A stretch of 64,000 nucleotides of DNA. It comes from an uncultured Collinsella sp. GTDB lineage: Bacteria > Actinomycetota > Coriobacteriia > Coriobacteriales > Coriobacteriaceae. The translations under genes were made by a program, and so were the position numbers. Shown here in pieces: positions 1-64,000 of the stretch (positions within the stretch are counted from its first letter, which is position 1; each line of letters begins with the position of its first letter). The stretch lies in assembly GCA_900544935.1 (NCBI GenBank), contig UQXB01000002.1, positions 4,110-68,109 on the forward strand, given 5' to 3'. The notes below the pieces were generated by a model, which was not told the origin of the DNA, did not search any database, and was given only the letters and a program-made list of their open reading frames with translations.

Positions 1-424
1 CCGCCGTCGTGAGCATGTGGACCTCGTCGATGATATAGATCTTGTACTTGCCGCGCACCGGGGCAAAGTTGACGGAGTTGATGATCTCCTCGCGCACATT
101 GTCCACGCCCGTGCGGGAGGCGGCATCGAGCTCGTAGACATCGGGGTGGTTACCCTCGGCAATGAGCTCGCACTCCTCGCAAGTACCGTCGGGCATGCAG
201 CCGCTTGCACCCTCGGCGCGCGCCGCCTCGGCATTGCGGCACAGCAGCGCCTTGGCCAGAATGCGCGCCATGGTGGTCTTGCCCGTGCCGCGCGGTCCGC
301 AGAACAGGTAGGCGTGGGACAGGCGCCCCTCGGTGATGGCGTGCTCGAGCGTCGAGACGATATGCTGCTGGCCCACCACGGAGTCAAAGGTGAGCGGGCG
401 ATACTTTCGGTACAACGATTCCAT
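1..424 (-). CDS. dnaX: DNA polymerase III subunit gamma/tau, N-terminal portion (3' part beyond window start)
   Basis: Minus-strand translation from ATG at 422-424: [51 protein letters not shown] (Walker A) ... [11 protein letters not shown]; classic clamp-loader AAA+ N-terminus. ORF-track ORF 17..526(+) is its antisense shadow. Confidence 0.85.
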
Positions 425-539
425 GGGTGCTCCCCCGGGTATACTGAGTCTTGTTGCCGCGGCGGCCATGCGGTCGCACGGCATACTGCATTCCATAATA
501 CCCGTACGGCGAGCCCGCCGCGATAGGAGTCCAAAGAGC

Positions 540-1256
540 ATGGCAGACGCAGAGAGCAACCTCGTCCCCTCCGAAGCAGCCGACCAGGTCGAGGTCGCGC
601 TCGAGGAGCAGGCCGCAGCCGACGACGGCATCCTGTACCTCAACGAGTACCAGTACGAAAACGACCTGGTCACCGACTTCGCCCGCCTGGTCGCCTCGCC
701 CAGGCGTCGCGGCTCGCTGTATGTCGCCGCGGCAATTGCCGCGCTCATCGGCATCGGCATGCTGGTGGCCGGCGGCAACTGGATCAAGTTTGGCGTCGTC
801 CTGATCGTGTTCGGCGCCTTTTTGGCCTGGTGGAGCAAAAACCTGCACCACACCCTCGCCCGCGACTTTATCGACGCCGTTGAGGCCGACGAGTCCATGG
901 GTGGCCGCTATCGCCGCGTCGCCGCCAACGAGGACGGCCTGATGGTTTGGGGCAAGAGCGGCAAGTCACAGTTCTTCCCGTTTGAGAAGCTCGACCACGT
1001 GCTCGACGGCGAGCGCATCTTTGTGGCCATGTTCGCCGACCAGGGCGTGACGATTCCTAAGGACACCTTCGTCCGTGGCGATGCCGAGCAGTTTGGCGCC
1101 TTCCTTAAGGCGCGCATCAACAAAAAACTCCGCATCGAGACCAAGAAGAAGAAAATGAAGGCCGAGAAGGCCGCTGCCGAGGCCAAGCAGGGCGACAAGC
1201 CCCAGGACAACAAGGGCAAGCAGCGCAAGCGGAAGAAGAACAAGAAGAAGCACTAG
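540..1256 (+). CDS. hypothetical membrane protein with Lys-rich C-terminal tail
   Basis: ATG at 540 preceded by AGGAG. Two predicted TM helices ([20 protein letters not shown] / [15 protein letters not shown]). C-terminus [37 protein letters not shown]. The 5' part of ORF-track ORF 333..1256 overlaps dnaX and is rejected. Confidence 0.5.
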
Positions 1257-1404
1257 GCCGGACGCAGGGTCCAGACCCCAGACGGAGCTTAAATTGAATG
1301 TCGCCCACCTGCGCGTGCTACACTAGCAGCATCTATGCCACCGCGAACGGCTCGGCCCCGCGCCCGCCGCTCGCAAACGAACTTTAAACGCACGAGGGTT
1401 GGCC

Positions 1405-3258
1405 ATGCCGCTTTTCTCGCAACATACCGCCCGGTTCTCGCCGGACGTTCCTTTGGAGGGCACCAGCTCTCGCGAGCTGCTCAAGCGGTACCAGCCGCTC
1501 GAGACACTTGCGACCGGCGGTTTTGGCTCCATCGAGATCTGCCGCGACACGCACCTGCGCCGCCGCGTCGCCATTAAGCGCATCCCCCTTATTAACGGTG
1601 TCGGCATGCCCGCCAGCGACATCATGGATGTCCTGCGCGAGGCGCACACTGCCGCCATGCTTCAACATCCCAACATCGTGCAGGTCATCGACTTTACGCA
1701 CGACACAGCCTATGCCTACCTGGTTATGGAATATGTCGATGGCATGTCGCTGGCCGAGTTTTTGCACCGCGTGGACGGTCACTCACTTACCTTTGACGAG
1801 GCCGCGGCCATTGCCGATGCCCTAGGCCAGGCGCTCACCTTCGCCCATAGTAATGGCGTACTCCACCTGGACATTAAGCCCGCCAACGTGCTCATCGACC
1901 ACTCGGGCAATGTAAAGCTCACCGACTTTGGCATGGCGCGACTGTCGTCCGCCGGTGGCTTTGGCGGCTCGCGCGGCGGCACCATCGGCTACATGCCGCC
2001 CGAGCAGCTCGATATCGAGACCGGCACGGTCGATGAGCGCGCCGATGTCTTTGCCCTCGCCTGTGTAATCTATGAGGGCCTGTGCGGCAGCGCTCCCTTT
2101 ATGGCGGCCACGCCCGCCGACTCGCTCGACCGCATCATCGGCGGCGCCACCTATCCCAGCGAGCTGATACCACACTTTCCCCCGGGAGCCGAGGCCGCGC
2201 TCATGAGCGCGCTCTCCCCCATGCCGCAGGACCGCCCCAGCAGCATCGAGGCATTTTGCGACCAGCTCCTTGCCGGTCTGGGCAGCGTACGCGAGGGCCG
2301 TCGCAGCCTGGAACAAATGGTTGGCGAGCTTTCGGATGACGAGCAGGAGCTCGACGATATCGAGCCGTCGCACTACGAGGACGAAGCCATCGAGGTCGAC
2401 CCCGCACTTGGCTGGGCGGGCACGCGCTGGAGCCATGCGCGCGACTACACCATGCGCGCTATCTCGGCGCTAACGTGCGGCACCTTTAGCTTTTTGCTGA
2501 TGCAAACGGCCGGGGTCGCGGCGCTTCCCGGCTTGGTCATTGCGGCCATCGCGATCGGAGCGGCGGCTGGCCTGGCCCCCCAGATTGGCTCGGCCATCTC
2601 GGCTGTGGGCTTTTTGGTGCTCATGGCCAACGCCACCATGCAGGCGCAGGGCATCCTGTCGATGCTGCCGGTCGCGGTGATCTTTGCCGCTGCCATGTCC
2701 GGTTGGTGGATCGCCTGGGGTCGCACCGAGGCTGCCGCGAGCGCCGCGCTCACCTGTGCACTCGCGCTTGGCTGTCTGACCGGCAATACCTTCCTGGCAG
2801 CTGGGGTCGCCGGCGGCGTCGCGTCATTTTGGCTCGGCCCGGCAAGCGCCGCCGCGGCAACGGGCATGGGCGCGCTTTTTGCCCGTCTGGCCACGGTCGC
2901 GCTTTCAGCCGGAGGCGTGCTGGGGCTCGGTAACGTTGCCGCAGCGCTGGGAGACCCGCTCCTTTGGGCTGCCTTTGGGCTAGTCGCGGCAACTGCCGCA
3001 GCGTCATCCGCGCTGCTCAATGCCCATGCCAAGCGTGCCGATCAGGGCTCAAACCTTGCCGCAATCGCCGCCATCGCTGTCACCGGCATCGGCTGCGCAG
3101 CGGCGTCCTGTCTTGCACACCATATGGAAATTGCCAGCCTTGCAGCCGCGGTCGTCGCCAAGGCGGCGGTTGCGGGAACCCTATCCTCTATAATCGTTGG
3201 GATATGCCTATATTTGCTCGGATACCAAAGAACCTATACGGAGAGTGATCTTTCGTGA
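1405..3258 (+). CDS. Ser/Thr protein kinase with polytopic (about 8 TM) Ala/Gly-rich C-terminal membrane domain
   Basis: Hanks kinase motifs: GGFGSIEICRD, AIKRI, HLDIKPANVLID, DFGMA, GYMPPEQ. ATG at 1405 after GAGGG. C-terminal 270 aa form repeated hydrophobic Ala/Gly-rich helices. Stop overlaps the fhaA GTG start (GTGA). Confidence 0.8.
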   Translation: MPLFSQHTARFSPDVPLEGTSSRELLKRYQPLETLATGGFGSIEICRDTHLRRRVAIKRIPLINGVGMPASDIMDVLREAHTAAMLQHPNIVQVIDFTHDTAYAYLVMEYVDGMSLAEFLHRVDGHSLTFDEAAAIADALGQALTFAHSNGVLHLDIKPANVLIDHSGNVKLTDFGMARLSSAGGFGGSRGGTIGYMPPEQLDIETGTVDERADVFALACVIYEGLCGSAPFMAATPADSLDRIIGGATYPSELIPHFPPGAEAALMSALSPMPQDRPSSIEAFCDQLLAGLGSVREGRRSLEQMVGELSDDEQELDDIEPSHYEDEAIEVDPALGWAGTRWSHARDYTMRAISALTCGTFSFLLMQTAGVAALPGLVIAAIAIGAAAGLAPQIGSAISAVGFLVLMANATMQAQGILSMLPVAVIFAAAMSGWWIAWGRTEAAASAALTCALALGCLTGNTFLAAGVAGGVASFWLGPASAAAATGMGALFARLATVALSAGGVLGLGNVAAALGDPLLWAAFGLVAATAAASSALLNAHAKRADQGSNLAAIAAIAVTGIGCAAASCLAHHMEIASLAAAVVAKAAVAGTLSSIIVGICLYLLGYQRTYTESDLS

Positions 3259-4268
3259 ACTTCCTGAACATCTTCGAGGACCACGTGGCCGGCATCTTCG
3301 GTGCCACCCGTGCCCCGTTCTCCTTTAAGAAGCTTGCCAAGCAGGCCGCTCGCGACATGGAGGATCAGACTCTGGTGATCAACGGCGTCAACACGGCGCC
3401 GGCACTCTATACCATCCTTATCGCCGCCGACGACGATCCCATGCTCGCCCCGTTCTACCCCGAGCTTTCGCGCGAGGTCCGCGAGTTTGTGAAGGCGCAG
3501 GCCGAAAAGCGCCGCTATGTCTTTGTCGGCGAGCCCCTCGTGCGCTTTATGATCGATCCGCAGCTGCGCGCCGGCAAGTTCTCGGTCTTTGCCGAGAACG
3601 TCGATGCCCCCACGCTCGGCCGCCTGTACGAAGAAGAGCGCGCCTATCAGAACGGCCTGGGCCAGAACAACTCCGCGGCAAGCCGTGCCGCCAGCGCCCC
3701 GCGCGCCGGCCAGCAGCAGTTTGCTGCCCCGCAGCAGCAGCGCCCCGCCGCCATGCCCCAGCAGCAGCCGACGCCTCGCGCCGCCGCTCCCGACCCGCTT
3801 GCCGTGGCAGACCCCTTCGCGCCTAGCGTCCCCGACCCCGCCGCCGCACCCATCCCGGTGCCGCAGACCGTCTCGCGCGACGCGCTTGCCGGCATGGGCG
3901 GAGCCGCCGCGACCGGTGCCGCCGTGGGCCTAGGCGCCGCAGCCGGCATCGCCTCCAACATGGCGAGCACTCGCGCCCCGCAGCGCCCGCTCGCCCAGCT
4001 CGTCGACGTCGTGAGCGGCGAGAGCCATAGCATCACCTCCGCACAGGTGACCATCGGTCGCGAGCGCTCAGTTTCCGACATTGCCCTGCGCGACCCCAAC
4101 GTGTCGCGCCGCCACGCCCAGCTCACCTTTACGGGCTCGGATTGGTCGATCGAGGACCTCAATTCCACCAACGGCACGCTCGTCAACAACCGCCGCATTA
4201 CGCGCTGCCCGCTGCGCAACGGCGATCTGCTGACGTTTGGCCTGAGCACCTTTGAATTTAGGGGATAG
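3255..4268 (+). CDS. fhaA: FHA-domain protein FhaA (DUF3662 N-domain + Pro/Gln-rich linker + C-terminal FHA)
   Basis: N-terminal MNFLNIFEDHVAGIFG (DUF3662-like). C-terminal FHA core VTIGRERSVSDIALRDPNVSRRHAQL...NSTNGTLVNN. Position directly upstream of fhaB and pstP. Confidence 0.8.
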   Translation: MNFLNIFEDHVAGIFGATRAPFSFKKLAKQAARDMEDQTLVINGVNTAPALYTILIAADDDPMLAPFYPELSREVREFVKAQAEKRRYVFVGEPLVRFMIDPQLRAGKFSVFAENVDAPTLGRLYEEERAYQNGLGQNNSAASRAASAPRAGQQQFAAPQQQRPAAMPQQQPTPRAAAPDPLAVADPFAPSVPDPAAAPIPVPQTVSRDALAGMGGAAATGAAVGLGAAAGIASNMASTRAPQRPLAQLVDVVSGESHSITSAQVTIGRERSVSDIALRDPNVSRRHAQLTFTGSDWSIEDLNSTNGTLVNNRRITRCPLRNGDLLTFGLSTFEFRG

Positions 4269-4274
4269 TCGCTT

Positions 4275-4691
4275 ATGAACATCGATATCGTCCTTTTTGC
4301 AGGCCGCATCGTCCTGGTCGCCCTGCTCTATATCTTCCTGTTCGCCGTCATGAAGACCGGCGTGGGACTTGTGCGCGGGCAGCGCCGCGACTCGGCCATT
4401 TGGACGATCGATGTGGACAAGGGTCCGCGCGGTATCCGCGGCATCCACGTAGACATGCTCGGCCCCGTCATCGTCGGTCGCTCGCCATCTTCGGACATCT
4501 GCATCAACGAACCGTTCGTCTCGGCCTCGCATGCGCGCTTTTCGCTGCAGGGCCCGGCGCTCATCATCGAGGACCTCAACTCGCTTAACGGCACGCTCGT
4601 CAACGGCCGCCAGCTCGTGGAGCCCGCGACGCTGCGTGAGGGCGACGAAGTCCAGATTGGCGATGTGGTCATGAAGGTGAACCGTCGATGA
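4275..4691 (+). CDS. fhaB: membrane-anchored FHA-domain protein FhaB
   Basis: N-terminal TM (IVLFAGRIVLVALLYIFLFAV) followed by FHA domain (IVGRSPSSDICINEPFVSASHARF...NSLNGTLVNG). ATG after GGGGA. Confidence 0.75.
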   Translation: MNIDIVLFAGRIVLVALLYIFLFAVMKTGVGLVRGQRRDSAIWTIDVDKGPRGIRGIHVDMLGPVIVGRSPSSDICINEPFVSASHARFSLQGPALIIEDLNSLNGTLVNGRQLVEPATLREGDEVQIGDVVMKVNRR

Positions 4692-6586
4692 TCGACGAGG
4701 AGAACAAGTCCGCAACCATGCCCGAGACGCCGACTGCACCCGCAGTTGCGCCGGCTCATGCCGCTCCGACGCGCCCTGCGACCGTGGAGCCCGAGGACAC
4801 GGTGTTCTCCCTGCCTCTTTCGCATGTAACTCAAGAATATCCGGCACTCGTCGATGACGAGGACGCCGACACCGAGCAGCTCGATGCCCCCATCGGCGCG
4901 CACGCTGCCGAGCAGCCCGCGGAACCGGAGGCAACGCCCGCACCGGCCCACTTTGCCGAGCCCGTCGCCGAGGCGATCAACGAGAGCGCTACCGTGTTTG
5001 CAGCCCCCGAGCCTGCCGCGCCGGTATTCCCCGTCGCCCCGGCAAGCGAGGCGGCACCCGCATCTGCAACGCCTGCCGAAGTCGAGCAGCCCGTTGCCGC
5101 GCCCGCCGCAGCTCCCGAGTCCTCCGCTCAACCCCAGAGCACGCCTGCGCCGTCGCACTTTGCGACGCCCGAGCCGACGGCTGCCGAGCCGCAGCAGGAC
5201 GGCGATCCCGCCGACCGCGTAACCGAAGATCTCAACCTTCCGGACGTCTCCGACGTCGAGTCGGGAGACGATGCCGACACCGTCTCCCCCGGCGACACCG
5301 CCGAGATCGATGTCGCGGCCGTGGAGGCAAAGCTCAAAGATCCCGGCTCGACCATGAGCTTTGAGCCGCTGACCGACGAGCGCATCGAGACCGACTCGAC
5401 CTACGACGCCGGCACCACCACGCAGCTTATGTGGGGCGCCCGCTCCGACGTCGGATGCGTACGCCCGCACAATGAGGACTCCTATCTGGTGCAGTCGCCG
5501 CTCTTTTGCGTGTGCGACGGCATGGGAGGACACGCCGCCGGCGAGGTGGCATCCTCCATCGCCGTCGAGACCATCGCCAAGACGGCGCCGCAGTCCGCCG
5601 ACGCCGCGCGCCTGGCCGCAGCCGTCGAGGCCGCCAACGCAGCCGTGATCGAGGCCGCCCTCAACGGCCTGGGCAAACCCGGCATGGGATGCACGGCCAC
5701 CTGCGCCTACATCGAAAACGACACGCTCGCCATCGCCCACGTGGGCGACTCGCGCGCCTACCTGCTCCACGAGGGTACGCTCATCCGCGTGACCCGCGAC
5801 CACTCCTACGTGGAGGAGCTCGTGGATGCCGGCGAGATTACGGCCGACGAGGCCCGCGTCCACCCCAACCGCTCGGTCATCACCCGCGCGCTGGGCTCGG
5901 ATCCCGCCATGTATGCCGACCACTTTACCCTGCACATCGAGGAAGGCGACCGCCTGATTCTGTGCTCCGACGGTCTTTCGAGCATGATTCCCGATAGCGA
6001 TATCGAGAACATCGCTACGCAGTCCTCGAGCGCACAGATCTGTGTCGACAACTTGGTGGACGCGGCGCTCGCCGCCGGCGGCCACGACAATGTGACCGTG
6101 GTGGTCGTCGACCTGGTCGACGACGGCGTCATGCGCGAGGCAAAACGCGTCCGACGCCGCAATGTCACCATCGCCACCGTCTTGGCCCTTGTCTTTGTGC
6201 TGGTAGCAGGCATCTGGGCATACACGGGCGTCACTGGCTCCTATTACTTGGGAACCTACCACGGCAATGTCGCCGTCTGGCGCGGCCTGCCCGGCAAGAC
6301 GCTCGGAGTCGAGCTCCACTGGCTCGAGAGCGAAACCAGCATCAAACTGTCCGACCTGCCCGAAGACACGCAAAACCGCCTGAAGGCAGGCATTCCGCAA
6401 ACGAATGTCGACGATGCGCAGGACACCATTTCCAAGTACCGCCATCAGATTGACGAGGAGCAGACCCGTCAGGTGATTGACGCGCAAACGATTCGCGACA
6501 ACACCGATCAGGAATCCACCTCCGAGTCAGATTCCGAGAAAACCGCCGAACAGTCAGCCGAGGCCGAAGCCTCCGATAAGAATTAG
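4688..6586 (+). CDS. pstP: PP2C-family Ser/Thr phosphatase (PstP-like) with about 235-aa Ala/Pro/Glu-rich N-terminal extension, one TM and a C-terminal extracytoplasmic domain
   Basis: PP2C motifs RPHNEDS, CDGMGGHAAGEVAS, GDSRAYL, LCSDGL, GGHDNVTV. TM VTIATVLALVFVLVAGIWAY. ATG overlaps the fhaB stop (ATGA). The long N-terminal low-complexity extension is unusual and the start is uncertain. Confidence 0.8.
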   Translation: MIDEENKSATMPETPTAPAVAPAHAAPTRPATVEPEDTVFSLPLSHVTQEYPALVDDEDADTEQLDAPIGAHAAEQPAEPEATPAPAHFAEPVAEAINESATVFAAPEPAAPVFPVAPASEAAPASATPAEVEQPVAAPAAAPESSAQPQSTPAPSHFATPEPTAAEPQQDGDPADRVTEDLNLPDVSDVESGDDADTVSPGDTAEIDVAAVEAKLKDPGSTMSFEPLTDERIETDSTYDAGTTTQLMWGARSDVGCVRPHNEDSYLVQSPLFCVCDGMGGHAAGEVASSIAVETIAKTAPQSADAARLAAAVEAANAAVIEAALNGLGKPGMGCTATCAYIENDTLAIAHVGDSRAYLLHEGTLIRVTRDHSYVEELVDAGEITADEARVHPNRSVITRALGSDPAMYADHFTLHIEEGDRLILCSDGLSSMIPDSDIENIATQSSSAQICVDNLVDAALAAGGHDNVTVVVVDLVDDGVMREAKRVRRRNVTIATVLALVFVLVAGIWAYTGVTGSYYLGTYHGNVAVWRGLPGKTLGVELHWLESETSIKLSDLPEDTQNRLKAGIPQTNVDDAQDTISKYRHQIDEEQTRQVIDAQTIRDNTDQESTSESDSEKTAEQSAEAEASDKN

Positions 6587-6602
6587 AAAGGGAGTGCCGC
6601 TT

Positions 6603-9473
6603 ATGAGTCGCCGCAACACCGAACTGCTCTTGCTCATCGCCTCGGCGTTCCCCGTCATCCTGCTCTATGCGATGTACGTGCTCACCGCGGGCGCCACGAT
6701 TTCCTTTGAGACGCTCGCCGTGCCGATCGGCCTGTTCGCCGCCTTCGCCGCGGCGCATATCGCCGTGCGCATCCTGGCGCCCGGCGCCGACCCCGCCATC
6801 CTGCCCATCGTCTTTGTGCTCTCGGGCATCGGCATCACATTCGTGACGCGCCTGGCCCCCGACCTCGCCATCTCGCAGCTCATCATCTTGTTTGTCTCGG
6901 TGGCGCTCATGGTGGGAACGCTCGCGCTGGTCAAGAACCTCGATGTGGTCATGCGCTACAAGTACACCTTCGGCATTATCGGCATCATCCTGCTGATGCT
7001 GCCGATCTTTATCGGCACCACGATCTCGGGCTCCAAGCTGTGGATTCGCATCGCGGGCTTCACCATCCAGCCTGGCGAGTTCGCCAAGGTCTTCATCGTC
7101 CTGTTCCTGGCAGGCTATCTGGCCGAGAACCGCGAGCTGCTCTCCATCTCCAACCGCAAGATCCTGGGCCTCAAGATTCCGCGCTTCCGCCTGCTGCTGC
7201 CGCTGTTTGCCGTGTGGGGCGTGTGCCTGCTCATCGTCGTCTTCGAACGCGACCTGGGCTCGGCCGTCCTGTTCTACACCATCTTTTTGCTGATGCTCTA
7301 TGTTGCCACGGGACGCTTTTCGTACGTCATCATCGGCCTTGCGCTGCTGGCCGTTGGAGCCGTGGGCGCCTACAAGTTCCTGTCGCACGTGCAGGTGCGC
7401 TTTCAGGTCTGGGTCGATCCGTTTAAGGACGCCCAGGGCCAAGGCTACCAGATCGTACAGTCACTTTACTCGCTGGCTGACGGCGGCCTGGTTGGCGTCG
7501 GCATTGGCAACGGCATGGCAAACAACATCCCCGTCGTCGAGTCCGACTTTATCTTCTCGGCCATCGGCGAGGAAATGGGCCTTTTGGGCGGCGGCGCCGT
7601 GCTCATCCTGTTTATGCTTTTTGCCGTGCGTGGCCTCACCACGGCCGCCCGCGCCAAGTCCGACCTTGCCGCCTTTAGCGCGACCGGCCTTACGGCGGCC
7701 ATCAGCTTCCAGGCATTCTTAATCGTTGGCGGCGTAACCCGCTTGATTCCGCTGACCGGCGTCACCCTGCCCTTTATGAGCCAGGGCGGCTCCTCGCTGC
7801 TGGCGAGCTTTATCATCGTCGCGCTGCTGCTGCGCGCCGGCGACGAGGCAACCGGACGCGAAGCCGAGCTCACCGGCACCGGCACCATGGCCGCCATCAC
7901 CGATGACCAGGTCGCATCCGCCGCTGCCCCGACCGGTACGCGTTTTGCCAGCGCACCTTCCTACAGCCACGGCAACCACTCCGCGGGTTCTCGCATGCGA
8001 CGTCGCCTGCTCGACACGCCAGAGTCCGGCGTGCTCGGCCGCGTTGCACTTGCCAACCGTCTGACTCGTGCCGTGTTTGCCTTTACGGCGCTGTTCGCCA
8101 TCCTTATCGGCAACCTCACCTATGTCCAGGTCATCAAGGCGAAGGATTACCAGGACATGCCGACCAACAACCACACCATCGCCCGCTCCAAGTACATCCA
8201 GCGTGGCTCCATCATCACGTCCGACGGCGTGACACTAGCCGAGTCGCTGCAACAGGAGGACGGCACCTACGCCCGTTCCTACCCCAACGGCAACATGGCC
8301 GCGCACGTAGTGGGCTACGTGAGCCAGCAATACGGCACCGCCGGCATCGAGAGCGTCATGAACGATACGCTCACCGGCTCCAAGGATTACTCCAGCTGGA
8401 ACAACGCCATCGCGTCGCTCGCGGGACAGACCCAGCCGGGCAATACCGCCAAGCTCACCATCGACTCGCGCATCCAGACGGCTGCCGAGCAGGCGCTCAA
8501 GGGCTTTAAGGGCGCTGTGGTGGTCATGGATCCGCGCACCGGTGCGGTCCTTGCGTGTGCGAGCTCGCCCACCTACGACAACACCAACATCGATGCGCTG
8601 CTCCAGTCGGGCGGCGGCGAGGACGGCTCCATGTACGACCGTGCCATGGACGCGCTGTACACCCCGGGCTCGACCTTTAAGGTCGTCACACTCTCCGCGG
8701 CGCTCGAAACCGGCACCGCCAGCCTTACCAGCACGTACCAGGCGCCCGGCTCCATGGACATCGGCAACGCGCCGGTCACCAACTCTGCCAACGAGAGCTA
8801 CGGCACCATCAGCCTGCAGCAGGCCTTCGCCGTGTCGTCCAACGTCGTCTTTGGCCAGGTGGCCAACGAGGTCGGTGCCAGCTCGCTCGTCCAGTTTGCC
8901 AATGCCTTTGGCTACGGTCAAAAGCTCGGTCAGGATCTGACCACCGCGGCTTCCATCATGGCCGACCCGTCGCTTATGACCGAGTGGGAGACCGCTTGGG
9001 CAGGCGCCGGCCAGCCCGTCGGCATGGACCACACGCCTGGCCCGCAGACCACCGTTATGCAGAATTGCGTGATCGCTGCCGCTATCGCCAACAGCGGCGT
9101 GGTCATGGACCCGTTCTTTGTGTCACAGATACTCGCCCCGGACGGGACCGTGGTTAAGACCACGCAGTCCCGCTCGCTGGGCCAGGCTGTCAGCTCTGCC
9201 ACGGCCGACCAGGTTAAGCAGGCCATGCTCGCCGTCGTCCAGTCCGGTACCGGCACCGATGCCCAGATTCCGGGCGTCAAGGTTGCCGGCAAGACCGGTT
9301 CGGCCGAGACCGGCGGCACCAACGTCAACTCTATGTTTGTTGGCTTTGCACCTTACGATTCACCCACGGTTGCCATCTCGGTGGCCTTGGAGGATTACGA
9401 CAAACACGATGTCGAGGCGGCCAAGATTGCCGGCATCGTCCTGACCGCGGCGCTCGCCGCACAGGGAGCGTGA
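6603..9473 (+). CDS. fused SEDS glycosyltransferase (RodA/FtsW family) and class B penicillin-binding protein transpeptidase (PbpA-like), single 956-aa ORF
   Basis: N-terminal about 410 aa form polytopic SEDS (…IAGFTIQPGEFAKVFIVLFLAGYLAE… PLTGVTLPFMSQGGSSLLAS). A linker follows, then a PBP TM anchor (AVFAFTALFAILIGNLTYV). Then the PBP dimerisation and transpeptidase domains (SxxK-like STFK in YTPGSTFKVVT, SSN, KTGS motifs). No in-frame stop between the domains. Confidence 0.75.
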   Translation: MSRRNTELLLLIASAFPVILLYAMYVLTAGATISFETLAVPIGLFAAFAAAHIAVRILAPGADPAILPIVFVLSGIGITFVTRLAPDLAISQLIILFVSVALMVGTLALVKNLDVVMRYKYTFGIIGIILLMLPIFIGTTISGSKLWIRIAGFTIQPGEFAKVFIVLFLAGYLAENRELLSISNRKILGLKIPRFRLLLPLFAVWGVCLLIVVFERDLGSAVLFYTIFLLMLYVATGRFSYVIIGLALLAVGAVGAYKFLSHVQVRFQVWVDPFKDAQGQGYQIVQSLYSLADGGLVGVGIGNGMANNIPVVESDFIFSAIGEEMGLLGGGAVLILFMLFAVRGLTTAARAKSDLAAFSATGLTAAISFQAFLIVGGVTRLIPLTGVTLPFMSQGGSSLLASFIIVALLLRAGDEATGREAELTGTGTMAAITDDQVASAAAPTGTRFASAPSYSHGNHSAGSRMRRRLLDTPESGVLGRVALANRLTRAVFAFTALFAILIGNLTYVQVIKAKDYQDMPTNNHTIARSKYIQRGSIITSDGVTLAESLQQEDGTYARSYPNGNMAAHVVGYVSQQYGTAGIESVMNDTLTGSKDYSSWNNAIASLAGQTQPGNTAKLTIDSRIQTAAEQALKGFKGAVVVMDPRTGAVLACASSPTYDNTNIDALLQSGGGEDGSMYDRAMDALYTPGSTFKVVTLSAALETGTASLTSTYQAPGSMDIGNAPVTNSANESYGTISLQQAFAVSSNVVFGQVANEVGASSLVQFANAFGYGQKLGQDLTTAASIMADPSLMTEWETAWAGAGQPVGMDHTPGPQTTVMQNCVIAAAIANSGVVMDPFFVSQILAPDGTVVKTTQSRSLGQAVSSATADQVKQAMLAVVQSGTGTDAQIPGVKVAGKTGSAETGGTNVNSMFVGFAPYDSPTVAISVALEDYDKHDVEAAKIAGIVLTAALAAQGA

Positions 9474-9605
9474 TGCCCATGATCAAAGCGGATACTTATG
9501 GCGCGCCGCGGCCGATGAGCTAGCGGCAACGCTCCACACGGCCCCAGCGGCCACACATTTGGTACTACACACATCGTTGAGCGAATAGTTATGTTAGGAG
9601 CAGGA

Positions 9606-11552
9606 ATGGAACAGAGGGTCCTCGGGGGAAGATACCTCCTCAAGGATAAGGTGGGAACGGGCGGTATGGCGACCGTCTTCCGTGCACAGGATCAGGTCCT
9701 CGACCGCACGGTTGCCGTCAAGATCATGCTGCCGCAGTATGCCGGCGATGCCACCTTCGCCGCCCGCTTTAAGCAGGAGGCCCAGGCAGCTGCCGGCCTG
9801 TCCTCCCCCTATATCGTGGGCGTCTACGACTGGGGCAAGGACGGCGACACCTATTACATCGTCATGGAGTACCTGCGCGGTACCGACCTTAAGAGCGGCA
9901 TCAAGAGCCACGGCGCCCTCGATCCCAAGAAGGTCGCGCAGATCGGCTCGCAGATCAGCTCCGCGCTTTCGGTCGCACACAAGCACGAGATCATCCACCG
10001 CGACATTAAGCCGCAAAACATCATGGTGCTGCCCGACGGCAACATCAAGGTCATGGATTTTGGCATCGCACGCGCCAAGAACAGCCACCTCACGCAGGAT
10101 AACAACGTGCTGGGCACCGCCCACTACGTCAGCCCCGAGCAGACCCGCGGCCAGGACCTCGGCCCCACCTCGGATATCTACTCGCTGGGTGTCGTCATGT
10201 ACGAGTGTGCCACCGGCCGCGTACCCTTTGACGGCGACGACGCCATCTCGGTCGCGCTCAAGCAGGTCAACGAGCTCCCCATCCCGCCGAGCCAGATCAA
10301 CTCCGGCGTCGACGCCGACCTGGAGCGCATCATCCTCAAGTGCATGGAGAAGGACCCGGCAAACCGCTTCCAGACGGCCGACGAGCTGCGCCAGGTGCTC
10401 AACAGCTACCTGTCCGGCCGTGCCGTCAACGTCTCGGAGCCCACGCGCATCATTGGCGCCGCGGGCGACCTGGGCGCTACCAAGACCCGTGAGCTGTCTG
10501 ACTCCACGCGCGCTATGGTTCGCCCCGTATCGGGCGTAAGCGGACAGACCAACCCCCGCAGCGCCGTCTCGGGTTCCACCGGTTCCTACGAGGTCGATCA
10601 GCCCAAGTCCAACAAGAACAAGATTATCGCCGCCGTAGTCGCCGCAATCGCCGTGGTTGGCGTTGTGGTGGCCTTCGCCACCGGGCTCTTTGGGGGCGAG
10701 CAGGTTACGGTGCCCGATGTGCTTAACAAGGACCAGCAGACCGCTATCGAGCTGATCAAGGAGGCCGGCCTTGAGGTCGGAACTGTCGACCAGAGCTATA
10801 ACGACGATGTCGACGAGGGCAAGGTTGCCGAGCAGACCCCCAACGGCAACACTAAGAAGCCCAAGGGCTCCAAGGTGAACCTGGTGATCTCCAAGGGCCC
10901 CAAGCCCTCCGAGAAAGTTGAGGTTCCGCAGCTCGTCGGCCTAACCAAGGACCAGGCCGAGGCCGCGCTGGCAAGCGTGGGCCTGAAGGGCAACGCAACC
11001 GAGGAGGCCAACGAGGCCGACGAAGGCCAGGTCTTTGAGCAGGGCACTGATGCCGGCAAGGAAGTCGAGAAGGGCACGACCATCTCGTATAAGGTCTCCA
11101 GCGGTCCTGACACCACCTCCGTCCCCGATCTGACCGACATGACCGAGGCCCAGGCACGCAACGCTCTCGACATGGCTGGCTTTGGCGTCGACGTGAGCTA
11201 CCAGGAAAACGACTCGGTTACCGAGGGCACCGTAATTAGCTGGAACCCTAGCGGCAAGCAGAAGCCCGGTGCCACGATCACCGTCGTCATCGCCAAGAAG
11301 TCCGGCAAGGCCAGCGTCCCGGGTAACCTGTACGGCAAGAGCATCTCCGCCGCCGTCACCGCGCTCAACAACGCCGGTTTCTACAACATCGCATTCTGCG
11401 ATCAGAACGGCAACCCCGTGAGCGGCAACGAAAACGCCACCGTTACGGGCGTCTCCCCCACCGGCAAGCAGTCCACCGACAGCACGATCACGCTGACGGT
11501 TTCGCTTTCTGGCTCTGCCTCGGGTGACGATTCCGACACGACGACTAACTAG
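9606..11552 (+). CDS. pknB: Ser/Thr protein kinase PknB-type with extracellular PASTA repeats
   Basis: Kinase motifs: VGTGGMATVFRA, AVKIM, HRDIKPQNIMV, DFGIA, HYVSPEQ. TM IIAAVVAAIAVVGVVVAFA. Three to four PASTA-like repeats (…VPDVLNKDQQTAIELIKEAGLEVG…, …VPQLVGLTKDQAEAALASVGL…, …VPDLTDMTEAQARNALDMAGF…). ATG at 9606 after AGGAG. Confidence 0.85.
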   Translation: MEQRVLGGRYLLKDKVGTGGMATVFRAQDQVLDRTVAVKIMLPQYAGDATFAARFKQEAQAAAGLSSPYIVGVYDWGKDGDTYYIVMEYLRGTDLKSGIKSHGALDPKKVAQIGSQISSALSVAHKHEIIHRDIKPQNIMVLPDGNIKVMDFGIARAKNSHLTQDNNVLGTAHYVSPEQTRGQDLGPTSDIYSLGVVMYECATGRVPFDGDDAISVALKQVNELPIPPSQINSGVDADLERIILKCMEKDPANRFQTADELRQVLNSYLSGRAVNVSEPTRIIGAAGDLGATKTRELSDSTRAMVRPVSGVSGQTNPRSAVSGSTGSYEVDQPKSNKNKIIAAVVAAIAVVGVVVAFATGLFGGEQVTVPDVLNKDQQTAIELIKEAGLEVGTVDQSYNDDVDEGKVAEQTPNGNTKKPKGSKVNLVISKGPKPSEKVEVPQLVGLTKDQAEAALASVGLKGNATEEANEADEGQVFEQGTDAGKEVEKGTTISYKVSSGPDTTSVPDLTDMTEAQARNALDMAGFGVDVSYQENDSVTEGTVISWNPSGKQKPGATITVVIAKKSGKASVPGNLYGKSISAAVTALNNAGFYNIAFCDQNGNPVSGNENATVTGVSPTGKQSTDSTITLTVSLSGSASGDDSDTTTN

Positions 11553-11605
11553 TCGACAACCCATCACCTGCAGCGGCTATGGCCGCAAACATATTCGCTC
11601 AACGG

Positions 11606-11643
11606 CGCCCGCTTGCTCCCCAGCAAGCGGGCGCGTTATTTAT
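11606..11643 (+). terminator. rho-independent terminator downstream of pknB
   Basis: GCGCCCGCTTGCT-cccc-AGCAAGCGGGCGC hairpin followed by TTATTTAT. Lies between convergent genes. Confidence 0.6.
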
Positions 11644-12045
11644 CGACAGGCCAGGGCTCCATAGCAACGCAAAGAGGCCCGCAAAAGCGAGCCTCTCAGG
11701 TAACAACAGATATGTGATGCAGTAATTACTAGCCGCAGAACTTCACCATGGTCTCGACCATGGACTCTTGCCTATAGACAAAATGTCCAGAAGCAAGGAG
11801 ATGAAAGAGTAAGGACAACGCCCTCTAAAAGAAGGCCGTATATGAAGATTGCATATCCCTTTTGCCTTCATATACTCAAGAAGCACCCCTCGAAGCGCTC
11901 CTGAGAGGCCCCCTTGGATGCAACCCAGGGGATCCAGATTCTGGTAGACATCGGCACAGCAAAATCCTGCCGCGCAGGCACGAACGGACATCTTGACTCC
12001 CAACGCAATGCGGGGCGCCCCAAGACACCCCGCCACGACAAAAAA

Positions 12046-12918
12046 CTAGTTCTCGTAGACCAGCGGGTGGCCCCAACTGCCCTCGATCTTGCAGGTCTGC
12101 GCCGCAAAACCGGCAGCGAAGTCCAAGCTCTCGCGAATTGCGGCCTCGCCGCACTCGCCGGCCTTCTTCTTGGAAAGATAGGTGACCAAAAACGCCGTCA
12201 GCAGTGAATCGCCGGCCGCCATAGCGTCTTTGAGCTCCTCGGGCGCCACGGGCTTGATGCCCTGCTCGTAGAAGTTTTCGCCGTCATAGGCGACGGAACC
12301 CTTGCTCCCGCGCGACGCGCATACGATTTGAGGGCCAAGGGCCTTCACCCACTCGAGCTTCGCCTTGATATCCTCCAGGGAAGCGTCGCCCATGGACATA
12401 AAGGCGTACGTCACAAATGGCGCAATCTGCTCGAAGTACTCGTCGGTGGAGTCATCGGAGAAGTCGAAGCTGATAGGCACACCGGCAGCCTTGATCTTGG
12501 GGAGCTCGCGCTCGGTGAAGCAGTAGTTGCCGCTGTGCACCAAATCGAAGCCGCTGACGTACTCGGCGGCGAAGCGGTCTATCACGTAGCGCATGTCGCC
12601 ACGTATGCCGCCTTCATTGGAGCCCAGGAAGATACGGTCCCCGGTCTTGTCAACGGTCACGCGAGCGGCGCCGTTGACGCCCAGGACCTGCTGGCAGCGA
12701 AGAAGCTCGACGCCCTCGTCCTCAAGCGATGCTATAACGTGCTCGGCCTCCTCATCTGATCCGAAGATTCCCATGTAGGCGCTGCGATCGACACCGAGCT
12801 TCTTGGCGAAGACGGCGAAGTTGACTGCGTTGCCGCCGGGATACATAGTCTTGATATGCTCGTACTTATCGACAACGTTGTCTCCAAAGCCGAGCACGCT
12901 TATAGGATAGGCTGCCAT
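12046..12918 (-). CDS. PfkB-family carbohydrate kinase (fructoselysine 6-kinase FrlD-like)
   Basis: Ribokinase/PfkB fold signatures (GGNAVNFA…, C-terminal DxxGAGD-like AAGDSLL). ATG at 12918 with GGAGA 6 nt upstream. The FrlD-like role is inferred from context. Confidence 0.6.
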   Translation of the reverse strand: MAAYPISVLGFGDNVVDKYEHIKTMYPGGNAVNFAVFAKKLGVDRSAYMGIFGSDEEAEHVIASLEDEGVELLRCQQVLGVNGAARVTVDKTGDRIFLGSNEGGIRGDMRYVIDRFAAEYVSGFDLVHSGNYCFTERELPKIKAAGVPISFDFSDDSTDEYFEQIAPFVTYAFMSMGDASLEDIKAKLEWVKALGPQIVCASRGSKGSVAYDGENFYEQGIKPVAPEELKDAMAAGDSLLTAFLVTYLSKKKAGECGEAAIRESLDFAAGFAAQTCKIEGSWGHPLVYEN

Positions 12919-13016
12919 GGTTATCTCCATTCAGGTAAACCGCCGTGGCTACGGCGAGCAGAAGAGGCGCGAGGATTCGCACGTCTCAACGCGCTTCGCG
13001 CCCCGTTCTAAAATCG

Positions 13017-13985
13017 CTAGTACTTCTCGATGCCCATGTAACGACGCACGTCCGGGTGATGGTCGAACACCTTGCCGCGAGCGGAGCGCAGCTCACAGTT
13101 CATCGCGTAGAACAGGATTGGATCAAGGAACGCGCGAACGCTTGCCGGTACTTGGTCCATGCCGTACTCCATGGCGTCGAGCACCATAAGAGTGTCGGTA
13201 TGGGTCTCGAGGAATGCGAGGGCGCGCTCATCCATGGCTCGGCACTCACTGGAAGACATCTGCAGGAAGTAGAAGACTCCGGGCTCGGTCACCTCGAAGG
13301 GGCCGTGGAAGTACTCGCCGGAGTGGATATAGGCGCAGCTCTGCCACTGCATCTCCATAAGCGAGCAGATAGCGAAGCCATAGGTCTGGCTAAACACGGG
13401 ACCGGATCCCAAGATATACAGGAACTTGTGGTCCTGGCACAGGGCAGCGAAACGGTCGCAAAGTTCGGCGTTGACCTTCTCGCGAGCCGCAGGCAGGATC
13501 CGGTCCATCTTGGCGATGCCTTCGTACATATCGGCAAGGTCAGCATAACCTTCCTGCTGATCCAAGAGCTCGGCAGCGAGAGCCAAAGAGATGCCGGCGG
13601 GTACCTCCGCCTGCGGAACTCCCTCGCCCCACGGATATACCCAGCACGTCCACTCACCGTTATCGATGCCGGAGCCGGCGTTGTCGGTCTGTGCGATAAC
13701 GGTTGCGCCCGCCGCCTTGGCGATCGAGCACGCATCGATTACCTCGGGAGTGTTGCCGGAGTGGCTGCAAGCGATAACAAGGGACTTTTCGCCCAGGCGC
13801 TTGGGACGCATGATATCGAACTCGCGGGCGGTATACGCCTCACTGGCAAACGTAGTCGCCTCGCGCTTAAGCAGCTCATGGGCGGGCAGCAGGTCGATGA
13901 GGGAGCCGCCGCAGGCAACCCAGAAGACGCTATCGAAACCGCCCTTTTCGGCGATTGCGTCGGCGATGAGATCATGTGCGTTCAT
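13017..13985 (-). CDS. SIS-domain protein (fructoselysine-6-phosphate deglycase FrlB-like / GlmS C-domain-like)
   Basis: Tandem SIS-like segments (VFWVACGGSL…, FLYILGSGPVFSQT). ATG at 13985 with GAAAGGAAG RBS. The ORF-track upstream extension is rejected. Confidence 0.6.
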   Translation of the reverse strand: MNAHDLIADAIAEKGGFDSVFWVACGGSLIDLLPAHELLKREATTFASEAYTAREFDIMRPKRLGEKSLVIACSHSGNTPEVIDACSIAKAAGATVIAQTDNAGSGIDNGEWTCWVYPWGEGVPQAEVPAGISLALAAELLDQQEGYADLADMYEGIAKMDRILPAAREKVNAELCDRFAALCQDHKFLYILGSGPVFSQTYGFAICSLMEMQWQSCAYIHSGEYFHGPFEVTEPGVFYFLQMSSSECRAMDERALAFLETHTDTLMVLDAMEYGMDQVPASVRAFLDPILFYAMNCELRSARGKVFDHHPDVRRYMGIEKY

Positions 13986-14085
13986 TGTTATTCTTCCTTT
14001 CGATACGGCGGACGAATCCGCCAACGTTTACTGCAAGTCTTCTCGTCAAGCGTGTTGACTGCCCCACGCGAATGGGAGCTACGCG

Positions 14086-14943
14086 CTAGTCGACAAAATA
14101 CCTCTCGAAGGCGTCCATGTTGCGCCGGTCCGCTGCTGCGGGATCATCGAAATACCTTCCATCGGTGATCTCCTGGCCAAGATAGCCCTCGAACCCATGC
14201 GCGTTGAGGACACGCACGAAATCGTCCATGCTGTGCTTTCCATCGCCCCAAACCAGATGGCCGTATGGGTCGCCATCAATGAAGTGCATGTTCCTTATGG
14301 CACCATCGCCAAACTCGGCAAACCACTCTTCAAGGCTCTCGCCGGCGACTCCCATAGCAGTAGTGTCCACCATTGGAGTAAGGTGCGGGTTGGCTACTTG
14401 GTCAAGCATGCGCCTGGCATCCGCGAGTGTAACCACCAAGTTGCTCTCTTCCGGCCTCAGGCTCTCCATGCAGAGGGTCACGCCGTGCTCGCCGGCATAG
14501 TCCGCAAGAATCGCCAAGTGCTCGGCAGAGCGCTTCCAAGCTTCCTCGCGGTCCTCGTCCCAATCGCCCCAACCGGAGTTGATGGACATATACGGGGCGC
14601 CGAGCACCTCGGCGAGCTCGATGCCGTGCTTGAAGTAAGCGAGGCTCCGCTGCGCGTGGAGGGGCTTTCTGGCAGCGTACTGCCACGGATACACCACGTT
14701 CTCCGGGCACAGGGAGCTCCCGGAGAGTCCGCGGGACTCGATCTTGCGGCGAAGCTTGTCGGCCTCGAAATACCCCGTGTGGTCCAGCGTCACGTGCGGC
14801 TCGGCCGCCCAAAGCTCGATGGTTTTGAAGCCAAGGCGCTGCTGAACATCAAGGAAATAATCGAGCGACCACATGATGTAGTGAATGTTCATGCCGGCGA
14901 CCTGCTCGCGACGCAGGCGGGGCGCGGAAGCGTTTAAATCCAT
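14086..14943 (-). CDS. sugar-phosphate isomerase/epimerase, xylose-isomerase-like TIM barrel (FrlC-like)
   Basis: AP-endonuclease/xylose isomerase-like TIM-barrel pattern. Second ATG (MDLNAS…) has GGAGAGGAG 9 nt upstream. The long N-terminal ORF-track extension is rejected. Confidence 0.55.
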   Translation of the reverse strand: MDLNASAPRLRREQVAGMNIHYIMWSLDYFLDVQQRLGFKTIELWAAEPHVTLDHTGYFEADKLRRKIESRGLSGSSLCPENVVYPWQYAARKPLHAQRSLAYFKHGIELAEVLGAPYMSINSGWGDWDEDREEAWKRSAEHLAILADYAGEHGVTLCMESLRPEESNLVVTLADARRMLDQVANPHLTPMVDTTAMGVAGESLEEWFAEFGDGAIRNMHFIDGDPYGHLVWGDGKHSMDDFVRVLNAHGFEGYLGQEITDGRYFDDPAAADRRNMDAFERYFVD

Positions 14944-14960
14944 GCTGGGCATCTCCTCTC

Positions 14961-16523
14961 CTAGCAATCTTCGTACACGACCCGACCATCGCTCAGCGTG
15001 AGCGAGACCTGGATGTCTCTGGCATCTTTGGGGTCCACCGCAAACATATCGCGGTCCAAAACGCAGATGTCCGCGAGCTTGCCCGCCTCGAGGGTGCCGA
15101 AATCGTTCTCGCGAACCAGATCGTAGGAACCCCCGGCAGTCCATGCCCGCAGCAGCTCGGCAACGCTAACGGTATTCTGCGGGTTGACGTCCAAACCGTC
15201 GGCGAAGTACCCTCCGCAGGCGCTGTAGATCGAATCTCCTAGATGCGGGATAAGGAGGGGAAGATCGGTTCCGCAGCACAGCACACATCCGCCATCCACC
15301 ATGGCGCGACGGTTCCAGCTGCGGGAGAGCCTCTTCTCTCCTATCTGGCGACGCATGGTCGAAAGGCAATCCTCGCGCTTATCAAGAGTAAGGATCTGGG
15401 GATAGACCTCGCAGATACCGCCGATGGCGCCCATGCGCGCCAGGTCAGCTGGATCGGAGTTCTCAAGGTCCGTAATCGAATGCCTGCGAGCGAGCCTTCC
15501 CGACTCATCACGCGGTAGCCGCTCATACAGGTCGATCGTCTTGCGAACGGCCCCATCCCCCTGGCAATGCAGGGAGTAGCGGAATCCCTGGGCATCGATC
15601 TCGGACAGCTCGCGAGAGATGAGGTCCCATTCGGGCTCCTCGACCACGGTCTTTCCGCCGGCACCCGCATCGGCCCCCTCCTCGTAGGGATCGATCATCT
15701 CGGCCAGGCCGCACCACACGCCGCGATCGGTCATGCGATTGAAGCCGGAGAACCTGACGAAGTCTCCTTGGAAGCGGTCGCGCGCCGAGCAGGCGTAATC
15801 AAGGTCGGCTCCATGCCCGACGGGCTGGCTCATCATGTCGACCCTAACCGTAAGTTCGCCTTCCTGCTCGCGGCGATACATCTCGTCCGCAAATCCGTAA
15901 TAATCGTCAAAGCACATCTCCTTGATGGCGGTGACGCCACGGGAGTTAAGCATGGTCATGTAGTCGCCATACGCATCGCGGACTTCCTGAAGAGGTAGAT
16001 AATCGCGCATAAGGTGCCAAATCATCTCGGCATAGCAAGCCTCGGGCGTAAAACCATAGCGCGCAGATGCGGCGGAGTTGAGCACGCAGGTCTCCGCGCC
16101 GGCAGTAAAGGCGACGGCAGGCGTGGATGAGAACTTCTCGTCCAACATATCAACCAAGTCGTCACCCATAAGGGTCTCCGGAAGGTTCATGCCCAACGCC
16201 ATAGGGGCCTGGGGCCGCTCCTCCTTCCAATTCGACATCGCGGTGAAAACATCATCTGCCGAGGTCGCATCGATAAGATCGGCGCCGATGCGACGGAGCA
16301 CCCAGCCGGTAAAGAACGTGTGCACGTCGACAAGGCCTGCCATGACGGTTCTGGAGCCAAGGTCGCGAACCTCGTCCGCATGCGCAGTATATTCGGCAGC
16401 CCGATCAGAGGCGCCCACGGATTCGATGCGATTACCGCGAATCGAAACATATCCGTCGATCGGTTCATCGGAAAGGCCGGTAAAGATGCTGCGGGACAGC
16501 AATACTAGCGAACGATCAAACAC
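14961..16523 (-). CDS. metal-dependent amidohydrolase (amidohydrolase-3 family)
   Basis: GTG start with AGGAGG 6 nt upstream. Conserved HxH-like metal site near the N-terminus (VDVHTFF) and C-terminal CCGTDLP…D motif typical of the amidohydrolase superfamily. Confidence 0.65.
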   Translation of the reverse strand: MFDRSLVLLSRSIFTGLSDEPIDGYVSIRGNRIESVGASDRAAEYTAHADEVRDLGSRTVMAGLVDVHTFFTGWVLRRIGADLIDATSADDVFTAMSNWKEERPQAPMALGMNLPETLMGDDLVDMLDEKFSSTPAVAFTAGAETCVLNSAASARYGFTPEACYAEMIWHLMRDYLPLQEVRDAYGDYMTMLNSRGVTAIKEMCFDDYYGFADEMYRREQEGELTVRVDMMSQPVGHGADLDYACSARDRFQGDFVRFSGFNRMTDRGVWCGLAEMIDPYEEGADAGAGGKTVVEEPEWDLISRELSEIDAQGFRYSLHCQGDGAVRKTIDLYERLPRDESGRLARRHSITDLENSDPADLARMGAIGGICEVYPQILTLDKREDCLSTMRRQIGEKRLSRSWNRRAMVDGGCVLCCGTDLPLLIPHLGDSIYSACGGYFADGLDVNPQNTVSVAELLRAWTAGGSYDLVRENDFGTLEAGKLADICVLDRDMFAVDPKDARDIQVSLTLSDGRVVYEDC

Positions 16524-16533
16524 CGGGCACCTC

Positions 16534-17997
16534 CTACATCGGCAGTAGGCCGGAGATCACAGTCGCGACCAATCCGAACAGAACCATGAAGATAAAGAAC
16601 TTCCAGATGGTCTTCCACCATTGCCCGAAGGAGATCTTCGCCACGGCAAGACCCGCGACGGTCATGCCCGCAACGGGGCTGATGGTGTTGACGGTCTGGT
16701 TCGCGAACTGCAGAGCGGTGACGGCAGCCCCGGGATTGAGGCCCATAAGCTCGGTCAGCGGGCCCATGACGGGCATGGTGAGTGCAGCGAGGCCGGAGCT
16801 GGAAGGAACCAGCAGCGAAAGCAGGCCGAGGACGATGTACATGAAGGTGGTATAGATGAAGGACGGAGCGCCCGCAAGGAGTCCGACGAGCCAGTTAAGA
16901 ATAGAGTCGATGATCATTCCGCCCTCTGCGACGACCAGGATGCCGCGGGCGATGCCGATGATGCAGGCTGCGTAGGCGAAGTCGGCGATTCCGCGGACGA
17001 ACTCCTCCGCAATGGTCTTCTCGTCCAGGCCGCCGAGTATGCCGGCAAGAAGGCCCATGGCCAGGAACACCATGGAGATCTCGTCCATATACCAGCCCTG
17101 GGTAACGAGGCCCCACACGATAACGCCCATGCCGACCGCGAAATCAATGAGGACGAGCTTGTGGCGAAGCGTGAACTCCTCTTCGATAGAGGCATCGGTG
17201 ACAGAGAACTCGATGCGCTTCTGCTTATCGTCCTCATAGGTGATGGAGGACTTGGGATCGAGCTTGACGCGGCGCGCGTAGCGCATGGCCCAGAAAATGC
17301 CCGCGGCGGTGAAGATGACCCACAGGATGGCGCGGAGCCAAAGCTGGGGATTTCCCTCGATGCCGATAACGCCCTGGGCGATCAGCACGTTGAAAGGATC
17401 AATAGTGGATGCGCAGTAACCAAGGTTGGGGCCGAGGAAGCAGATGATGAACGCGGTCATGGAGTCATACCCGATGCTCAGCATGATGGGGATGAAGATC
17501 GCGTAGAACGGCAGCGCCTCCTCGGACATGCCGAACGTGGTGCCGCAGATCGAGAGCAGGATCATGGAGATGGGGATGATCAAGATGTCCTTGTTCTTCA
17601 GCTTCTTGATCACGCGGCTCATGCCGGCGTTTAGGGCGTTGGTCTTGGTGACGATGGCGAACGATCCGCCGATCAGCAGGACGAACGCGACGACATCGGC
17701 CGCAGCCTGAATGCCCTTGGCGGGAGCCTGCAGGACGGCATCGATGCCCTGTCGCAGATCGACGGTCTCCCCCGTCTCCGAATCGGTGTAGACCTTGTCG
17801 ACCTCTTGGTACGTTCCGGCTACGGCGACTTCTCGCTCGCCCGCGGCCGTCTGAATGGTCTGGCGGTCGAACTGACCCGATGGGACGATCCATGTGAGCA
17901 CCGCGAAGAACACGATCAGCATGAACGCGATGGTGTACACATGGGGAAGCTGGAGATGGAATCTGCGCTTGGGCTTCTCCTGTTTGGCATCCGGCAT
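16534..17997 (-). CDS. YfcC/DcuC-family polytopic membrane transporter
   Basis: About 12 TM helices. Family-typical motifs (…FLGPNLGYCASTIDPFN…). GGAGG RBS 6 nt before ATG at 17997. Confidence 0.65.
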   Translation of the reverse strand: MPDAKQEKPKRRFHLQLPHVYTIAFMLIVFFAVLTWIVPSGQFDRQTIQTAAGEREVAVAGTYQEVDKVYTDSETGETVDLRQGIDAVLQAPAKGIQAAADVVAFVLLIGGSFAIVTKTNALNAGMSRVIKKLKNKDILIIPISMILLSICGTTFGMSEEALPFYAIFIPIMLSIGYDSMTAFIICFLGPNLGYCASTIDPFNVLIAQGVIGIEGNPQLWLRAILWVIFTAAGIFWAMRYARRVKLDPKSSITYEDDKQKRIEFSVTDASIEEEFTLRHKLVLIDFAVGMGVIVWGLVTQGWYMDEISMVFLAMGLLAGILGGLDEKTIAEEFVRGIADFAYAACIIGIARGILVVAEGGMIIDSILNWLVGLLAGAPSFIYTTFMYIVLGLLSLLVPSSSGLAALTMPVMGPLTELMGLNPGAAVTALQFANQTVNTISPVAGMTVAGLAVAKISFGQWWKTIWKFFIFMVLFGLVATVISGLLPM

Positions 17998-18194
17998 TCT
18001 TAACCTCCTGCCAGAGCAACGATGCTTGCCAAAAATCCTTCACGTATAGGCAAACATCTTAGGTTGTTCTATGTATAACCTGCATGAAGGCGTCGGTCAA
18101 GAAACATATTAGGTTGTTCTATAAGTGGTAACTTTTACGCGCTAAACGGACCTGCCGCGGCAATACGAGAACAGCGCTGTGTGAGACAGAGCCG

Positions 18195-18929
18195 CTAGAT
18201 ATCGAAGCTGTAGCGCGAACCCACGTAGTACTGTCTGCCATAGCAGAAGCGCTCTCCGTTGGAATCGAGAAAGCCCGCGTTCATGAAGAACAGCGGCTCC
18301 CCTACTGGGACCTTGAGCTCGCGGGCGGCATCAATTCCCGCACGGGCGATCTCCAGCCTGCAGGGATCGGACGAGCAGGGATACCTACCCGTACGCTCCC
18401 CCACGGCCTCGAATATCGAACAATTGGAGAGACCGATATCTTTGAGAAATTCGAATCCATCGACAGGATAGTAGTTGTTCTCGAACAGGACCGGCACGCC
18501 GTCTGCGGTACGCACGCGTGAGACCAAGATGAGGTCAGAGCCTTCATCCAAGCCAAAGAAAGAAGCGAGGTCGCGATCGGCGGCAACGGTCTTGCGGGCA
18601 ACGACGCGAGCGCCCGCCTTCATGCCGTTTTCAGCGCATGCTTGGGTAAAACTCTGAACATCGTCCTTCTGATGCACCTTGCGAATTATCTTTGTCGCGG
18701 TCACAAACGTACCACGCCCCTGCCGCTTGGTGAGATACCCCTCGCCCACAAGCTCCTCTATTGCGCGGCGAACCGTGACCCTTCCCACGCCGTACATCTT
18801 AGAAAGCTCAAGTTCCGTTGGAATCTGCGAGTCAACGGGATATGTCCCCTGTTCGATATCGCTCTTAAGCAAATCGAGCACCTGTTGATACAGCGGGGCG
18901 GAAGAGCCCCCATCCAGATGCGCATCCAC
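18195..18929 (-). CDS. GntR/HutC-family transcriptional regulator (FrlR-like: wHTH + UTRA effector domain)
   Basis: N-terminal GntR HTH (IPTELELSKMYGVGRVTVRRAIEELVGEGYLTKRQGRGTFV). C-terminal UTRA-like domain. Sits at the head of the minus-strand sugar-amine locus. Confidence 0.75.
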   Translation of the reverse strand: MDAHLDGGSSAPLYQQVLDLLKSDIEQGTYPVDSQIPTELELSKMYGVGRVTVRRAIEELVGEGYLTKRQGRGTFVTATKIIRKVHQKDDVQSFTQACAENGMKAGARVVARKTVAADRDLASFFGLDEGSDLILVSRVRTADGVPVLFENNYYPVDGFEFLKDIGLSNCSIFEAVGERTGRYPCSSDPCRLEIARAGIDAARELKVPVGEPLFFMNAGFLDSNGERFCYGRQYYVGSRYSFDI

Positions 18930-20054
18930 AAAAACTCTCCCTTTAAGGCGTTCGCGATCTCAACGACTCCATTCTACCGCACACGGAAAAATGAGGTTAA
19001 ACACATAGGGGCCCTGCATGTTTGAGCGTATCGGGAATCTGGTCGCTGATTTCGTCCGCATTTGCTTGCGAAAAACCAAAACGCTCCTCGCGCTTGGCGA
19101 ACACGGTGAGGCCCGCCGCCTTGCACGCAGCGATCGATGATGCTCGTGTGATGTTGGCTTCCTTCCTTTGCTTGCGAGGCGCGTCACTCGTCCTGCTGAG
19201 CCGCGGGCCCATCGTTCGGCGTGGCCTGCCTGCGCGGGGCATGCCGGGAATTGATGTAGTCGTATGCGTAGGCGATCTCCGTGACGGGGACCTCCACGTG
19301 GTAATGGGCGGAAATGTCAGAGAAGCTCGTGCGGAATGCGATCGAGGTAGGCTCTGTGTCTCGGGGATGTTCATGCGGCTGGTCCTCCTTTCGCCACACA
19401 CCTTACGGGCGGGGTGGTGCGCGGAACGGGTTGGCGCCAGTGTTTCGTCACGGGCGCGTGCACTTCGGCACTCCATGCTACATCTGAGTGGCATATGGCG
19501 ACTTCTCGACACTCGCGCTCGACACAGCGAGCGGAAATGGCGCTGCCTGCCGAGCGCCTCGCGGGCGCATCCCGACCGCAGAAGTGAGCGCGAAGGCTCG
19601 TCGAAGTGCTGGGTGGGGGACCGGCGGTCTGGATACGCGGTTTCGTTCGGCGAAGGCGGCGAGGCGAATGGCATGGCGAACGTACGGGTTTGACGTGAAC
19701 GGGTTGCCCGTGGCGGCGTGGTATCGGGAGGAGACGGTCGAGCAGGTGCTCGCGCCGCTGCTCGCCCGTCTCGCGCGCTCGCATCAGGAGAAGGGGTCGC
19801 AGGCCCATCTCGGCAACCCGGTGCGCATACGCTATTGCGACCGGGACGGCCACGTGTCGCGAACGGATATCGTCCGCCAGGTGGACGTCGCGCCGCGAAA
19901 TGCAGACTCGCCTCAATCGTCGGTAAGGGGTGCCGCGGGCGATACGATGGAATCCACGGACCGCACCGCGCCGCCGAGATTGCGACGCGAACGCAGGCGA
20001 TGCGCCCGAAAAACTCCTCCGCGCATGTAGGGCGAAACGCCAGATTGGAGCTCC

Positions 20055-21255
20055 ATGAACGATTTCTCCTTCTACTCCCCCACCCGCTTTGTCTTTGGGC
20101 GAAAAGCGACCGACAAGGTTGGGGGACTCTGTCCGCCTCCGGCTACCGCTGAGCGCTCATTGTCTACGGCAGGGGTTCCGCAGTTCGCTGCGGAACGCTC
20201 GTCCGCGTGAGGGCATCGCTCGATGCCGCGGGCGTGGAGCACATCGGGCTTGGAGGGGTGCGTCCAAACCCCGAAATAGGCTTGGCACGAGAAGGCGTCG
20301 AGCTCGCACGGGCAAACGACGCCGACATCATCCTGCCCGTGGGCGGCGGCTCCGTCATGGACTGCGCGAAGGCCATCGCACTGGGGCGGTATACGACGGC
20401 GACGTATGGGACTTCTTCCGCAAGCGCGCCGTTCCCGCCGACCGCATCGACGTCGCCTGCGTGGTGACCATCCCCGCATCCGGTTCCGAGGCCTCTAACT
20501 CCTGCGTTATCAGCAACGACGAGGAGCACCTCAAATGCAGCATTAACACGGACCTCAACCGCCCGGCCATCGCCTTCCTCGACCCGGAGCTGACCTTCAG
20601 CCTGCCCGCCTGCCAGACCGCCGCGGGAGTGACCGACATGATCGCCCATATCATGGAGCGACTCTTCTCCGGCGAGCCCGCCGTGGGCGTAACCGACAAC
20701 ATCGCCTGCGGGCTAGTGCGCGCCGCGAGGGAGGCGGCGCCCAAGGTGATGGAGAACCCCGATGACTACGACGCCCGCGCCGAGATCATGTGGGTGGGTA
20801 CGCTCGCCCATAACGCCCTGCGCGACGGCGATTGGACCTGCCGCGGCCTTGAGCACGAGCTATCCGCACTGGACACCAAGATCACGCACGGCGCCGGCCT
20901 CGCCGTCATCTTCCCCGCCTGGATGCGCTACGTATGGCGAGAGCACCCTGAGCGCTTCCTGGAGTTCAGCGCCCAGGCCCTTGGCATCGAACCCATCGAT
21001 TCGGACGCGGACGAGCTCGATGTGGAGGTAACCCCCGAGCAGGCAATCGAGTACGCGGTCGAAGCGACCATCGACGAGCTGCAGGATTTCTTCGTCTCGC
21101 TGGGAATGCCGCGCGCGCTATCGGAGTTCGGAGTCACCGAGGACGATATCGAAAAGATGATTCCGGGCCTCAAGATCAACCGCGGAGAGCTCTTCGGCAG
21201 CTTCAGGAAGCTCACGCTGGACAACGCGAGAAAGATTTACCGCAGCGCACTCTAG
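20055..21255 (+). pseudogene. iron-containing alcohol dehydrogenase (Fe-ADH / butanol dehydrogenase-like) disrupted by two frameshifts
   Basis: Frame 0 gives the N-terminus MNDFSFYSPTRFVFGRKATDKVG and then stops. The reading continues in another frame (ALIVYGRGSAVR…VRASLDAAGVEHIGLGGVRPNPEIGLAREGVELARANDADIILPVGGGSVMDCAKAIALG). It then shifts again at a GGGG run near 20388 into the frame of ORF 20089..21255 (AVYDGDVWDFF…). All three pieces together match the Fe-ADH family. Confidence 0.7.
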
Positions 21256-21345
21256 GAAACAGATGCCAGTCCCCCACGGGCGAGCAGCACGGCGGCCCCC
21301 GCAAACCAGAAACGGCGCCGCTCCCGCGACGCCGTCATATTCCCT

Positions 21346-21391
21346 GGTGCCCCCGGGCGGATTCGAACCGTCGACACCCGCTTTAGGAGAT
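21346..21391. repeat. attL: 46-bp direct repeat, a partial copy of the tRNA-Arg 3' end
   Basis: TGGTGCCCCCGGGCGGATTCGAACCGTCGACACCCGCTTTAGGAGA is identical to 34680-34725 inside the intact tRNA-Arg gene. Confidence 0.75.
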
Positions 21392-21581
21392 ATGATTTAA
21401 TGCTACCCCCTACCATTCATCAAGCATCATTGAACAGCATATAACCGCAGATAAACATAGCAGTTTGTGTCTTTTGCCTCCGGTAGCTGCGCCTACGCTT
21501 TTACAAACATATTACTAACAGCTTTAGCTAAACTGCACTCAATGAATTGTTGAAAACTATTCAAAGAAACGGAGCGCAAAG

Positions 21582-22829
21582 ATGACAGAACAGCCACTAA
21601 TTAGCGGAAGAGGCACGTGTTGGAAAGACAAGAGATCACCTAACACCTATCGCTATTATTTTTCCCTTGGAGTCAAGGACCCTAAGACGGGGCGCTACAA
21701 ACGATCCCCAACTTATACAGTCCGTTGCAAGACTAAAACAGAAGCTAAGGCTGCAATGCAGGCCAAGCTGGCTGAAATCAACTCCTCTGGCACGATCACT
21801 AAAACTAAAAAGCCCACTTTGCTTGCGTCCTACTGCTGGGCCTTTCATGAAAATAGGGACACCGAGCTTGCGCCAACGAGCTATGAAAGAGAAGCGTACG
21901 ATTGCAGGCATATCGAAGACCTATTCGGTGCGTTTCAGACAATTGAGGGGCTAACTCCCGATCTAATCGAAGAAACATATGCCGAAGCTCGTCGTACGGG
22001 AAAATACAAACCATCAGAGCTTGTACGAATCAATGCGAAACTGCGTCAGATTTTGTCGAATGCAGTCGCAAAGAGAATAATTGACCGAAACCCCTGCGCT
22101 ACCGTTCATGTTCGCAGACCACGCAACAAAAGAGAATCACTGACAATCGACCAAGTAGCTACCCTATGCACACATCTTCAACACATTGAGCTCACCGCCG
22201 AAGCTGTTGGTACACTAGTACTAGTGTATACGGGCATGCGGAAAGGCGAGATGCTGGGCCTCGAATGGCGCGATTGGGACCCTGCCAATAAAACCTTGAA
22301 AATTGACAGGCAGTACACCAACGACCATGAACTGAGGGCACCCAAGTCACAAGAAAGCCAACGCAAAATCCCCGTTGGAGAAACCTTGGCCGAACGTCTT
22401 CAATCATGGTCAGCCATACAAAAAGAGCTCCTGGCCTCTCTGGGGCTGTCCCAGACTGGCAGCACTCCCATCATTAGCGATATTGCTGTCGAGCAAGGGA
22501 TCCCTACTGTCTGTCACATGAAAAACTACATCTTCAACCATTGGTTTCGCGATTTCGCAGTTAGCTGCAATCTTGGAATCTATGAGCCGAACAATTCGAC
22601 TGGCGGAAAACTATATAAGGGCATCTGCCCGCATCAGCTCAGGCATTGTGTAAGCACTTTTATGCTGGCGAACGGATCGGACGTTAGAAGCGTGCAAGGT
22701 ATTCTTGGCCACGCGGACCCCAATATCACGCTCAAAACGTATACAAGCCTCGTTCAACAATCAGAAATAAAAGCAGTTAAAGGCTACGAAGCCTTCATCA
22801 ACGCCTATATACAGAGAAGCGAGAAATAG
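21582..22829 (+). CDS. int: tyrosine-type site-specific integrase
   Basis: C-terminal catalytic region …CPHQLRHCVSTFMLANGSDVRSVQGILGHADPNITLKTYTSL (R-H-R-Y motifs). GGAG RBS. Adjacent to attL. Confidence 0.85.
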   Translation: MTEQPLISGRGTCWKDKRSPNTYRYYFSLGVKDPKTGRYKRSPTYTVRCKTKTEAKAAMQAKLAEINSSGTITKTKKPTLLASYCWAFHENRDTELAPTSYEREAYDCRHIEDLFGAFQTIEGLTPDLIEETYAEARRTGKYKPSELVRINAKLRQILSNAVAKRIIDRNPCATVHVRRPRNKRESLTIDQVATLCTHLQHIELTAEAVGTLVLVYTGMRKGEMLGLEWRDWDPANKTLKIDRQYTNDHELRAPKSQESQRKIPVGETLAERLQSWSAIQKELLASLGLSQTGSTPIISDIAVEQGIPTVCHMKNYIFNHWFRDFAVSCNLGIYEPNNSTGGKLYKGICPHQLRHCVSTFMLANGSDVRSVQGILGHADPNITLKTYTSLVQQSEIKAVKGYEAFINAYIQRSEK

Positions 22830-23047
22830 CATGTTTTTCATTCATCGTTTATTTCATAATATTACGGTACTATAATACCGTTTCCGCAGGTAGATGCTTT
22901 ATTTGATTGACATCTAATGCGTTTTAATACATGCTAAAGCTGTCAGATGGCTACGCATGTAGTCATAGAAACCGGCCCCCCAAGTGCTTATGAACCTGGT
23001 ACGTCTTACAAGCACAGGGAGGGCCCTCATTGAAAGGATAGCTCATC

Positions 23048-23293
23048 ATGGCTACTCCAAAGATTAGCACTCAGGCGTCCACACCGACTTTCCCCACTGG
23101 TGCCGCTCAGTGCGATCGGTTGCTCCGCGTTAACGATATCCGCGAACTCACTGGCTGGAGCGAAAACACCGCACGCAAGTTTATGCGAGAGTCCGGCAAG
23201 CTCATCCAGATCCATCGCTCTAATTACATGTTTGAAAGCTCGTTCTACGAGCTTTTCAAGCAGCTTGAAGGTCGTACCGCCCACCTTGATTAG
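23048..23293 (+). CDS. small HTH DNA-binding protein, excisionase/AlpA-like
   Basis: 81 aa. LLRVNDIRELTGWSENTARKFMRESGKL resembles an MerR/Xis-type HTH. Lies immediately downstream of the integrase. Confidence 0.5.
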   Translation: MATPKISTQASTPTFPTGAAQCDRLLRVNDIRELTGWSENTARKFMRESGKLIQIHRSNYMFESSFYELFKQLEGRTAHLD

Positions 23294-23302
23294 GTGGTAA
23301 AC

Positions 23303-23689
23303 ATGAGCGAGCTTCCGTCGATTTCCGACATATTTAGCGATGATGCTACTGAGCAACGAGAGATTACGGGAAAAATGGATAAGGCTATTTTTATTTCAGT
23401 GCCCGAGTGGGCGTGCTGCGTCACCACCGTTGCCGCCGAGCGTCTCATCCTCGGCCTTGTATGGAAGTTTGGAAAACCTTCCAAAAACAAACGGCCCATG
23501 GGCTTCTGCGCTAAAAGCAAATGGATTGAGGATCACTACCGCCTGAGTAAGAACACGATATCCCGGGCCTATACCTCTCTGAAGGATAAGGGGTATATTC
23601 AAAAAGTTGGTGATGGCAGCTGGATGCTTAATTACGCCGCAATCTACCGCGCCGCGATTGAAAACGCTTGGGAGCCTCCGAAACTTTAA
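23303..23689 (+). CDS. winged-helix DNA-binding protein (replication-initiator / repressor-like)
   Basis: ATG at 23303 with GGTGG 5 nt upstream. C-terminal KNTISRAYTSLKDKGYIQKVGDGSW resembles a wHTH. Function inferred only from fold-like motifs. Confidence 0.4.
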   Translation: MSELPSISDIFSDDATEQREITGKMDKAIFISVPEWACCVTTVAAERLILGLVWKFGKPSKNKRPMGFCAKSKWIEDHYRLSKNTISRAYTSLKDKGYIQKVGDGSWMLNYAAIYRAAIENAWEPPKL

Positions 23690-24141
23690 GCCCACAAACC
23701 GACTATCGAGGTCGTGAGAGTCGGTCACCGTCAGGATGCCCACAAGAACATGCCGCGGATGTAAAATGAAGCAGGGTCGAACCGAAACAGTTCCCGGACA
23801 ATTGGTGTCCGGCCAGACACTTCGATTCGACCCTTTCTCATGCCTGCATCTAAAATACTCCCACAATCATTCTCGACATCTTTAACGCCCTCACCTCCTG
23901 CCACCAACACGTCGTAGACGCTATTTACAACGAATCGATATGGCCGCCCGTTCTTTAAGGCACGTGTTACCATGAAAACGTGCGGTATTTCTCCAACCGA
24001 AAACCTGCGTGAACGCATGACTTGAGACGCCTTTTAGAACTCACCGATCGCAGGGCGAACACAAATCAACAGCGGCCGTGCATTGTTCCCAGCCATATGG
24101 CATGGCGGAGCCATGCCCGTTGTTGATTGGAGTGCCGCACC

Positions 24142-24711
24142 ATGGCAGACGAGAAGAAAATCAGGGAGATCTACGGCGTGAAGTCCGTCCTCGATGAGGC
24201 CGCCGAGCGGATCGAGGCGACGTGGCGGGAGAAGCTGCTGCGCGAGACGGGCGACCTCAGAACCGAGAACGCGTTGCTCAGGGCCCAGCTCGACGAATTC
24301 AACCGCAAGCTCGTCGAGGCGAGAGACCGGAACGAAAGACTTGAGGCCGACTGCAATGAGCGGGTCGCCTTTATCGAGGAGAAGTTCGAACTCGATACCG
24401 CGAGCCTCGAGCTCGAGAACAACGAGCTTCATGCCGCGAGCGTCAGATACCTCGCCGATGCCAGGGAGCTCGACAGGCAGGTCGTCCAGCTCCATGCCGA
24501 GGCCGTGGCCATGGTCGATGAGATCGAGCGCCTGCGCGGCGAGCGTGACGCCGCGCTGAAAGCCCAAGCCGAGTTGAACGACGCACTCCTGGCCCAGCGC
24601 GACCTGATGGCCGAGCTCGCCGCCCTCAAGGACCGCCTTGCCGCCTCCGAGCAGCGGGCGGCCGTGGCCGAGGCCAAGGTCGAGGTCATGACCCAGATGA
24701 AGGACGAGTAG
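24142..24711 (+). CDS. coiled-coil protein, hypothetical
   Basis: Heptad-rich Glu/Arg/Leu sequence with no TM. GGAG 9 nt before ATG. Convergent with the phosphoesterase operon. Confidence 0.45.
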   Translation: MADEKKIREIYGVKSVLDEAAERIEATWREKLLRETGDLRTENALLRAQLDEFNRKLVEARDRNERLEADCNERVAFIEEKFELDTASLELENNELHAASVRYLADARELDRQVVQLHAEAVAMVDEIERLRGERDAALKAQAELNDALLAQRDLMAELAALKDRLAASEQRAAVAEAKVEVMTQMKDE

Positions 24712-24753
24712 CCCCGCGCTTCTCCTGTCAGGCTGCTGATTTCTAGGAATCTT

Positions 24754-25491
24754 CTAGAGCGCTTCCAGAAGGTTCCTAGAACCGGGCGCAGCATCTTCGA
24801 TCGGCACGATGTCTCGGTAGATCAGGCGATGTCTGTCGTCGCGCCATTCGTCGCCGTGATAATGTCCGAAGAACCAGGCTCGGTAGCCGAGCCGCCCGTC
24901 GAGCTCGCCAAGGAATCGTTGCAGCCGGTCGCCTCGATACTCGCGCCCGCGCTCGCGGCACAGCTTCTCTGCCAGGACGGCAGGGGCCTCATGCGTCACC
25001 ACGTAATCGACCCTCCAGCCTACGCGGTCGAGCGAGGAACGGCAGTGGTCCATCTCCTCCTCGCTCGGCATCTCCTCGGGCCACCAGCTCCTCCCCTCCT
25101 TGCGATACTGCCTGTCGTTGCTTGCGGCACCGCCCATGGCAAGGACCGTGAGCCCACCGATGTCGAACACCTCCCCACGCATCAGGTGCAGCACGTGCGG
25201 TCGCGCCTCATGGACGAGCCCACCGTTCCACTCCCGCACCGGCAGTTCTGCCAGGGCGTGGTGGTTCTCATGGTTGCCGTCTACGAAACACGTGGTCCAG
25301 GGCTTCGACTCGAGCCAGTCGAGCCAGTATTTTTCGGCGTTGGACCCATCCCAGACAAAGCCGAAGTCGCCGGCCACGATCACCGCGTCATCGCGCGTCA
25401 GGGTCCGGCCCAGCGGCCAATTTTTGAAAGCAAACCGGCTGGACCCGTACTCGGCCCTGCCGTGCACGTCGCCTGTCACATAGACCGTCAT
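24754..25491 (-). CDS. calcineurin-like metallophosphoesterase (paralog 1 of 3)
   Basis: MTVYVTGDVHG…IVAGDFGF…FVDGNHENHHAL…GHYHGDEW metallophosphatase motifs. ATG overlaps the stop of paralog 2 (ATGA). Confidence 0.7.
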   Translation of the reverse strand: MTVYVTGDVHGRAEYGSSRFAFKNWPLGRTLTRDDAVIVAGDFGFVWDGSNAEKYWLDWLESKPWTTCFVDGNHENHHALAELPVREWNGGLVHEARPHVLHLMRGEVFDIGGLTVLAMGGAASNDRQYRKEGRSWWPEEMPSEEEMDHCRSSLDRVGWRVDYVVTHEAPAVLAEKLCRERGREYRGDRLQRFLGELDGRLGYRAWFFGHYHGDEWRDDRHRLIYRDIVPIEDAAPGSRNLLEAL

Positions 25492-26216
25492 CAGTACGCA
25501 CCCCACGGCAGGAGTTTGCCCCCGAGCCTCACGATCCGGTCATACAGCACCGTGTGCCGTTCGTCCGGATTGCCGTCTCGGTGAAAATGTCCGTAATACC
25601 AGTGCTTATAGTCCAGGCGGTCTTCGAGCTCGTCGAGGAATCCGGTCAGCCGGTCCACATCAGGGCGTTCCCAGCCTGGGTCCGGGTAGAGCGTCGGCGA
25701 GAGCATGCGCGTGGCGCAGGTATGGGTGATGACGCAGTCGACCTTCCAGCCGACCTCGTCGAGCTTTGCCCGCGCGGTATCGAAATCGCGCTCGTCCGGG
25801 AGCTCCTGAGGCCACCAGCTGGAATACGGCACGCGGTATTCCCTGTCCACGCTCGTGGCACCGCCCATGGTGAAGACCGTCGAGCCGTCGAGCTCGAAGA
25901 CCTCCCCGCGCATGAGGCGGCGGATGGACGAAGTATCCGACAGGCGCTGCGTCAGCCCGCCGTGCCACGGCTCCATGGGGCGCTCCTCCCAGTGGTCGAA
26001 GCGCTCGTGGTTGCCGTCGACGAACAGTACCGTGTAGGGGCGCGACTCCAGCCAGGCGATGTCGGCGCATTCCTCGGCAGAGAAGTCCCACGGAAAGCCA
26101 AAGTCGCCGGCAACGATGAGATAGTCGTCGCCGGTAAGGCTATCGCCAAGCTCCCAGTCGCGGAGCTTTTGCATGTCGAGCCCACCGTGGATGTCGCCCG
26201 TCACATAGACCGTCAT
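25491..26216 (-). CDS. calcineurin-like metallophosphoesterase (paralog 2 of 3)
   Basis: MTVYVTGDIHGG…IVAGDFGF…FVDGNHERF…YGHFHRD. N-terminal identity to paralog 1 is clear by eye. ATG overlaps the stop of paralog 3 (ATGA). Confidence 0.7.
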   Translation of the reverse strand: MTVYVTGDIHGGLDMQKLRDWELGDSLTGDDYLIVAGDFGFPWDFSAEECADIAWLESRPYTVLFVDGNHERFDHWEERPMEPWHGGLTQRLSDTSSIRRLMRGEVFELDGSTVFTMGGATSVDREYRVPYSSWWPQELPDERDFDTARAKLDEVGWKVDCVITHTCATRMLSPTLYPDPGWERPDVDRLTGFLDELEDRLDYKHWYYGHFHRDGNPDERHTVLYDRIVRLGGKLLPWGAY

Positions 26217-26851
26217 CGGATCGCCTCTTCCCTCTTGTACGCCGCCAGCTCGCGCTCGACCTGCCTGTCGCCGGTCTCGTTGACCCACCAGGGCCATTTC
26301 ACCCGGCCGCACGGCTCGTCGACTCCGGCGAACCATTCCCTCAGCTCGTCAAGACTCACCGGGGAGTGCCCGTTGGCATCGCAACCGACGTCGTAGCGCA
26401 GAAGGCCCTGCTTGCGGTTGAACCCGTTGTACGCGCCGCCGCTGCTGTGGATGTGCCCGTGGAGGTGCCACGATCCATGGCTCATGCCCTGCCAGTCGGC
26501 CATGGGGTAATGGCTCAGGACGATCTTCTGCCCGTCGATCTTGAGCACGCAGATCGGCGGCTCCACGGTGAAGGCGCCCGCGACCGCCGGCTGGGTCCAG
26601 TCCTTGTCGTGGTTTCCCGGGACGAGGTGGATGCGCCTGCAGGCGATCCGCTTGCGCAGCCCGTAGGCGTCCTGGGCGGTCATCTTGAATGAGAAATCAC
26701 CCAGGATGTAGAGTTCGTCGTCCACGGCAACCCTGCCGTTGATGCTGTCGACGATGGCGTCGTTCATCTGCCAAATCGTCTCCCACGGGCGGTCGGTGAA
26801 CTTCAGCACGTTCTCATGCCCGAAGTGGGTGTCGCTGGTAAACCAGATCAT
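26213..26851 (-). CDS. calcineurin-like metallophosphoesterase (paralog 3 of 3, more divergent)
   Basis: MIWFTSDTHFGH…ILGDFSF…VPGNHD…HLHGHIHSSG. AAGGAG RBS 8 nt before ATG at 26851. First gene of the three-gene operon. Confidence 0.7.
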   Translation of the reverse strand: MIWFTSDTHFGHENVLKFTDRPWETIWQMNDAIVDSINGRVAVDDELYILGDFSFKMTAQDAYGLRKRIACRRIHLVPGNHDKDWTQPAVAGAFTVEPPICVLKIDGQKIVLSHYPMADWQGMSHGSWHLHGHIHSSGGAYNGFNRKQGLLRYDVGCDANGHSPVSLDELREWFAGVDEPCGRVKWPWWVNETGDRQVERELAAYKREEAIR

Positions 26852-27114
26852 ATTTATGTCTCCTTCTGTCGCTAAAAAACGTTCTCCCTCGAGGTCAGGA
26901 GACGTTTTATGAGCGACATGAGGTGCATATCCCTCATGTTTCAAGCTCCAATCTGCCGGATTTGCCCAACTAAAAGTTTACGCCCACGCGCGAACAGGAT
27001 TTGATTTTTGAAATATGGACGAATTCCTCGTCAGGAGGGTAAAATGGTGCCGACGGCAGCCCAAGTTGTAGAGAGCTGGGCAGAGCCGTTGCTTAACGAA
27101 GTTAGGTCATCGTC

Positions 27115-27240
27115 TTAGCGACGGTGGCCTTTCTTTTTGGGCTTCGAACCCTGCTTGAGTGCCTTGGAAAGGCCGACAAGGGCCGTGAGGAGCGAGACCA
27201 TAGCGGTCAGGAGCTTCACGGACTCAGTGAAATCGGTCAT
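27115..27240 (-). CDS. 41-aa hydrophobic mini-protein with basic C-terminal tail (candidate type I toxin / small membrane peptide)
   Basis: GGAGGTG 6 nt upstream of the ATG. Translation MTDFTESVKLLTAMVSLLTALVGLSKALKQGSKPKKKGHRR with TAA stop. Below the ORF-track size cutoff. Confidence 0.4.
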   Translation of the reverse strand: MTDFTESVKLLTAMVSLLTALVGLSKALKQGSKPKKKGHRR

Positions 27241-27427
27241 GGGCATCACCTCCCATCGGATGGAGGACTCTGCCCGGCACGAGAGCTGCCGCCAGCAAGG
27301 ACGATTCTATCAGAGCGGCTGACTCCCGCCGATCAATTCATACTCCTCACCCTCGCCGAATTGCGAGCATGAAAGAATCGGCACTGAATAGCAGCGCGCT
27401 AGGGCACCGACGATAGGCTTTCCAAAA

Positions 27428-28627
27428 CTAGCGAGGCGTGTTGCCGTGCGAGTAGTCACCGCGATCGACGACGCGATCGTCCATCTGCCGCGATGCGGAG
27501 CTTCCGCCATGTGCTTGGCCTGCGGCGCGAACGCGGTCGTCGCCGGCATCGGGAACGGCGCCGGCGTAACGATTGCGAATCTCCCTTGCGTAACCGCGAC
27601 GCGCAAGAAGCTCATCGCGAACCGCCGGATCTTCGAGCAGATCTTCATCGCACTTCGGGGCAACGAATTTAGGAAACGAATTGTAGGCGACGCCTTTGCT
27701 CGCCTTCGCCTGCTCGACCCACGCCGAGTATGCTTTCTTGAGACGCTTGATGTAAATCTCACAACGTTTCTCGTATGGAAGGGCTCGCTCGGCTTCCAAC
27801 ACGTTATTTTCGAAAGCCATCTGCAACGACTTCAACGCGAAGCGCCCGTCGAGACGGGTCAGGTTGAAAGTGCACTTCGGATTGCCGGCCTCTTTGATAT
27901 CGAGATCTGTCGCATAGACTCGATTGTTCTTGATGAAAATGTCTACGCCCCATGAGGCAAGTAATTTCTTGAACTGCTCCATATTCTTTACGCGACCTTC
28001 GTCGATCGCAATATGGATCAGCTCGCGCAGATTGTTTTTATAACTGTACTCACCGCGACCGATAATCTCCTTTTCTGTGTCGCGCGGCTGGCGATCGCGA
28101 ATCTTCGAATTCTTCTTTCCCTTTTCGAGCTGAGTGAGATTCCAGGCCTCGTCCATTTCACGAACCCATGCAGCGCGTTCGTACTTTCCCTTGCGACCGC
28201 CGATGTCGCAACGCTTGCCGGTGTCAAGGTCTGTCCGGTTGATCGCCATGTGCACTGCGTAGCGTTTTCCCGCCTTATCGCTTTCTTCATGCAGCGCGAG
28301 AATCACTTGTTGATGCGGATAGTGCTTCGCAAGCCATTGCTCCGCGTAGGCCAAACATGCATCGGGAGTCATCTTGCCCCCGTTGCATGAGCATTCTTCC
28401 GGAAGGAACGCGAGGATCTGATGAAGCAGGATTACGTTTTTGGCTCCGGCTCTCGACGGTTTGTCGTGATGGAAAACCTTTCTGGTTCTATCCATTTTCG
28501 AAAACCAGCGATCGCTGTATTCGATGTTCCAGCCACCACGCACAAGCGCATCTTTTCCGTTGATGTATTTACGGACGTTCTTCGCATACCGTTCACTCGA
28601 AACACTCTTCTGCTTAATGACGGTCAT
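27428..28627 (-). CDS. mobilization relaxase (MobA/MobL- or Mob_Pre-like)
   Basis: N-terminal relaxase-like region with His-rich motif ILALHEESDKAGKRYAVHMAINR. ATG overlaps the mobC stop. Gene pair with MobC. Confidence 0.6.
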   Translation of the reverse strand: MTVIKQKSVSSERYAKNVRKYINGKDALVRGGWNIEYSDRWFSKMDRTRKVFHHDKPSRAGAKNVILLHQILAFLPEECSCNGGKMTPDACLAYAEQWLAKHYPHQQVILALHEESDKAGKRYAVHMAINRTDLDTGKRCDIGGRKGKYERAAWVREMDEAWNLTQLEKGKKNSKIRDRQPRDTEKEIIGRGEYSYKNNLRELIHIAIDEGRVKNMEQFKKLLASWGVDIFIKNNRVYATDLDIKEAGNPKCTFNLTRLDGRFALKSLQMAFENNVLEAERALPYEKRCEIYIKRLKKAYSAWVEQAKASKGVAYNSFPKFVAPKCDEDLLEDPAVRDELLARRGYAREIRNRYAGAVPDAGDDRVRAAGQAHGGSSASRQMDDRVVDRGDYSHGNTPR

Positions 28628-29156
28628 TTTGGTCACCGCCGACGAAATATCGCTTCTCAAACTCGTCGATGAAACGGTCCAGCTTACGCCCAACTTGGTA
28701 AACCTTTTCGAGCGTGCGGAAAACAGCTTTCTCGTTGTACGCGGGAAGCCCCTGGGCGTTCACAAAATACATCAGCTGATTGAGGTTTGTTCCTTCCTTC
28801 AAAAGTTCGTGATAAATCTTGTCGATCGACGCCCGATCGACATCGATTTTCTCGACATTCCCTTTGAGCAGTACGCGACGTGCATACGCACTGACAGTCA
28901 TATCGAGGGAATCAGCATTGCTTTCAATTTTCGTTTTTTCTTCCGGTGAGACCCGGACGTGAATGTCATCGGTTCGGAATTTCTGGTCAGCGATTTCTGA
29001 AAAACCAAAATCGATATCGAGATCGTCGGCATTGCACAAAGCAAAGCGGATGAGTTCCGCCTCGCTCATCTCATGTCGCTTTGCGATTGCAGTGATGGCT
29101 TTCTTCTCTTCATCGGAAAGAGACGCCTTGACGGTGTGTGGGCGGAGCCTACTCAT
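28614..29156 (-). CDS. mobC: MobC-family relaxosome accessory protein (ribbon-helix-helix)
   Basis: SDEEKKAITAIAKRHEMSEAELIRFAL (RHH). VSPEEKTKIESNADSLDMTVSAYARRVL typical of MobC. Confidence 0.6.
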   Translation of the reverse strand: MSRLRPHTVKASLSDEEKKAITAIAKRHEMSEAELIRFALCNADDLDIDFGFSEIADQKFRTDDIHVRVSPEEKTKIESNADSLDMTVSAYARRVLLKGNVEKIDVDRASIDKIYHELLKEGTNLNQLMYFVNAQGLPAYNEKAVFRTLEKVYQVGRKLDRFIDEFEKRYFVGGDQNDRH

Positions 29157-29516
29157 GATTCCTCCGGAAAACGAATCAGCGATCGGAGAGGCCTCCGATC
29201 AAAACCTGCTATGCGATTCGCTTTCCTTTTAATGAGGAACGGCTGGCGTCGTTCCAAAATGAAGAATCGTCTCCGCGATTCTTCATCGCGAAGTTCCAAC
29301 TTCACGATAACCTTATCGCCGTAGCAGGCGGTAAGCAAGGTCTGTGGCGTGGTGTTTTTGGGGTCCGAATGGGCCCACAAAAATGCCACCCACAGTCATC
29401 TTGCAATCACCGGTACGGCGATTGGGCGGAACGCAGTGTAGACATGGAATAAGAGGCCTCATTCCAAGCGAGATGCCTCGCGTTGTCGAAACGAAAAGTG
29501 AAGACCGTGAGCGGAA

Positions 29517-29603
29517 GCGAACTTTTAACGCGAGGGATGCCGAGTGTTAAGAGTTCGCTGTAGCGAGAGCGAAGCGGTACTGCGAATGCGAGGGATGCCG
29601 AGT
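29517..29603. promoter_or_regulatory. candidate oriT: 13-bp inverted repeat with 16-nt loop plus a direct repeat of the loop sequence
   Basis: GCGAACTTTTAAC-GCGAGGGATGCCGAGT-GTTAAGAGTTCGC at 29517-29558. GCGAGGGATGCCGAGT is repeated at 29588-29603. Lies upstream of mobC. Confidence 0.35.
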
Positions 29604-29846
29604 TTTTGCATTACCGCGCAGCGGACTCCGGGCGAGGGCTGGAGCAAGTTGATGGAAGACCTTACCGATTTGCGGAAGGTTTTGCCCGAAGCATCCGGCA
29701 CCGCCGGATTCTTTTGGAACGGCCTCTCGTTTGATTGCTTTCCTATCGTTTGCTCCCAGACTGGGCGTCTAAAAAAGGCGGCCGAAACCGGCCGCCCGCA
29801 AATAAATATTTATTTACCGAATGTAAGAGGAGAGGAACGATGCACA

Positions 29847-30518
29847 TTACTCCCAGTGGCCGGCGACGTCGACAACCCAATGCTGCCCCGTAGCCTGCTG
29901 TTCATAATGTCCCTGGTCCTCAGATGTGGTATACGAATCGTTTACGACAGATCCTCCGATGCCGCCGTTGTCCATATCATTATGAGCCCACGAATAGGCG
30001 GCATCTTCGGAATCGAAGGGCCCTACCATAGTACCACCATGGTTGACCCAGAAACGAGGATGGCGCGTATACACTACATTCGGCACCCAGACCTGGCTGT
30101 AATCTGTCTCCCAGTGTCCCTGCTCGGCAACCCACTTCTTCTGGCTACCGCCGTTGGAAGAGGAATTGTTGCTGCCGGAACTCTGCGAATTGCTGGAATT
30201 CTGCTTGGAGTCGGAGGAGTTTCCCTTGCTGTCAGACTTCGACGAGTCGGAAGACTTGTTATCCTCTTTCTTGGAGTCATCGGACTTCTGGTCCTTGCCG
30301 TCGGATTCTTTCTTCTCCTCGTTCTTGGTTCCAGAGGCTTGCGCCGCCTTTTCTTCGCTCGGCTTCTTTTTGTCTTTATTCTTTACCGCTGTGACGGCCC
30401 TTTCCGTAGAGCCGCTTCCTTGCTTTGCAACGCTGGCACATCCAAGTTGAGGTGCCGAAAGGCACACCAGAAGCGCAACGATAATAGCCTTTGTTCTCAC
30501 ACCGATCTCCCTGCCCAT
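29847..30518 (-). CDS. Ser/Lys-rich secreted lipoprotein
   Basis: Signal peptide with lipobox-like LSAPQLGC-A. Long low-complexity KKPSEEK…SSDSSKSDSKGNSSDSKQNSS region. C-terminal globular Trp/His-rich domain. Confidence 0.55.
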   Translation of the reverse strand: MGREIGVRTKAIIVALLVCLSAPQLGCASVAKQGSGSTERAVTAVKNKDKKKPSEEKAAQASGTKNEEKKESDGKDQKSDDSKKEDNKSSDSSKSDSKGNSSDSKQNSSNSQSSGSNNSSSNGGSQKKWVAEQGHWETDYSQVWVPNVVYTRHPRFWVNHGGTMVGPFDSEDAAYSWAHNDMDNGGIGGSVVNDSYTTSEDQGHYEQQATGQHWVVDVAGHWE

Positions 30519-30565
30519 GAAACCGGGCGTTGGACACCAGCCGATATCCAACGCTCGGCTCGCTT

Positions 30566-33500
30566 TTACATCTGCTCGCGGCGCTTCTTTTGATCGAGGA
30601 AGACGCCGGCTGCCACGAGGACGGTACCGCCGATGACGAACGTCTCGCCGATGAGTCCCGCGCGGTCGCCGGTCTGGGCGAGGCTGCCGGGCTGGGCGGT
30701 ATCCGTGCCGGCGAGGTGCTTCGGGGTGTATGCCGCCTGCTGCTTTGCGGCCTCCTCTGCCTCCTGTCGTGCGATCTCATCGGAAAGCTTCTGCTCCGCC
30801 GCGATGCGGTCGGACTTCGCCGACTCGTAGGCGGCGAGTGCCGCATCATAGCCGGGCTGGAGCCCGTCCACCGCGGCCTGCTTCTCGTCCAGGATTGCCT
30901 TGGCGGGCGCGACCTTGGCACGTGCCTCGACTGCTGCGGCGAAAAGCGCGTTGAGGGCGTCATCCGCGTTCGCGTCATGGCCGGAAGCGATCGCCGCGCC
31001 GGCGTCGATGGAGTTCAGCTTCGACAGCTTGGCGTCTGCCTGCGCCTTCGCCTGCTCGGCGGCGGAGACCAGGGACTCGGCGGCGATGGCATCCGCCTTC
31101 GCGGCATCGAGGGCGGCCTTGGTGTCATTGACGGCCTTTACTGCATCCTGCTCGCGCTGCTGTGACTCTGCGAGCTTCGCGGCAAGGCCGGTGAGGATGT
31201 CGAGGTTCGACTGTGCGTCATCGAGATCGGTCTGGGAGCCGGTGAGCCTGTCGGCGGCAACGCCGGTGTCGGTCTTTGCGGCATCGACGGCACGCTGGGC
31301 ATCCGCGAGGGCGCGTGCGGTGGCGTCCGCCTTTTGCTCGGCGGCGGCGAGGACGGTCGCTTTCTCGGTCTGATCGGCTACCGCCGAGTCATGGACGCTC
31401 TTTGCTGTATCGAGCGCCTTCTTGGCGTCGGCGACGTCCTGGAAGAACTTCGCGAGGTCGGCGTTCGCATCGTCCACGCCCTGCTGCTTGGATGCGGTGT
31501 CCGCCTTGGCGGAGTCCAGCTTGGACTGTGCGGTCGTTACGGCTGCGTTGGCGGCATTAAAGGCGACCTGCTTCTGCTGGACGGTCGACTTTGCCGTATC
31601 GACGGCTACGTTGGCGGCATCGAGGTCCGATTTCGCCGCATCAAGCTCGGTCTGGGCATCCGTGACGCCCTGCTGCTTGGCGGCGACATCAGCCTTGGCT
31701 ACATCGACGGCACGCTGGGCATCGGTGACATCCTGCTTCGCGGCATCGACACCTGTCTGTGCGGCATCGAAGGCATCCTGCTTCTGCTGGACGGTTGCTG
31801 CGGCGCCGGCGGCTGCCTGCTGCTTGGATGCGAGATCGGCCTTGGCTGCGTCGAGTGCGCTCTTGGCGTTCTTGAGACCGTTGATATAGGAGGTCAGCTT
31901 CTGCTCGTACTCGTCGACGGAGATGGCTCCGGTATTCCAGCCCGAACCGGCCCAACCGCCGTATTGCAGCGTGAGCGAGAACGTCAAACGGGTGTCATCG
32001 TTCAGACCGCATCCCATGACAGCATAGTCAGGGTTGATGATGTTCATGTAATGACCGATACGGTAGTAATCGAACTTGTCCTGGTTGGCGTACCAGAAGT
32101 CGTAGGCGTCCTTTCCGGAAAGATTCGTCGCACCAAGGGATGCTGCAGTCTTGTCAAACAGATCCTTTTCCTGATAGATCCAGGCCTTGCAGGGGTCGCG
32201 ATAGCCCCAGGCAAGGTTTTCACCGACATCGAACTGCTGGGCATGCTCTACATTTTTCGTCGAATAGTTTGCATCTGCAATCGCTGCCGCAATGAGCTTA
32301 TAGCTTACCTCAAGCTCGGAAAGGCCGACGGACTTACGGTAGGCGTTCACGTTCTTCATGACCGTGATGGACGAAAGCATGTTTTCAAGGCCCGTTGCGT
32401 CGAGACTGTTTCCGATCTCGGTGTAGTCTTTGTACGTGCAGTTCTGGATGATCTCGATGGCTGAATCGGCACCCATGGCCTTGAAGAAACCGATGGCTCC
32501 CTGCTTGAGCTGCGCGTCTGCGAGATCCACCTTCGTTTGTGCCTCGTCGACCTTCTGCTGGGCGGCGGTCACGGCCGCGTCTGCGGTATCCTTTGCGGTC
32601 TTGGCGTTCGCGAGCTCTACGTCTGCGGCTGCCTTGGCGGACTCGGCGTCCTTGACAGCCTGCTTCGCGGCGTCCAGCTTGGCGACGGCGTCGGCATTCG
32701 CCTGCGTGGCGGCATCGAGGTCGGCGTTCGCGGCATCGAGTGCGGACTGGGCGGCGTTCACGCCGGATTCGGCATCGGTCGCGGCCTGCTGCTTCGCGGA
32801 GAAGGACGCCTGGGCATCGTTCAGTTCGGTCTGTGCCGTTGCTGCAGCGGACTGCGCCTGCTCGAGCTCGGACTCGCACTGGGACTGTGTCGCTTGTGCG
32901 GCAGCGAGGGCTGCCTCTGCGTCCGCGACCTTCTGTTTTGCCGCATCGTACTCCGGACCGCTGGCGCCTGCCTCCGCTGCGGCGAGGTCGGTTTTCGCCT
33001 TCTCGTAGGCGGCGCTGGCGGCTGCGGCCTTCGCATCCGCTGCGTCCTTGTTCTGCTGGGCTGCGACAAGGACGGCATCGGCGGCATCCTTGGCAGACTG
33101 GGCCGCAACCAGCTTGGACTGGGCATCGGCAAGCGTCGCGTTGGCGTTGTCAAGTTCGGCCTGTGCCCTGCTCACGGCATCCGTGGCGTCGCGCACGGCC
33201 TGCTCGGCGGCACTGATTGCCTCCGGGGTGGCGCTTACGGCATCTGCCTTGGCTTTATCGAGGGCATCCTTGGCATCCTGGGCCGCCTTGAGGGCGGACT
33301 GGTACGCTTCGTCCTTCTCGGACGCATCTGCCTTGGCGTCTGCGAGACCCGCCTTCGCCTGCTCGAGGTCCTTGCCGGCGGCATCGGCGACGTCCTTGCC
33401 CTCCGCGACCTGACGGGCGTACTCGTCCATCGCCGCACGGTCGGCTGCCGTGCCGGCGCTGACCGCCGAATCGTAGGATGCCTTGGCCTGGTCGCGGGCG

Positions 33501-33865
33501 GAAGCCGCCTCGTTGTAGGGACCGGCGGCCTCATCGTAGGATGCCTTGGCGGCGTCCTCCTTCGCCTTCGCCTCGTCGACTGCCTTCTGCAGGTCCGCGA
33601 TGGTCTGTGCGGCGGATTTCGCGCCGGTACCGGATGCCGCGCCGGCGTGGGCGGCGATCGGCGACATCACGGCGGGGTGCTGTGTGCCCCCGTCACCGGT
33701 CTGGGCGAATGCCGTGAACGGTGAGATGAGGCTCGATCCGGTCATGGCGGCCATGGTCGCCGCGGTGACGGTCAGACGCGCGATCCCCTTCGGAGTGTGA
33801 ATCTTTTTGTTTGGCAGTGCGGCGAAGTGATCGCCGCCGACAGCGAAATGCTTTCCCTGAGTCAT
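30566..33865 (-). CDS. 1099-aa sortase-anchored (LAQTG) coiled-coil surface protein with embedded CAP/SCP/PR-1-like domain
   Basis: AAGGAA RBS. N-terminal signal peptide. Hundreds of residues of Ala/Asp/Lys/Gln-rich repeats (AKADxxxAxxxLDxAK…). Central globular region with CAP-like motifs (VGENLAWGY, IGHYMNIINP). C-terminal LAQTG followed by a hydrophobic stretch and a KKRREQ tail. Confidence 0.7.
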   Translation of the reverse strand: MTQGKHFAVGGDHFAALPNKKIHTPKGIARLTVTAATMAAMTGSSLISPFTAFAQTGDGGTQHPAVMSPIAAHAGAASGTGAKSAAQTIADLQKAVDEAKAKEDAAKASYDEAAGPYNEAASARDQAKASYDSAVSAGTAADRAAMDEYARQVAEGKDVADAAGKDLEQAKAGLADAKADASEKDEAYQSALKAAQDAKDALDKAKADAVSATPEAISAAEQAVRDATDAVSRAQAELDNANATLADAQSKLVAAQSAKDAADAVLVAAQQNKDAADAKAAAASAAYEKAKTDLAAAEAGASGPEYDAAKQKVADAEAALAAAQATQSQCESELEQAQSAAATAQTELNDAQASFSAKQQAATDAESGVNAAQSALDAANADLDAATQANADAVAKLDAAKQAVKDAESAKAAADVELANAKTAKDTADAAVTAAQQKVDEAQTKVDLADAQLKQGAIGFFKAMGADSAIEIIQNCTYKDYTEIGNSLDATGLENMLSSITVMKNVNAYRKSVGLSELEVSYKLIAAAIADANYSTKNVEHAQQFDVGENLAWGYRDPCKAWIYQEKDLFDKTAASLGATNLSGKDAYDFWYANQDKFDYYRIGHYMNIINPDYAVMGCGLNDDTRLTFSLTLQYGGWAGSGWNTGAISVDEYEQKLTSYINGLKNAKSALDAAKADLASKQQAAAGAAATVQQKQDAFDAAQTGVDAAKQDVTDAQRAVDVAKADVAAKQQGVTDAQTELDAAKSDLDAANVAVDTAKSTVQQKQVAFNAANAAVTTAQSKLDSAKADTASKQQGVDDANADLAKFFQDVADAKKALDTAKSVHDSAVADQTEKATVLAAAEQKADATARALADAQRAVDAAKTDTGVAADRLTGSQTDLDDAQSNLDILTGLAAKLAESQQREQDAVKAVNDTKAALDAAKADAIAAESLVSAAEQAKAQADAKLSKLNSIDAGAAIASGHDANADDALNALFAAAVEARAKVAPAKAILDEKQAAVDGLQPGYDAALAAYESAKSDRIAAEQKLSDEIARQEAEEAAKQQAAYTPKHLAGTDTAQPGSLAQTGDRAGLIGETFVIGGTVLVAAGVFLDQKKRREQM

Positions 33866-33987
33866 TGCTATTCCATTCCTTTTCCGTGCCCTATCCGACT
33901 GGGCATCAGAGTGCTTTCCAATAGAGATAATTATGCGCCTTAACTGGGATTGTTGTATATAGTCCGTTGGCATAAATACAACAATCC

Positions 33988-34236
33988 ATGACTCTTTTTG
34001 TCATGGATATCTCGCCGCTACAACAATCCTTTGGTCTACGCTGCAAAGAACTCAGATCAGAGTCTGGTTACTCACAAGAGCAATTTGCGAACCGCATTGA
34101 CATGGACAGGTCTTACTACGCCTCGATAGAGGTCGGGCGAAGAAATGTCAGTCTTTCTAACCTCTCTAAAATTGCCAATGGATTCAACATATCAATTGCT
34201 GCACTTATGACTGGTGTCACTGATAAAAAGGATTAG
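33988..34236 (+). CDS. XRE-family (Cro/CI-type) HTH transcriptional regulator
   Basis: LRCKELRSESGYSQEQFANRIDMDRSYYASIEVGRRNVSLSNLSKIANGF is a canonical HTH_3. Confidence 0.7.
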   Translation: MTLFVMDISPLQQSFGLRCKELRSESGYSQEQFANRIDMDRSYYASIEVGRRNVSLSNLSKIANGFNISIAALMTGVTDKKD

Positions 34237-34386
34237 TCCATCATCAGCGAACGCAGTGAGCGTATCAATCGACGGCGTAGCCGGCGGCAAGGACACGGTA
34301 CGTGGCCGCGCAGCGAGCTTTGCGAGCGAAGGGGACGGCATCGCCGTCCCTATTTCTTTCTAATCTATTTCTCTATATATTGGTTT

Positions 34387-34550
34387 CACCAAAATGGGTA
34401 TGAAACAAGCTTCTGAACAGGCTTTTTATCAGAGAATTCAAAGCTGCCGAATCATCAAAATGGTGATATTTTTTACCCAAAAGAGGGAAGCGCGTCACCA
34501 AAATGGAACCGACTAACAGCTGTTGAAAACTTTTATCCCCAAAATGGTGA
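34387..34550. repeat. four copies of CAAAATGG(G/T)(G/A) in an AT-rich stretch next to attR (candidate arm-type or regulator binding sites)
   Basis: caccAAAATGGgta (34387-), catcAAAATGGtga (34453-), caccAAAATGGaac (34496-), ccccAAAATGGtga (34537-). Confidence 0.45.
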
Positions 34551-34679
34551 TTTCCTGTTTTCAGTGGAAAACTCGGGAAGTCATAATATTTACTTACCAG
34601 ATTTACAAACGGAAGCGGTTCTTAACCCCAAAACCAGAACAGGTCAGAAGCAAAAATAACTCCTGACCTGCGATTTTCC

Positions 34680-34755
34680 TGGTGCCCCCGGGCGGATTCG
34701 AACCGTCGACACCCGCTTTAGGAGAGCGGTGCTCTATCCCCTGAGCTACGGAGGC
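34680..34755 (-). tRNA. tRNA-Arg (anticodon CCT); attR / integration target
   Basis: Reverse complement GCCTCCGTAGCTCAGGGGATAGAGCACCGCTCTCCTAAAGCGGGTGTCGACGGTTCGAATCCGCCCGGGGGCACCA gives a cloverleaf with anticodon loop CUCCUAA and encoded CCA. Confidence 0.85.
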
Positions 34756-34813
34756 ATGTTGTACTAGTGTAGCAGATTTACTGCATCGCCATACGTCGCA
34801 TGACTAGACTTCG

Positions 34814-34882
34814 AAGTTGCGGTGGAATAGTTCCTGTCTGAAGCATCTAAAGCCGTATTTAGAAACTATTTCACTGCAACTT
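34814..34882. repeat. intergenic long palindrome family, copy 1 (conserved AAGTTGCGGTGGAATAG arms)
   Basis: AAGTTGCGGTGGAATAGTT…AACTATTTCACTGCAACTT with an inner secondary palindrome TCTAAAGCCGTATTTAGA. Confidence 0.5.
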
Positions 34883-34890
34883 ATGAGGAG

Positions 34891-35289
34891 CTAGTTGCCT
34901 TTGTGGAAGAGGCTTTTGATGACGGAGGGGATGCTCTTGGCGCCCTTGGCGGTCACATCGATAAAGTCGGGCGAACGCACGAGCTTATCCTCGTCGACGT
35001 ACTTGCGGACCGCGCGAAGCGTCTCTTTGTCGTCGCGCGTCGAAAACGTAAAGTGACCGTTGTCCTTGGTGAAGATGGCAAAACGCGTAATCTTCTTGGT
35101 GCCGCGCAAAACCTCGGCGGCAATATAGTCGACCTCGTCCCACGGGATTTGAATATAATCCTCGGGATTGCGCTCGTTATAGTACTCGAACGCCTTATTG
35201 CCCACCATCACGTTACCGTGGCTGGTAAGCCCCATCAGGCAGGTTGCCGGCGTTGCCAGATCGACCGTGCTGTTCTGAGATTGCGCCAT
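34891..35289 (-). CDS. DUF956-family protein (ManO-like, mannose PTS operon accessory)
   Basis: Sequence …NERNPEDYIQIPWDEVDYIAAEV…FTFSTRDDKETL. Lies directly downstream of the PTS IID gene. ATG at 35289 with GGAGG upstream. Confidence 0.6.
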   Translation of the reverse strand: MAQSQNSTVDLATPATCLMGLTSHGNVMVGNKAFEYYNERNPEDYIQIPWDEVDYIAAEVLRGTKKITRFAIFTKDNGHFTFSTRDDKETLRAVRKYVDEDKLVRSPDFIDVTAKGAKSIPSVIKSLFHKGN

Positions 35290-35409
35290 ACGCGCCTCGC
35301 CCTCCAATAAAAACAATCGGACCGCATCCAGTGTACCCACCGGGTGCGGTCCGTTTCAATGGCTCAAAAGCCCTTACCTAGCAACTCTCGGTCTTAAGCC
35401 GAAGCGTGC

Positions 35410-36330
35410 TTACATGAAGCCGCAGAAGCGACCGATGATGCCGACGGCGAAGAGAGCCAGGATGATGACGATCGGGCTAACCTTCTTCTTGAGGAGCTTG
35501 CAGACCAGCAGGGTCAGGCACACGGCGGCAAGGCCGGGGATGAGCTGATCGAGGTTACCCTGGAGCGTGGTGACCTTCATCTGATCAAGGGCGGTAGCAC
35601 CGACGGAGTTGTACATCGTCAGCGCTTCCTTGATACCCTCGGAACCGGAGGGCAGGCTAGCCCAGTCGATAAAGGCGCCAGCAGACTGCTTGACCGTGGA
35701 GACAATCGGGGTGAAGGAAATGGACACCCAGCGCTCGACCAGGGCGCCGATGATGAACATACCCAGGATGGAAGCGCCCTCGGTGACCTTGCCCATCAGA
35801 CCGCCGGAGAGGTCCTTGGCGATAGAGGAGCCGACCTTGTAGCCAAACTCCTGTGTGTACCACAGGAAAGCGTAACGGATGATGTTCCACGCGAAGAAGA
35901 ACAGCAGCGGACCGACGATGCTGCCGGACATGGCCAGGGAAGCGCCCAGAGCGCCCAGAATCGGGCGAAGGGTGAACCAGAAGACGGGGTCACCGACGCC
36001 GGCGAGCGGGCCCATCATACCGACCTTGACGCCCTGGATGGCGACGTCATCGATCGGAGCACCGTTGGCGCGCTCCTCCTCGAGGGCGAGGGTAACGCCA
36101 ATGACGGGGGCGGAAACATAGGGGTGGGTGTTATAGAACTCCAGGTGGCGCTTAAGAGCGGCAATCTGGTCATCCTTGCTGGTGTAGAGCTTCTTGATCG
36201 CAGGGATCATTGCGAAGCACCAGCCGCCGTTCTGCATACGCTCGTAGTTCCACGAGCCCTGAAGGAACTGATGACGGAAGCAAACCTTCTTACGGTCAGC
36301 CTTGGTGAGCTGAATCTTGTTCTCTGCCAT
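35410..36330 (-). CDS. manZ: PTS mannose/fructose/sorbose family IID component
   Basis: FRHQFLQGSWNYERMQNGGWCFAMIPAIKKLY… is typical IID. Confidence 0.85.
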   Translation of the reverse strand: MAENKIQLTKADRKKVCFRHQFLQGSWNYERMQNGGWCFAMIPAIKKLYTSKDDQIAALKRHLEFYNTHPYVSAPVIGVTLALEEERANGAPIDDVAIQGVKVGMMGPLAGVGDPVFWFTLRPILGALGASLAMSGSIVGPLLFFFAWNIIRYAFLWYTQEFGYKVGSSIAKDLSGGLMGKVTEGASILGMFIIGALVERWVSISFTPIVSTVKQSAGAFIDWASLPSGSEGIKEALTMYNSVGATALDQMKVTTLQGNLDQLIPGLAAVCLTLLVCKLLKKKVSPIVIILALFAVGIIGRFCGFM

Positions 36331-36346
36331 ATGTATCACTCCCCTC

Positions 36347-37165
36347 CTACTCGTAATCGTTCAGAATGTCGCCGAGCGGGTCGCCGGAGCCACCGCCCAT
36401 GCCGCCACCCTGCTTGGCCAGATCCTTAAGGCCAAGGTAGATGAGGGCAAGGGAGATGCCGATGAGGCCAAGGGCGATCAGCGTGAGCTGAGGGATGGCA
36501 GCAAGGACAAAGCCGAGGATAAAGAACGGCCAGGTCTCCTTGGTGGCCATCATGTTGATGACCATGGCGTAACCGACGGAAGCGACCATGCCGCCGCCGA
36601 CGGCCATGCCGCCGGACAGCCAGTCGGGCATAGCGTTAAGCGCGTTGGTAACAGCCTCGGCCGGGATGACGCACAGAAGTACTGCCGGGATGGCGATACG
36701 AAGGCCCTGCATGAGGATGGCAGCGTACTGCCAGCGCTCGATGCCGGAGAAGTCGCCCTTCTCGGCGCAACCGTCCATGGCGTGAGCGATAGCGGTAGCA
36801 ATGGTACGGCAGATCATGGTCAGGAACAGACCAGCGACCGACAGCGGGACGGCGACGGCGATGGCCGCGGTAACGGCCTTGGCCGAATCAGTGGCGCCGC
36901 CGTTGAGGGCGAGCACCATGATGATCGAAGAAGCGACCGAGGCCAGAGCGGCGTCAGGCGCGACGGCGGCGCCAACGTTAGCCCAGCCAAGGGCCATCAT
37001 CTGGAGCGAACCGCCCAGGAGGATGCCCTCCTGAAGGTGACCGGTTACGAGACCGATAAGCGTGCATGCCACGAGCGGCTGATGGAACTGGAACTCATCC
37101 AGAATGCCTTCCATACCGGCAAGCAACGCGACAATCGCAACAAGCAGAATAGTGATTGCAGACAT
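36347..37165 (-). CDS. manY: PTS mannose-family IIC component
   Basis: Polytopic membrane protein. MSAITILLVAIVALLAGMEGILDEFQFHQPLVACTLIGLVTG is typical IIC. Confidence 0.85.
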   Translation of the reverse strand: MSAITILLVAIVALLAGMEGILDEFQFHQPLVACTLIGLVTGHLQEGILLGGSLQMMALGWANVGAAVAPDAALASVASSIIMVLALNGGATDSAKAVTAAIAVAVPLSVAGLFLTMICRTIATAIAHAMDGCAEKGDFSGIERWQYAAILMQGLRIAIPAVLLCVIPAEAVTNALNAMPDWLSGGMAVGGGMVASVGYAMVINMMATKETWPFFILGFVLAAIPQLTLIALGLIGISLALIYLGLKDLAKQGGGMGGGSGDPLGDILNDYE

Positions 37166-37183
37166 GTATCGGACCCTCCTTTA

Positions 37184-38176
37184 CTATGCTTGAGCGGCCA
37201 GTTCGGCCTTAGCTTTCTTCAACATGGCGTCGAGATCCTCGGAGGCATCCGAAGGAACCTTGCGGACCTCGAACTTGACGCCCTTGGCCTTGAGGGCCTC
37301 GAGGGTCTTAACGTCGTCATCGCCCATAGCGACGGCGTTGGTGACGACGACCTTGCCCTTGGAGTGAGCCATGGAACCGATGTTGACTTCCTTGATGTCG
37401 ACGCCGGCCTCGATGGCCTTGAGCAGATCCTGCGGGTTCTCGAAGAGCAGCATGGCCTTGGTGTCACCAAAACGCGTGTCCTTGACGACCTCAGCCATCT
37501 TCTTGATGGGCACGACGTTGGCATGGACTCCCGGAGGGGCAGCCTGCTCGATCATGGTCTTGCGGAGCTCGTCGTGAGCAACGCCGTCGGAAACCACGAT
37601 GATGCGGTTGGGGTTGATCTGCTTGGTCCACGTGGTGGCCACCTGACCATGCAGCAGACGGGTGTCGATACGGACGTGGGCGATCTTGATGTGCCCGTCG
37701 CCGATGACCGTTCCCGGAGGGATGGCGCCTGCAGGAGCAGCGGCGGCCACAGCCGGCTTCTTCTCCTCGGGCTCCAGAGACTCGGGCTTGACGCGCACGC
37801 CAGCCTTTGCCTCAGTCACGAGATGTTTTGCGATCGCATGTGCAGTGTTCTTTGCATCAAAGCGCTGCGAATATGCCTCGATGAGCATAGGCAGGTTGAC
37901 ACCGGTGACGATAGCCCAGGAATCATGGCCCTCGATGAGCCCGCTAATCTGGTTGAACGGCGTGCCGCCCCACAGATCAACGAGGAAGAGCACCTGCTCC
38001 TGGTCCTCGAAGGAAGCGATTGCTTCCTCGACCTTGGCACGGAAGTCGTCGGGGCCCATGCTCGGCTCGAGCGAGACCACGGCCACAGACGGCTGATCGC
38101 CAAAGACCATCGAGCCCGTCTGCTTGATTCCAGCTGCCAAGTCCCCGTGGCTAGCAAGAACAATACTTACCATCAC
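37184..38176 (-). CDS. manX: PTS mannose-family fused IIA-IIB component
   Basis: N-terminal IIA (IVLASHGDLAAG…, phospho-His region) and C-terminal IIB (HVRIDTRLLHGQVATTWTKQINPNRIIVVSD). Confidence 0.8.
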   Translation of the reverse strand: MMVSIVLASHGDLAAGIKQTGSMVFGDQPSVAVVSLEPSMGPDDFRAKVEEAIASFEDQEQVLFLVDLWGGTPFNQISGLIEGHDSWAIVTGVNLPMLIEAYSQRFDAKNTAHAIAKHLVTEAKAGVRVKPESLEPEEKKPAVAAAAPAGAIPPGTVIGDGHIKIAHVRIDTRLLHGQVATTWTKQINPNRIIVVSDGVAHDELRKTMIEQAAPPGVHANVVPIKKMAEVVKDTRFGDTKAMLLFENPQDLLKAIEAGVDIKEVNIGSMAHSKGKVVVTNAVAMGDDDVKTLEALKAKGVKFEVRKVPSDASEDLDAMLKKAKAELAAQA

Positions 38177-38498
38177 ATAACCTCCTTTTTGTCTACGTAA
38201 TTCCTACACGACATGAAGGAAGTATACCTGTTTGGTTTGTGGAATTATAGCTAAATTCGTAAAAGGTTGCATTATTTGTTTAAACGTCTAAGTTTGTTAC
38301 AAGTTGATTACGTTACTGCTTTTTGACTCATTACCCGCCAAGGCGTCGCTCATCAAGCCACGCATTTTACAGATACAAGCAGACTGTTCATTAATATCGA
38401 TTTTAAGCAAGTGCGAATGCACTTGTACTGCCGCTACTTTGTTCAAACAGGTATGACTTGACTATTTGCGCGACTTATGATCTACGAAACACTCAAAA

Positions 38499-38567
38499 AA
38501 GTTGCGGTGGAATAGTTCTTGTTTAAGAGCCAGAAGGCTGGATTTAGGAACTATTTCACCGCAACTT
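38499..38567. repeat. intergenic long palindrome family, copy 2
   Basis: AAGTTGCGGTGGAATAGTTCTT…AGGAACTATTTCACCGCAACTT. Lies between the hypA stop and the PTS promoter region. Confidence 0.5.
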
Positions 38568-38577
38568 ATAGGGGATC

Positions 38578-39006
38578 CTAGACGATGTGGAGGGGGTTGG
38601 CGGCGTCGACGGCGTCGGGGACGTCGGAAGGGCCGTCAGGAGCAGCGTCTGCCGGATCCTCTTCGGGGGTCTCGATCTGCTTGATCATAACCTCTTGGCC
38701 CTGGAGCAGATAGGTATCGCCGCCACCGCAATGGGGACAGGTCTTGCCGTGCTCGACCGTCGCGTAGTCGCAGCCGCACGCCTCGCAATGCGTCACGGCC
38801 TCGACGGGCTCCACAATAAGCTCCGCGCCCTGCGTGATAGGCTTTTTATCCGCCGCCCAGCGCCAAGCGTCGAGCAGCAAGTCGGGAACGACGCCCGAGA
38901 CCTCGCCCAGCAGCAACGTCACGCTCGAAACGCGACGCACACCATTGGCGCGCGCCACGTTCTCGACATCGCGAATGATGTGATAGACGATTCCGAGCTC
39001 GTGCAC
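38578..39006 (-). CDS. hypA: HypA/HybF-like hydrogenase nickel-incorporation protein with acidic C-terminal tail
   Basis: MHELGIVYHIIRDVE… N-terminus. CEACGCDY…CPHCGG zinc-binding CxxC-n-CxxC. Confidence 0.6.
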   Translation of the reverse strand: MHELGIVYHIIRDVENVARANGVRRVSSVTLLLGEVSGVVPDLLLDAWRWAADKKPITQGAELIVEPVEAVTHCEACGCDYATVEHGKTCPHCGGGDTYLLQGQEVMIKQIETPEEDPADAAPDGPSDVPDAVDAANPLHIV

Positions 39007-39200
39007 TTTTAATTCCTTCCGCCGTTCTAACGAACGGCGGTCGGTTTGACGCTGCGCGGGTCCCAGACGGGCGATCTGCCTTTCAATCGTCGGGCATGGG
39101 CAAAAGCCCTATGCCCTCCTCTTTCAAGGCACCTCGCCACGCCTGGGACTCGCTCGCTGTCCAACCGCTCTCTGCGCCGTTCTCCTGCTTGTTGCGTTTC

Positions 39201-41978
39201 TTACTTCTTCCCGAATTTAATCTTGATGGCGCGCTTGAGCGCGTACTTGCCCAGGCTTGGAAGCTTTTGCTCGTATTTGACCATCGTGGAGCACTCGGGG
39301 CGGTCGCGATCCAGATGGATGGCGTCGAACGCGCACTTGGTGGTGCACAGGCCGCAGCCGATGCACTTGTTGGGGTCGACGATCGAGGCGCCGCAGCCCA
39401 GGCAGCGGGCGGTCTCGGCGCGCACCTGCTCCTCGGTAAAGGTCTCAACATACTCGCTAAACGGCGCAGCCTTCTCGCGTTCGCGGTCCACATGCGCAAC
39501 CTCGCGGCTCGCGTTGTCGTAGCTCTCGATCACGACATCGTCGCGGTCGAGCGCGGTGTAGCGGCGCTGGTTGCGGCCGATGGTGAGCGTGGAGCCCGGC
39601 TGCACAAAGCGATGGATGGACACGGCAGCCTCGTGGCCGGCGGCGATGGCATCGATGGCAAAGCTGGGGCCGGTGTAGACGTCGCCGCCCACAAAGATGT
39701 CGGGTTCGGCGGTCTGGTAAGTCTGGGGATCGGCCAGGGCGCCCTGGCCGCGGCCGAGCTCCACCTTGGAGCCAGCCAGCAGGTCGCCCCACACAATGGA
39801 CTGGCCAATCGACATGACGACACGGTCGGCATCGACACGGCGCAGATCGTTCTCGTCGTACTCGGGCGCAAAACGGCCCTCGTCGTCAAAGACACGCGTG
39901 CAGCGCTTGAAGGTGATGCCGCACACGCGACCGGCCTCGTCCAGGTGAATCTCCTTGGGGCCCCATCCGCAGCTGATGTGAGCGCCGTCCTCAACGGCCT
40001 CGCGACGCTCCTCCTCGCTGGCGGGCATCTGCGCCTCGCTCTCCAGGCAGAACATCTCAACGTGCTCGGAACCCAGACGGCAGGCGTTGCGGGCAACGTC
40101 GATGGCCACGTTGCCGCCGCCCACCACAATGGTGCGGCCGGACAGGGAATCGATCTTGCCGCTGTTAACCTCGCGAAGGAAGTCGACGGCCACGGTCACG
40201 TCCTCGGCACCCTCGCCCGGAATGCCCGCAAGGCGGCCGCCCTGGCAGCCAATGGCAACGTAGAAGGCCTTAAAGCCCTGCGCGCGCAGCTCGTCGAGCG
40301 TCACATCGCGACCGACCTCCACGCCATAGCGGAACTCGGCACCCATCAGGCGAATAACTTCGACCTCGGCCTCGATAACGTCCTTCTCCAGCTTAAAGCT
40401 GGGAATGCCATAGGTGAGCATGCCGCCCGGGCGCTCGTTCTTCTCGAACACGACGGGCTTGTAGCCCTTCTCGGCCAGATAGAAGGCACAGGACAGACCG
40501 GCCGGGCCGGCACCGATGATGGCGATCTTCTGATCGAAGCCGCCGGCGCGCGTCGGCGTCACCACGGGTGGGACATAGCGGGTCGCGGCATCAAGATCGC
40601 GCTGGGCGATAAACTTCTTGACCTCGTCGATAGCCACGGCGGCGTCCACACGGCCACGGGTGCAGGCATCCTCACAGCGGCGGTTGCACACACGGCCGCA
40701 GATAGCGGGCAGCGGGTTCTCGCGCTTAATGAGTGCTAGGGCCTCGTCATAGCGGCCCTGCGCCGCGAGCTTTAAGTAGCCCTGGACGGCAACGTGCGCG
40801 GGGCAAGCCGTCTTGCAGGGCGCGGTGCCGGACTCGTGCGTCTCGATACGGTTATCGTTGCGGTAGTTGGGCGACCACTTGGTGTGGTCCCACTTGGTGG
40901 CATCGGGCAGCTCCTGGCGCGGATACTCGGGCACCTGTCCGCCGGCCTTTTTGCTGCAGAGCTTCTGGCCGAGCTTGGCGGCACCGGCCGGGCACACCTC
41001 AACGCAGCGACCGCAGGCCACGCACTTGTCCTTCTCGACCTTGGCGACATAGGCCGAGCGCGACAGGTTGGGCGTGTTGAACAGCTGCGAGGTGCGCAGG
41101 GCATAGCACACGTTGACGTTGCAGTTGCAGATGGCGAAGATCTTGTTCTCGCCGTCGATATTGGTGATCTGGTGCACAAAGCCGTTGTCCTCGGCCTGGC
41201 GCAGGATGTCGTAAACCTCGTCGCGGGTCACGTAATGGCCACGATCGGTTTCGACCACGTAGTCGGCCATATCACCCACGGCGATACACCAATCGGCCGG
41301 GTCGTCGGCGCAGCCCTCACCCATCACGCGACGGCTCGCGCGGCAGCTGCAGGTGCTAGCGGCATATTTGCCATCGTATTTGTCGAGCCAATGCTCGATA
41401 TGCTCGATCGGCACCGAGGTGCTCGAAGCATCGATAGCCTTCTCGACCGGAATGACATGCATGCCGATACCGGCGCCTCCGGGCGGCACCATCGGCGTGG
41501 CCTTGGACAGCGGTCCCTTGGACGCCTGCTCAAAGAACTTGGCATAGACCGGGTGCTCCTCGAGCTGGCTCACGCGCATGTTGAGGAACTCAGCGGAACC
41601 CGGCACCAGCATGGGAAGCACCCACTGCTTGGCGCGCTCGGGGTTTTCCCAGTTGTACTCGAGCAGACCCGTGTAGCTCATGTCGTCGAGCATCTTCTCG
41701 ATATCGGCCTCGGGCATGCCGGTGAGCTTGGCCATCTCGGGCAGCGTATAGGGACGGCGCATCTTCATCTTGCAGAGCACTTCGGCCTGCTCGTCGGTCG
41801 CGGCCTCGGCAAACGACCAGTACTCGTAGCCCAACAGCTCGTCGCGATGCAGCAGACGGTTGGTGCAGTGCTCGCACAGCTTGACGATGGCCTCGCGCGG
41901 ATGCTCCGGCAGCGGCGGCACGAACTCCGAACCGATGTCGGGCTCGGTGTAGCTAATCCCCGGTCCGTTGAGAATCAT
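39201..41978 (-). CDS. 925-aa multidomain oxidoreductase: N-terminal Cys-rich domain + GltD-like NAD(P)H/FAD pyridine-nucleotide-disulfide oxidoreductase + C-terminal 2x[4Fe-4S] ferredoxin
   Basis: CVACGRCVEVCPAG and CIGCGLCTTKCAFDAI ferredoxin motifs. IAIIGAGPAGLSCAFYL and TIVVGGGNVAID Rossmann dinucleotide motifs. ATG at 41978 with AAGGGA upstream. Confidence 0.7.
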   Translation of the reverse strand: MILNGPGISYTEPDIGSEFVPPLPEHPREAIVKLCEHCTNRLLHRDELLGYEYWSFAEAATDEQAEVLCKMKMRRPYTLPEMAKLTGMPEADIEKMLDDMSYTGLLEYNWENPERAKQWVLPMLVPGSAEFLNMRVSQLEEHPVYAKFFEQASKGPLSKATPMVPPGGAGIGMHVIPVEKAIDASSTSVPIEHIEHWLDKYDGKYAASTCSCRASRRVMGEGCADDPADWCIAVGDMADYVVETDRGHYVTRDEVYDILRQAEDNGFVHQITNIDGENKIFAICNCNVNVCYALRTSQLFNTPNLSRSAYVAKVEKDKCVACGRCVEVCPAGAAKLGQKLCSKKAGGQVPEYPRQELPDATKWDHTKWSPNYRNDNRIETHESGTAPCKTACPAHVAVQGYLKLAAQGRYDEALALIKRENPLPAICGRVCNRRCEDACTRGRVDAAVAIDEVKKFIAQRDLDAATRYVPPVVTPTRAGGFDQKIAIIGAGPAGLSCAFYLAEKGYKPVVFEKNERPGGMLTYGIPSFKLEKDVIEAEVEVIRLMGAEFRYGVEVGRDVTLDELRAQGFKAFYVAIGCQGGRLAGIPGEGAEDVTVAVDFLREVNSGKIDSLSGRTIVVGGGNVAIDVARNACRLGSEHVEMFCLESEAQMPASEEERREAVEDGAHISCGWGPKEIHLDEAGRVCGITFKRCTRVFDDEGRFAPEYDENDLRRVDADRVVMSIGQSIVWGDLLAGSKVELGRGQGALADPQTYQTAEPDIFVGGDVYTGPSFAIDAIAAGHEAAVSIHRFVQPGSTLTIGRNQRRYTALDRDDVVIESYDNASREVAHVDREREKAAPFSEYVETFTEEQVRAETARCLGCGASIVDPNKCIGCGLCTTKCAFDAIHLDRDRPECSTMVKYEQKLPSLGKYALKRAIKIKFGKK

Positions 41979-42062
41979 GGTTGTCCCTTCTCTTGCCACA
42001 GCCCGACGAGGCCGCAGCGCCCCTCTTTTTTTGCAGGCCGGGCATGCCCCATGCCGTTCACC

Positions 42063-42113
42063 CGCCATTGTTGACATTGTGTCAAAAATAGTATTGACGA
42101 ACCGTCAACAATA
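42063..42113. promoter_or_regulatory. nested palindromes in the divergent promoter region (candidate TetR operators)
   Basis: ATTGTTGACATTGTGTCAA and TTGACGAACCGTCAACAAT. Outer arms ATTGTTGAC / GTCAACAAT. Confidence 0.4.
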
Positions 42114-42166
42114 TTCAAGACTGTTAGGCGAACGGTCAGGCAAAAGAGGATGAAAGGCGGCAAAAC

Positions 42167-42829
42167 ATGGGCAACAACACAGCAGGTACCTCTGTGGTCG
42201 ATGCCGTCCCCGCATCCGATAGCGCGGCAAAGCGCCTGACGGGCGACGAACGCCGTCGCGAGATCCTCGATGCCGTGCGCACCGTAAGCTCCGAGCTGGG
42301 CGTGTCCCACCTATCGGTATCGGCCGTGACCAAGCGAGCCGGCTGCACGCGTTCATTGTTCTACCATTACTTCGCCGACATGGACGCCGCCGTCACCGCC
42401 GTTATGGACGAGGCGATCGACGGCTTTATCTCCGAACTCGAGCGGTGGAACGCCGACCGCACCGTCGGTGATATCGAGGGCGCGCTCGACACCGTCGCCC
42501 CGCTCTTTAAGCGCCTGGTCGCCAGCGGCCACGAGCTGCCGAGCACGCTTACCTCGAGCAGCGGCGCGCTCTACGGCGGCTTTTTGCACAACGTGGTCCA
42601 GCGCGTGGCGCAGTATATCTGCGACACCACCGTAGTGGATTTTGTCGCCCATCATGAGCTACGCATCGACCATGTCTACGAGACGTTCTACACCCTCATC
42701 ATGGGTCTTTTGATGTATATCCGCACGCACCCCGATGTGCCCGACGAAACGGTCAAGGAAATCATCGCCTCGACACTCCACATCGAGGGCTATACCGCCA
42801 AGTATCCGGAGCGCAAGCCCCAGAACTGA
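42167..42829 (+). CDS. TetR/AcrR-family transcriptional regulator
   Basis: N-terminal TetR HTH (RREILDAVRTVSSELGVSHLSVSAVTKRAGCTRSLFYHYF). Confidence 0.8.
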   Translation: MGNNTAGTSVVDAVPASDSAAKRLTGDERRREILDAVRTVSSELGVSHLSVSAVTKRAGCTRSLFYHYFADMDAAVTAVMDEAIDGFISELERWNADRTVGDIEGALDTVAPLFKRLVASGHELPSTLTSSSGALYGGFLHNVVQRVAQYICDTTVVDFVAHHELRIDHVYETFYTLIMGLLMYIRTHPDVPDETVKEIIASTLHIEGYTAKYPERKPQN

Positions 42830-42892
42830 CGACATCTGGCCAAACTGCCCGCGATCAGAAGAGGGGCCGCGGGCGTGTGAAAGGAGAGCAGC

Positions 42893-43900
42893 ATGCTGTT
42901 CGATGTTTGGGGTAGCGATACCCTTATCCACTGGGCCGGCTGGGCCATGGTCTTTATCGGCCTGATCGTGCTCAACGAGGTCGGCCGCCGCACCAAGCTG
43001 GGCGCAGTAATCATCTTTGGCGTGGCTCCGCTGGCCATGACCATCTACTGCGTCGCCATCGCCGTGGGCGTCTCGCAGGGTGCCGAGTGGGCGCTCACCA
43101 ACCCCACCCATGTGTACCAGAACAGCTGGTTCCACTACGCCAAGGTATACGCGGCGCTGGCCGGCTGCTGGGGCTTCATTGCCATTAAGTACCAGTGGGG
43201 CAAGATCGGCAAGGCACATTGGTTCCGCGCATGGCCGTTTGTGATCGTCGCCATCAACATCATGATTGCCGTCGTATCCGACTTCGAGAGCGCCTATCAC
43301 TTCTTTGTCCTGGGCGAGTCCACCTGGGTCACCTCCGAAGGTGCTACGCAGCTGGCCGGCTGGAACAACGTGTTCAACGGCATCGCCGGTATTATCAACA
43401 TCTTCTGCATGACCGGTTGGTGGAGCGTCTACGCCTCCGAGGATCAGACCGACATGCTGTGGCCCGATATGACCTGGGTCTACATCATCGCCTACGATAT
43501 CTGGAACTTCTGCTACACCTACAACTGCCTGCCCACCCACTCCTGGTTCTGCGGCTTTGCGCTGCTGCTGGCGCCCACCGTCGCCGCCTTTATCTGGAAC
43601 AAGGGCGGCTGGATCCAGAACCGCGCCTTTACGCTGGCTATTTGGTGCATGTTTGCCCAGGTGTTCCCGTACTTCCAGGAGGAGTCCATCTTTGTGACCC
43701 ACTCCACGCTCGACCCCGGCGCCGCTACCGCGGTCTCGGTCGCTGCGCTGATCGCCAACGTCGCCGCAATCATCTACATCGCCTACCGTGCCAAAAAGCT
43801 CAGCCGCAACCCCTACAAGCAGGATGTCTTTGAGGGCACCAGCGATTGGGAGAAGGCCACCGCTCGCCGCGCCAAGGTTGATTACGCGCACGCCGAGTAA
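42893..43900 (+). CDS. Trp-rich polytopic integral membrane protein, hypothetical
   Basis: AAGGAG RBS. About 9 hydrophobic helices. No recognisable catalytic motif. Confidence 0.6.
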   Translation: MLFDVWGSDTLIHWAGWAMVFIGLIVLNEVGRRTKLGAVIIFGVAPLAMTIYCVAIAVGVSQGAEWALTNPTHVYQNSWFHYAKVYAALAGCWGFIAIKYQWGKIGKAHWFRAWPFVIVAINIMIAVVSDFESAYHFFVLGESTWVTSEGATQLAGWNNVFNGIAGIINIFCMTGWWSVYASEDQTDMLWPDMTWVYIIAYDIWNFCYTYNCLPTHSWFCGFALLLAPTVAAFIWNKGGWIQNRAFTLAIWCMFAQVFPYFQEESIFVTHSTLDPGAATAVSVAALIANVAAIIYIAYRAKKLSRNPYKQDVFEGTSDWEKATARRAKVDYAHAE

Positions 43901-43967
43901 CGTGCTGGTCGTTGTTGGCACTTGGGCATAGGCCCGCCTGCCAGATTTTCAATCCGATGTCTCGCAG

Positions 43968-44008
43968 AGCCCCCGGAAAGCGTTTCGCTCGCTTTCCGGG
44001 GGCTTTTG
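43968..44008 (+). terminator. rho-independent terminator
   Basis: AGCCCCCGGAAAGCG-tttcgct-CGCTTTCCGGGGGCT followed by TTTT. Confidence 0.65.
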
Positions 44009-44135
44009 TCGTTGCGTCTTATTCATCTATTCAAAAACGTGCGCATATATAAAATCGGATTTCAAATCATGCGGCGGCTCTATGGGGTCCCGTTTTTGGG
44101 TACAGTGTTGTCCCGATATTGAGCTTGGGGGATAT

Positions 44136-45632
44136 ATGAAAGATGAAACGATGGGCCAAGAGGATGTGGCCCAAGATGCAGAAGCGTGTGCCGAAGCCCT
44201 GGAGAGCCTAGACCGGATTTCACTTGATGAGATTGCGTTTGACGATTCGGGCGTTGATGTGCAGGATGAGTCGGAAGCCGAGGCGCAGTCCGATGATCAG
44301 GATGCAGACGACGTTGAACCTGCCGAAGATGAGGCAGATCACGAAGACACCGAATGCGAGGCCAACGACCAGCCCGAATCCGACACGAGCGAGGAAACCA
44401 TCTTGCTCGACAGCTTGCCGGCCGAAGATTCGCTGACCCGCGAGCTTCCCGGCCTGGGCTCTGCGCCTGCCGTGGACGAGACCATCGCCATGGGCGATAT
44501 CCCCCTACCGTCCGTTCCCTCAGCACGCGAGGCCGAGGTTCGCCATCGCAAGATGTCGCCCAAGCGCCGCAATCTGATGGTCGCCGGTGTCGTGGCCGTC
44601 GCGCTCGTCGCCGGCGGCGCAGGCTATGCCGCCTGGAACGGATATCAGCAAGAGCAGGCTGCCGCTGTCGCCGCCAATGCCCACACGATGATGTCAGTGC
44701 AGATTGGCGTGCATGCCGCGGGCCTCGACTGTTCTACCGGCTCCAAGATTCCCGTACAGGTGAGCGGCCAGGACGCTGATGGCTCCTCCGTGAGCGAAAC
44801 GCTCTATGTTGACGAGCACGGTCGCGGCATTAAGCTGCTGCCCGGCGATTACACGTTCTCCATCGCCGCCTCCCCCATCGCGGCCGACGGCACCATCTAC
44901 ACCATCCCGACCACCAAGGCCCAGGTTACGGTCAAGAATGACGGGCAGGATCTGCGCGCTCAAGCCACCTTTAAGCTTAAGGTGCCCTCAGCCGACACGG
45001 TGACCGACGACCAGATCGATGCCGCCGCCAAGTACGCCGAAGAAGGCGGCGCGAGCTCTGCCGCCGCGGCAAAGATACTCCAGCGGGCGGCAATTACGCG
45101 CCGCGATGCCGCCGCCAACGCCGTAAGCGCAAGCGAGGCTCAGTCCGCCCGCGATGCCGACGCTCGGCACAAGGCGACGAACCTGTATCAGCTCGATATT
45201 CCGGTTGAGTGGTATGGCAAGGTCGCAACCTGGCAGAACGGCAACACGCTGTGCATTTATCTGGACGGCGACACCAACACACCGCTCGTGACGCTCGTCG
45301 CGGTGCGCGATGGCGAGACCTTTACGCCCGACGACGGCGATACGGTTTTGGGCACGGTCAGCCTAGGCAACGGCTACACCGTCTACGCCAGCGGCCCTGT
45401 CTATCCGTACGTGATTCCGCAAACCGTTAATGGACACACGCAGAACCCCGTGTCGACCTACCCCATGGATACGGCGATTGAGCTTGTCGAGCTCACGACC
45501 GGCAACCGCTACACATACAGCCAGATCAAAAACGACCTGGTCGGTAAAGACGGCAAGGCAGACGCCGCGACCAAACTCGAGACCGACTACCTCGCCCAGA
45601 TTCTCCTGCCGAGCATCAAAGCCCAGGACTAG
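44136..45632 (+). CDS. hypothetical single-pass membrane protein with acidic cytoplasmic N-terminus and large extracytoplasmic domain
   Basis: N-terminus runs Asp/Glu-rich for 130 aa. TM LMVAGVVAVALVAGGAGYAAW. C-terminal about 330 aa are globular. Confidence 0.55.
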   Translation: MKDETMGQEDVAQDAEACAEALESLDRISLDEIAFDDSGVDVQDESEAEAQSDDQDADDVEPAEDEADHEDTECEANDQPESDTSEETILLDSLPAEDSLTRELPGLGSAPAVDETIAMGDIPLPSVPSAREAEVRHRKMSPKRRNLMVAGVVAVALVAGGAGYAAWNGYQQEQAAAVAANAHTMMSVQIGVHAAGLDCSTGSKIPVQVSGQDADGSSVSETLYVDEHGRGIKLLPGDYTFSIAASPIAADGTIYTIPTTKAQVTVKNDGQDLRAQATFKLKVPSADTVTDDQIDAAAKYAEEGGASSAAAAKILQRAAITRRDAAANAVSASEAQSARDADARHKATNLYQLDIPVEWYGKVATWQNGNTLCIYLDGDTNTPLVTLVAVRDGETFTPDDGDTVLGTVSLGNGYTVYASGPVYPYVIPQTVNGHTQNPVSTYPMDTAIELVELTTGNRYTYSQIKNDLVGKDGKADAATKLETDYLAQILLPSIKAQD

Positions 45633-45672
45633 TCGGCCCGAAGACAGCCGCCCAACACCCCATCCCTAACGC

Positions 45673-45740
45673 AGTTGCGGTGAAATAGGGACTGTTTTTG
45701 CTGGTCAAACCGCAAAACAGTCCCTATTTCACCGCAACTT
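45673..45740. repeat. intergenic long palindrome family, copy 3 (near-perfect 68-nt hairpin)
   Basis: AGTTGCGGTGAAATAGGGACTGTTTTTGC…GCAAAACAGTCCCTATTTCACCGCAACT. Confidence 0.5.
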
Positions 45741-45763
45741 ATTCGTGGCCTTTTGGGTGGCAC

Positions 45764-45967
45764 TCAGCGCCAGGGGTCGGCTTCGAACAGCGGCTCGCGC
45801 TCGGGGCGGCGATCGCTGTAGGGATCGTAGCCGTCATCGTCCTCGTTCTCGGCGCGGATGTAGGGGTCGCGGGGCTTGGGCGCGGGTTTGGGAGAAGCCT
45901 TCGGTGCGACCGGTGCGACGGGCGCCGCCTCAGCCGCCGGTGCGTTCGTCTTGTTCTCGTCTTTCAT
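45764..45967 (-). CDS. small Ala/Pro-rich hypothetical protein (67 aa)
   Basis: AAGGAG 8 nt upstream of ATG. MKDENKTNAPAAEAAPVAPVAPKASPKPAPKPRDPYIRAENEDDDGYDPYSDRRPEREPLFEADPWR. Confidence 0.35.
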   Translation of the reverse strand: MKDENKTNAPAAEAAPVAPVAPKASPKPAPKPRDPYIRAENEDDDGYDPYSDRRPEREPLFEADPWR

Positions 45968-46099
45968 CTGCATAGCTCCTTGCCATGTGCTCATGTTCAA
46001 CACCATCGATTGTCGCACGAAAAAGGGCGGCGAACCCAATTGGATCCGCCGCCCTTGGAGTTCGGCTCAAAAGGCAAATTTTGAGGCATGACTCAAAAT

Positions 46100-48727
46100 C
46101 TACTGAGCGTCGGGAACCTCGTAGGTGGCCGCCGGCGTATTGTCGCACACGACGGTAAAGCCGCCGTCCTTGTCGACATCGACCGTCACCTGATCGCCCT
46201 CGCGCACCGTGCCGTCGATAATAGCGGCGGCGATGGCGTCCACGACCTCGCGCTGAACCAGACGCTTGAGCGGACGGGCGCCAAAGACCGGGTCCAGGCC
46301 GCCCACGGCGAGCATCTGCTTGGCCGCCGGGGTGATGGCAAGCGTCATGCGCTCCTTGGCCAGGCGTGCGCGGACGTCGGCAAGCTGGATGTCGACGATC
46401 TTCTCGATCTGCGCCATGCCGAGCGGATGGAACACCACGATATCGTCGATACGGTTGAGGAACTCGGGACGGAAGGTCTGAGCCATGGCCGCGTTGACCT
46501 GATGGCGCATCTCCTCCTCGTCCTTGCCCGAAAGCTCGGCGATAGCCTTGGAGCCCACGTTAGACGTCATGATGATAATCGTGTTCTTAAAGGACACTTG
46601 GCGACCCTGACCGTCGGTCAAACGGCCGTCGTCGAGCACCTGCAGCAGCACGTTAAAGACATCCGGATGGGCCTTCTCCATCTCGTCGAGCAAGATCACG
46701 GAGTAGGGGCGACGGCGTACGGCCTCGGTGAGCTGGCCGCCCTCGTCGTAGCCCACGTATCCCGGGGGCGCACCGATCAGACGCTGGACGCTGAACTTCT
46801 CCATGTACTCGGACATGTCGATACGCACGAGCGCGCGCTCGTCGTCGAACAGGCACTCGGCAAGCGCCTTGGCGAGCTCGGTCTTACCCACGCCGGTGGG
46901 GCCCAGGAAGAAGAAGCTGCCGATGGGCTTGTCCGGATCGGAGAGGCCCGCACGGCTGCGGCGCACAGCTGCGGCAACGGCGGAGACGGCCTCGTCCTGG
47001 CCGATGACGCGCTTATGCAGCTCGCCCTCCAGGCCCTTCAGCTTGTCGAGCTCGCCCTGCATCATCTTGGATACGGGCACGCCGGTCCAGGCACTCACGA
47101 CCTCGGCGATCTCATCGGAGGTCACCTGTTCGTTGAGGCCCTCGCCGTCCTGCTGCTTTTGCGCCTCGAGCGCGGCCTCGGACTCCTGAATCTGCTGCTG
47201 CAGACCCGGGATCACGGAATAGCGCAGCTCGGACGCACGACCCAAATCGCCGTTGCGCGTCGCGCGCTCCTCTTCGCTCTTGGCCTCGTCGAGCTGCCCC
47301 TTGAGCTCCTGCACGTGGTCGATGGCGTTCTTCTGGTTGAGCCAGCCGGCCTTTTGCACGTTGAGCTTTTCTTGGACCTCGGCGATCTCCTGGCGCAGGG
47401 CCTCCAGACGCTCCTTGGAGGCGTCGTCGGTCTCCTTCATGAGCGCCTGTTCCTCGATCTGCAGCTGGGTGAGCTGACGCGTGGTGGCGTCAATCTCGAC
47501 CGGCATGCTGTCGAGCTCCATGCGCAGACGGCTTGCCGCCTCATCGACCAGGTCGATGGCCTTGTCGGGCAGGAAGCGGTCGGCGATATAGCGATCGGAG
47601 AGGTCGGCGGCGGCCACGAGCGCGCTATCGGTGATGTGCACGCCGTGGAAGATCTCGTACTTCTCCTTGAGGCCACGCAGGATCGAGATGGTGTCCTCGA
47701 CGGTAGGCTCGCTCACCATAACGGTCTGGAAACGACGCGCGAGCGCCGCGTCCTTCTCGATGTACTTGCGGTATTCGTCGAGCGTGGTCGCGCCGATCGC
47801 ATGCAGGTCGCCACGGGCGAGCGCCGGCTTGAGGATGTTACCGGCGTCCATGGAGCCCTCAGTGGCACCCGCGCCCACGATGGTGTGGAGCTCATCGATG
47901 AACAGGATGACCTTGCCCTCGGACTTCTGCACCTCCTTGAGCACGGCCTTCAAGCGGTCCTCGAACTCGCCGCGGTACTTGGCACCGGCGACCAGCGCGC
48001 TCATGTCAAGCTCGATGAGGTCGCGGTCACGCAGGGTGCTCGGAACGTCGCCGGCCACGATACGCTGGGCGATACCCTCGACGATGGCCGTCTTGCCGAC
48101 GCCCGGCTCGCCGATGAGCACGGGGTTGTTCTTGGTGCGACGGGACAGGACCTGGATGGTACGACGGATCTCGTCGGTACGGCCGATGACCGGGTCGAGC
48201 TTGCCGGCACGGGCAAGGTCGCAGATATTGCGGCCGTACTGCTCCAAGGCCTCAAACTGGGTCTTGTCCTCGGCAGACGTCACGCGGTCATCGCCGCGCA
48301 GCTCCTCGTAGACCTGCTCGATGCGCTCCTTGGTGACGCCTGCGTCGCGCAGAACGCGGCCCGCCTCGCCCTTGTCCTCGGCAAGTGCCATCAGCAGATG
48401 CTCGGTCACCACAAAGCTGTCGCCCATCTTGGTGGCCTTTTTCTCGGCCTTCTCGATGACGCGGACAAGCTCATTGGAAAGACCCATCTGCTGACCCTCG
48501 CCCGAAACCTTGGGCGCGTGGTCGATGGCATCCTGTGTGGAACGTGCGAGCTGAGCTGGGTCGGCACCGATGCGCTCGATAATCACGGAGATATTGCGCT
48601 CGCCGGCACCGAGCAGGGCAGACAGCAGGTGGATCGGCTCCACCGCGCCGGCCTGCGCATCGGCAGCCGTGCTCATGGCGGTCTGCAGCGCCTCGCGCGA
48701 CGTCATTGCTAGCTTATCGATTCTCAT
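46100..48727 (-). CDS. clpB: ATP-dependent chaperone ClpB
   Basis: Two AAA+ modules ([29 protein letters not shown]). Coiled-coil M-domain. N-terminal [15 protein letters not shown]. Confidence 0.92.
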
Positions 48728-48816
48728 GGAATCACCTCTCTTGGGGCGGCCGCCCTACGGGGCGGCTTCACGTTGTTCGAGAAGTATTGTTGCCAGCTTT
48801 GTACGATCTTATACAC

Positions 48817-48843
48817 AAATCTAAGTCTCTATATATAAGATTT
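48817..48843. promoter_or_regulatory. 27-nt inverted-repeat motif upstream of clpB, shared with dnaK
   Basis: AAATCTAAGTCTCTATATATAAGATTT at 90-116 nt upstream of the clpB ATG. The dnaK copy is AAATCTAAGTCAATTCATATAAGATTT. Confidence 0.45.
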
Positions 48844-48905
48844 TCTGAGTGATTGATGGATAGGGTACTGAGATGTCAGCCCGCCGCTGCCCAGGCGCAC
48901 TACCG

Positions 48906-49040
48906 TCTCGATCTGTAACATCTAGCAGCCATTTTTGATCCTAGATGTTACAGATCGAGAGAAAATGACCAGCGGCAACCGTTTGTCTCAATCTGTAACA
49001 TCTAATCGGCAAATTAGGGTCTAACTGTTACAGATCGAGA
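48906..49040. repeat. four copies of a 20-bp repeat (TCTCGATCTGTAACATCTAG) arranged as two convergent inverted pairs
   Basis: Copies at 48906-48925 (+), 48941-48960 (inverted), 48986-49005 (+), 49021-49040 (inverted). Confidence 0.5.
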
Positions 49041-49046
49041 CAAACC

Positions 49047-49089
49047 GAGAATCACCACAAAGGGGACAGGCACCTTTGCGGTGATTCTC
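49047..49089. repeat. hairpin GAGAATCACCACAAAGG-ggacaggca-CCTTTGCGGTGATTCTC; inverted copy of the hairpin at 49919-49953
   Basis: Same CCACAAAGG/CCTTTG(C/T)GG stem. Loop GGACAGGCA here versus its reverse complement TGCCTGTCC in the downstream copy. Confidence 0.45.
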
Positions 49090-49195
49090 GGTTTCGACGG
49101 CCAGCTGTCACACGTTATGAGATTAAAATTGAATTGTTAGCTGAGATTATTCATTTGTCATCGAGCTTGCCTGCTCTTTGTCTCGAGGAGCGCAT

Positions 49196-49864
49196 ATGAA
49201 GCCGCCTCATTCCACCGGTCGCAACGTCATCGCCATTCTCGCCATACCCATCGTGATGCTCTTCCTTATCGTCATCACGCCCTTTTCTTTTGGTATCGCC
49301 TCGCCCTTCGATCTTTGCGGGATGATCGACGCCGGCTCGCGTGCCACCTCGCTCTCCTTTGTCTGCCGTGGCGTGTTCTACGAATATGCAATTCCCACCG
49401 GAAGTTGGCAGTCCAAGTTACCGTTGCTCGGCAAGGTCGACGGATGCTCCCCCTATTTCTGCCTTGAACCTCAGGCGCTAAACTATCTGATCGACGACCA
49501 GCCACTCGACTCCATCACCCTCGCCTACGACTACGCACCAAACACCGATGAGCGCCACATGAACCAAGTCCTCGACAAGCTGCTTGGACAGTGCGGGCTC
49601 ACCGCGGAAGCCGGTCGAACCATCTATAGCAACCAGAAATTAAAGCGAACAGAACTCCGCCGTGTCGGAAAAATCAAAGGGCGAAACGGGGCCGCCTACT
49701 GGGATGCCTGGGCAACACGCGACAAGGGCGAATTCGGACACAGCACCTATATGGTCACTGTCTACACCAAAGACGGAATTAAGGACAATGTTGACGATTT
49801 CGCGTCATCCAAACTCGGCATCCCCAAAACAACCAAACCCGCCAACCCGGATGAAATTCTGTAG
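49196..49864 (+). CDS. hypothetical membrane-anchored protein flanked by inverted hairpins
   Basis: GGAG 5 nt before ATG. N-terminal TM (VIAILAIPIVMLFLIVITPFSFGI). No homology recognisable by eye. Confidence 0.5.
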   Translation: MKPPHSTGRNVIAILAIPIVMLFLIVITPFSFGIASPFDLCGMIDAGSRATSLSFVCRGVFYEYAIPTGSWQSKLPLLGKVDGCSPYFCLEPQALNYLIDDQPLDSITLAYDYAPNTDERHMNQVLDKLLGQCGLTAEAGRTIYSNQKLKRTELRRVGKIKGRNGAAYWDAWATRDKGEFGHSTYMVTVYTKDGIKDNVDDFASSKLGIPKTTKPANPDEIL

Positions 49865-49918
49865 AGCCGCTCATTAACATACCGCTCAACGATCACAACA
49901 ACATCGAGCTCGTTCCCC

Positions 49919-49956
49919 ACCGCCACAAAGGTGCCTGTCCCCTTTGTGGCGGTTTT
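49919..49956 (+). terminator. stem-loop plus T-run downstream of the 49196 gene (terminator; right-hand inverted copy of the 49047 hairpin)
   Basis: ACCGCCACAAAGG-tgcctgtcc-CCTTTGTGGCGG followed by TTTT. Confidence 0.5.
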
Positions 49957-50048
49957 CGACAAAAAAGAAGCCGCCCCGATAACAGAGGCGGCTTCAAGCA
50001 AGTCTATTTTTAGCGTCCCTCAAGACCCAACGAGAACGCAGAAATGTA

Positions 50049-50122
50049 GCCCGGGGCTTACCCTTTCCCGAACGCGACCCTCGCGAAGCGCGTGAGCGGG
50101 CGGGAAAGGGTAAGCCCCGGGC
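50049..50122 (-). terminator. large perfect hairpin downstream of the aconitase-family gene
   Basis: GCCCGGGGCTTACCCTTTCCCG … CGGGAAAGGGTAAGCCCCGGGC. 22-bp stem with a 30-nt loop. Confidence 0.4.
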
Positions 50123-50137
50123 GGACAATTAAGTGCG

Positions 50138-52540
50138 TTACTCGGCAGCGGCCTTGAACTTGTTGTAGTTGATCAGGCAGCCAGCCTTGACGATGGCACG
50201 CTCCTCTGCCGTCATATCGGCAATGTAGAGCTCAATCTGCTCGACCGCACCATCGGCGCGCACCACGTAGGCGGCGATGCCCTTCAGGTCGCCATCGAGC
50301 GCGGCGCGGATACCCGGCACAAAGACGTAGTCGCCCACCTCAAAGCTGGGCTCGGCCTCCATCTGGAAGGGCACCATGCCCCAGTTCATCACGTTGGAGC
50401 GATAGCGCTTGGTGGCGTACTCGTGGACGATGTTGGCCAGGCCGCCAATTACGCGCTGGCAGCTCGCGGCCTGCTCGCGGGCAGAACCGTCACCGGGCTT
50501 CTTGGCATAGAGCATGGAGCCGTACTCAGTCGCCTTGGCATCGGCCGCGACACCCGCGCCGGTCAGCGCCTCAAACACGCTGGCAAGCTCGGCATCGAGT
50601 GCCGCCAGGTCGCCCGCTGCCTCGCCGGCAACGCGGCGCTTTTCCACCGCGTCGACCTCCTTGGAGCGGCCCACGTAGGCAGGGTCGCGACGGCTGAGCG
50701 TAAACTCGGCCAGACCCAGCGGGTTGGAGCGGAAGGAGCTCGTCTCGCCCGAGGGAATGAGCTCGTCGGTCGTGGTGACCGGGTCCATGATCTTGGAGCA
50801 CACCTTGAGCAGGATGTCGTCGCCGAGAGGCTCCATCGCGGGCCACGGCTTGATGTTGGGACCCTCGACCAGCTCGTCGGCAGGCTCCGCCTTGCCAAAG
50901 CCCCAGTACACGCGCTTCTTGTACGGCGCGTCGTCAAAGGTGTACTCGCAGGCCTCGTCCCAAGTCTCCTCGGGCAGGTCGGTCGCCGGCGTCAGGACGC
51001 CGCCGTTGGCAGCCGTCGCCGCAATGGAGCGAGCGTCCATCAGGGCCACGGCGCTCAGCTGGCCATTACCCGGTTTGGAACCCTCGCGGTTAGGGAAGTT
51101 ACGCGTGGTGTGGCGGATGGACAGACCGTTGTTGGCAGGCGTGTCGCCGGCACCGAAGCACGGACCGCAGAACGCCGTGCGCACGATCGCGCCAGCCTCC
51201 ATGAGGTCGTAGATATAGCCGCGGCGTGTAAGCTCGAGTGCCACGGGCTGGCTCGTGGGATAGACCGACAGCGAGAACTCGCCGCAGCCGGTGTTGGCGC
51301 CCTTGAGCACGCGGGCGGCCTGGACCACGGAGTCGTAGTTGCCGCCCGAGCAGCCGGCGATAACGCCCTGCTGCACGTGCAGCTTGCCGTCGACGATCTT
51401 GTCGAGCAGGCTAAAGTGTGTCTTGCCCTCGCCGATCTTGGCGGCCTCGAGCTCCACCTCATGCAGGATGTCCTCGAGGTTCTCGTTGAGCTCGTCGATC
51501 TCAAAGCCGTTAGAAGGATGGAACGGCAGCGCGATCATGGGCTTGATACTCGACAGATCGACTTCGACGCAGCCGTCGTAGTAGGCAACATCGGCGGGCT
51601 TGAGCTCGCGGTAGTCCTCGCCGCGACCGTGCATGGTCAAAAACGCGTGCGTGTCCTCGTCGGTGGCCCAGATGCTCGACAGGCAGGTGGTCTCGGTGGT
51701 CATGACGTCGACGCCGTTGCGGTAGTCGGTCGTCATGCTCGCGATACCGGGGCCCACGAACTCCATAACCTTGTTCTTAACGTAACCCTTGGCAAAGACG
51801 GCACGGATGATGGCGAGCGCCACGTCGTGCGGGCCAACGCCGGGGCGCGGGGCGCCCGTGAGGTAGATGGCAACGACGCCGGGATAGGCGACATCGTAGG
51901 TGTCGCGCAGCAGCTGCTTTGCCAGCTCGCCACCGCCCTCGCCCACGGCCATGGTGCCCAGGGCACCATAGCGGGTGTGCGAGTCGGAGCCCAGGATCAT
52001 CTTGCCACAGCCGGCGAAATTCTCACGCATAAAGGAGTGGATGACGGCGATGTGCGGCGGGACGAAGATGCCGCCGTACTTCTTGGCAGCCGAGAGACCA
52101 AAGACGTGGTCGTCCTCGTTGATGGTGCCGCCCACGGCGCACAGCGAGTTGTGGCAGTTGGTGAGCACGTAGGGCAGCGGGAACTGCTCCATGCCCGAGG
52201 CGCGCGCCGTCTGGATGATGCCGACAAAGGTGATGTCGTGGCTCGCCATGGCGTCGAAGCGAATCTTGAGCGCCTCGGGGTCGCCGGACGTATTGTGTGC
52301 CTGGAGGATCGAATACGCGATGGTGCCGCGCTTGGCATCCTCGGGCGTCTGCGTAATACCGCGCTCGGCAGCCTCGGCCTCAGGCACAACCTCGCTGCCG
52401 TTACGCAGGTAGATGCCGTCCTCGTACAGCTTGACCATACTGTCTCCCACTCTGCCCAAAAGATTTGGGCGCATAGCATACATTCGTTCAATATCGTGCC
52501 ATAGAACGGTTGCCAGCGGGTTACGAATCTCGGCGTTCAC
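50138..52540 (-). CDS. aconitase-family Fe-S hydratase (aconitate hydratase-like)
   Basis: About 800 aa. [14 protein letters not shown] (aconitase GSDSHT-type motif). Cys-containing cluster-ligand regions [12 protein letters not shown] and [11 protein letters not shown]-terminal swivel-like domain. Confidence 0.65.
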
Positions 52541-52730
52541 TTTATCTCAGTAAAGCACAGGGCGATATTGGCGCAAGGAGTGTCCCAAAGTGCCGGCACA
52601 GAAGGAACGTCCCCAAGTGCCAGCCAAAAATGGGAGTGGATAACCTCCCGTTTCTAGCCCTCAAGCGGACCAAAAGTGGGAGATTATCCACTCTCATATT
52701 GTTAGGATTTGCGTCGTAGAGCCGCCGTAA

Positions 52731-53147
52731 CTAAAGATCGGTTCCCGCGCCCAAAAGCTTGCGCATGACCTGTTCGGGGTTAACCGAGCCGTCGCGCGGG
52801 GCCAGGGCGGTGATCTTCTTCTGCATCTTGTACTCGTGCAGCTCGTCCTCGAGCTGGCGCACGCGGGCGCGGAGCTTTTCGTTCTCGCGCTCGCGCTCCT
52901 CGGCACGCTCCTTCATATCGAGGATGCGCACCACGCCGGCAAGGTTGATGCCCTCGTCGGTCAGCTGGTTGATGAGCTCCAGGCGCTCGATATCGGCACG
53001 CGAATACAGACGCGTGTTGCCGCCCGAGCGCTGGGGGTTCACCAGGCCCTTGGATTCGTAGACGCGCAGAGTCTGCGGATGCATGCCGGTCAGCTCGGCC
53101 GCCACGCTGATCATGTACAGCGGTTTGTTCCTATTGTCCTCGGCCAT
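52731..53147 (-). CDS. hspR: MerR-family heat-shock regulator HspR
   Basis: MerR HTH (LYMISVAAELTGMHPQTLRVYESKGLVNPQRSGGNTRLYS). Coiled-coil C-terminus. Last gene of the dnaK-grpE-dnaJ operon. Confidence 0.75.
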   Translation of the reverse strand: MAEDNRNKPLYMISVAAELTGMHPQTLRVYESKGLVNPQRSGGNTRLYSRADIERLELINQLTDEGINLAGVVRILDMKERAEERERENEKLRARVRQLEDELHEYKMQKKITALAPRDGSVNPEQVMRKLLGAGTDL

Positions 53148-53219
53148 GCTACCTGACCCCTTTCCGTCTCGTTATCGTCCATCATAAGCCCGCGGGCGCG
53201 GGCGTGTGCCGCGACCGCC

Positions 53220-54185
53220 CTAGTACGTCGCCTTGTAACGGTTGACCTTCTCGCGGTAGTCGCGCGTATCGGCCTCGCGCAGCTTGGTCATCGCGTCGCG
53301 CTCGTCATCAGACAGGTTCGTGGGAACCTGCACCTTGATCTCGACGAGCAGCGCGCCCGTGCGGCCACGGTGTTTAACGTCGGGCGCGCCCATCTCTTTA
53401 AAACGGAACTTCTTGCCCGTCTGGGTACCCGCGGGCACCTTCAAACGGACCGTCGCCCCGCCGGGCGTCGGCACGTCCACCGTGCAGCCGAGCGCCGCCT
53501 CATAGACCGAGACCGGCACCTCCATGGTCACGTCGGCACCTTTACGCTTAAACAGCGGGTGCTCCTCCACGTGCGTGGTCACGACCAGGTCGCCGCGCTC
53601 GCCGCCGGCAACGCCATACTCGCCGCGACGCTTGTAACGCAGCTTGCCGCCGTCGACCGCGCCTGCAGGCACCGAGACCGTAATGGTCTGCTGTTCGCCT
53701 GTCGAGGGAATGCGATAGGTGACCTTGTGCGTCACGCCGCGAAACGCGTCCTCGGCCGTCACATCGACGGTCAGCGACAGGTCGCCGCCCTTGCGAGCGC
53801 GGCTGCGCCCCGCGCCGGCACCGGCAGCGCCCGCAGCCCCGGCAAAGCCCGAGCCCCAATCGCTGCCCCAGGCGCCGTTGCCGCTAAAGATGCTGTCGAA
53901 GATATCGCCCCAGCCGCTGGCGCCCGCGCCGGCACCGTAGCCGCCGCCATACGCGCCGCCCGCGCCCGGCATGCCGCCGAACATGAGCATCTGGTCGTAC
54001 TCTTTGCGCTTCTTCTCGTCCGAAAGCGTCTCGTAGGCCTCGCTGATCTCCTTGAACTTGGCCTCGTCGCCGCCGGCATCGGGGTGATATTTTTGCGCGA
54101 GCTTGCGAAACGCGCTCTTGATCTCTTTGTCGGAGGCGCTCTTGGATACGCCCAGGATGTCATAGAAGGTTTTGCCTGCAGCCAT
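53220..54185 (-). CDS. dnaJ: J-domain co-chaperone DnaJ lacking the Cys-rich zinc-finger (class B / DnaJ2-type)
   Basis: J domain with HPD ([36 protein letters not shown]). Gly-rich linker. C-terminal substrate-binding domains. No CxxCxGxG repeats. AGGAGAGGAG RBS. Confidence 0.8.
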
Positions 54186-54293
54186 CGTAGCTCCTCTCCT
54201 GTTACGTCCGCCGTCCATGCAGACGACGGCTCATGCTTTCATATGGCACTAGGCCAGAAAGGGCCCCGGGTGTTGCCCCGGGGCCCTTCTCAA

Positions 54294-55136
54294 TTACTCC
54301 TCGGTGCTCTCGGCCGTATCGGCCGCGGCATCCTCGGGCGCCGCTTCGGGCTCCGGTGCGGGGCGCTTCTCGCCACCGTAGGTCACCGTCACCATCGCGG
54401 AACGCAGGATGCGATCCGCCATGCGGTAGCCCTTCTGGTACACGTCGTTGACGGTCTCGTCGTACTGCGATGCGTCCTCGACGCGACCCACAGCCTGGTG
54501 CTCGAGCGGATCGAACGCCTCGCCCTTGGGGTCGATGGGCTCAACGCCCTCGTGCGCAAACACATCGAGCAGCTTGGCATGCACTGCATCAACGCCATCG
54601 ACGAACTGCTTAAAATCGTCGGAAAGCTCCTGGCTACGGGCATGGTCGATTGCACGCTCGATATCGTCAACCACCGGAAGCAACGCAGTGACGAGCTTCT
54701 CGGTCGCGCGCTCGCGCTCGGCGATGCGCTCGTTAGCGGTGCGGCGACGGAAGTTCTCCCAGTCGGCCTGTAGACGGGCGGTGCGCTCGGTGGCGTCCTT
54801 TGCCTTGTCCTCGGCGGCCTTCTGAGCCTCTGCCGCAGCATCGAGCTCGTTGCGCACGTCGGCAAGCTCCTTTTGGGCCTGCTCGAACTTGAGCTTAAAG
54901 TCGTTGTCGGCGGCTTCCTCACCGGCGCGGATAGCAGCTTCCACCATCTCGTCCTCGGTCATCGTCGTCTCCTTGTTGGAATCCTCTACCTGGTTCTCGG
55001 CAGCCTCGGCGGCCTCGGCCTCGTTGACCTCGGTATCGTCGACGGCCTCTACGGGAATCTTCACGTCCTTCTCCTCAGAGTCAACGGGGGCGGTGCCAGC
55101 GGCAGCCGCCTCCGTGCGAGCTTTACGGGCGGACAT
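54294..55136 (-). CDS. grpE: nucleotide exchange factor GrpE
   Basis: Acidic N-terminus. Coiled-coil. C-terminal GrpE core (…LLPVVDDIERAI…HQAVGRVE…GYRMADRILRSAMVTV). Confidence 0.85.
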   Translation of the reverse strand: MSARKARTEAAAAGTAPVDSEEKDVKIPVEAVDDTEVNEAEAAEAAENQVEDSNKETTMTEDEMVEAAIRAGEEAADNDFKLKFEQAQKELADVRNELDAAAEAQKAAEDKAKDATERTARLQADWENFRRRTANERIAERERATEKLVTALLPVVDDIERAIDHARSQELSDDFKQFVDGVDAVHAKLLDVFAHEGVEPIDPKGEAFDPLEHQAVGRVEDASQYDETVNDVYQKGYRMADRILRSAMVTVTYGGEKRPAPEPEAAPEDAAADTAESTEE

Positions 55137-55138
55137 GA

Positions 55139-57031
<1,893 letters not shown>

Positions 57032-57140
57032 TAGAAATTCCCTCTCTCTTGTGCGTTTGCACCGACTCGGCGGTCTGCCGCGCGGTGTTTCGGCTTGTCT
57101 TTCAGGATGTAGTGTATCCCCTTATGGGCCGGAATATACA

Positions 57141-57167
57141 AAATCTAAGTCAATTCATATAAGATTT
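57141..57167. promoter_or_regulatory. 27-nt inverted-repeat motif upstream of dnaK, shared with clpB
   Basis: AAATCTAAGTCAATTCATATAAGATTT at 110-136 nt upstream of the dnaK ATG. Confidence 0.45.
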
Positions 57168-57574
57168 CTTATTGCCGAGAGTTTAGGTTCGCAAATGCGC
57201 AGGTAGACGCACTGTTTGAGTTCTGGGCAAATCTATTGAGATCTATGTAGAGATGGCTGAGGTTTGGATCTGGGGGTGCCTGGGGCGGTCTTGGGCGACC
57301 CCGAGGAAGGCGTGACCCGTTTTGGGCGTCGATTCCGGGACACGCTTTCCAAAAGCGCGCTCAATCGCCCTATATTTCAAGTCACCTTTAGCTAACATTT
57401 GCGCAGCTCAGCGGCCCCACCTGCGAATTGTTTAGTAAGCCGTGGCATACTCGGCGAACGGTATGAAGATGCCAGTCAGAGGGTATTGCAAACGGTCGCT
57501 CCCGTGGTATGTTTTTGCCCGAATCACACCGACGCGCATCGCCTGTAGCGTCGGTCAACAGAGAGGAAACTACC

Positions 57575-57760
57575 ATGGCTCATCCCGTAATTGATGCCGA
57601 CGAGTGCATCGCTTGTGGCGTTTGCGTCGACTCCTGCCCCGCTGGCGTTCTGGAGCTCCAGGACGTCGCTACCGTCGCTGACGAGGACTCCTGCGTCGCC
57701 TGTGGCGCTTGCCAGGACGCTTGCCCCGCTGGCGCGATCACCGAGATCGTCGAGGAGTAA
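57575..57760 (+). CDS. small 2x[4Fe-4S] ferredoxin (61 aa)
   Basis: CIACGVCVDSCPAG and CVACGACQDACPAG. GAGAGGAAA RBS. Confidence 0.7.
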   Translation: MAHPVIDADECIACGVCVDSCPAGVLELQDVATVADEDSCVACGACQDACPAGAITEIVEE

Positions 57761-57852
57761 CAACTCCCCCACCTGCACACTCAAAAGTACACCGTGCACA
57801 AAAAAGGAGGCCTCCGCATCGCCGCGGAGGCCTCCTTTTGCATTCGTCGTTA

Positions 57853-58398
57853 CTAGGACAGGTCATCTTCGTAGGGCATCAGATCTGCCAGATAGCCCTT
57901 TTCCTTGAGCATGGCCTCGATCTCGTCAAGGGTTTGCTCGTCTTCCGCCGCGATGCGGTGGAAGTGATAGCCACTTGTCACCGTCAGCAGCGGAAAACTC
58001 TTGCCGCTCTCGATATCGTGCAGGTAGCGCTCAACATCGCGACGATTGCGAATGTCCAAGTCGGCCGTGATCTTACCGTATACGCGGTGATTGACGATCA
58101 CGTTGAGCACGGCACCGCCCGCGTCGACGATACTAGTAAGCTCATCGCCTGCCTGCTCCACGCCGTGGCGAACCTTGACCAAGCGCGTGGGCACGGCGGG
58201 GCTGCTGGGGGCCTCCTGCAGCACATAACCACGGTTGGTTGCCACGATATCGTGCCCATCGGCACGTAACAGGGCAATATCCTGAACCACGACCTGACGG
58301 CTCACGCCAACCTCGCGGGCAAGCGCGCTGCCCGATACGGGCTCCGTGGCCCCCTCGAGTACGCCCATGATGGCACGGCGACGCTCGCGGCCGTCCAT
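57853..58398 (-). CDS. niaR: NiaR/YrxA-type transcriptional repressor of NAD biosynthesis (HTH + 3H domain)
   Basis: N-terminal HTH (RRRAIMGVLEGATEPVSGSALAREVGVSRQVVVQDIALLRADG). C-terminal 3H-like His-containing region. Cotranscribed with nadABC. ATG overlaps the nadC stop. Confidence 0.7.
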   Translation of the reverse strand: MDGRERRRAIMGVLEGATEPVSGSALAREVGVSRQVVVQDIALLRADGHDIVATNRGYVLQEAPSSPAVPTRLVKVRHGVEQAGDELTSIVDAGGAVLNVIVNHRVYGKITADLDIRNRRDVERYLHDIESGKSFPLLTVTSGYHFHRIAAEDEQTLDEIEAMLKEKGYLADLMPYEDDLS

Positions 58399-59258
58399 TA
58401 TTTACCGTCCAGCAGACGCAGGTGCTTAAGCGAGAGATCGAGAATCGGCGCAGAGTGCGTTAACGCCCCCGAGCTAATAAAGTCAACGCCCAGGTCGGCG
58501 AGCGCGCGGATATTGCTGGCGTCCACGTTGCCCGAGCACTCGGTCTTGGCACGGCCGGCGATAAGCTCAATCGCGGCAGCCATGTCGTCGTGGGTCATGT
58601 TGTCGAACATGATGATATCGGCACCGGCCTCCACGGCTTCGCGTACCATGTCCAGGTTCTCGCACTCAATCTCGACCGTCGTGGTAAACGACGCATGGGC
58701 GCGCGCCATCTCGATCGCGCGCGTCACGCCACCGGCGGCATCGATGTGGTTGTCCTTGAGCATGACGGCCGTCGACAGGTTGTAGCGGTGGTTGCTGCCG
58801 CCGCCGATCTCGACCGCCGCCTTCTCAAACACGCGCATGCCCGGCGTGGTCTTACGTGTGTCGACAAGCACGGTCTTGGTGCCCTCGAGCGCCGCGGCCA
58901 TGCTGTGCGTGTAGGTAGCGATGCCGCTCATGCGCTGCAGGTAGTTGAGTGCCACGCGCTCACCCGAAAGCAGCACGCGCGCGTCGCCGCGCACCTGACC
59001 CACATGGTCGCCGGCATGCACCTCATCGCCATCGACGACATCAAACAGCACCGAGCTCTGCGAATCCAGCAGCTCAAAGGTGCGAGCGAACACATCCAGG
59101 CCGGCGATGATGCCATCGGCTTTGGCGATAAGCTCCACCGTGGCGGGACGCGCCGCGGGGCACACGCTCGCCGTGCTCACGTCCTCAAAGGTAATGTCCT
59201 CGCGCAGAGCCTGCAGAATCAGATCATCGACGACGAGCTTCATGGTAATGGGATTCAT
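58398..59258 (-). CDS. nadC: nicotinate-nucleotide pyrophosphorylase (quinolinate phosphoribosyltransferase)
   Basis: …LLSGERVALNYLQRMSGIATYT…VLVDTRKTTPGMR…IMLDNM-like motifs. Confidence 0.85.
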   Translation of the reverse strand: MNPITMKLVVDDLILQALREDITFEDVSTASVCPAARPATVELIAKADGIIAGLDVFARTFELLDSQSSVLFDVVDGDEVHAGDHVGQVRGDARVLLSGERVALNYLQRMSGIATYTHSMAAALEGTKTVLVDTRKTTPGMRVFEKAAVEIGGGSNHRYNLSTAVMLKDNHIDAAGGVTRAIEMARAHASFTTTVEIECENLDMVREAVEAGADIIMFDNMTHDDMAAAIELIAGRAKTECSGNVDASNIRALADLGVDFISSGALTHSAPILDLSLKHLRLLDGK

Positions 59259-59261
59259 GGT

Positions 59262-60638
59262 CTACTCCTCCACGGCCTGTGTGCTGGCGGCACGGGCCAA
59301 ATCATCGATTGCCAGGGGATCGGCGCTCAGGGCGCGATGACGGCCATCGAGCGCGGGATCGCCCGCCTGCTCCACGGCCAGCGACTCGCCGGTACGCATA
59401 TACCACGCGGCGCGACGACCCCAGACCAGCGCTTCGAGCAGGCTGTTTGATGCAAGGCGGTTCTTGCCGTGAACGCCGTTGCAAGCCGTCTCGCCCGCGG
59501 CGTAGAGCTCGGGCATCGAGGTGCGGCCGTCCTTGTCGACCCACACGCCGCCCATAAAGTAGTGCTGTGTGGGCGTAATGGGAATAGGCTCGTCCAAGAT
59601 GTCGCGACCGTCCTCAAGGCAGCGTGCGCGGATGTTGGCAAAGTGCCCGGTCACCACGTCGCGCTCGACGGGGGCAAAGCTCAGCCACTCGTGCTCGGTG
59701 CCGTCCTGCTTCATCTGCTCGCGAATGGCGGCGGCGACCACGTCACGCGGCTGCAGCTCGTCGGTAAAGCGCTCGCCAGCGGCGTTGAGCAGAATCGCGC
59801 CCTCGCCGCGGCAGCTCTCGCTGATCAGGAAGGTGCGGCCCGGCTGCGGCGAGAACAGCCCCGTGGGGTGAATCTGCACGTAGTCCAGGTGCTCCATCTT
59901 AATGCCATGCTCCTGAGCAATGTAGCAGGCATCGCCCGTAAGCTGCGGGTAGTTAGTCGAATGGTCGTACACGCCGCCGATACCGCCCGTCGCCCACAGC
60001 GTATGGCGGGCATGGATCTTAAACGGCTCGCCGGTATGCACGCCCTCGGCGGCATGTGCCAGCTCGTCGGCGGGGCGGACCGAATCGCCCTCGTCCACGG
60101 GAACGGCAACGACGCCGGTGCACACCGTGGCCCCATCGCGCTCGCCCGTCAGGATATCGGTCATGGCCACGTGCTCAAGAATCTGCACGTTATCCAGCTT
60201 GCGAACGGCCTGGAGCAGCTTGGTCGTTATCTCCTTACCCGTAATATCGGCATGGAAGGCAATGCGCGGGCGGCTGTGCGCGCCCTCGCGGGTAAAGTCG
60301 AGGCTGCCGTCGGCCTTGCGCTCGAAATCCACGCCCATCGCTAGCAGGTCGTTGATGACCGAACGGCTCGAGCGAATCATGATGTCGACGCTCTCGCGGC
60401 GGTTCTCGTAGTGACCGGCGTGCATGGTGTCCTCAAAGAAGGCATCGTAGTCCGAGCCCTCGGGAAGCACGCAAATGCCGCCCTGCGCGAGCATCGAATC
60501 GCACTCGTCGACAGTGCCCTTGGAGAGCATGATCACGCGCGTGCTCGTCGGCAGATTGAGGGCCGCGTACAGGCCCGCCACGCCGCAGCCGGCAATGACG
60601 ACGTCGCACTCCATGTCGGGGTATTGTTTGGTTTCCAC
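59262..60638 (-). CDS. nadB: L-aspartate oxidase
   Basis: FAD-binding DVVIAGCGVAGLYAAL. Fumarate reductase/succinate dehydrogenase flavoprotein family motifs (SMLAQGGI, RPRIAFHAD). GTG start with GGGAGAGGA upstream. Upstream ORF-track extension rejected. Confidence 0.8.
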   Translation of the reverse strand: METKQYPDMECDVVIAGCGVAGLYAALNLPTSTRVIMLSKGTVDECDSMLAQGGICVLPEGSDYDAFFEDTMHAGHYENRRESVDIMIRSSRSVINDLLAMGVDFERKADGSLDFTREGAHSRPRIAFHADITGKEITTKLLQAVRKLDNVQILEHVAMTDILTGERDGATVCTGVVAVPVDEGDSVRPADELAHAAEGVHTGEPFKIHARHTLWATGGIGGVYDHSTNYPQLTGDACYIAQEHGIKMEHLDYVQIHPTGLFSPQPGRTFLISESCRGEGAILLNAAGERFTDELQPRDVVAAAIREQMKQDGTEHEWLSFAPVERDVVTGHFANIRARCLEDGRDILDEPIPITPTQHYFMGGVWVDKDGRTSMPELYAAGETACNGVHGKNRLASNSLLEALVWGRRAAWYMRTGESLAVEQAGDPALDGRHRALSADPLAIDDLARAASTQAVEE

Positions 60639-60655
60639 AGAAATCCTCTCCCTTG

Positions 60656-60692
60656 CAATGTGACATAAGGGACTGTCCCTCATGTCACATTG
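60656..60692. promoter_or_regulatory. 37-nt near-perfect palindrome between nadA and nadB
   Basis: CAATGTGACATAAGGGACTGTCCCTCATGTCACATTG. Arms of 11 + 6 bp. Confidence 0.4.
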
Positions 60693-60694
60693 GC

Positions 60695-61723
60695 TTAGCG
60701 CGCCGCGTACTCGAGCATGCGGTCGAGCGTGAGCTTGGCCTGATCGGCTGCCTCGTCCGACACGCCAATCTGCACCTCGCCCTCGCCCGTCTCCAGGCAG
60801 CGCACGAGCTTTTCGAGCGTGATGAGATCCATGTTGACGCAGGTGGGCTGCACCGCAGGGAAGTAGAACTTTTTGCCGGTGCCCTCGCAGCGGCGCTCGA
60901 GCTCGTAGAGCACGCCGCGGACCGTCACGATGATGAACTCGTTGGCGTCCGACTCCTCGGCATACTTGATGATGCCGGCGGTGGAGCCGATGTAGTCGGC
61001 CTCGGCAAGGACGTCGGCCTTGCATTCGGGGTGCGCCAGTACGAGCGCGTTGGGATGCGCCTCCCGCGCATCGACAATCTGCTCGACGGTGATGATGTGG
61101 TGGCGCGGGCAGTAGCCCTTGTTGAGGATGACGTGCTTTTGCGGCACCTGCTCGGCAACAAAGCGGCCCAGGTTTTGATCGGGGATGAACAGGACGTGTT
61201 GCTGCGGCAGCTCGGACACGATCTTGACGGCGTTGGAGCTGGTGACACACACGTCACTCCAGCTCTTGATCTCGACCGTCGAGTTAACGTAGCAGACCAC
61301 GGCAAGGTCGTCGCCGTGCTCGGCGCGCGCTGCATCGACCGTCTCGCGCTTGACCATGTGAGCCATGGGGCAGTCCGCGCCCGGCTCGGGCAACAGCACG
61401 GTCTTGGTGGGATTGAGCAGCTTGGCGCTCTCGCCCATAAACTCCACGCCGCACAGCACGATGGTCTGCTGCGGCAGGCTCTTGGCGAGCTTTGCCAGGT
61501 AGAAGCTGTCGCCGACGTAATCGGCAACGGCTTGGACCTCGGGCGCCACATAGTAGTGCGCCAAGATCACCGCGTCACGTTGGGTTTTTAGTTGCTGAAT
61601 GGCCTCGACGAGCTCTGCGGGCACCAGTGCCGCGCGCTCCGTTGCCGTCGTTGCCGATGCTAGGCCGGCCGCGATATCGCGCGCAAGCTCCGACGCATCC
61701 ATGTTCGCGCTCTGTGCCATCAA
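60695..61723 (-). CDS. nadA: quinolinate synthase
   Basis: …ILAHYYV…CGVEFMGESAKL…CYVNSTVEIK…AHPECK… The three conserved Cys, typical of NadA. Confidence 0.85.
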   Translation of the reverse strand: MMAQSANMDASELARDIAAGLASATTATERAALVPAELVEAIQQLKTQRDAVILAHYYVAPEVQAVADYVGDSFYLAKLAKSLPQQTIVLCGVEFMGESAKLLNPTKTVLLPEPGADCPMAHMVKRETVDAARAEHGDDLAVVCYVNSTVEIKSWSDVCVTSSNAVKIVSELPQQHVLFIPDQNLGRFVAEQVPQKHVILNKGYCPRHHIITVEQIVDAREAHPNALVLAHPECKADVLAEADYIGSTAGIIKYAEESDANEFIIVTVRGVLYELERRCEGTGKKFYFPAVQPTCVNMDLITLEKLVRCLETGEGEVQIGVSDEAADQAKLTLDRMLEYAAR

Positions 61724-61761
61724 GGCCCCTCTCTTTTGGCGAATCTTGGGGCTTTAGTATG

Positions 61762-61805
61762 ACACCTAGGTTTACAGCTGACAAGACAGCTGTAAACCTA
61801 GGTGT
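61762..61805. promoter_or_regulatory. 44-nt perfect palindrome upstream of nadA (candidate NiaR operator)
   Basis: ACACCTAGGTTTACAGCTGACAAGACAGCTGTAAACCTAGGTGT at about 40 nt upstream of the nadA start. Confidence 0.4.
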
Positions 61806-62012
61806 AAAGTTGAAATAAAGATTCAATCATGCGGCAGGTCCATTTTCGAACTGGCAAGCTGAGGATAGTCGAGCCTTCGATAGCGCAGGAGGCATCTTTC
61901 GCCACCGCAATACCACTCGGCGCGAGTTGCGCACCGTGGGGCGCAAACGGGGTGTTCCTCCGCGGGCGGCGCGCACCCAATGTGGCAAAATCGAACTACT
62001 AGGGGGGCCCGA

Positions 62013-62735
62013 ATGCTCAAGATTATCGCCTGCGACGACGACGTCGCTTTTCTAGATAGACTGCACCGGATGATCGACCGCTGGTCGACCGAGACGGGTA
62101 CGGCAGTCGACGTTGCGCTTGTCACGCGCGGCGAGGACTTGCTGGCCCGCCATGCTGCATCGCGTGCCGACATCATTCTGCTCGACATGATCATGCCGCT
62201 CGTCAACGGCATGGACACCGCGCGGGAGCTGCGCCAATCCGACACCGCCGTGCGACTGGTGTTCCTCACCTCATCGCCCGAGTTCGCGCTGGAGTCCTAC
62301 GAGGTCCGCGCCTTCGACTACCTGCTCAAGCCCGTAGCGTACGAACGCCTGGCGCAACTGCTCGACGAGCTTTTGAGCATGCGACCCGCCGCGACCGATG
62401 AGCTCGTGACCAAAACGTCCTTTGGCTACCATGCCCTGCGCCTGTCCGATATCGAATACGCCGAGGCCCGCAACAAGCACGTGGTATTCCACCTGCGTGA
62501 CGGGCGCGATATCGAGGCGCTCGAGCCGTTCCGCAACATCGAGGACCAGCTAGCCAAAAACGCGAGCTTCTTCAAATGCCACCGCAGCTACCAGGTCAAC
62601 CTGCGCAATATCGACCACTTCAACCGCACGGATATCGTCATGCGCTCGGGCGCTTGCATCCCGCTGGCGCGCAGCTGCAAGCAGGGTTTCCAGGATGCCT
62701 ACTTTGCGGCACGGTTCGAGGGCGGGAGGCGCTGA
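62013..62735 (+). CDS. LytTR-family two-component response regulator
   Basis: Receiver domain (IIACDDD…ILLDMIMP…). C-terminal LytTR DNA-binding domain (…FFKCHRSYQVNLRNI…). Confidence 0.8.
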   Translation: MLKIIACDDDVAFLDRLHRMIDRWSTETGTAVDVALVTRGEDLLARHAASRADIILLDMIMPLVNGMDTARELRQSDTAVRLVFLTSSPEFALESYEVRAFDYLLKPVAYERLAQLLDELLSMRPAATDELVTKTSFGYHALRLSDIEYAEARNKHVVFHLRDGRDIEALEPFRNIEDQLAKNASFFKCHRSYQVNLRNIDHFNRTDIVMRSGACIPLARSCKQGFQDAYFAARFEGGRR

Positions 62736-64000
62736 TGCTCCCTGCGGTCGAGATGTTACTTTGGGCAATCCACCACGCAACGACCCTGCTTTTTGGCGTT
62801 TTTGCCTCGGCGGCGCTCTGCGGTATCGAGATCAACCGGCGTCATGCGCTTGAGCTGGTGATGGTCGGCGCCGTAACCGGATGCGCATTCAGCCTCGCCA
62901 ATGCCGTCGGCGGCGAGCTTTTCGCCCGCCAGGCATATCCACTCGTCGTGCATTTGCCGCTCGTCATCTATCTGTGCGCGCGCTATTGCCTGAGCCCGCT
63001 GCTCGTTATGCTGGGCGTTACCAGTGCCTACCTGAGCTGCCAGTTCAGCAACTGGATGGGCATCGCCGCGCTCGCCGCCACCGACTCGCAAATCGCGTAC
63101 TACGTGGCACGCATTATCACCACGGCCGTCGTCTTTGCGATCCTGCTGCATTGGGCCAGCGACATCGGTCCGCGCCTGGCGGTCAAAACCCCCACCGAGC
63201 TCGAAATTCTGCTCATCCTGCCGCTCGTCTACTACATCTTTGACTACGCCACCAACGTCTACACCACGCTGTTCCACTCGGGCTCGGTGGTAACGGTTGA
63301 GTTTTTGGCATTTGCGCTCTGTGCCTTCTATCTTATGTTTCTCGCCGTTTACCTGCGCGAATACGAAGAAAAGGAAACCGCCGAGCGAGAGCGCTGGATG
63401 CTCGAAACCCGCGACAGCGTCGCCATCAAAGAGCTCGAGGCTTGGCGTCAATCTGGGCGCGAGCTGTCGATTCTTCGCCACGACATGCGCCACTTCCTAC
63501 GCGGCCTGGCCGCTTTAATTGAGGAAGGCCACACCGACGAGGCGCTCGATCGCATCGACGAACTCTGCGAAGCCGGCGACCGCACCGCCGTACGCCGCTT
63601 CTGCGCCAACGAGACGGTAAACATTGCGCTTTCGTCATTTAACTCGGAAATCAACAGAAACGGCATTACCGCCAACCTGCGCGCCGCCGTACCCGAAACC
63701 ATCCACGTAGGTGACGCCGACCTGTTTAGCGTGCTCTCAAATGCCTTGGAAAACGCTATCACCGCCGCAAGCGCCGCACCCCAAGGAAAGCGATTCGTCG
63801 ACTTTGACCTGCGATTAGAGGACGGCCAGCTGCTGCTGTTAGTTTCCAACACGTTTGACCGCGCGCCGCGCATGGTCGACGGCATGCCCGTGACCCGGCA
63901 TGCGGGCCACGGCTTTGGCACCAGGAGCATCAAACTTGCCGTGGAGCGCATGAACGGCAACTGTCAGTTCCGCATTAACGGCGATCGGTTTGAGCTGCGC
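62735..64000 (+). CDS. GHKL sensor histidine kinase, AgrC/LytS-like polytopic N-domain (3' end beyond window)
   Basis: Start overlaps the response-regulator stop. Six to seven TM helices. H-box LSILRHDMRHFL. HATPase_c region NALENAI…GHGFGTRSI. No stop before the window end. Confidence 0.75.
   Translation, partial: MLPAVEMLLWAIHHATTLLFGVFASAALCGIEINRRHALELVMVGAVTGCAFSLANAVGGELFARQAYPLVVHLPLVIYLCARYCLSPLLVMLGVTSAYLSCQFSNWMGIAALAATDSQIAYYVARIITTAVVFAILLHWASDIGPRLAVKTPTELEILLILPLVYYIFDYATNVYTTLFHSGSVVTVEFLAFALCAFYLMFLAVYLREYEEKETAERERWMLETRDSVAIKELEAWRQSGRELSILRHDMRHFLRGLAALIEEGHTDEALDRIDELCEAGDRTAVRRFCANETVNIALSSFNSEINRNGITANLRAAVPETIHVGDADLFSVLSNALENAITAASAAPQGKRFVDFDLRLEDGQLLLLVSNTFDRAPRMVDGMPVTRHAGHGFGTRSIKLAVERMNGNCQFRINGDRFELR

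Follow-up and report, generated by a model that had tools for sequence, protein, structure and literature searches.

Positions 6603-9473 of the window, that is, of the whole stretch of 64,000 nucleotides analysed here, very probably encode a genuine single-chain, bifunctional peptidoglycan synthase, in which a SEDS glycosyltransferase domain and a class B PBP (bPBP) are joined within one open reading frame and for which both enzymatic activities are predicted. The gene, which comes from Collinsella aerofaciens, represents the version in which Coriobacteriia carry the actinobacterial RodA-PbpA pair. Moreover, the fusion is the standard state of this gene throughout the Coriobacteriia and occurs in other phyla also, such that it is not specific to this genome. 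The first-pass annotation had presented the gene as an unusual fusion of normally separate genes; the fusion is indeed real, but homologue searches place it as the ordinary condition in Collinsella and in the Coriobacteriia at large. Publications (PMC12516126, PMC10449877) and PDB ectodomain entries already cover it, and public pipelines name it 'FtsW/RodA/SpoVE family cell cycle protein' or 'FtsW/FtsI'. As a discovery it carries little weight, the architecture being normal for Coriobacteriia and already surveyed, with ectodomain structures deposited. What it does offer is a natural fusion in an abundant gut commensal, confirming that 1:1 covalent coupling of a SEDS protein to a bPBP is compatible with growth, and one that could lend itself well to structural or biochemical study.

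Continuity of the reading frame

The features of the gene and of its product are as follows.

6587-6594, + strand: Shine-Dalgarno-like AAAGGGAG, read from the sequence, 8 nt 5' of the fusion ATG at 6603
6603-9473, + strand: SEDS-bPBP fusion gene; translation gives 956 residues with one stop, which is terminal
6603-7853, + strand: SEDS (FtsW/RodA/SpoVE) glycosyltransferase domain, residues 1-417, polytopic (Pfam PF01098)
7854-8030, + strand: cytoplasmic tether, residues 418-476, disordered and rich in Ala/Gly/Ser/Thr (AlphaFold2, composition, alignment)
8064-8126, + strand: PBP membrane anchor, hydrophobic core residues 488-508 (hydropathy, AlphaFold2)
8202-8444, + strand: PbpA-type 'dimerisation' (pedestal-like) domain, residues 534-614 (PBP_dimer_2, PF21922)
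8511-9410, + strand: D,D-transpeptidase (penicillin-binding) domain, residues 637-936 (Pfam PF00905)

In the scan of the window, the longest open reading frame in the frame of the fusion runs from a TTG start over 6477-9473. The Shine-Dalgarno-like AAAGGGAG lies directly 3' of the stop codon of the PP2C gene (6584-6586). The single continuous 956-residue RodA-PbpA frame claimed by the first-pass annotation is therefore borne out, the translation being uninterrupted and the domains of both partners being present.

The one ground for suspecting otherwise, namely a sequencing or assembly artefact in which a stop codon or frameshift near 7830-7990 had been missed and rodA and pbpA are truly separate, is a prior expectation taken from Mycobacterium-type clusters with two separate genes; split homologues do also occur elsewhere, for example a 462-aa SEDS protein (Ilumatobacteraceae) and a 480-aa PBP. 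Against this expectation, all 80 of the related Collinsella loci, taken from isolates and MAGs that are independent of one another, keep the fusion frame whole; it is 2871 nt long in 75 of them and 2868 nt in the other 5, such that the length variants differ by 3 nt only. Every indel in the tether preserves the frame, and the full-length homologues, from 98% down to about 36% identity, are all fused. In addition, polymorphic sites within the tether fall 19/10/41 at codon positions 1/2/3 over 58 codons (80 Collinsella loci), a pattern which is relaxed yet of the coding type, and the bias towards the third position implies that the tether is translated in the frame of the fusion. In other words, the comparison with orthologous loci that had been put forward as a check finds the same frame uninterrupted in every one of the 80 assemblies and in hundreds of homologues. 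A sequencing error or frameshift is excluded by the 80-locus comparison and the homologue searches, and the missed stop that was to have undone the fusion fails as an objection; the probability that remains for an artefact is negligible.

The SEDS half

The SEDS half is a full-length member of its family, as the Pfam profile FTSW_RODA_SPOVE (PF01098) matches residues 66-414 with an E value of 5.5e-74 and 249.7 bits (gathering score 26.4), the match spanning positions 13-352 of the 356 in the profile. A 10-helix SEDS fold ending at about residue 414 agrees with the hydropathy peaks and with the helices of the AlphaFold2 model; FIIVALLLRAGDEATGRE, which the first reading of the DNA quoted as the C-terminal end of this domain, corresponds to residues 402-419. 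The catalytic Asp315 sits in VESDFIF (the xxDFxF motif), and the QPxExxK motif is present as Q156, P157, E159 and K162. As read from an alignment of fusion proteins, D315 and E159 are kept in all 94 of those aligned, while in alignment A3, which comprises 39 Coriobacteriia fusions, D315, E159, K162 and the QPxExxK motif are invariant. On the basis of the motif and of work on the E. coli enzyme (PMC6207328), D315 appears to be equivalent to E. coli RodA D262.

The SEDS half scores below the NCBIfam equivalog cut-offs both for rodA_shape (TIGR02210, 196.7 vs 336.7) and for ftsW (TIGR02614, 245.1 vs 337.5), with the FtsW models outscoring the RodA models. The best match among solved SEDS structures is likewise P. 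aeruginosa FtsW, at 117 bits, compared with 83-91 bits for RodA. The name 'RodA' and the putative role in elongation would then draw their support from synteny and not from equivalog membership. In this regard, the fused synthase might instead serve septation in an FtsW-FtsI-like manner, rather than elongation and shape of the RodA-PbpA type, and both sets of scores point in that direction, as does the habit of Collinsella, which are short chain-forming rods. Set against this reading is, firstly, the gene order, since the fusion occupies the actinobacterial rodA-pbpA slot between pstP and pknB. Secondly, the PBP half is of the PbpA type (PF21922), with M. tuberculosis PbpA as its closest solved match outside the Coriobacteriia. 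Thirdly, the related Senegalimassilia faecalis reportedly has separate FtsI/FtsW and MrdA/RodA pairs besides its fusion (PMC12516126). Taken together, a septal role is possible but rather unlikely, and the assignment as a RodA-PbpA-type synthase is preferred.

The PBP half and its membrane anchor

The PBP half is a class B PBP of the PbpA subtype, an assignment given by the succession of PF21922 and PF00905 together with the fold match described below. The first of these domains (PBP_dimer_2) is matched at 87.7 bits (E 6e-25) and the second (Transpeptidase) at 188 bits (E 3e-55), both in Pfam. The transpeptidase motifs SxxK, SxN and KTG are found as S690-T-F-K693, S745-S-N747 and K897-T-G899, respectively, and are invariant in the 39 Coriobacteriia fusions of alignment A3. 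The score of this half for NCBIfam pbp2_mrdA (TIGR03423) lies below the MrdA cut-off, at 268.8 vs 455.

That the PBP keeps its own transmembrane anchor, as the first-pass annotation had it, is upheld by the hydrophobic stretch 488-508, of which AVFAFTALFAILIGNLTYV forms residues 490-508 with a Kyte-Doolittle peak of 1.99, and by a confident AlphaFold2 helix over 477-511 with pLDDT 81-92. In the alignment, the anchor also falls opposite the N-terminal one of the split 480-aa PBP (P0199), and Arg-rich residues on its N-terminal side fit the positive-inside rule. At the level of the model, therefore, hydropathy, AlphaFold2 helices and the Arg-rich flank are consistent with the proposed topology in which the C-terminus of the SEDS domain and the N-terminus of the PBP are both inside. 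On such a model the anchor would act as an eleventh transmembrane helix.

The AlphaFold2 model of the fusion has a mean pLDDT of 81 and a pTM of 0.65; confidence is good for both domains and for the anchor helix 477-511, which leaves the tether as the one disordered part. When the ectodomain of this predicted model is compared with solved structures (TMt being the target-normalised TM-score), the Atopobium parvulum orthologue gives 54% identity and TMt 0.93-0.96, with the transpeptidase domain at 54% and TMt 0.93 for 4JBF/4R1G, and Eggerthella lenta 4MNR gives 43% identity, with a range across Atopobium and Eggerthella of TMt 0.92-0.96; for M. tuberculosis PbpA (3UN7/3UPN) the PBP half shows 30% identity and TMt about 0.86. 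The A. parvulum DSM 20469 entries are deposited as 'Peptidoglycan glycosyltransferase' (PDB 4JBF, 4N1X, 4QJG, 4R0Q, 4R1G, 4R23, 4R3J and 4RA7), and 4MNR as 'D,D-transpeptidase domain of peptidoglycan glycosyltransferase', the orthologous extracellular PBP portion. By their titles, several of the A. parvulum entries are complexes with beta-lactams (penicillins, cephalosporins). The crystallised chains from both species start just past the membrane anchor; these structures comprise the soluble ectodomain only, the SEDS half and the tether being absent, and as such they do not inform on the behaviour of the fusion.

The cytoplasmic tether

A cytoplasmic linker of approximately 70 residues was part of the original description of the gene, and this has stood: the tether is about 60-70 residues long, has pLDDT <50 over 418-475 in the AlphaFold2 model and consists to 58% of Ser, Thr, Gly, Ala and Pro. 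When 39 Coriobacteriia fusions are aligned, the greater part of it proves to be an insertion of about 45 aa, variable in length and specific to Collinsella, which contains a conserved sub-motif GTR[FIV] and ends in the conserved SR[ML]RRRLLDTPESG, whereas in other Coriobacteriia the tether is only about 15-25 residues long. The short tether is ancestral, and the Collinsella insertion is the sole local peculiarity. The contrast between a short ancestral tether and a long, variable one in Collinsella indicates that the length of the tether is not critical.

A disordered segment of about 60 residues does make it conceivable that the frame is fused and yet the cell makes mainly separate RodA and PbpA, either by initiation at Met465 or by proteolysis of the tether. 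MRRRLL, cited by the first-pass annotation (at about 7997) as the possible internal start of a PBP separate from rodA, begins at an in-frame ATG at 7995 (Met465), 12 residues short of the point at which the anchor helix starts. Moreover, purified engineered RodA-PBP2 fusions are partly cleaved within the linker (PMC6207328) and, by analogy, the disordered tether could be open to cleavage in vivo. However, no Shine-Dalgarno-like sequence is present before ATG 7995 in the upstream sequence inspected, and several Collinsella species (P0070, P0100 and P0109) have Leu in place of Met465, the position being absent altogether from the short-tether Coriobacteriia. Initiation at Met465 is rejected on these two grounds. 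More generally, that the fusion has been kept throughout a bacterial class, and in other phyla too, speaks for selection on the covalent link itself. Production mainly as two chains is therefore very unlikely, and production as one polypeptide, which from its sequence would be of roughly 100 kDa, is the preferred reading.

Operon context

The genes and signals around the fusion are the following.

1399-3258, + strand: Ser/Thr protein kinase, non-PASTA (Pfam Pkinase residues 31-285, E 4e-47)
3255-4268, + strand: fhaA-like gene (Pfam FhaA_N 7-111, C-terminal FHA 265-329)
4275-4691, + strand: fhaB-like small FHA-domain protein (Pfam FHA 65-129)
4688-6586, + strand: PstP/Stp1-type PP2C Ser/Thr phosphatase (NCBIfam Stp1_PP2C_phos, Pfam PP2C)
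9606-11552, + strand: PknB-type Ser/Thr kinase with PASTA repeats (Pfam Pkinase and three PASTA)
11605-11634, + strand: strong intrinsic-terminator-like hairpin, closing the operon 3' of pknB (terminator scan)

The non-PASTA kinase, the first gene of the cluster, has a polytopic, Ala/Gly-rich C-terminal membrane region, and its stop codon overlaps the start of fhaA. The phosphatase reaches 250.7 bits with Stp1_PP2C_phos, vs a cut-off of 230, and its catalytic domain occupies residues 253-474; provided that translation does start at ATG 4688, this domain is preceded by a Pro/Ala/Glu-rich low-complexity N-terminal extension of about 250 aa. The pknB frame opens at ATG 9591, and ATG 9606 has AGGAG 5 nt upstream. 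The hairpin beyond pknB has a stem of 13 bp, 10 of them G-C, and a T-rich tail behind it, and the terminator scan returned no comparable hairpin between the fusion gene and pknB. A sigma-70 promoter scan of the operon gave no sites, a result that is uninformative for this organism.

The cluster had been read as fhaA-fhaB-pstP-rodA-pbpA-pknA-pknB, and Pfam finds fhaA, fhaB, PP2C, the fusion and a PASTA kinase in this succession; pknA, however, is absent between the fusion gene and pknB, there being instead a second, non-PASTA kinase upstream of fhaA. The order fhaA-fhaB-PP2C-fusion-PASTA kinase is also found around a 40%-identical relative (P0128). The synthase would, from this arrangement, be co-transcribed with the two FHA proteins, the PP2C phosphatase and the PASTA kinase, and is probably under the control of this kinase, phosphatase and FHA module. 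One speculative extension, which we consider improbable, is that the Thr/Ser-rich Collinsella insertion does more than space the domains and serves as a docking segment regulated by phosphorylation, with the PASTA kinase modifying it and the FHA proteins of the operon reading it; were this so, Ser/Thr signalling would act directly on the single-chain synthase. Indirectly in favour of this extension, an Armatimonadota MAG has a triple FHA-SEDS-PBP fusion (P0151), from which a Rosetta-stone argument suggests joint action of FHA domains with this synthase family.

Spread of the fusion among relatives

The best 120 matches of the window protein, and likewise the best 120 of a profile of distant fusions, are all fused and are 892-1146 aa in length, save for a single shorter match of 807 aa, which covers 84% of the query. 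Among the best 150 representatives of 50%-identity clusters, 93 are at least 790 aa long, and in nearly all of these HMMER matched both halves of the query. Hundreds of Coriobacteriia homologues are fused, down to about 36-50% identity, and from the source names on the matches fused representatives also come from Lachnospiraceae and Armatimonadota. In a neighbour-joining tree of SEDS domains without taxon names, fused and split proteins interleave, on long branches and with a 'split' set that includes contig-end fragments, a pattern that does not favour a single fusion event over several.

Proposed mechanism

The N-terminal SEDS domain is predicted to polymerise Lipid II into glycan strands via Asp315. 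Through the disordered tether, its cytoplasmic tail would lead into the anchor with which the PbpA-type class B PBP begins, and this anchor, as the eleventh transmembrane helix, would hold the pedestal-like domain and the transpeptidase on the outside of the membrane, over the polymerase. From the solved RodA-PBP2 complexes, the anchor may be expected to pack on the SEDS helices. The transpeptidase (Ser690) would then cross-link the nascent strand outside the membrane. Such a fusion would fix a 1:1 stoichiometry and guarantee co-assembly.

Comparison with known systems

In M. tuberculosis, RodA (Rv0017c) and PbpA (Rv0016c) are two genes and two polypeptides, within the operon fhaA-fhaB-pstP-rodA-pbpA-pknA-pknB. 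The Collinsella fusion shares with this pair its operon position, its neighbours and its PBP subtype, but differs in that the genes are fused, that pknA is not found there and that there is an additional non-PASTA kinase upstream. In split relatives, that of Ilumatobacteraceae for instance, RodA carries a cytoplasmic C-terminal tail, which becomes the tether in the Collinsella fusion.

Natural fusions are known. A Microlife survey of 2025 catalogues 117 'bifunctional class B' SEDS-bPBP chimeras (PMC12516126). It also describes a 931-aa GTase-PBPA_dimer-TPase orthologue from Senegalimassilia faecalis (Coriobacteriales), with Ser/Thr kinase and phosphatase genes flanking it. As described there, this protein belongs to the same class, has the same order of FtsW/RodA/SpoVE, PF21922 and PF00905, is of similar size and has similar kinase and phosphatase neighbours; it differs in coming from another genus, the Collinsella protein having its genus-specific tether insertion. 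Rhodococcus jostii RHA1, as cited in two papers (PMC10449877, PMC12516126), has a natural 947-aa SEDS-pedestal-TPase fusion, which is likewise a single ORF with the GTase N-terminal. In those accounts, however, it lies next to mreB, outside an FHA/PP2C/PASTA-kinase operon, and has a canonical pedestal.

Fusions have also been engineered, and these function in the cell and show activity in vitro (PMC6207328, PMC10449877). An E. coli RodA-(GGGS)3-PBP2 fusion complements and polymerises Lipid II, activity being abolished by RodA D262A (PMC6207328), and a RodA-TSGSGSGS-PBP2 fusion served for cryo-EM (PMC10449877). A B. subtilis SpoVE-SpoVD fusion is credited to Fay et al. 2010 where it is cited in both papers (PMC6207328, PMC10449877). 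The engineered proteins join the C-terminus of the SEDS protein to the N-terminus of the bPBP, the same polarity as in the Collinsella protein, and do so by way of a short, flexible linker in the cytoplasm. They are, however, artificial, and their PBPs have the canonical PF03717 pedestal in place of the PbpA-type PF21922 of Collinsella. Natural tethers differ from their linkers, being shorter and conserved in other Coriobacteriia and much longer in Collinsella.

A single reading frame for polymerase and transpeptidase

At 6603-9473 on the forward strand, translation gives 956 residues with one stop, at the end, which bears out the continuous frame proposed in the first-pass annotation; each of the strings quoted there was also found in its place. 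The longest ORF of this frame, 6477-9473, opens at TTG. The start itself is likely to be ATG 6603, because AAAGGGAG sits 8 nt upstream of it, immediately 3' of the codon that terminates the preceding PP2C gene. Pfam domains occur in the following order within the product:

Residues 66-414, FTSW_RODA_SPOVE
Residues 534-614, PBP_dimer_2
Residues 637-936, Transpeptidase

The SEDS half has an intact QPxExxK motif (Q156, P157, E159, K162) and the catalytic Asp315 within VESDFIF, while the PBP half retains S690-TF-K693, S745-S-N747 and K897-T-G899, and the catalytic motifs of both are invariant across an alignment of 39 Coriobacteriia fusions. At the level of an AlphaFold2 model built on that alignment (mean pLDDT 81, pTM 0.65), the fusion has a predicted topology with helices consistent with a SEDS fold terminating near residue 414, a disordered stretch at residues 418-475 (pLDDT <50), a long, confident helix at 477-511 and a well-modelled ectodomain. 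Hydropathy places the core of the PBP anchor at residues 490-508, and the Arg-rich stretch preceding it (SRMRRRLL, GRVALANRLTR) agrees with the positive-inside rule. Among homologous representative proteins, a split PBP (P0199) aligns from its first residues onward with the stretch that leads into this anchor, and a split SEDS protein (P0195) has a cytoplasmic C-terminal tail of its own; by these alignments the fusion is simply a RodA tail joined to a PbpA N-terminus. The name 'RodA-PbpA' itself rests on synteny, since the SEDS half falls below the NCBIfam equivalog cut-offs for RodA and FtsW, and the PBP half below that for MrdA.

Integrity of the fusion and its tether

The first-pass annotation had proposed inspecting the raw reads for a missed stop or frameshift and aligning orthologous loci from related genera. 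A scan with one genome per species gave 80 loci, with Collinsella or Collinsella aerofaciens in the title of nearly every one, and the fusion gene was extracted from each; residues 1-956 were matched at 97-100% identity, and the gene is an intact single ORF in every locus (2871 nt in 75, 2868 nt in 5). Across these loci, residues 419-476 of the tether, i.e. the cytoplasmic linker between the SEDS half and the PBP anchor, have 19, 10 and 41 polymorphic sites at codon positions 1, 2 and 3, a pattern that marks this segment as translated and under relaxed purifying selection. Moreover, the best 120 database matches, from 98% to 74% identity, have both domains in one protein in every case, and one cluster among them has 32,607 member sequences. 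On these three counts a missed stop or frameshift is excluded, and the fusion stands. One locus, L007 (CAVCKO010000002.1), is titled 'Treponemataceae bacterium', yet its fusion gene has 100% identity with the Collinsella protein over the best aligned segment; mis-binning or mislabelling of this MAG contig is the probable cause.

In other Coriobacteriia a short, conserved stretch links the last SEDS helix to the anchor (RAGDEATG, ~8-10 residues, then GVLGRVAL). The Collinsella tether contains an Ala/Gly/Ser/Thr-rich insertion of ~20 to ~90 residues, depending on species, with the conserved sub-motifs GTR[FIV] and GSHARPGSR[LM]RRRLLDTPESG. GGSS and RGxI lie 135 residues apart in Collinsella-type proteins as against a median of ~90 in other groups. 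The candidate internal start suggested earlier, Met465, loses its footing here, in that the residue is Leu in several Collinsella species and no Shine-Dalgarno was found in the sequence upstream of ATG 7995. The Collinsella-specific insertion is the sole local twist. A regulatory role for it is speculative, with indirect support from a triple fusion, P0151 (1058 aa, Armatimonadota MAG), in which FHA (79-143), SEDS (247-570), PBP_dimer_2 and Transpeptidase occur in that order in one protein; by a Rosetta-stone argument, this hints that FHA/phospho-Thr signalling may act directly on the synthase family.

Distribution of the fused form

An exhaustive HMMER search covered 1.84 billion cluster representatives. 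Among the best 150 matches considered, 93 reach 790 aa or more, and almost all of these align with both query halves, down to ~28% identity; some of the 150 clusters are named Lachnospiraceae or Armatimonadota, and the nearest relatives that are clearly split are a 462-aa SEDS protein (Ilumatobacteraceae) and a PBP of 480 aa. Searching with a profile of 16 distant fusions gave 3369 matches at E ≤ 1e-30. The top 120 of these are without exception fusions, mostly of ~910 aa; those with an organism name come mostly from Coriobacteriia MAGs, under the annotation 'FtsW/FtsI' at JGI or 'FtsW/RodA/SpoVE family cell cycle protein' at NCBI. The operon is also conserved: P0128, 40% identical to the window protein, has the window's own gene order around it (FhaA, FhaB, PP2C, fusion, PASTA kinase), and a PASTA kinase again follows the fusion at P0148. 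By these searches and gene orders the fused form is standard for this operon gene across Coriobacteriia and also present beyond the class. Fused and split sequences are interleaved in a crude tree built from the SEDS domains by neighbour joining, an arrangement compatible with one or several fusion or fission events.

In some 20 of the 93 distant fusion representatives the catalytic Asp of the SEDS half is retained but the transpeptidase SxxK, SxN and KTG residues are missing. Such representatives from the HMMER search include:

P0163, P0186, P0187, P0197, P0225, P0233, P0240, P0242, P0246, P0256-P0259 and P0266

The six motif-less proteins that were scanned do match PF00905, though weakly (51-109 bits vs 165-220 in catalytic ones), and motif-less fusions form two coherent clades in the same tree, suggesting that some lineages have a polymerase joined to a PBP-like ectodomain devoid of catalytic activity.

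Proposed mechanism and genomic context

The best-supported reading is that the product would be a single-chain SEDS-bPBP peptidoglycan synthase. Made as one active polypeptide, it would carry the PBP's own anchor as an eleventh helix packed intramolecularly beside the polymerase, and the covalent join would fix a 1:1 polymerase:PBP stoichiometry. Its gene would be co-transcribed with those for the FHA proteins, PP2C phosphatase and PASTA kinase, and the synthase is probably under kinase control, with a presumed role in elongation or division. In a terminator scan the interval from the fusion gene to pknB had no terminator-like hairpin, and a strong one lies downstream of pknB at 11605-11634; pknA is absent between these two genes in the window. 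Other features of the window are:

1399-3258, forward strand, extra Ser/Thr kinase upstream of fhaA; C-terminal half a polytopic Ala/Gly-rich membrane region, not PASTA repeats
4688-6586, forward strand, PP2C ORF of 632 aa; catalytic domain from ~residue 253, first ~250 residues Pro/Ala/Glu-rich low complexity
21582-22829, forward strand, tyrosine integrase
27428-28693, reverse strand, MobA/VirD2-type relaxase
30566-33973, reverse strand, CAP-domain protein of 1135 aa

The overlap of ATG 4688 with the fhaB stop (ATGA) suggests that the long PP2C form is real. The co-occurrence of integrase, relaxase and CAP-domain protein suggests that a mobile element has integrated at 21582-33973, beyond the 3' end of the cell-wall operon.

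Comparison with known systems

The ectodomain shares 54% identity with a 'putative peptidoglycan glycosyltransferase' from Atopobium parvulum, for which the PDB has eight entries, mostly beta-lactam complexes (the organism of 4JBF and 4R1G is confirmed in PMC8602277), and 43% with the 'D,D-transpeptidase domain of peptidoglycan glycosyltransferase' from Eggerthella lenta (4MNR), with target-normalised TM-scores (TMt) of 0.92-0.96 against these structures; M. tuberculosis PbpA ranks next (30% identity, TMt ~0.86). For the SEDS half the best solved match is P. aeruginosa FtsW (117 bits), followed by E. coli and T. thermophilus RodA.

Single-ORF SEDS-PBP fusions have been stated to exist, with the Rhodococcus RHA1 genome cited, in work which obtained cryo-EM data on an engineered E. 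coli RodA-PBP2 fusion (PMC10449877). With a RodA-(GGGS)3-PBP2 fusion, rod shape is for the most part recovered, and the Lipid II polymerisation by this protein depends on D262 and is insensitive to moenomycin; partial cleavage of its linker is also reported (PMC6207328). Closest to the present case, a 931-aa protein of Senegalimassilia faecalis (Coriobacteriales) combines TPase, PBPA_dimer and GTase, with Ser/Thr kinase and phosphatase genes on its flanks; the same paper counts 117 such chimeras in InterPro and terms them putative bifunctional class B synthases (PMC12516126, 2025). The earlier interpretation of the window protein as a SEDS-bPBP fusion is correct; the feature is nonetheless ordinary for its lineage, and already known and described.

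Follow-up and report, generated by a model that had tools for sequence, protein, structure and literature searches.

Gene content and attachment site

The DNA analysed (the window) is a stretch of 64,000 nucleotides from an uncultured Collinsella sp. The features found at and between its two junctions were as follows, with coordinates, strand where there is one, and basis.

21343-21390: left junction core, the displaced 3' end of tRNA-Arg (46 nt) plus 2 nt; left half in the three-way empty-site alignment
21391-21581: left arm, non-coding, upstream of int (arm-to-arm k-mer comparison)
21582-22829, + strand: tyrosine integrase (Int), 415 aa (PF00589, E 4e-20; phrog_1 integrase, E 2e-49)
23048-23293, + strand: Xis-like small HTH protein, 81 aa, excisionase/RDF candidate (position and size)
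23294-23689, + strand: small winged-helix/HTH protein, 104-131 aa by the start chosen (weak matches)
24142-24711, + strand: coiled-coil protein, 189 aa (weak coiled-coil-type Pfam matches only)
24754-25491, - strand: metallophosphoesterase 1 (MPE1), 245 aa (PF00149, E 2e-11; phrog_1649, E 2e-34)
25491-26216, - strand: metallophosphoesterase 2 (MPE2), 241 aa, paralogue of MPE1 (PF00149, E 2e-7; phrog_1649, E 2e-36)
26213-26851, - strand: metallophosphoesterase 3 (MPE3), 212 aa, separate subfamily (phrog_547, E 1e-47)
27115-27240, - strand: 41-aa peptide MTDFTESVKLLTAMVSLLTALVGLSKALKQGSKPKKKGHRR, hydrophobic helix and basic tail (ORF with a GGAGG ribosome-binding site)
27428-28627, - strand: relaxase, 399 aa, divergent MobA/VirD2 type (PF03432, E 6e-7)
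28614-29156, - strand: relaxosome accessory protein, ribbon-helix-helix, NikA-like, 180 aa (PF21983)
29157-29846: candidate oriT and regulatory region upstream of the nikA-relaxase operon (fold, motifs, conservation)
29847-30518, - strand: lipoprotein, 223 aa (sequence reading)
30566-33865, - strand: PrgA-like surface protein with a CAP domain, 1099 aa from M37 (PF00188, domain model, full-length model)
33988-34236, + strand: XRE-family regulator, 82 aa, divergent from the CAP operon (HTH_3, E 1e-14)
34237-34677: right arm, non-coding, low GC (0.47) (k-mer analysis of the reconstructed attP)
34678-34725: right junction core, within the intact tRNA, exact repeat of 21343-21390 (empty-site alignment)
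34680-34755, - strand: intact tRNA-Arg(CCT), the integration target (ARAGORN; Rfam tRNA, 59.9 bits)

The gene content given by an earlier, sequence-only reading (Int, Xis-like, HTH, coiled-coil, three tandem Metallophos proteins, peptide, relaxase, lipoprotein, CAP and XRE) was thus recovered, and every ORF in the window was intact. The tRNA-Arg(CCT) gene is the sole tRNA called in the window by ARAGORN, with Rfam concordant. A direct repeat of exactly 48 bp (21343-21390 = 34678-34725), extending to 51 nt if one mismatch is allowed, encloses 13.3 kb of DNA and leaves the tRNA intact. The repeat of the tRNA 3' end next to the integrase had previously been described as 46 bp long; the repeat is real, and the tRNA-derived 46 nt of its left copy lie at 21345-21390, so that only the left coordinates, off by one, and the length had to be corrected. 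A 23-nt probe of the core, allowed up to 3 mismatches, matched only the two junctions, where shuffled sequences lead one to expect 0 matches. In the suggested comparison with the flanks, the island is a GC mosaic: its int, relaxase and right-arm parts have values of 0.47-0.53, whereas the flanks have about 0.60-0.65.

The exact integrase protein is indexed in 385 blocks of a public collection, and its 90% cluster holds 4205 member sequences. The 81-aa gene just 3' of int was kept in every copy of the element, including L107, in which int is a 76%-identity variant. Its product had no significant family match in HMM searches, and its possible role as Xis is therefore suggested by position and size. 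The neighboring small HTH protein matched HTH_36 weakly (E 0.0065). In the left arm, the motifs ACTAACAGCT (21514) and TGTTGAAAACT (21548) recur in the right arm by k-mer comparison and may be arm-type binding sites. The right arm contains four to five C(A/C)CCAAAATGG(T) repeats (near 34386, 34456, 34495 and 34539), which could be Int/Xis arm sites, and a hairpin immediately ahead of the core.

Transfer module and candidate oriT

The nearest typed relatives of the relaxase, at 25-30% identity, are those of small Staphylococcus and Lactococcus mobilizable plasmids of the MOBP type (MOB-suite). The relaxase had no PDB or NCBIfam match, its PF03432 match was weak, and on the related Collinsella plasmids it is left untyped by MOB-suite. 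The accessory gene overlaps the start of the relaxase gene, so both form one operon. This accessory protein had been taken for MobC; Pfam instead calls it NikA-like (PF21983, E 2.5e-21), with further matches to DUF6290 and RHH_1. The 690-bp region upstream of the operon folds as a single strand far more stably than shuffles (z = -7.7) and contains repeated motifs, such as a GCGAGGGATGCCGAG-like motif present three times. The oriT-like hairpin proposed earlier proved to be many hairpins rather than one, for example that at 29349-29389. An RSF1010-type nic sequence was absent from 29157-29846 and no nic site was identified there.

Profile searches of the ORFs found no T4SS/mating-pore or coupling-protein genes within the element, and no helper conjugative element was identified. 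The presence of int, the Xis-like gene, the relaxase and the accessory protein, the absence of T4SS and coupling-protein genes and the empty sites found in relatives (below) all support the proposal that the island is an integrative mobilizable element (IME) at tRNA-Arg(CCT) in need of a helper. No published description of this element family was found in a literature search.

The CAP surface protein and its operon

The ORF of the CAP protein reaches 33973, giving a length of 1099-1135 aa depending on the start. The protein is laid out as a signal peptide, an Ala-rich helix of about 370 aa, a central CAP domain (PF00188, E 2e-10, residues 541-665), a helix of about 390 aa and an LAQTG sortase motif followed by a hydrophobic segment and a basic tail. 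The predicted model of the domain has the CAP fold (pLDDT 96.8), and an H, E, E, H set invariant in 35 homologues aligns to the conserved H/E/E/H positions of GAPR-1. For the full-length model, the best PDB match was PrgA (6z9l, E 2e-13, 841 columns, at low TM-scores of 0.15-0.21), followed by SMC-type antiparallel coiled coils. With the CAP domain model alone PrgA ranked only 12-13, and the sequence profile of the domain matched eukaryotic CAP proteins, the closest being GAPR-1 and Pry1, and not PrgA.

PrgA (Sec10) is the surface-exclusion protein of the Enterococcus faecalis plasmid pCF10 (PDB 6Z9L, 6Z9K; bioRxiv 10.1101/2020.06.18.156562). Both proteins have a signal peptide, a sortase motif at the C-terminus and, in the centre, a CAP domain whose metal-binding cavity is conserved; their N- and C-terminal halves are predicted as long helices with matching breaks, and both are encoded on transmissible elements. 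However, the sequence similarity between them is about 17-19%, below HMM detection, the stalk studied here is longer (about 370-390 residues per arm, compared with about 250-270 in PrgA), and the anchor is LAQTG instead of LPXTG. Furthermore, the gene lacks adjacent PrgB/PrgC genes, and its carrier is non-conjugative. On the structural models, then, the link to PrgA is an architectural one. With PrgA as structural counterpart, the suggestion that the island could affect cell-surface behaviour appears consistent.

The lipoprotein gene follows the CAP gene on the same strand. Its product has a lipobox (...SAPQLGC), a low-complexity Ser/Lys/Asp linker and a C-terminal domain, and gave no family match in Pfam and further profile searches. 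In the collection, 1960 blocks contain the exact XRE protein. Since the divergent XRE-CAP pair is also retained on plasmids, the XRE protein is more likely to regulate the CAP operon than to act as the main excision switch.

The CAP/coiled-coil protein and the lipoprotein could instead be host-interaction or colonisation factors (adhesins, or binders of mucus, lipid or sterol), that is, true cargo unrelated to conjugation. The large family comprises 691 representatives at 50% identity, distant homologues that share the central-CAP layout lie in ordinary chromosomal contexts without conjugation genes, the CAP domain is nearest to eukaryotic proteins, and no PrgB-like adhesin gene adjoins the CAP gene. 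We consider this possible and rather doubtful, given that in Collinsella the CAP gene is found on the IME and on three plasmids, always with its XRE partner, and that the sole solved protein of such overall architecture is the surface-exclusion protein PrgA.

Kinship with Collinsella plasmids

The three plasmids are circular C. aerofaciens replicons: NZ_OY725718.1 (27 kb), NZ_CP084005.1 (30 kb) and NZ_CP048434.1 (23 kb, type strain ATCC 25986). They share window positions 23966-34219 at 80-95% nucleotide and 66-98% protein identity, comprising the coiled-coil gene, the three MPE genes with the 41-aa peptide gene and the XRE-CAP(-lipoprotein) group, to which NZ_OY725718.1 adds the relaxase-NikA pair and most of its upstream region. 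On this last plasmid the relaxase is 86%, the coiled-coil protein 89% and the lipoprotein 97% identical; MPE1 and MPE2 are 90-92% and 95-97% identical on the plasmids, and the peptide 95-98% on two of them. The plasmids differ from the island in having ParA/ParG or ParA/CopG, DnaB and toxin-antitoxin genes, in lacking int, xis and the att core, and in module order.

The coiled-coil, MPE, peptide, lipoprotein, CAP and XRE genes were conserved in all copies of the element, and the 41-aa gene was called in nearly all. What had been regarded as unusual cargo (phosphoesterases, coiled-coil protein, peptide, lipoprotein and CAP protein) is thus a conserved set common to three plasmids. All but int, xis and the HTH gene recur there, so that the recurring genes are mobile-element backbone and not host cargo.

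With about 10 kb of the 13.3 kb in common, the island might be read as an integrated plasmid, a member of this Collinsella family that captured an integrase and is still an autonomous replicon once excised. The small HTH protein weakly resembles the N-termini of phage replication initiators and DnaD-like loaders (E 6e-5 to 7e-4) and has a 31%-identical relative encoded on NZ_OY725718.1. Such a reading is improbable, because the island is without the DnaB, Rep and ParA/ParG genes that the plasmids carry, all of the at least 20 copies examined were chromosomal and at the tRNA site, and no circular contig with an attP junction was found.

Site occupancy in relatives

The search for an empty tRNA-Arg site in related genomes was successful in about 16 Collinsella genomes, which have the same tRNA-Arg gene there. 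In the clearest cases (L012, L014, L016, L020, L022, L023, L026, L028 and L030) the left flank next to the site matches the window at 99.4-100% identity. In the three-way alignment defining the junctions, the empty attB is exactly what results from joining the left junction's left half to the right junction's right half. Variants of the element occupy the site in nine relatives (L011, L015, L017, L018, L025, L033, L043, L050 and L055), and a different IME does so in two (L013 and L044). Close relatives being empty, filled by variants or holding another IME, the IME reading withstands the objection that the same DNA might lie fixed between the same flanks. In L001-L009 the element is 96-98% identical and the flanking chromosome 89-95%, whereas in L018, L043 and L050 the element is 90-93% identical and the flanks 99.4-99.6%. 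This decoupling in both directions is taken from the alignments as evidence of horizontal movement. Gene order was constant across 20 independent contigs.

The different IME belongs to a second Collinsella family at the same tRNA-Arg site (L013, L044, L093, L098 and L108), also found in tandem arrays with the element studied. It uses the same attB, its tyrosine integrase is related (about 38% identity), and it likewise encodes Xis-like and NikA-like proteins and a relaxase. In contrast to the studied element, it has a DnaB_C protein and a VirD4/TraG-type coupling protein of its own, and it carries defence cargo (GmrSD, MmeI, HNH) and neither MPEs nor a CAP protein.

Gut metagenomes contain the studied element very frequently. 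The expected circular form was not seen among metagenome contigs; the one exact attP-type junction belongs to a tandem array inside a 144-kb contig. This missing circle, together with IS30-like insertions or disrupted genes in some copies (L093, L096, L097 and L009), could speak for an immobile, decaying remnant with relic repeats, its polymorphism stemming from old events or from deletion when the repeats recombined homologously. That is quite improbable with perfect 48-bp repeats and intact ORFs in the window, an exact Int protein recurring in hundreds of samples, two Int variants and several backbone variants sharing one site, and the decoupled identities described above.

Phage-type phosphoesterases and the 41-aa peptide

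MPE1 and MPE2 are 48% identical to each other, and MPE3 has no pairwise similarity to MPE1. MPE3 gave weak Metallophos_2 and Metallophos matches and a match to PDB 1xm7 (aq_1665; E 7e-10), and its homologues include 1258 phage records. By profile assignment the three MPEs belong to phage families. No similarity was detected between the MPEs and Bxb1 gp47, of the one actinophage MPE family with known roles; nor did they give a convincing PADLOC match. The peptide had no family match in profile searches. An antisense promoter-like and terminator-like pair lies by its gene, at 27016-27130, and the peptide is a candidate type I toxin or membrane peptide.

That the island is a phage satellite or defective prophage moving by transduction rather than conjugation is hardly credible: it has a phage-type integrase, two phage-typical phosphoesterase families, an XRE regulator and MPE1 homologues on human faecal virome contigs, but those contigs share the single MPE gene only, capsid, terminase, portal, primase and packaging genes are absent, and the relaxase and NikA-like pair is present within a backbone common to plasmids.

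A probable mobilizable element with plasmid-shared modules

We favor, with a probability of roughly 0.8 for the whole explanation, the reading of 21343-34725 as an IME of the gut bacterium Collinsella (aerofaciens group) inserted in the 3' end of tRNA-Arg(CCT) and carrying plasmid-shared modules. IMEs of Gram-positive bacteria have been catalogued in streptococci (PMC7563491). The island resembles them in several ways: it has a tyrosine integrase with a small RDF-like gene; it is integrated in a tRNA 3' end, where there is a direct repeat and the tRNA is reconstituted; it has a relaxase, an accessory protein and a presumed oriT of its own, with T4SS absent; and it accretes in tandem with other elements at one site. 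It differs in its host, a Coriobacteriia actinobacterium, in its very divergent PF03432 relaxase and in its non-transfer genes, a conserved plasmid-shared set instead of resistance, metabolic or defence cargo.

The IME looks like one of these plasmid backbones fitted with an integration module where the replication and partition genes would be. The island probably excises and uses the mating machinery of another element. Int and the 81-aa directionality factor would release it as a circle, whose attP would consist of the 48-bp core between arms carrying the repeated short motifs. Nicking of an oriT in the structured region upstream of their operon would then fall to the NikA-like protein and the relaxase, and a co-resident conjugative element would provide the T4SS and coupling protein for export of the relaxase-bound strand. 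Once in the recipient, the element would be put back into tRNA-Arg by Int. The 41-aa peptide may serve as a type I toxin-like stabiliser, and a role in establishment in the new host, or in DNA/nucleotide processing there, is probable for the phage-type MPEs and the coiled-coil protein; this is the weakest point of the proposal. The XRE-controlled operon would supply a wall-anchored PrgA-like protein, with a CAP head on an antiparallel coiled-coil stalk of about 50 nm, together with the lipoprotein; it most likely modulates cell-cell contact during mating, by surface exclusion or anti-aggregation.

Integration at the tRNA-Arg(CCT) gene

The only tRNA in the 64-kb window is tRNA-Arg(CCT) at 34680-34755 on the minus strand, found by ARAGORN in agreement with Rfam, and the Rfam scan returned nothing besides it. 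The 3' 46 nt of this gene together with 2 further bases recur exactly at 21343-21390, giving a 48-bp exact repeat that was detected by a repeat finder and by reading, and that extends to 51 nt if one mismatch is allowed. The 46-bp tRNA-end repeat proposed in the sequence-only reading is thus real, with left coordinates that were one base off. A 23-nt core probe with up to 3 mismatches found two sites only, against 0 expected in shuffles. The DNA between the repeats is a mosaic in composition, with a GC content of 0.47-0.53 in the integrase end, the relaxase region and the right arm, compared with 0.60-0.65 in the flanks.

The window flanks, repeat, island and tRNA were compared with Collinsella loci carrying the flanking Fe-alcohol-dehydrogenase gene, one genome per species, and ARAGORN was run on a subset of these loci (comparison contigs are designated by L numbers). 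By the search with this dehydrogenase gene, the window belongs to the aerofaciens group of Collinsella. About 16 genomes are empty, the left flank running through a complete tRNA into the right flank. The clearest cases, among them L012, L014, L016, L020, L022, L023, L026, L028 and L030, match the window in the adjacent left flank with 99.4-100% identity, so that ancient fixed DNA, present in relatives between the same flanks without the repeat logic, is not what was found. Nine other genomes (L011, L015, L017, L018, L025, L033, L043, L050 and L055) carry variants of the element that begin at exactly the same base after the core, and two (L013 and L044) have a different element at the site. 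In a three-way alignment the empty attB consists of the left half of the left junction and the right half of the right junction, joined across the 48-bp core, a hallmark of site-specific integration. In the reconstructed attP, the right arm contains C(A/C)CCAAAATGG repeats, four to five in number, and two motifs are common to both arms, a pattern compatible with putative arm-type sites.

The surroundings of the site are themselves variable. Immediately right of the tRNA, 136 nt (34756-34891) are replaced in most empty-site genomes by about 230 nt of other sequence, and the window version is retained in L027 and L029. Beside the tRNA, L032 (9481-9791), L029 (11200-11383) and L009 (9630-9762) have a 129-bp unit in one or two additional tandem copies. 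Each unit combines 53 bp of left flank with the first 24 nt of the tRNA 3' end and with 52 nt of other sequence; these units look like scars of earlier integration and excision by another element. In L010 a small islet with an EcoRII-type restriction endonuclease and a Dcm methylase (6533-9761), bounded by two copies of the 53-bp flank/partial-tRNA unit, sits immediately left of the studied element.

Further to the left, the segment of about 9.7 kb at 11645-21342 (DcuC transporter, GntR regulator, Fe-alcohol dehydrogenase and others) is absent from many Collinsella contigs, in which the PknB/PBP/FtsW/PP2C/FHA cluster (window 1875-11644) directly abuts the tRNA site; L010 has a different sugar-utilisation cassette in its place. 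An older island at the same site was ruled out by the core probe, a third copy of the repeat being absent, and the segment is simply a variable chromosomal one.

Gene content and transfer functions

Thirteen ORFs of the element were scanned against Pfam, NCBIfam and PHROGs. The features are as follows.

Features of the element (window coordinates, strand, description)
21582-22829, plus: tyrosine integrase (PF00589; phrog_1)
23048-23293, plus: 81-aa Xis-like ORF, no HMM match
23294-23689, plus: small HTH protein, weak matches only
24142-24711, plus: coiled-coil protein of 189 aa, coiled-coil type matches only
24754-26851, minus: metallophosphoesterases MPE1, MPE2 and MPE3 (phrog_1649 for MPE1 and MPE2, phrog_547 for MPE3)
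27115-27240, minus: 41-aa hydrophobic/basic peptide, no family match
27428-28627, minus: relaxase (PF03432, E 6e-7)
28614-29156, minus: RHH accessory protein (PF21983, NikA-like, E 2.5e-21)
29157-29846: non-coding region of 690 bp, highly structured
29847-30518, minus: lipoprotein with lipobox, no family match
30566-33865/33973, minus: CAP-domain protein of 1099-1135 aa (PF00188)
33988-34236, plus: divergent XRE regulator (HTH_3)

No coupling protein or other component of a type IV secretion system (VirB4, VirD4/TraG, TcpC-like or others) was found among the 13 ORFs with these three collections. Twenty independent contigs have the same gene set, except for IS insertions and one additional ORF of 148 aa. 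That ORF lies between the peptide and the relaxase in many copies (L092, L093, L095, L097 and L098, at about 2660-3120), and an IS30-like transposase (HTH_38) has inserted in some (L093, 771-2033; L096, 1455-2807). MPE2 is split in L097, and the relaxase is shortened in L009.

The relaxase is a divergent MobA/VirD2-type protein. The PF03432 match covers residues 48-183 of the 421-aa ORF with 30.3 bits against a gathering score of 24.6, and a sequence search of the PDB gave nothing useful. Its nearest plasmid relatives outside Collinsella are on small mobilizable plasmids of Staphylococcus and Lactococcus, with 25-30% identity, assigned to MOBP by MOB-suite. Its start is overlapped by the accessory gene just upstream; of the MobC and relaxase pair named earlier, the relaxase is present and the partner is NikA-like by Pfam (PF21983) rather than MobC.

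Upstream of this operon, the 690 bp at 29157-29846 fold far better than shuffled sequences (z = -7.7), and contain several hairpins, where one oriT-like hairpin had been proposed, together with three copies of a GCGAGGGATGCCGAG-like motif. The region is largely conserved on one related plasmid and is the best candidate for oriT; a nic sequence of the RSF1010/pC221 type is absent from the island. Judged by its predicted genes, the element agrees with the structural definition of an integrative mobilizable element (IME), as first suggested: an integrase with defined att sites, its own predicted relaxase and accessory protein, and no T4SS in the 13 ORFs.

A backbone shared with Collinsella plasmids

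Three circular plasmids of C. aerofaciens, NZ_OY725718.1 (27 kb), NZ_CP084005.1 (30 kb) and NZ_CP048434.1 (23 kb, from the type strain ATCC 25986), share window 23966-34219 at 80-95% nucleotide identity. Protein identities were measured on the first two.

Amino acid identity of plasmid-encoded proteins to those of the window (NZ_OY725718.1 and NZ_CP084005.1)
MPE3: 97-98%
MPE2: 95-97%
MPE1: 90-92%
41-aa peptide: 95-98%
Lipoprotein: 97%
CAP protein: 86-93%
Relaxase: 86%
Coiled-coil protein: 66-89%
XRE regulator: 77-79%

ParA/ParG or ParA/CopG and DnaB are encoded on the plasmids and not in the IME; int, xis and the att core are missing from the plasmids. Sequence found only in the integrated form is confined to 21391-23966, and the IME looks like the backbone of such a plasmid combined with an integration module. 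On a 7.7-kb contig (L107), a 76%-identical variant of the integrase is again accompanied by the Xis-like gene, by the HTH gene and, in inverted orientation, by the three phosphoesterases. A DUF4143 ATPase follows there in place of the coiled-coil gene, and a DUF4143 gene is also found on the plasmids.

Since the gene set is common to the plasmids and constant across copies, its members behave as conserved parts of Collinsella mobile elements and not as interchangeable cargo of benefit to the host. The cargo had been called unusual and outside the canonical resistance or metabolic modules; the second part stands, and the rest is mostly this shared backbone. MOB-suite (PLSDB) types all three plasmids as non-mobilizable, despite an intact relaxase and NikA-like partner on at least NZ_OY725718.1, which indicates that the relaxase clade is divergent and escapes standard typing.

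Movement and prevalence

The history of the element is decoupled from that of the chromosome, since identities diverge in both directions: in L001-L009 the element is 96-98% identical and the neighbouring chromosome 89-95%, whereas in L018, L043 and L050 the flank is 99.4-99.6% identical and the element only 90-93%. This decoupling and the presence/absence polymorphism of the element are indirect evidence that it would excise and be mobilized in trans by a helper conjugative element. Blocks of a public assembly collection that contain the exact protein number 385 for the integrase and 1960 for the XRE regulator; the 90% cluster of the integrase holds 4205 sequences. An exact scan of metagenome contigs for the 72-nt attP junction of a free circle gave one match, inside a 144-kb contig. 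This match was rejected as an excised circle because its upstream side belongs to a different element, so that it represents a tandem array.

A second, unrelated IME family uses the same attB, either alone (L013 and L044) or in tandem with the studied element (L003, 1-9800; L093, 10950-20249; L098, 10970-20249). Its integrase of 426-435 aa is about 38% identical to that studied here, and it encodes an Xis-like protein, a DnaB_C protein, a NikA-like protein, a VirD4/TraG coupling protein and a relaxase, with GmrSD/MmeI or HNH defence genes as cargo. The tRNA-Arg(CCT) gene is thus an integration hotspot for at least two IME families.

The phosphoesterases and the small peptide

MPE1 and MPE2 are paralogues with 48% identity, and MPE3 is unrelated to MPE1 in pairwise comparison. 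Homologues of MPE1 and MPE2 are mainly from actinophages and faecal virome contigs; those contigs from human faecal viromes that match MPE1 best have that single gene in common with the element. Phage records with homologues of MPE3 number more than 1200 and span many hosts, and MPE3 also matches an uncharacterised Aquifex protein (1xm7).

More specific assignments were weighed. A reading of the phosphoesterases as a defence system was rejected, PADLOC giving only a marginal partial match to the candidate system PDC-S10. A relative of Bxb1 gp47, a phosphoesterase of cluster A mycobacteriophages, has a counter-defence role (PMC12287305); kinship to Bxb1 gp47, of a type with roles as recombination directionality factor and in replication and counter-defence, was rejected, as BLASTP of MPE1, MPE2 and MPE3 against it gave no significant alignment. 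Kinship to characterised actinophage metallophosphoesterases, including A10ZJ24 gp48, was likewise rejected: there is no pairwise similarity, and only the Metallophos superfamily is common to them. The strict linkage of the trio to mobile backbones suggests a function in establishment, DNA processing or counter-defence.

In shape the 41-aa peptide resembles a type I toxin. On the plus strand, antisense to the 3' end of its ORF, are a promoter-like site (27016-27045) and, at 27104-27130, a terminator-like hairpin with a T-run, both by consensus match only. The layout at 27016-27130 is reminiscent of type I toxin-antitoxin loci.

The CAP protein and its resemblance to PrgA

The giant CAP protein consists of a signal peptide, about 370 Ala-rich helical residues, the CAP domain, about 390 further helical residues, LAQTG, a hydrophobic segment and a basic tail. 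Read from the sequence, the N-terminus has LISPFTAFA|QT and the C-terminus has LAQTG, a hydrophobic stretch and KKRREQM. With its predicted secretion and wall anchoring (signal peptide, sortase motif, hydrophobic segment and basic tail) the protein matches the PrgA/Sec10 type. An ordinary homologue search with the CAP domain gave mainly fragments, and an exhaustive search of representatives was used, which yielded 691 relatives, many of 850-1200 aa with the domain in the middle. An AF2 model of the domain has the CAP fold with a pLDDT of 96.8. Across an alignment of 35 homologues, four residues do not vary, H73, E81, E98 and H137 in domain numbering, and they align to the conserved H/E/E/H of GAPR-1; a central CAP domain with a conserved His/Glu/acidic/His cavity is shared with the PrgA/Sec10 type.

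In PrgA, the enterococcal surface-exclusion protein of pCF10, the CAP domain is held about 40 nm off the wall by a stalk, an antiparallel two-helix coiled coil formed from the N- and C-terminal halves, with an LPXTG anchor (bioRxiv 10.1101/2020.06.18.156562). In the full-length AF2 model of the Collinsella protein (mean pLDDT 69), helices span 85-453 and 650-1043, and the breaks in them fall at corresponding distances from the CAP domain. Among PDB entries the model matches PrgA best (6z9l, E 2e-13, 841 columns), with low TM-scores, as the long rods fail to superpose; SMC-type hairpin coiled coils come next. The Foldseek identity to PrgA is 17-19%. Searches of PDB sequences did not retrieve PrgA: phmmer with the CAP protein gave nothing useful, and the profile of 35 CAP domains retrieved GAPR-1, Pry1 and PR-1. 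The resemblance of the modelled protein is architectural.

The leading reading, by analogy, is that the CAP protein would work like PrgA and modulate cell-cell contact in mating. PrgA is encoded with the aggregation substance PrgB on a conjugative element, whose entry it reduces, whereas the CAP protein is on a carrier without a T4SS, and no PrgB-like gene lies near the CAP gene, the neighbour being a lipoprotein of 223 aa. Among four distant CAP/coiled-coil homologues examined, two that share the architecture are in ordinary chromosomal contexts and two are on contigs too short to judge; the chromosomal contexts weaken the transfer of the PrgA function. The serious rival is that the protein is a colonisation or adhesion factor. 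The XRE protein is probably the regulator of the CAP operon, since the divergent pairing of the two is kept on the plasmids too.

Discussion

The overall biology of the element is conventional, and what appeared as unusual cargo resolves largely into a shared mobile-element backbone. The element is very prevalent, and IMEs as such are already known; in the literature we did not find a described Collinsella IME, a Collinsella plasmid relaxase or the transfer genes of the related plasmids. Two features are of note, the occurrence of a PrgA-like stalk protein in an element that is not conjugative, and the conserved phosphoesterase trio.

A more far-reaching proposal, which we consider unlikely at roughly one chance in five, is that the modules common to the IME and the Collinsella plasmids (the phosphoesterase trio, the 41-aa peptide, the coiled-coil protein and the XRE-controlled PrgA-like protein with its lipoprotein) would form a "hitch-hiker toolkit" of non-conjugative elements that has so far gone unrecognised. 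The PrgA-like protein would then let a mobilizable element impose surface exclusion on a helper that it does not itself encode, or otherwise manipulate mating-pair formation, and the trio would have a new establishment or counter-defence function, with nucleic acids or signalling nucleotides as its targets in the recipient.

Collinsella is a prevalent genus of the human gut, and the element is among its commonest mobile parts. The comparison shows that IMEs and plasmids of the Coriobacteriia exchange whole modules, and exposes a relaxase clade that standard plasmid typing calls "non-mobilizable". Current concepts are not overturned by these results, and are extended to a poorly studied phylum, in which the role of a PrgA-like exclusion protein and of a conserved phosphoesterase trio, in an element unable to conjugate by itself, is a tractable case.
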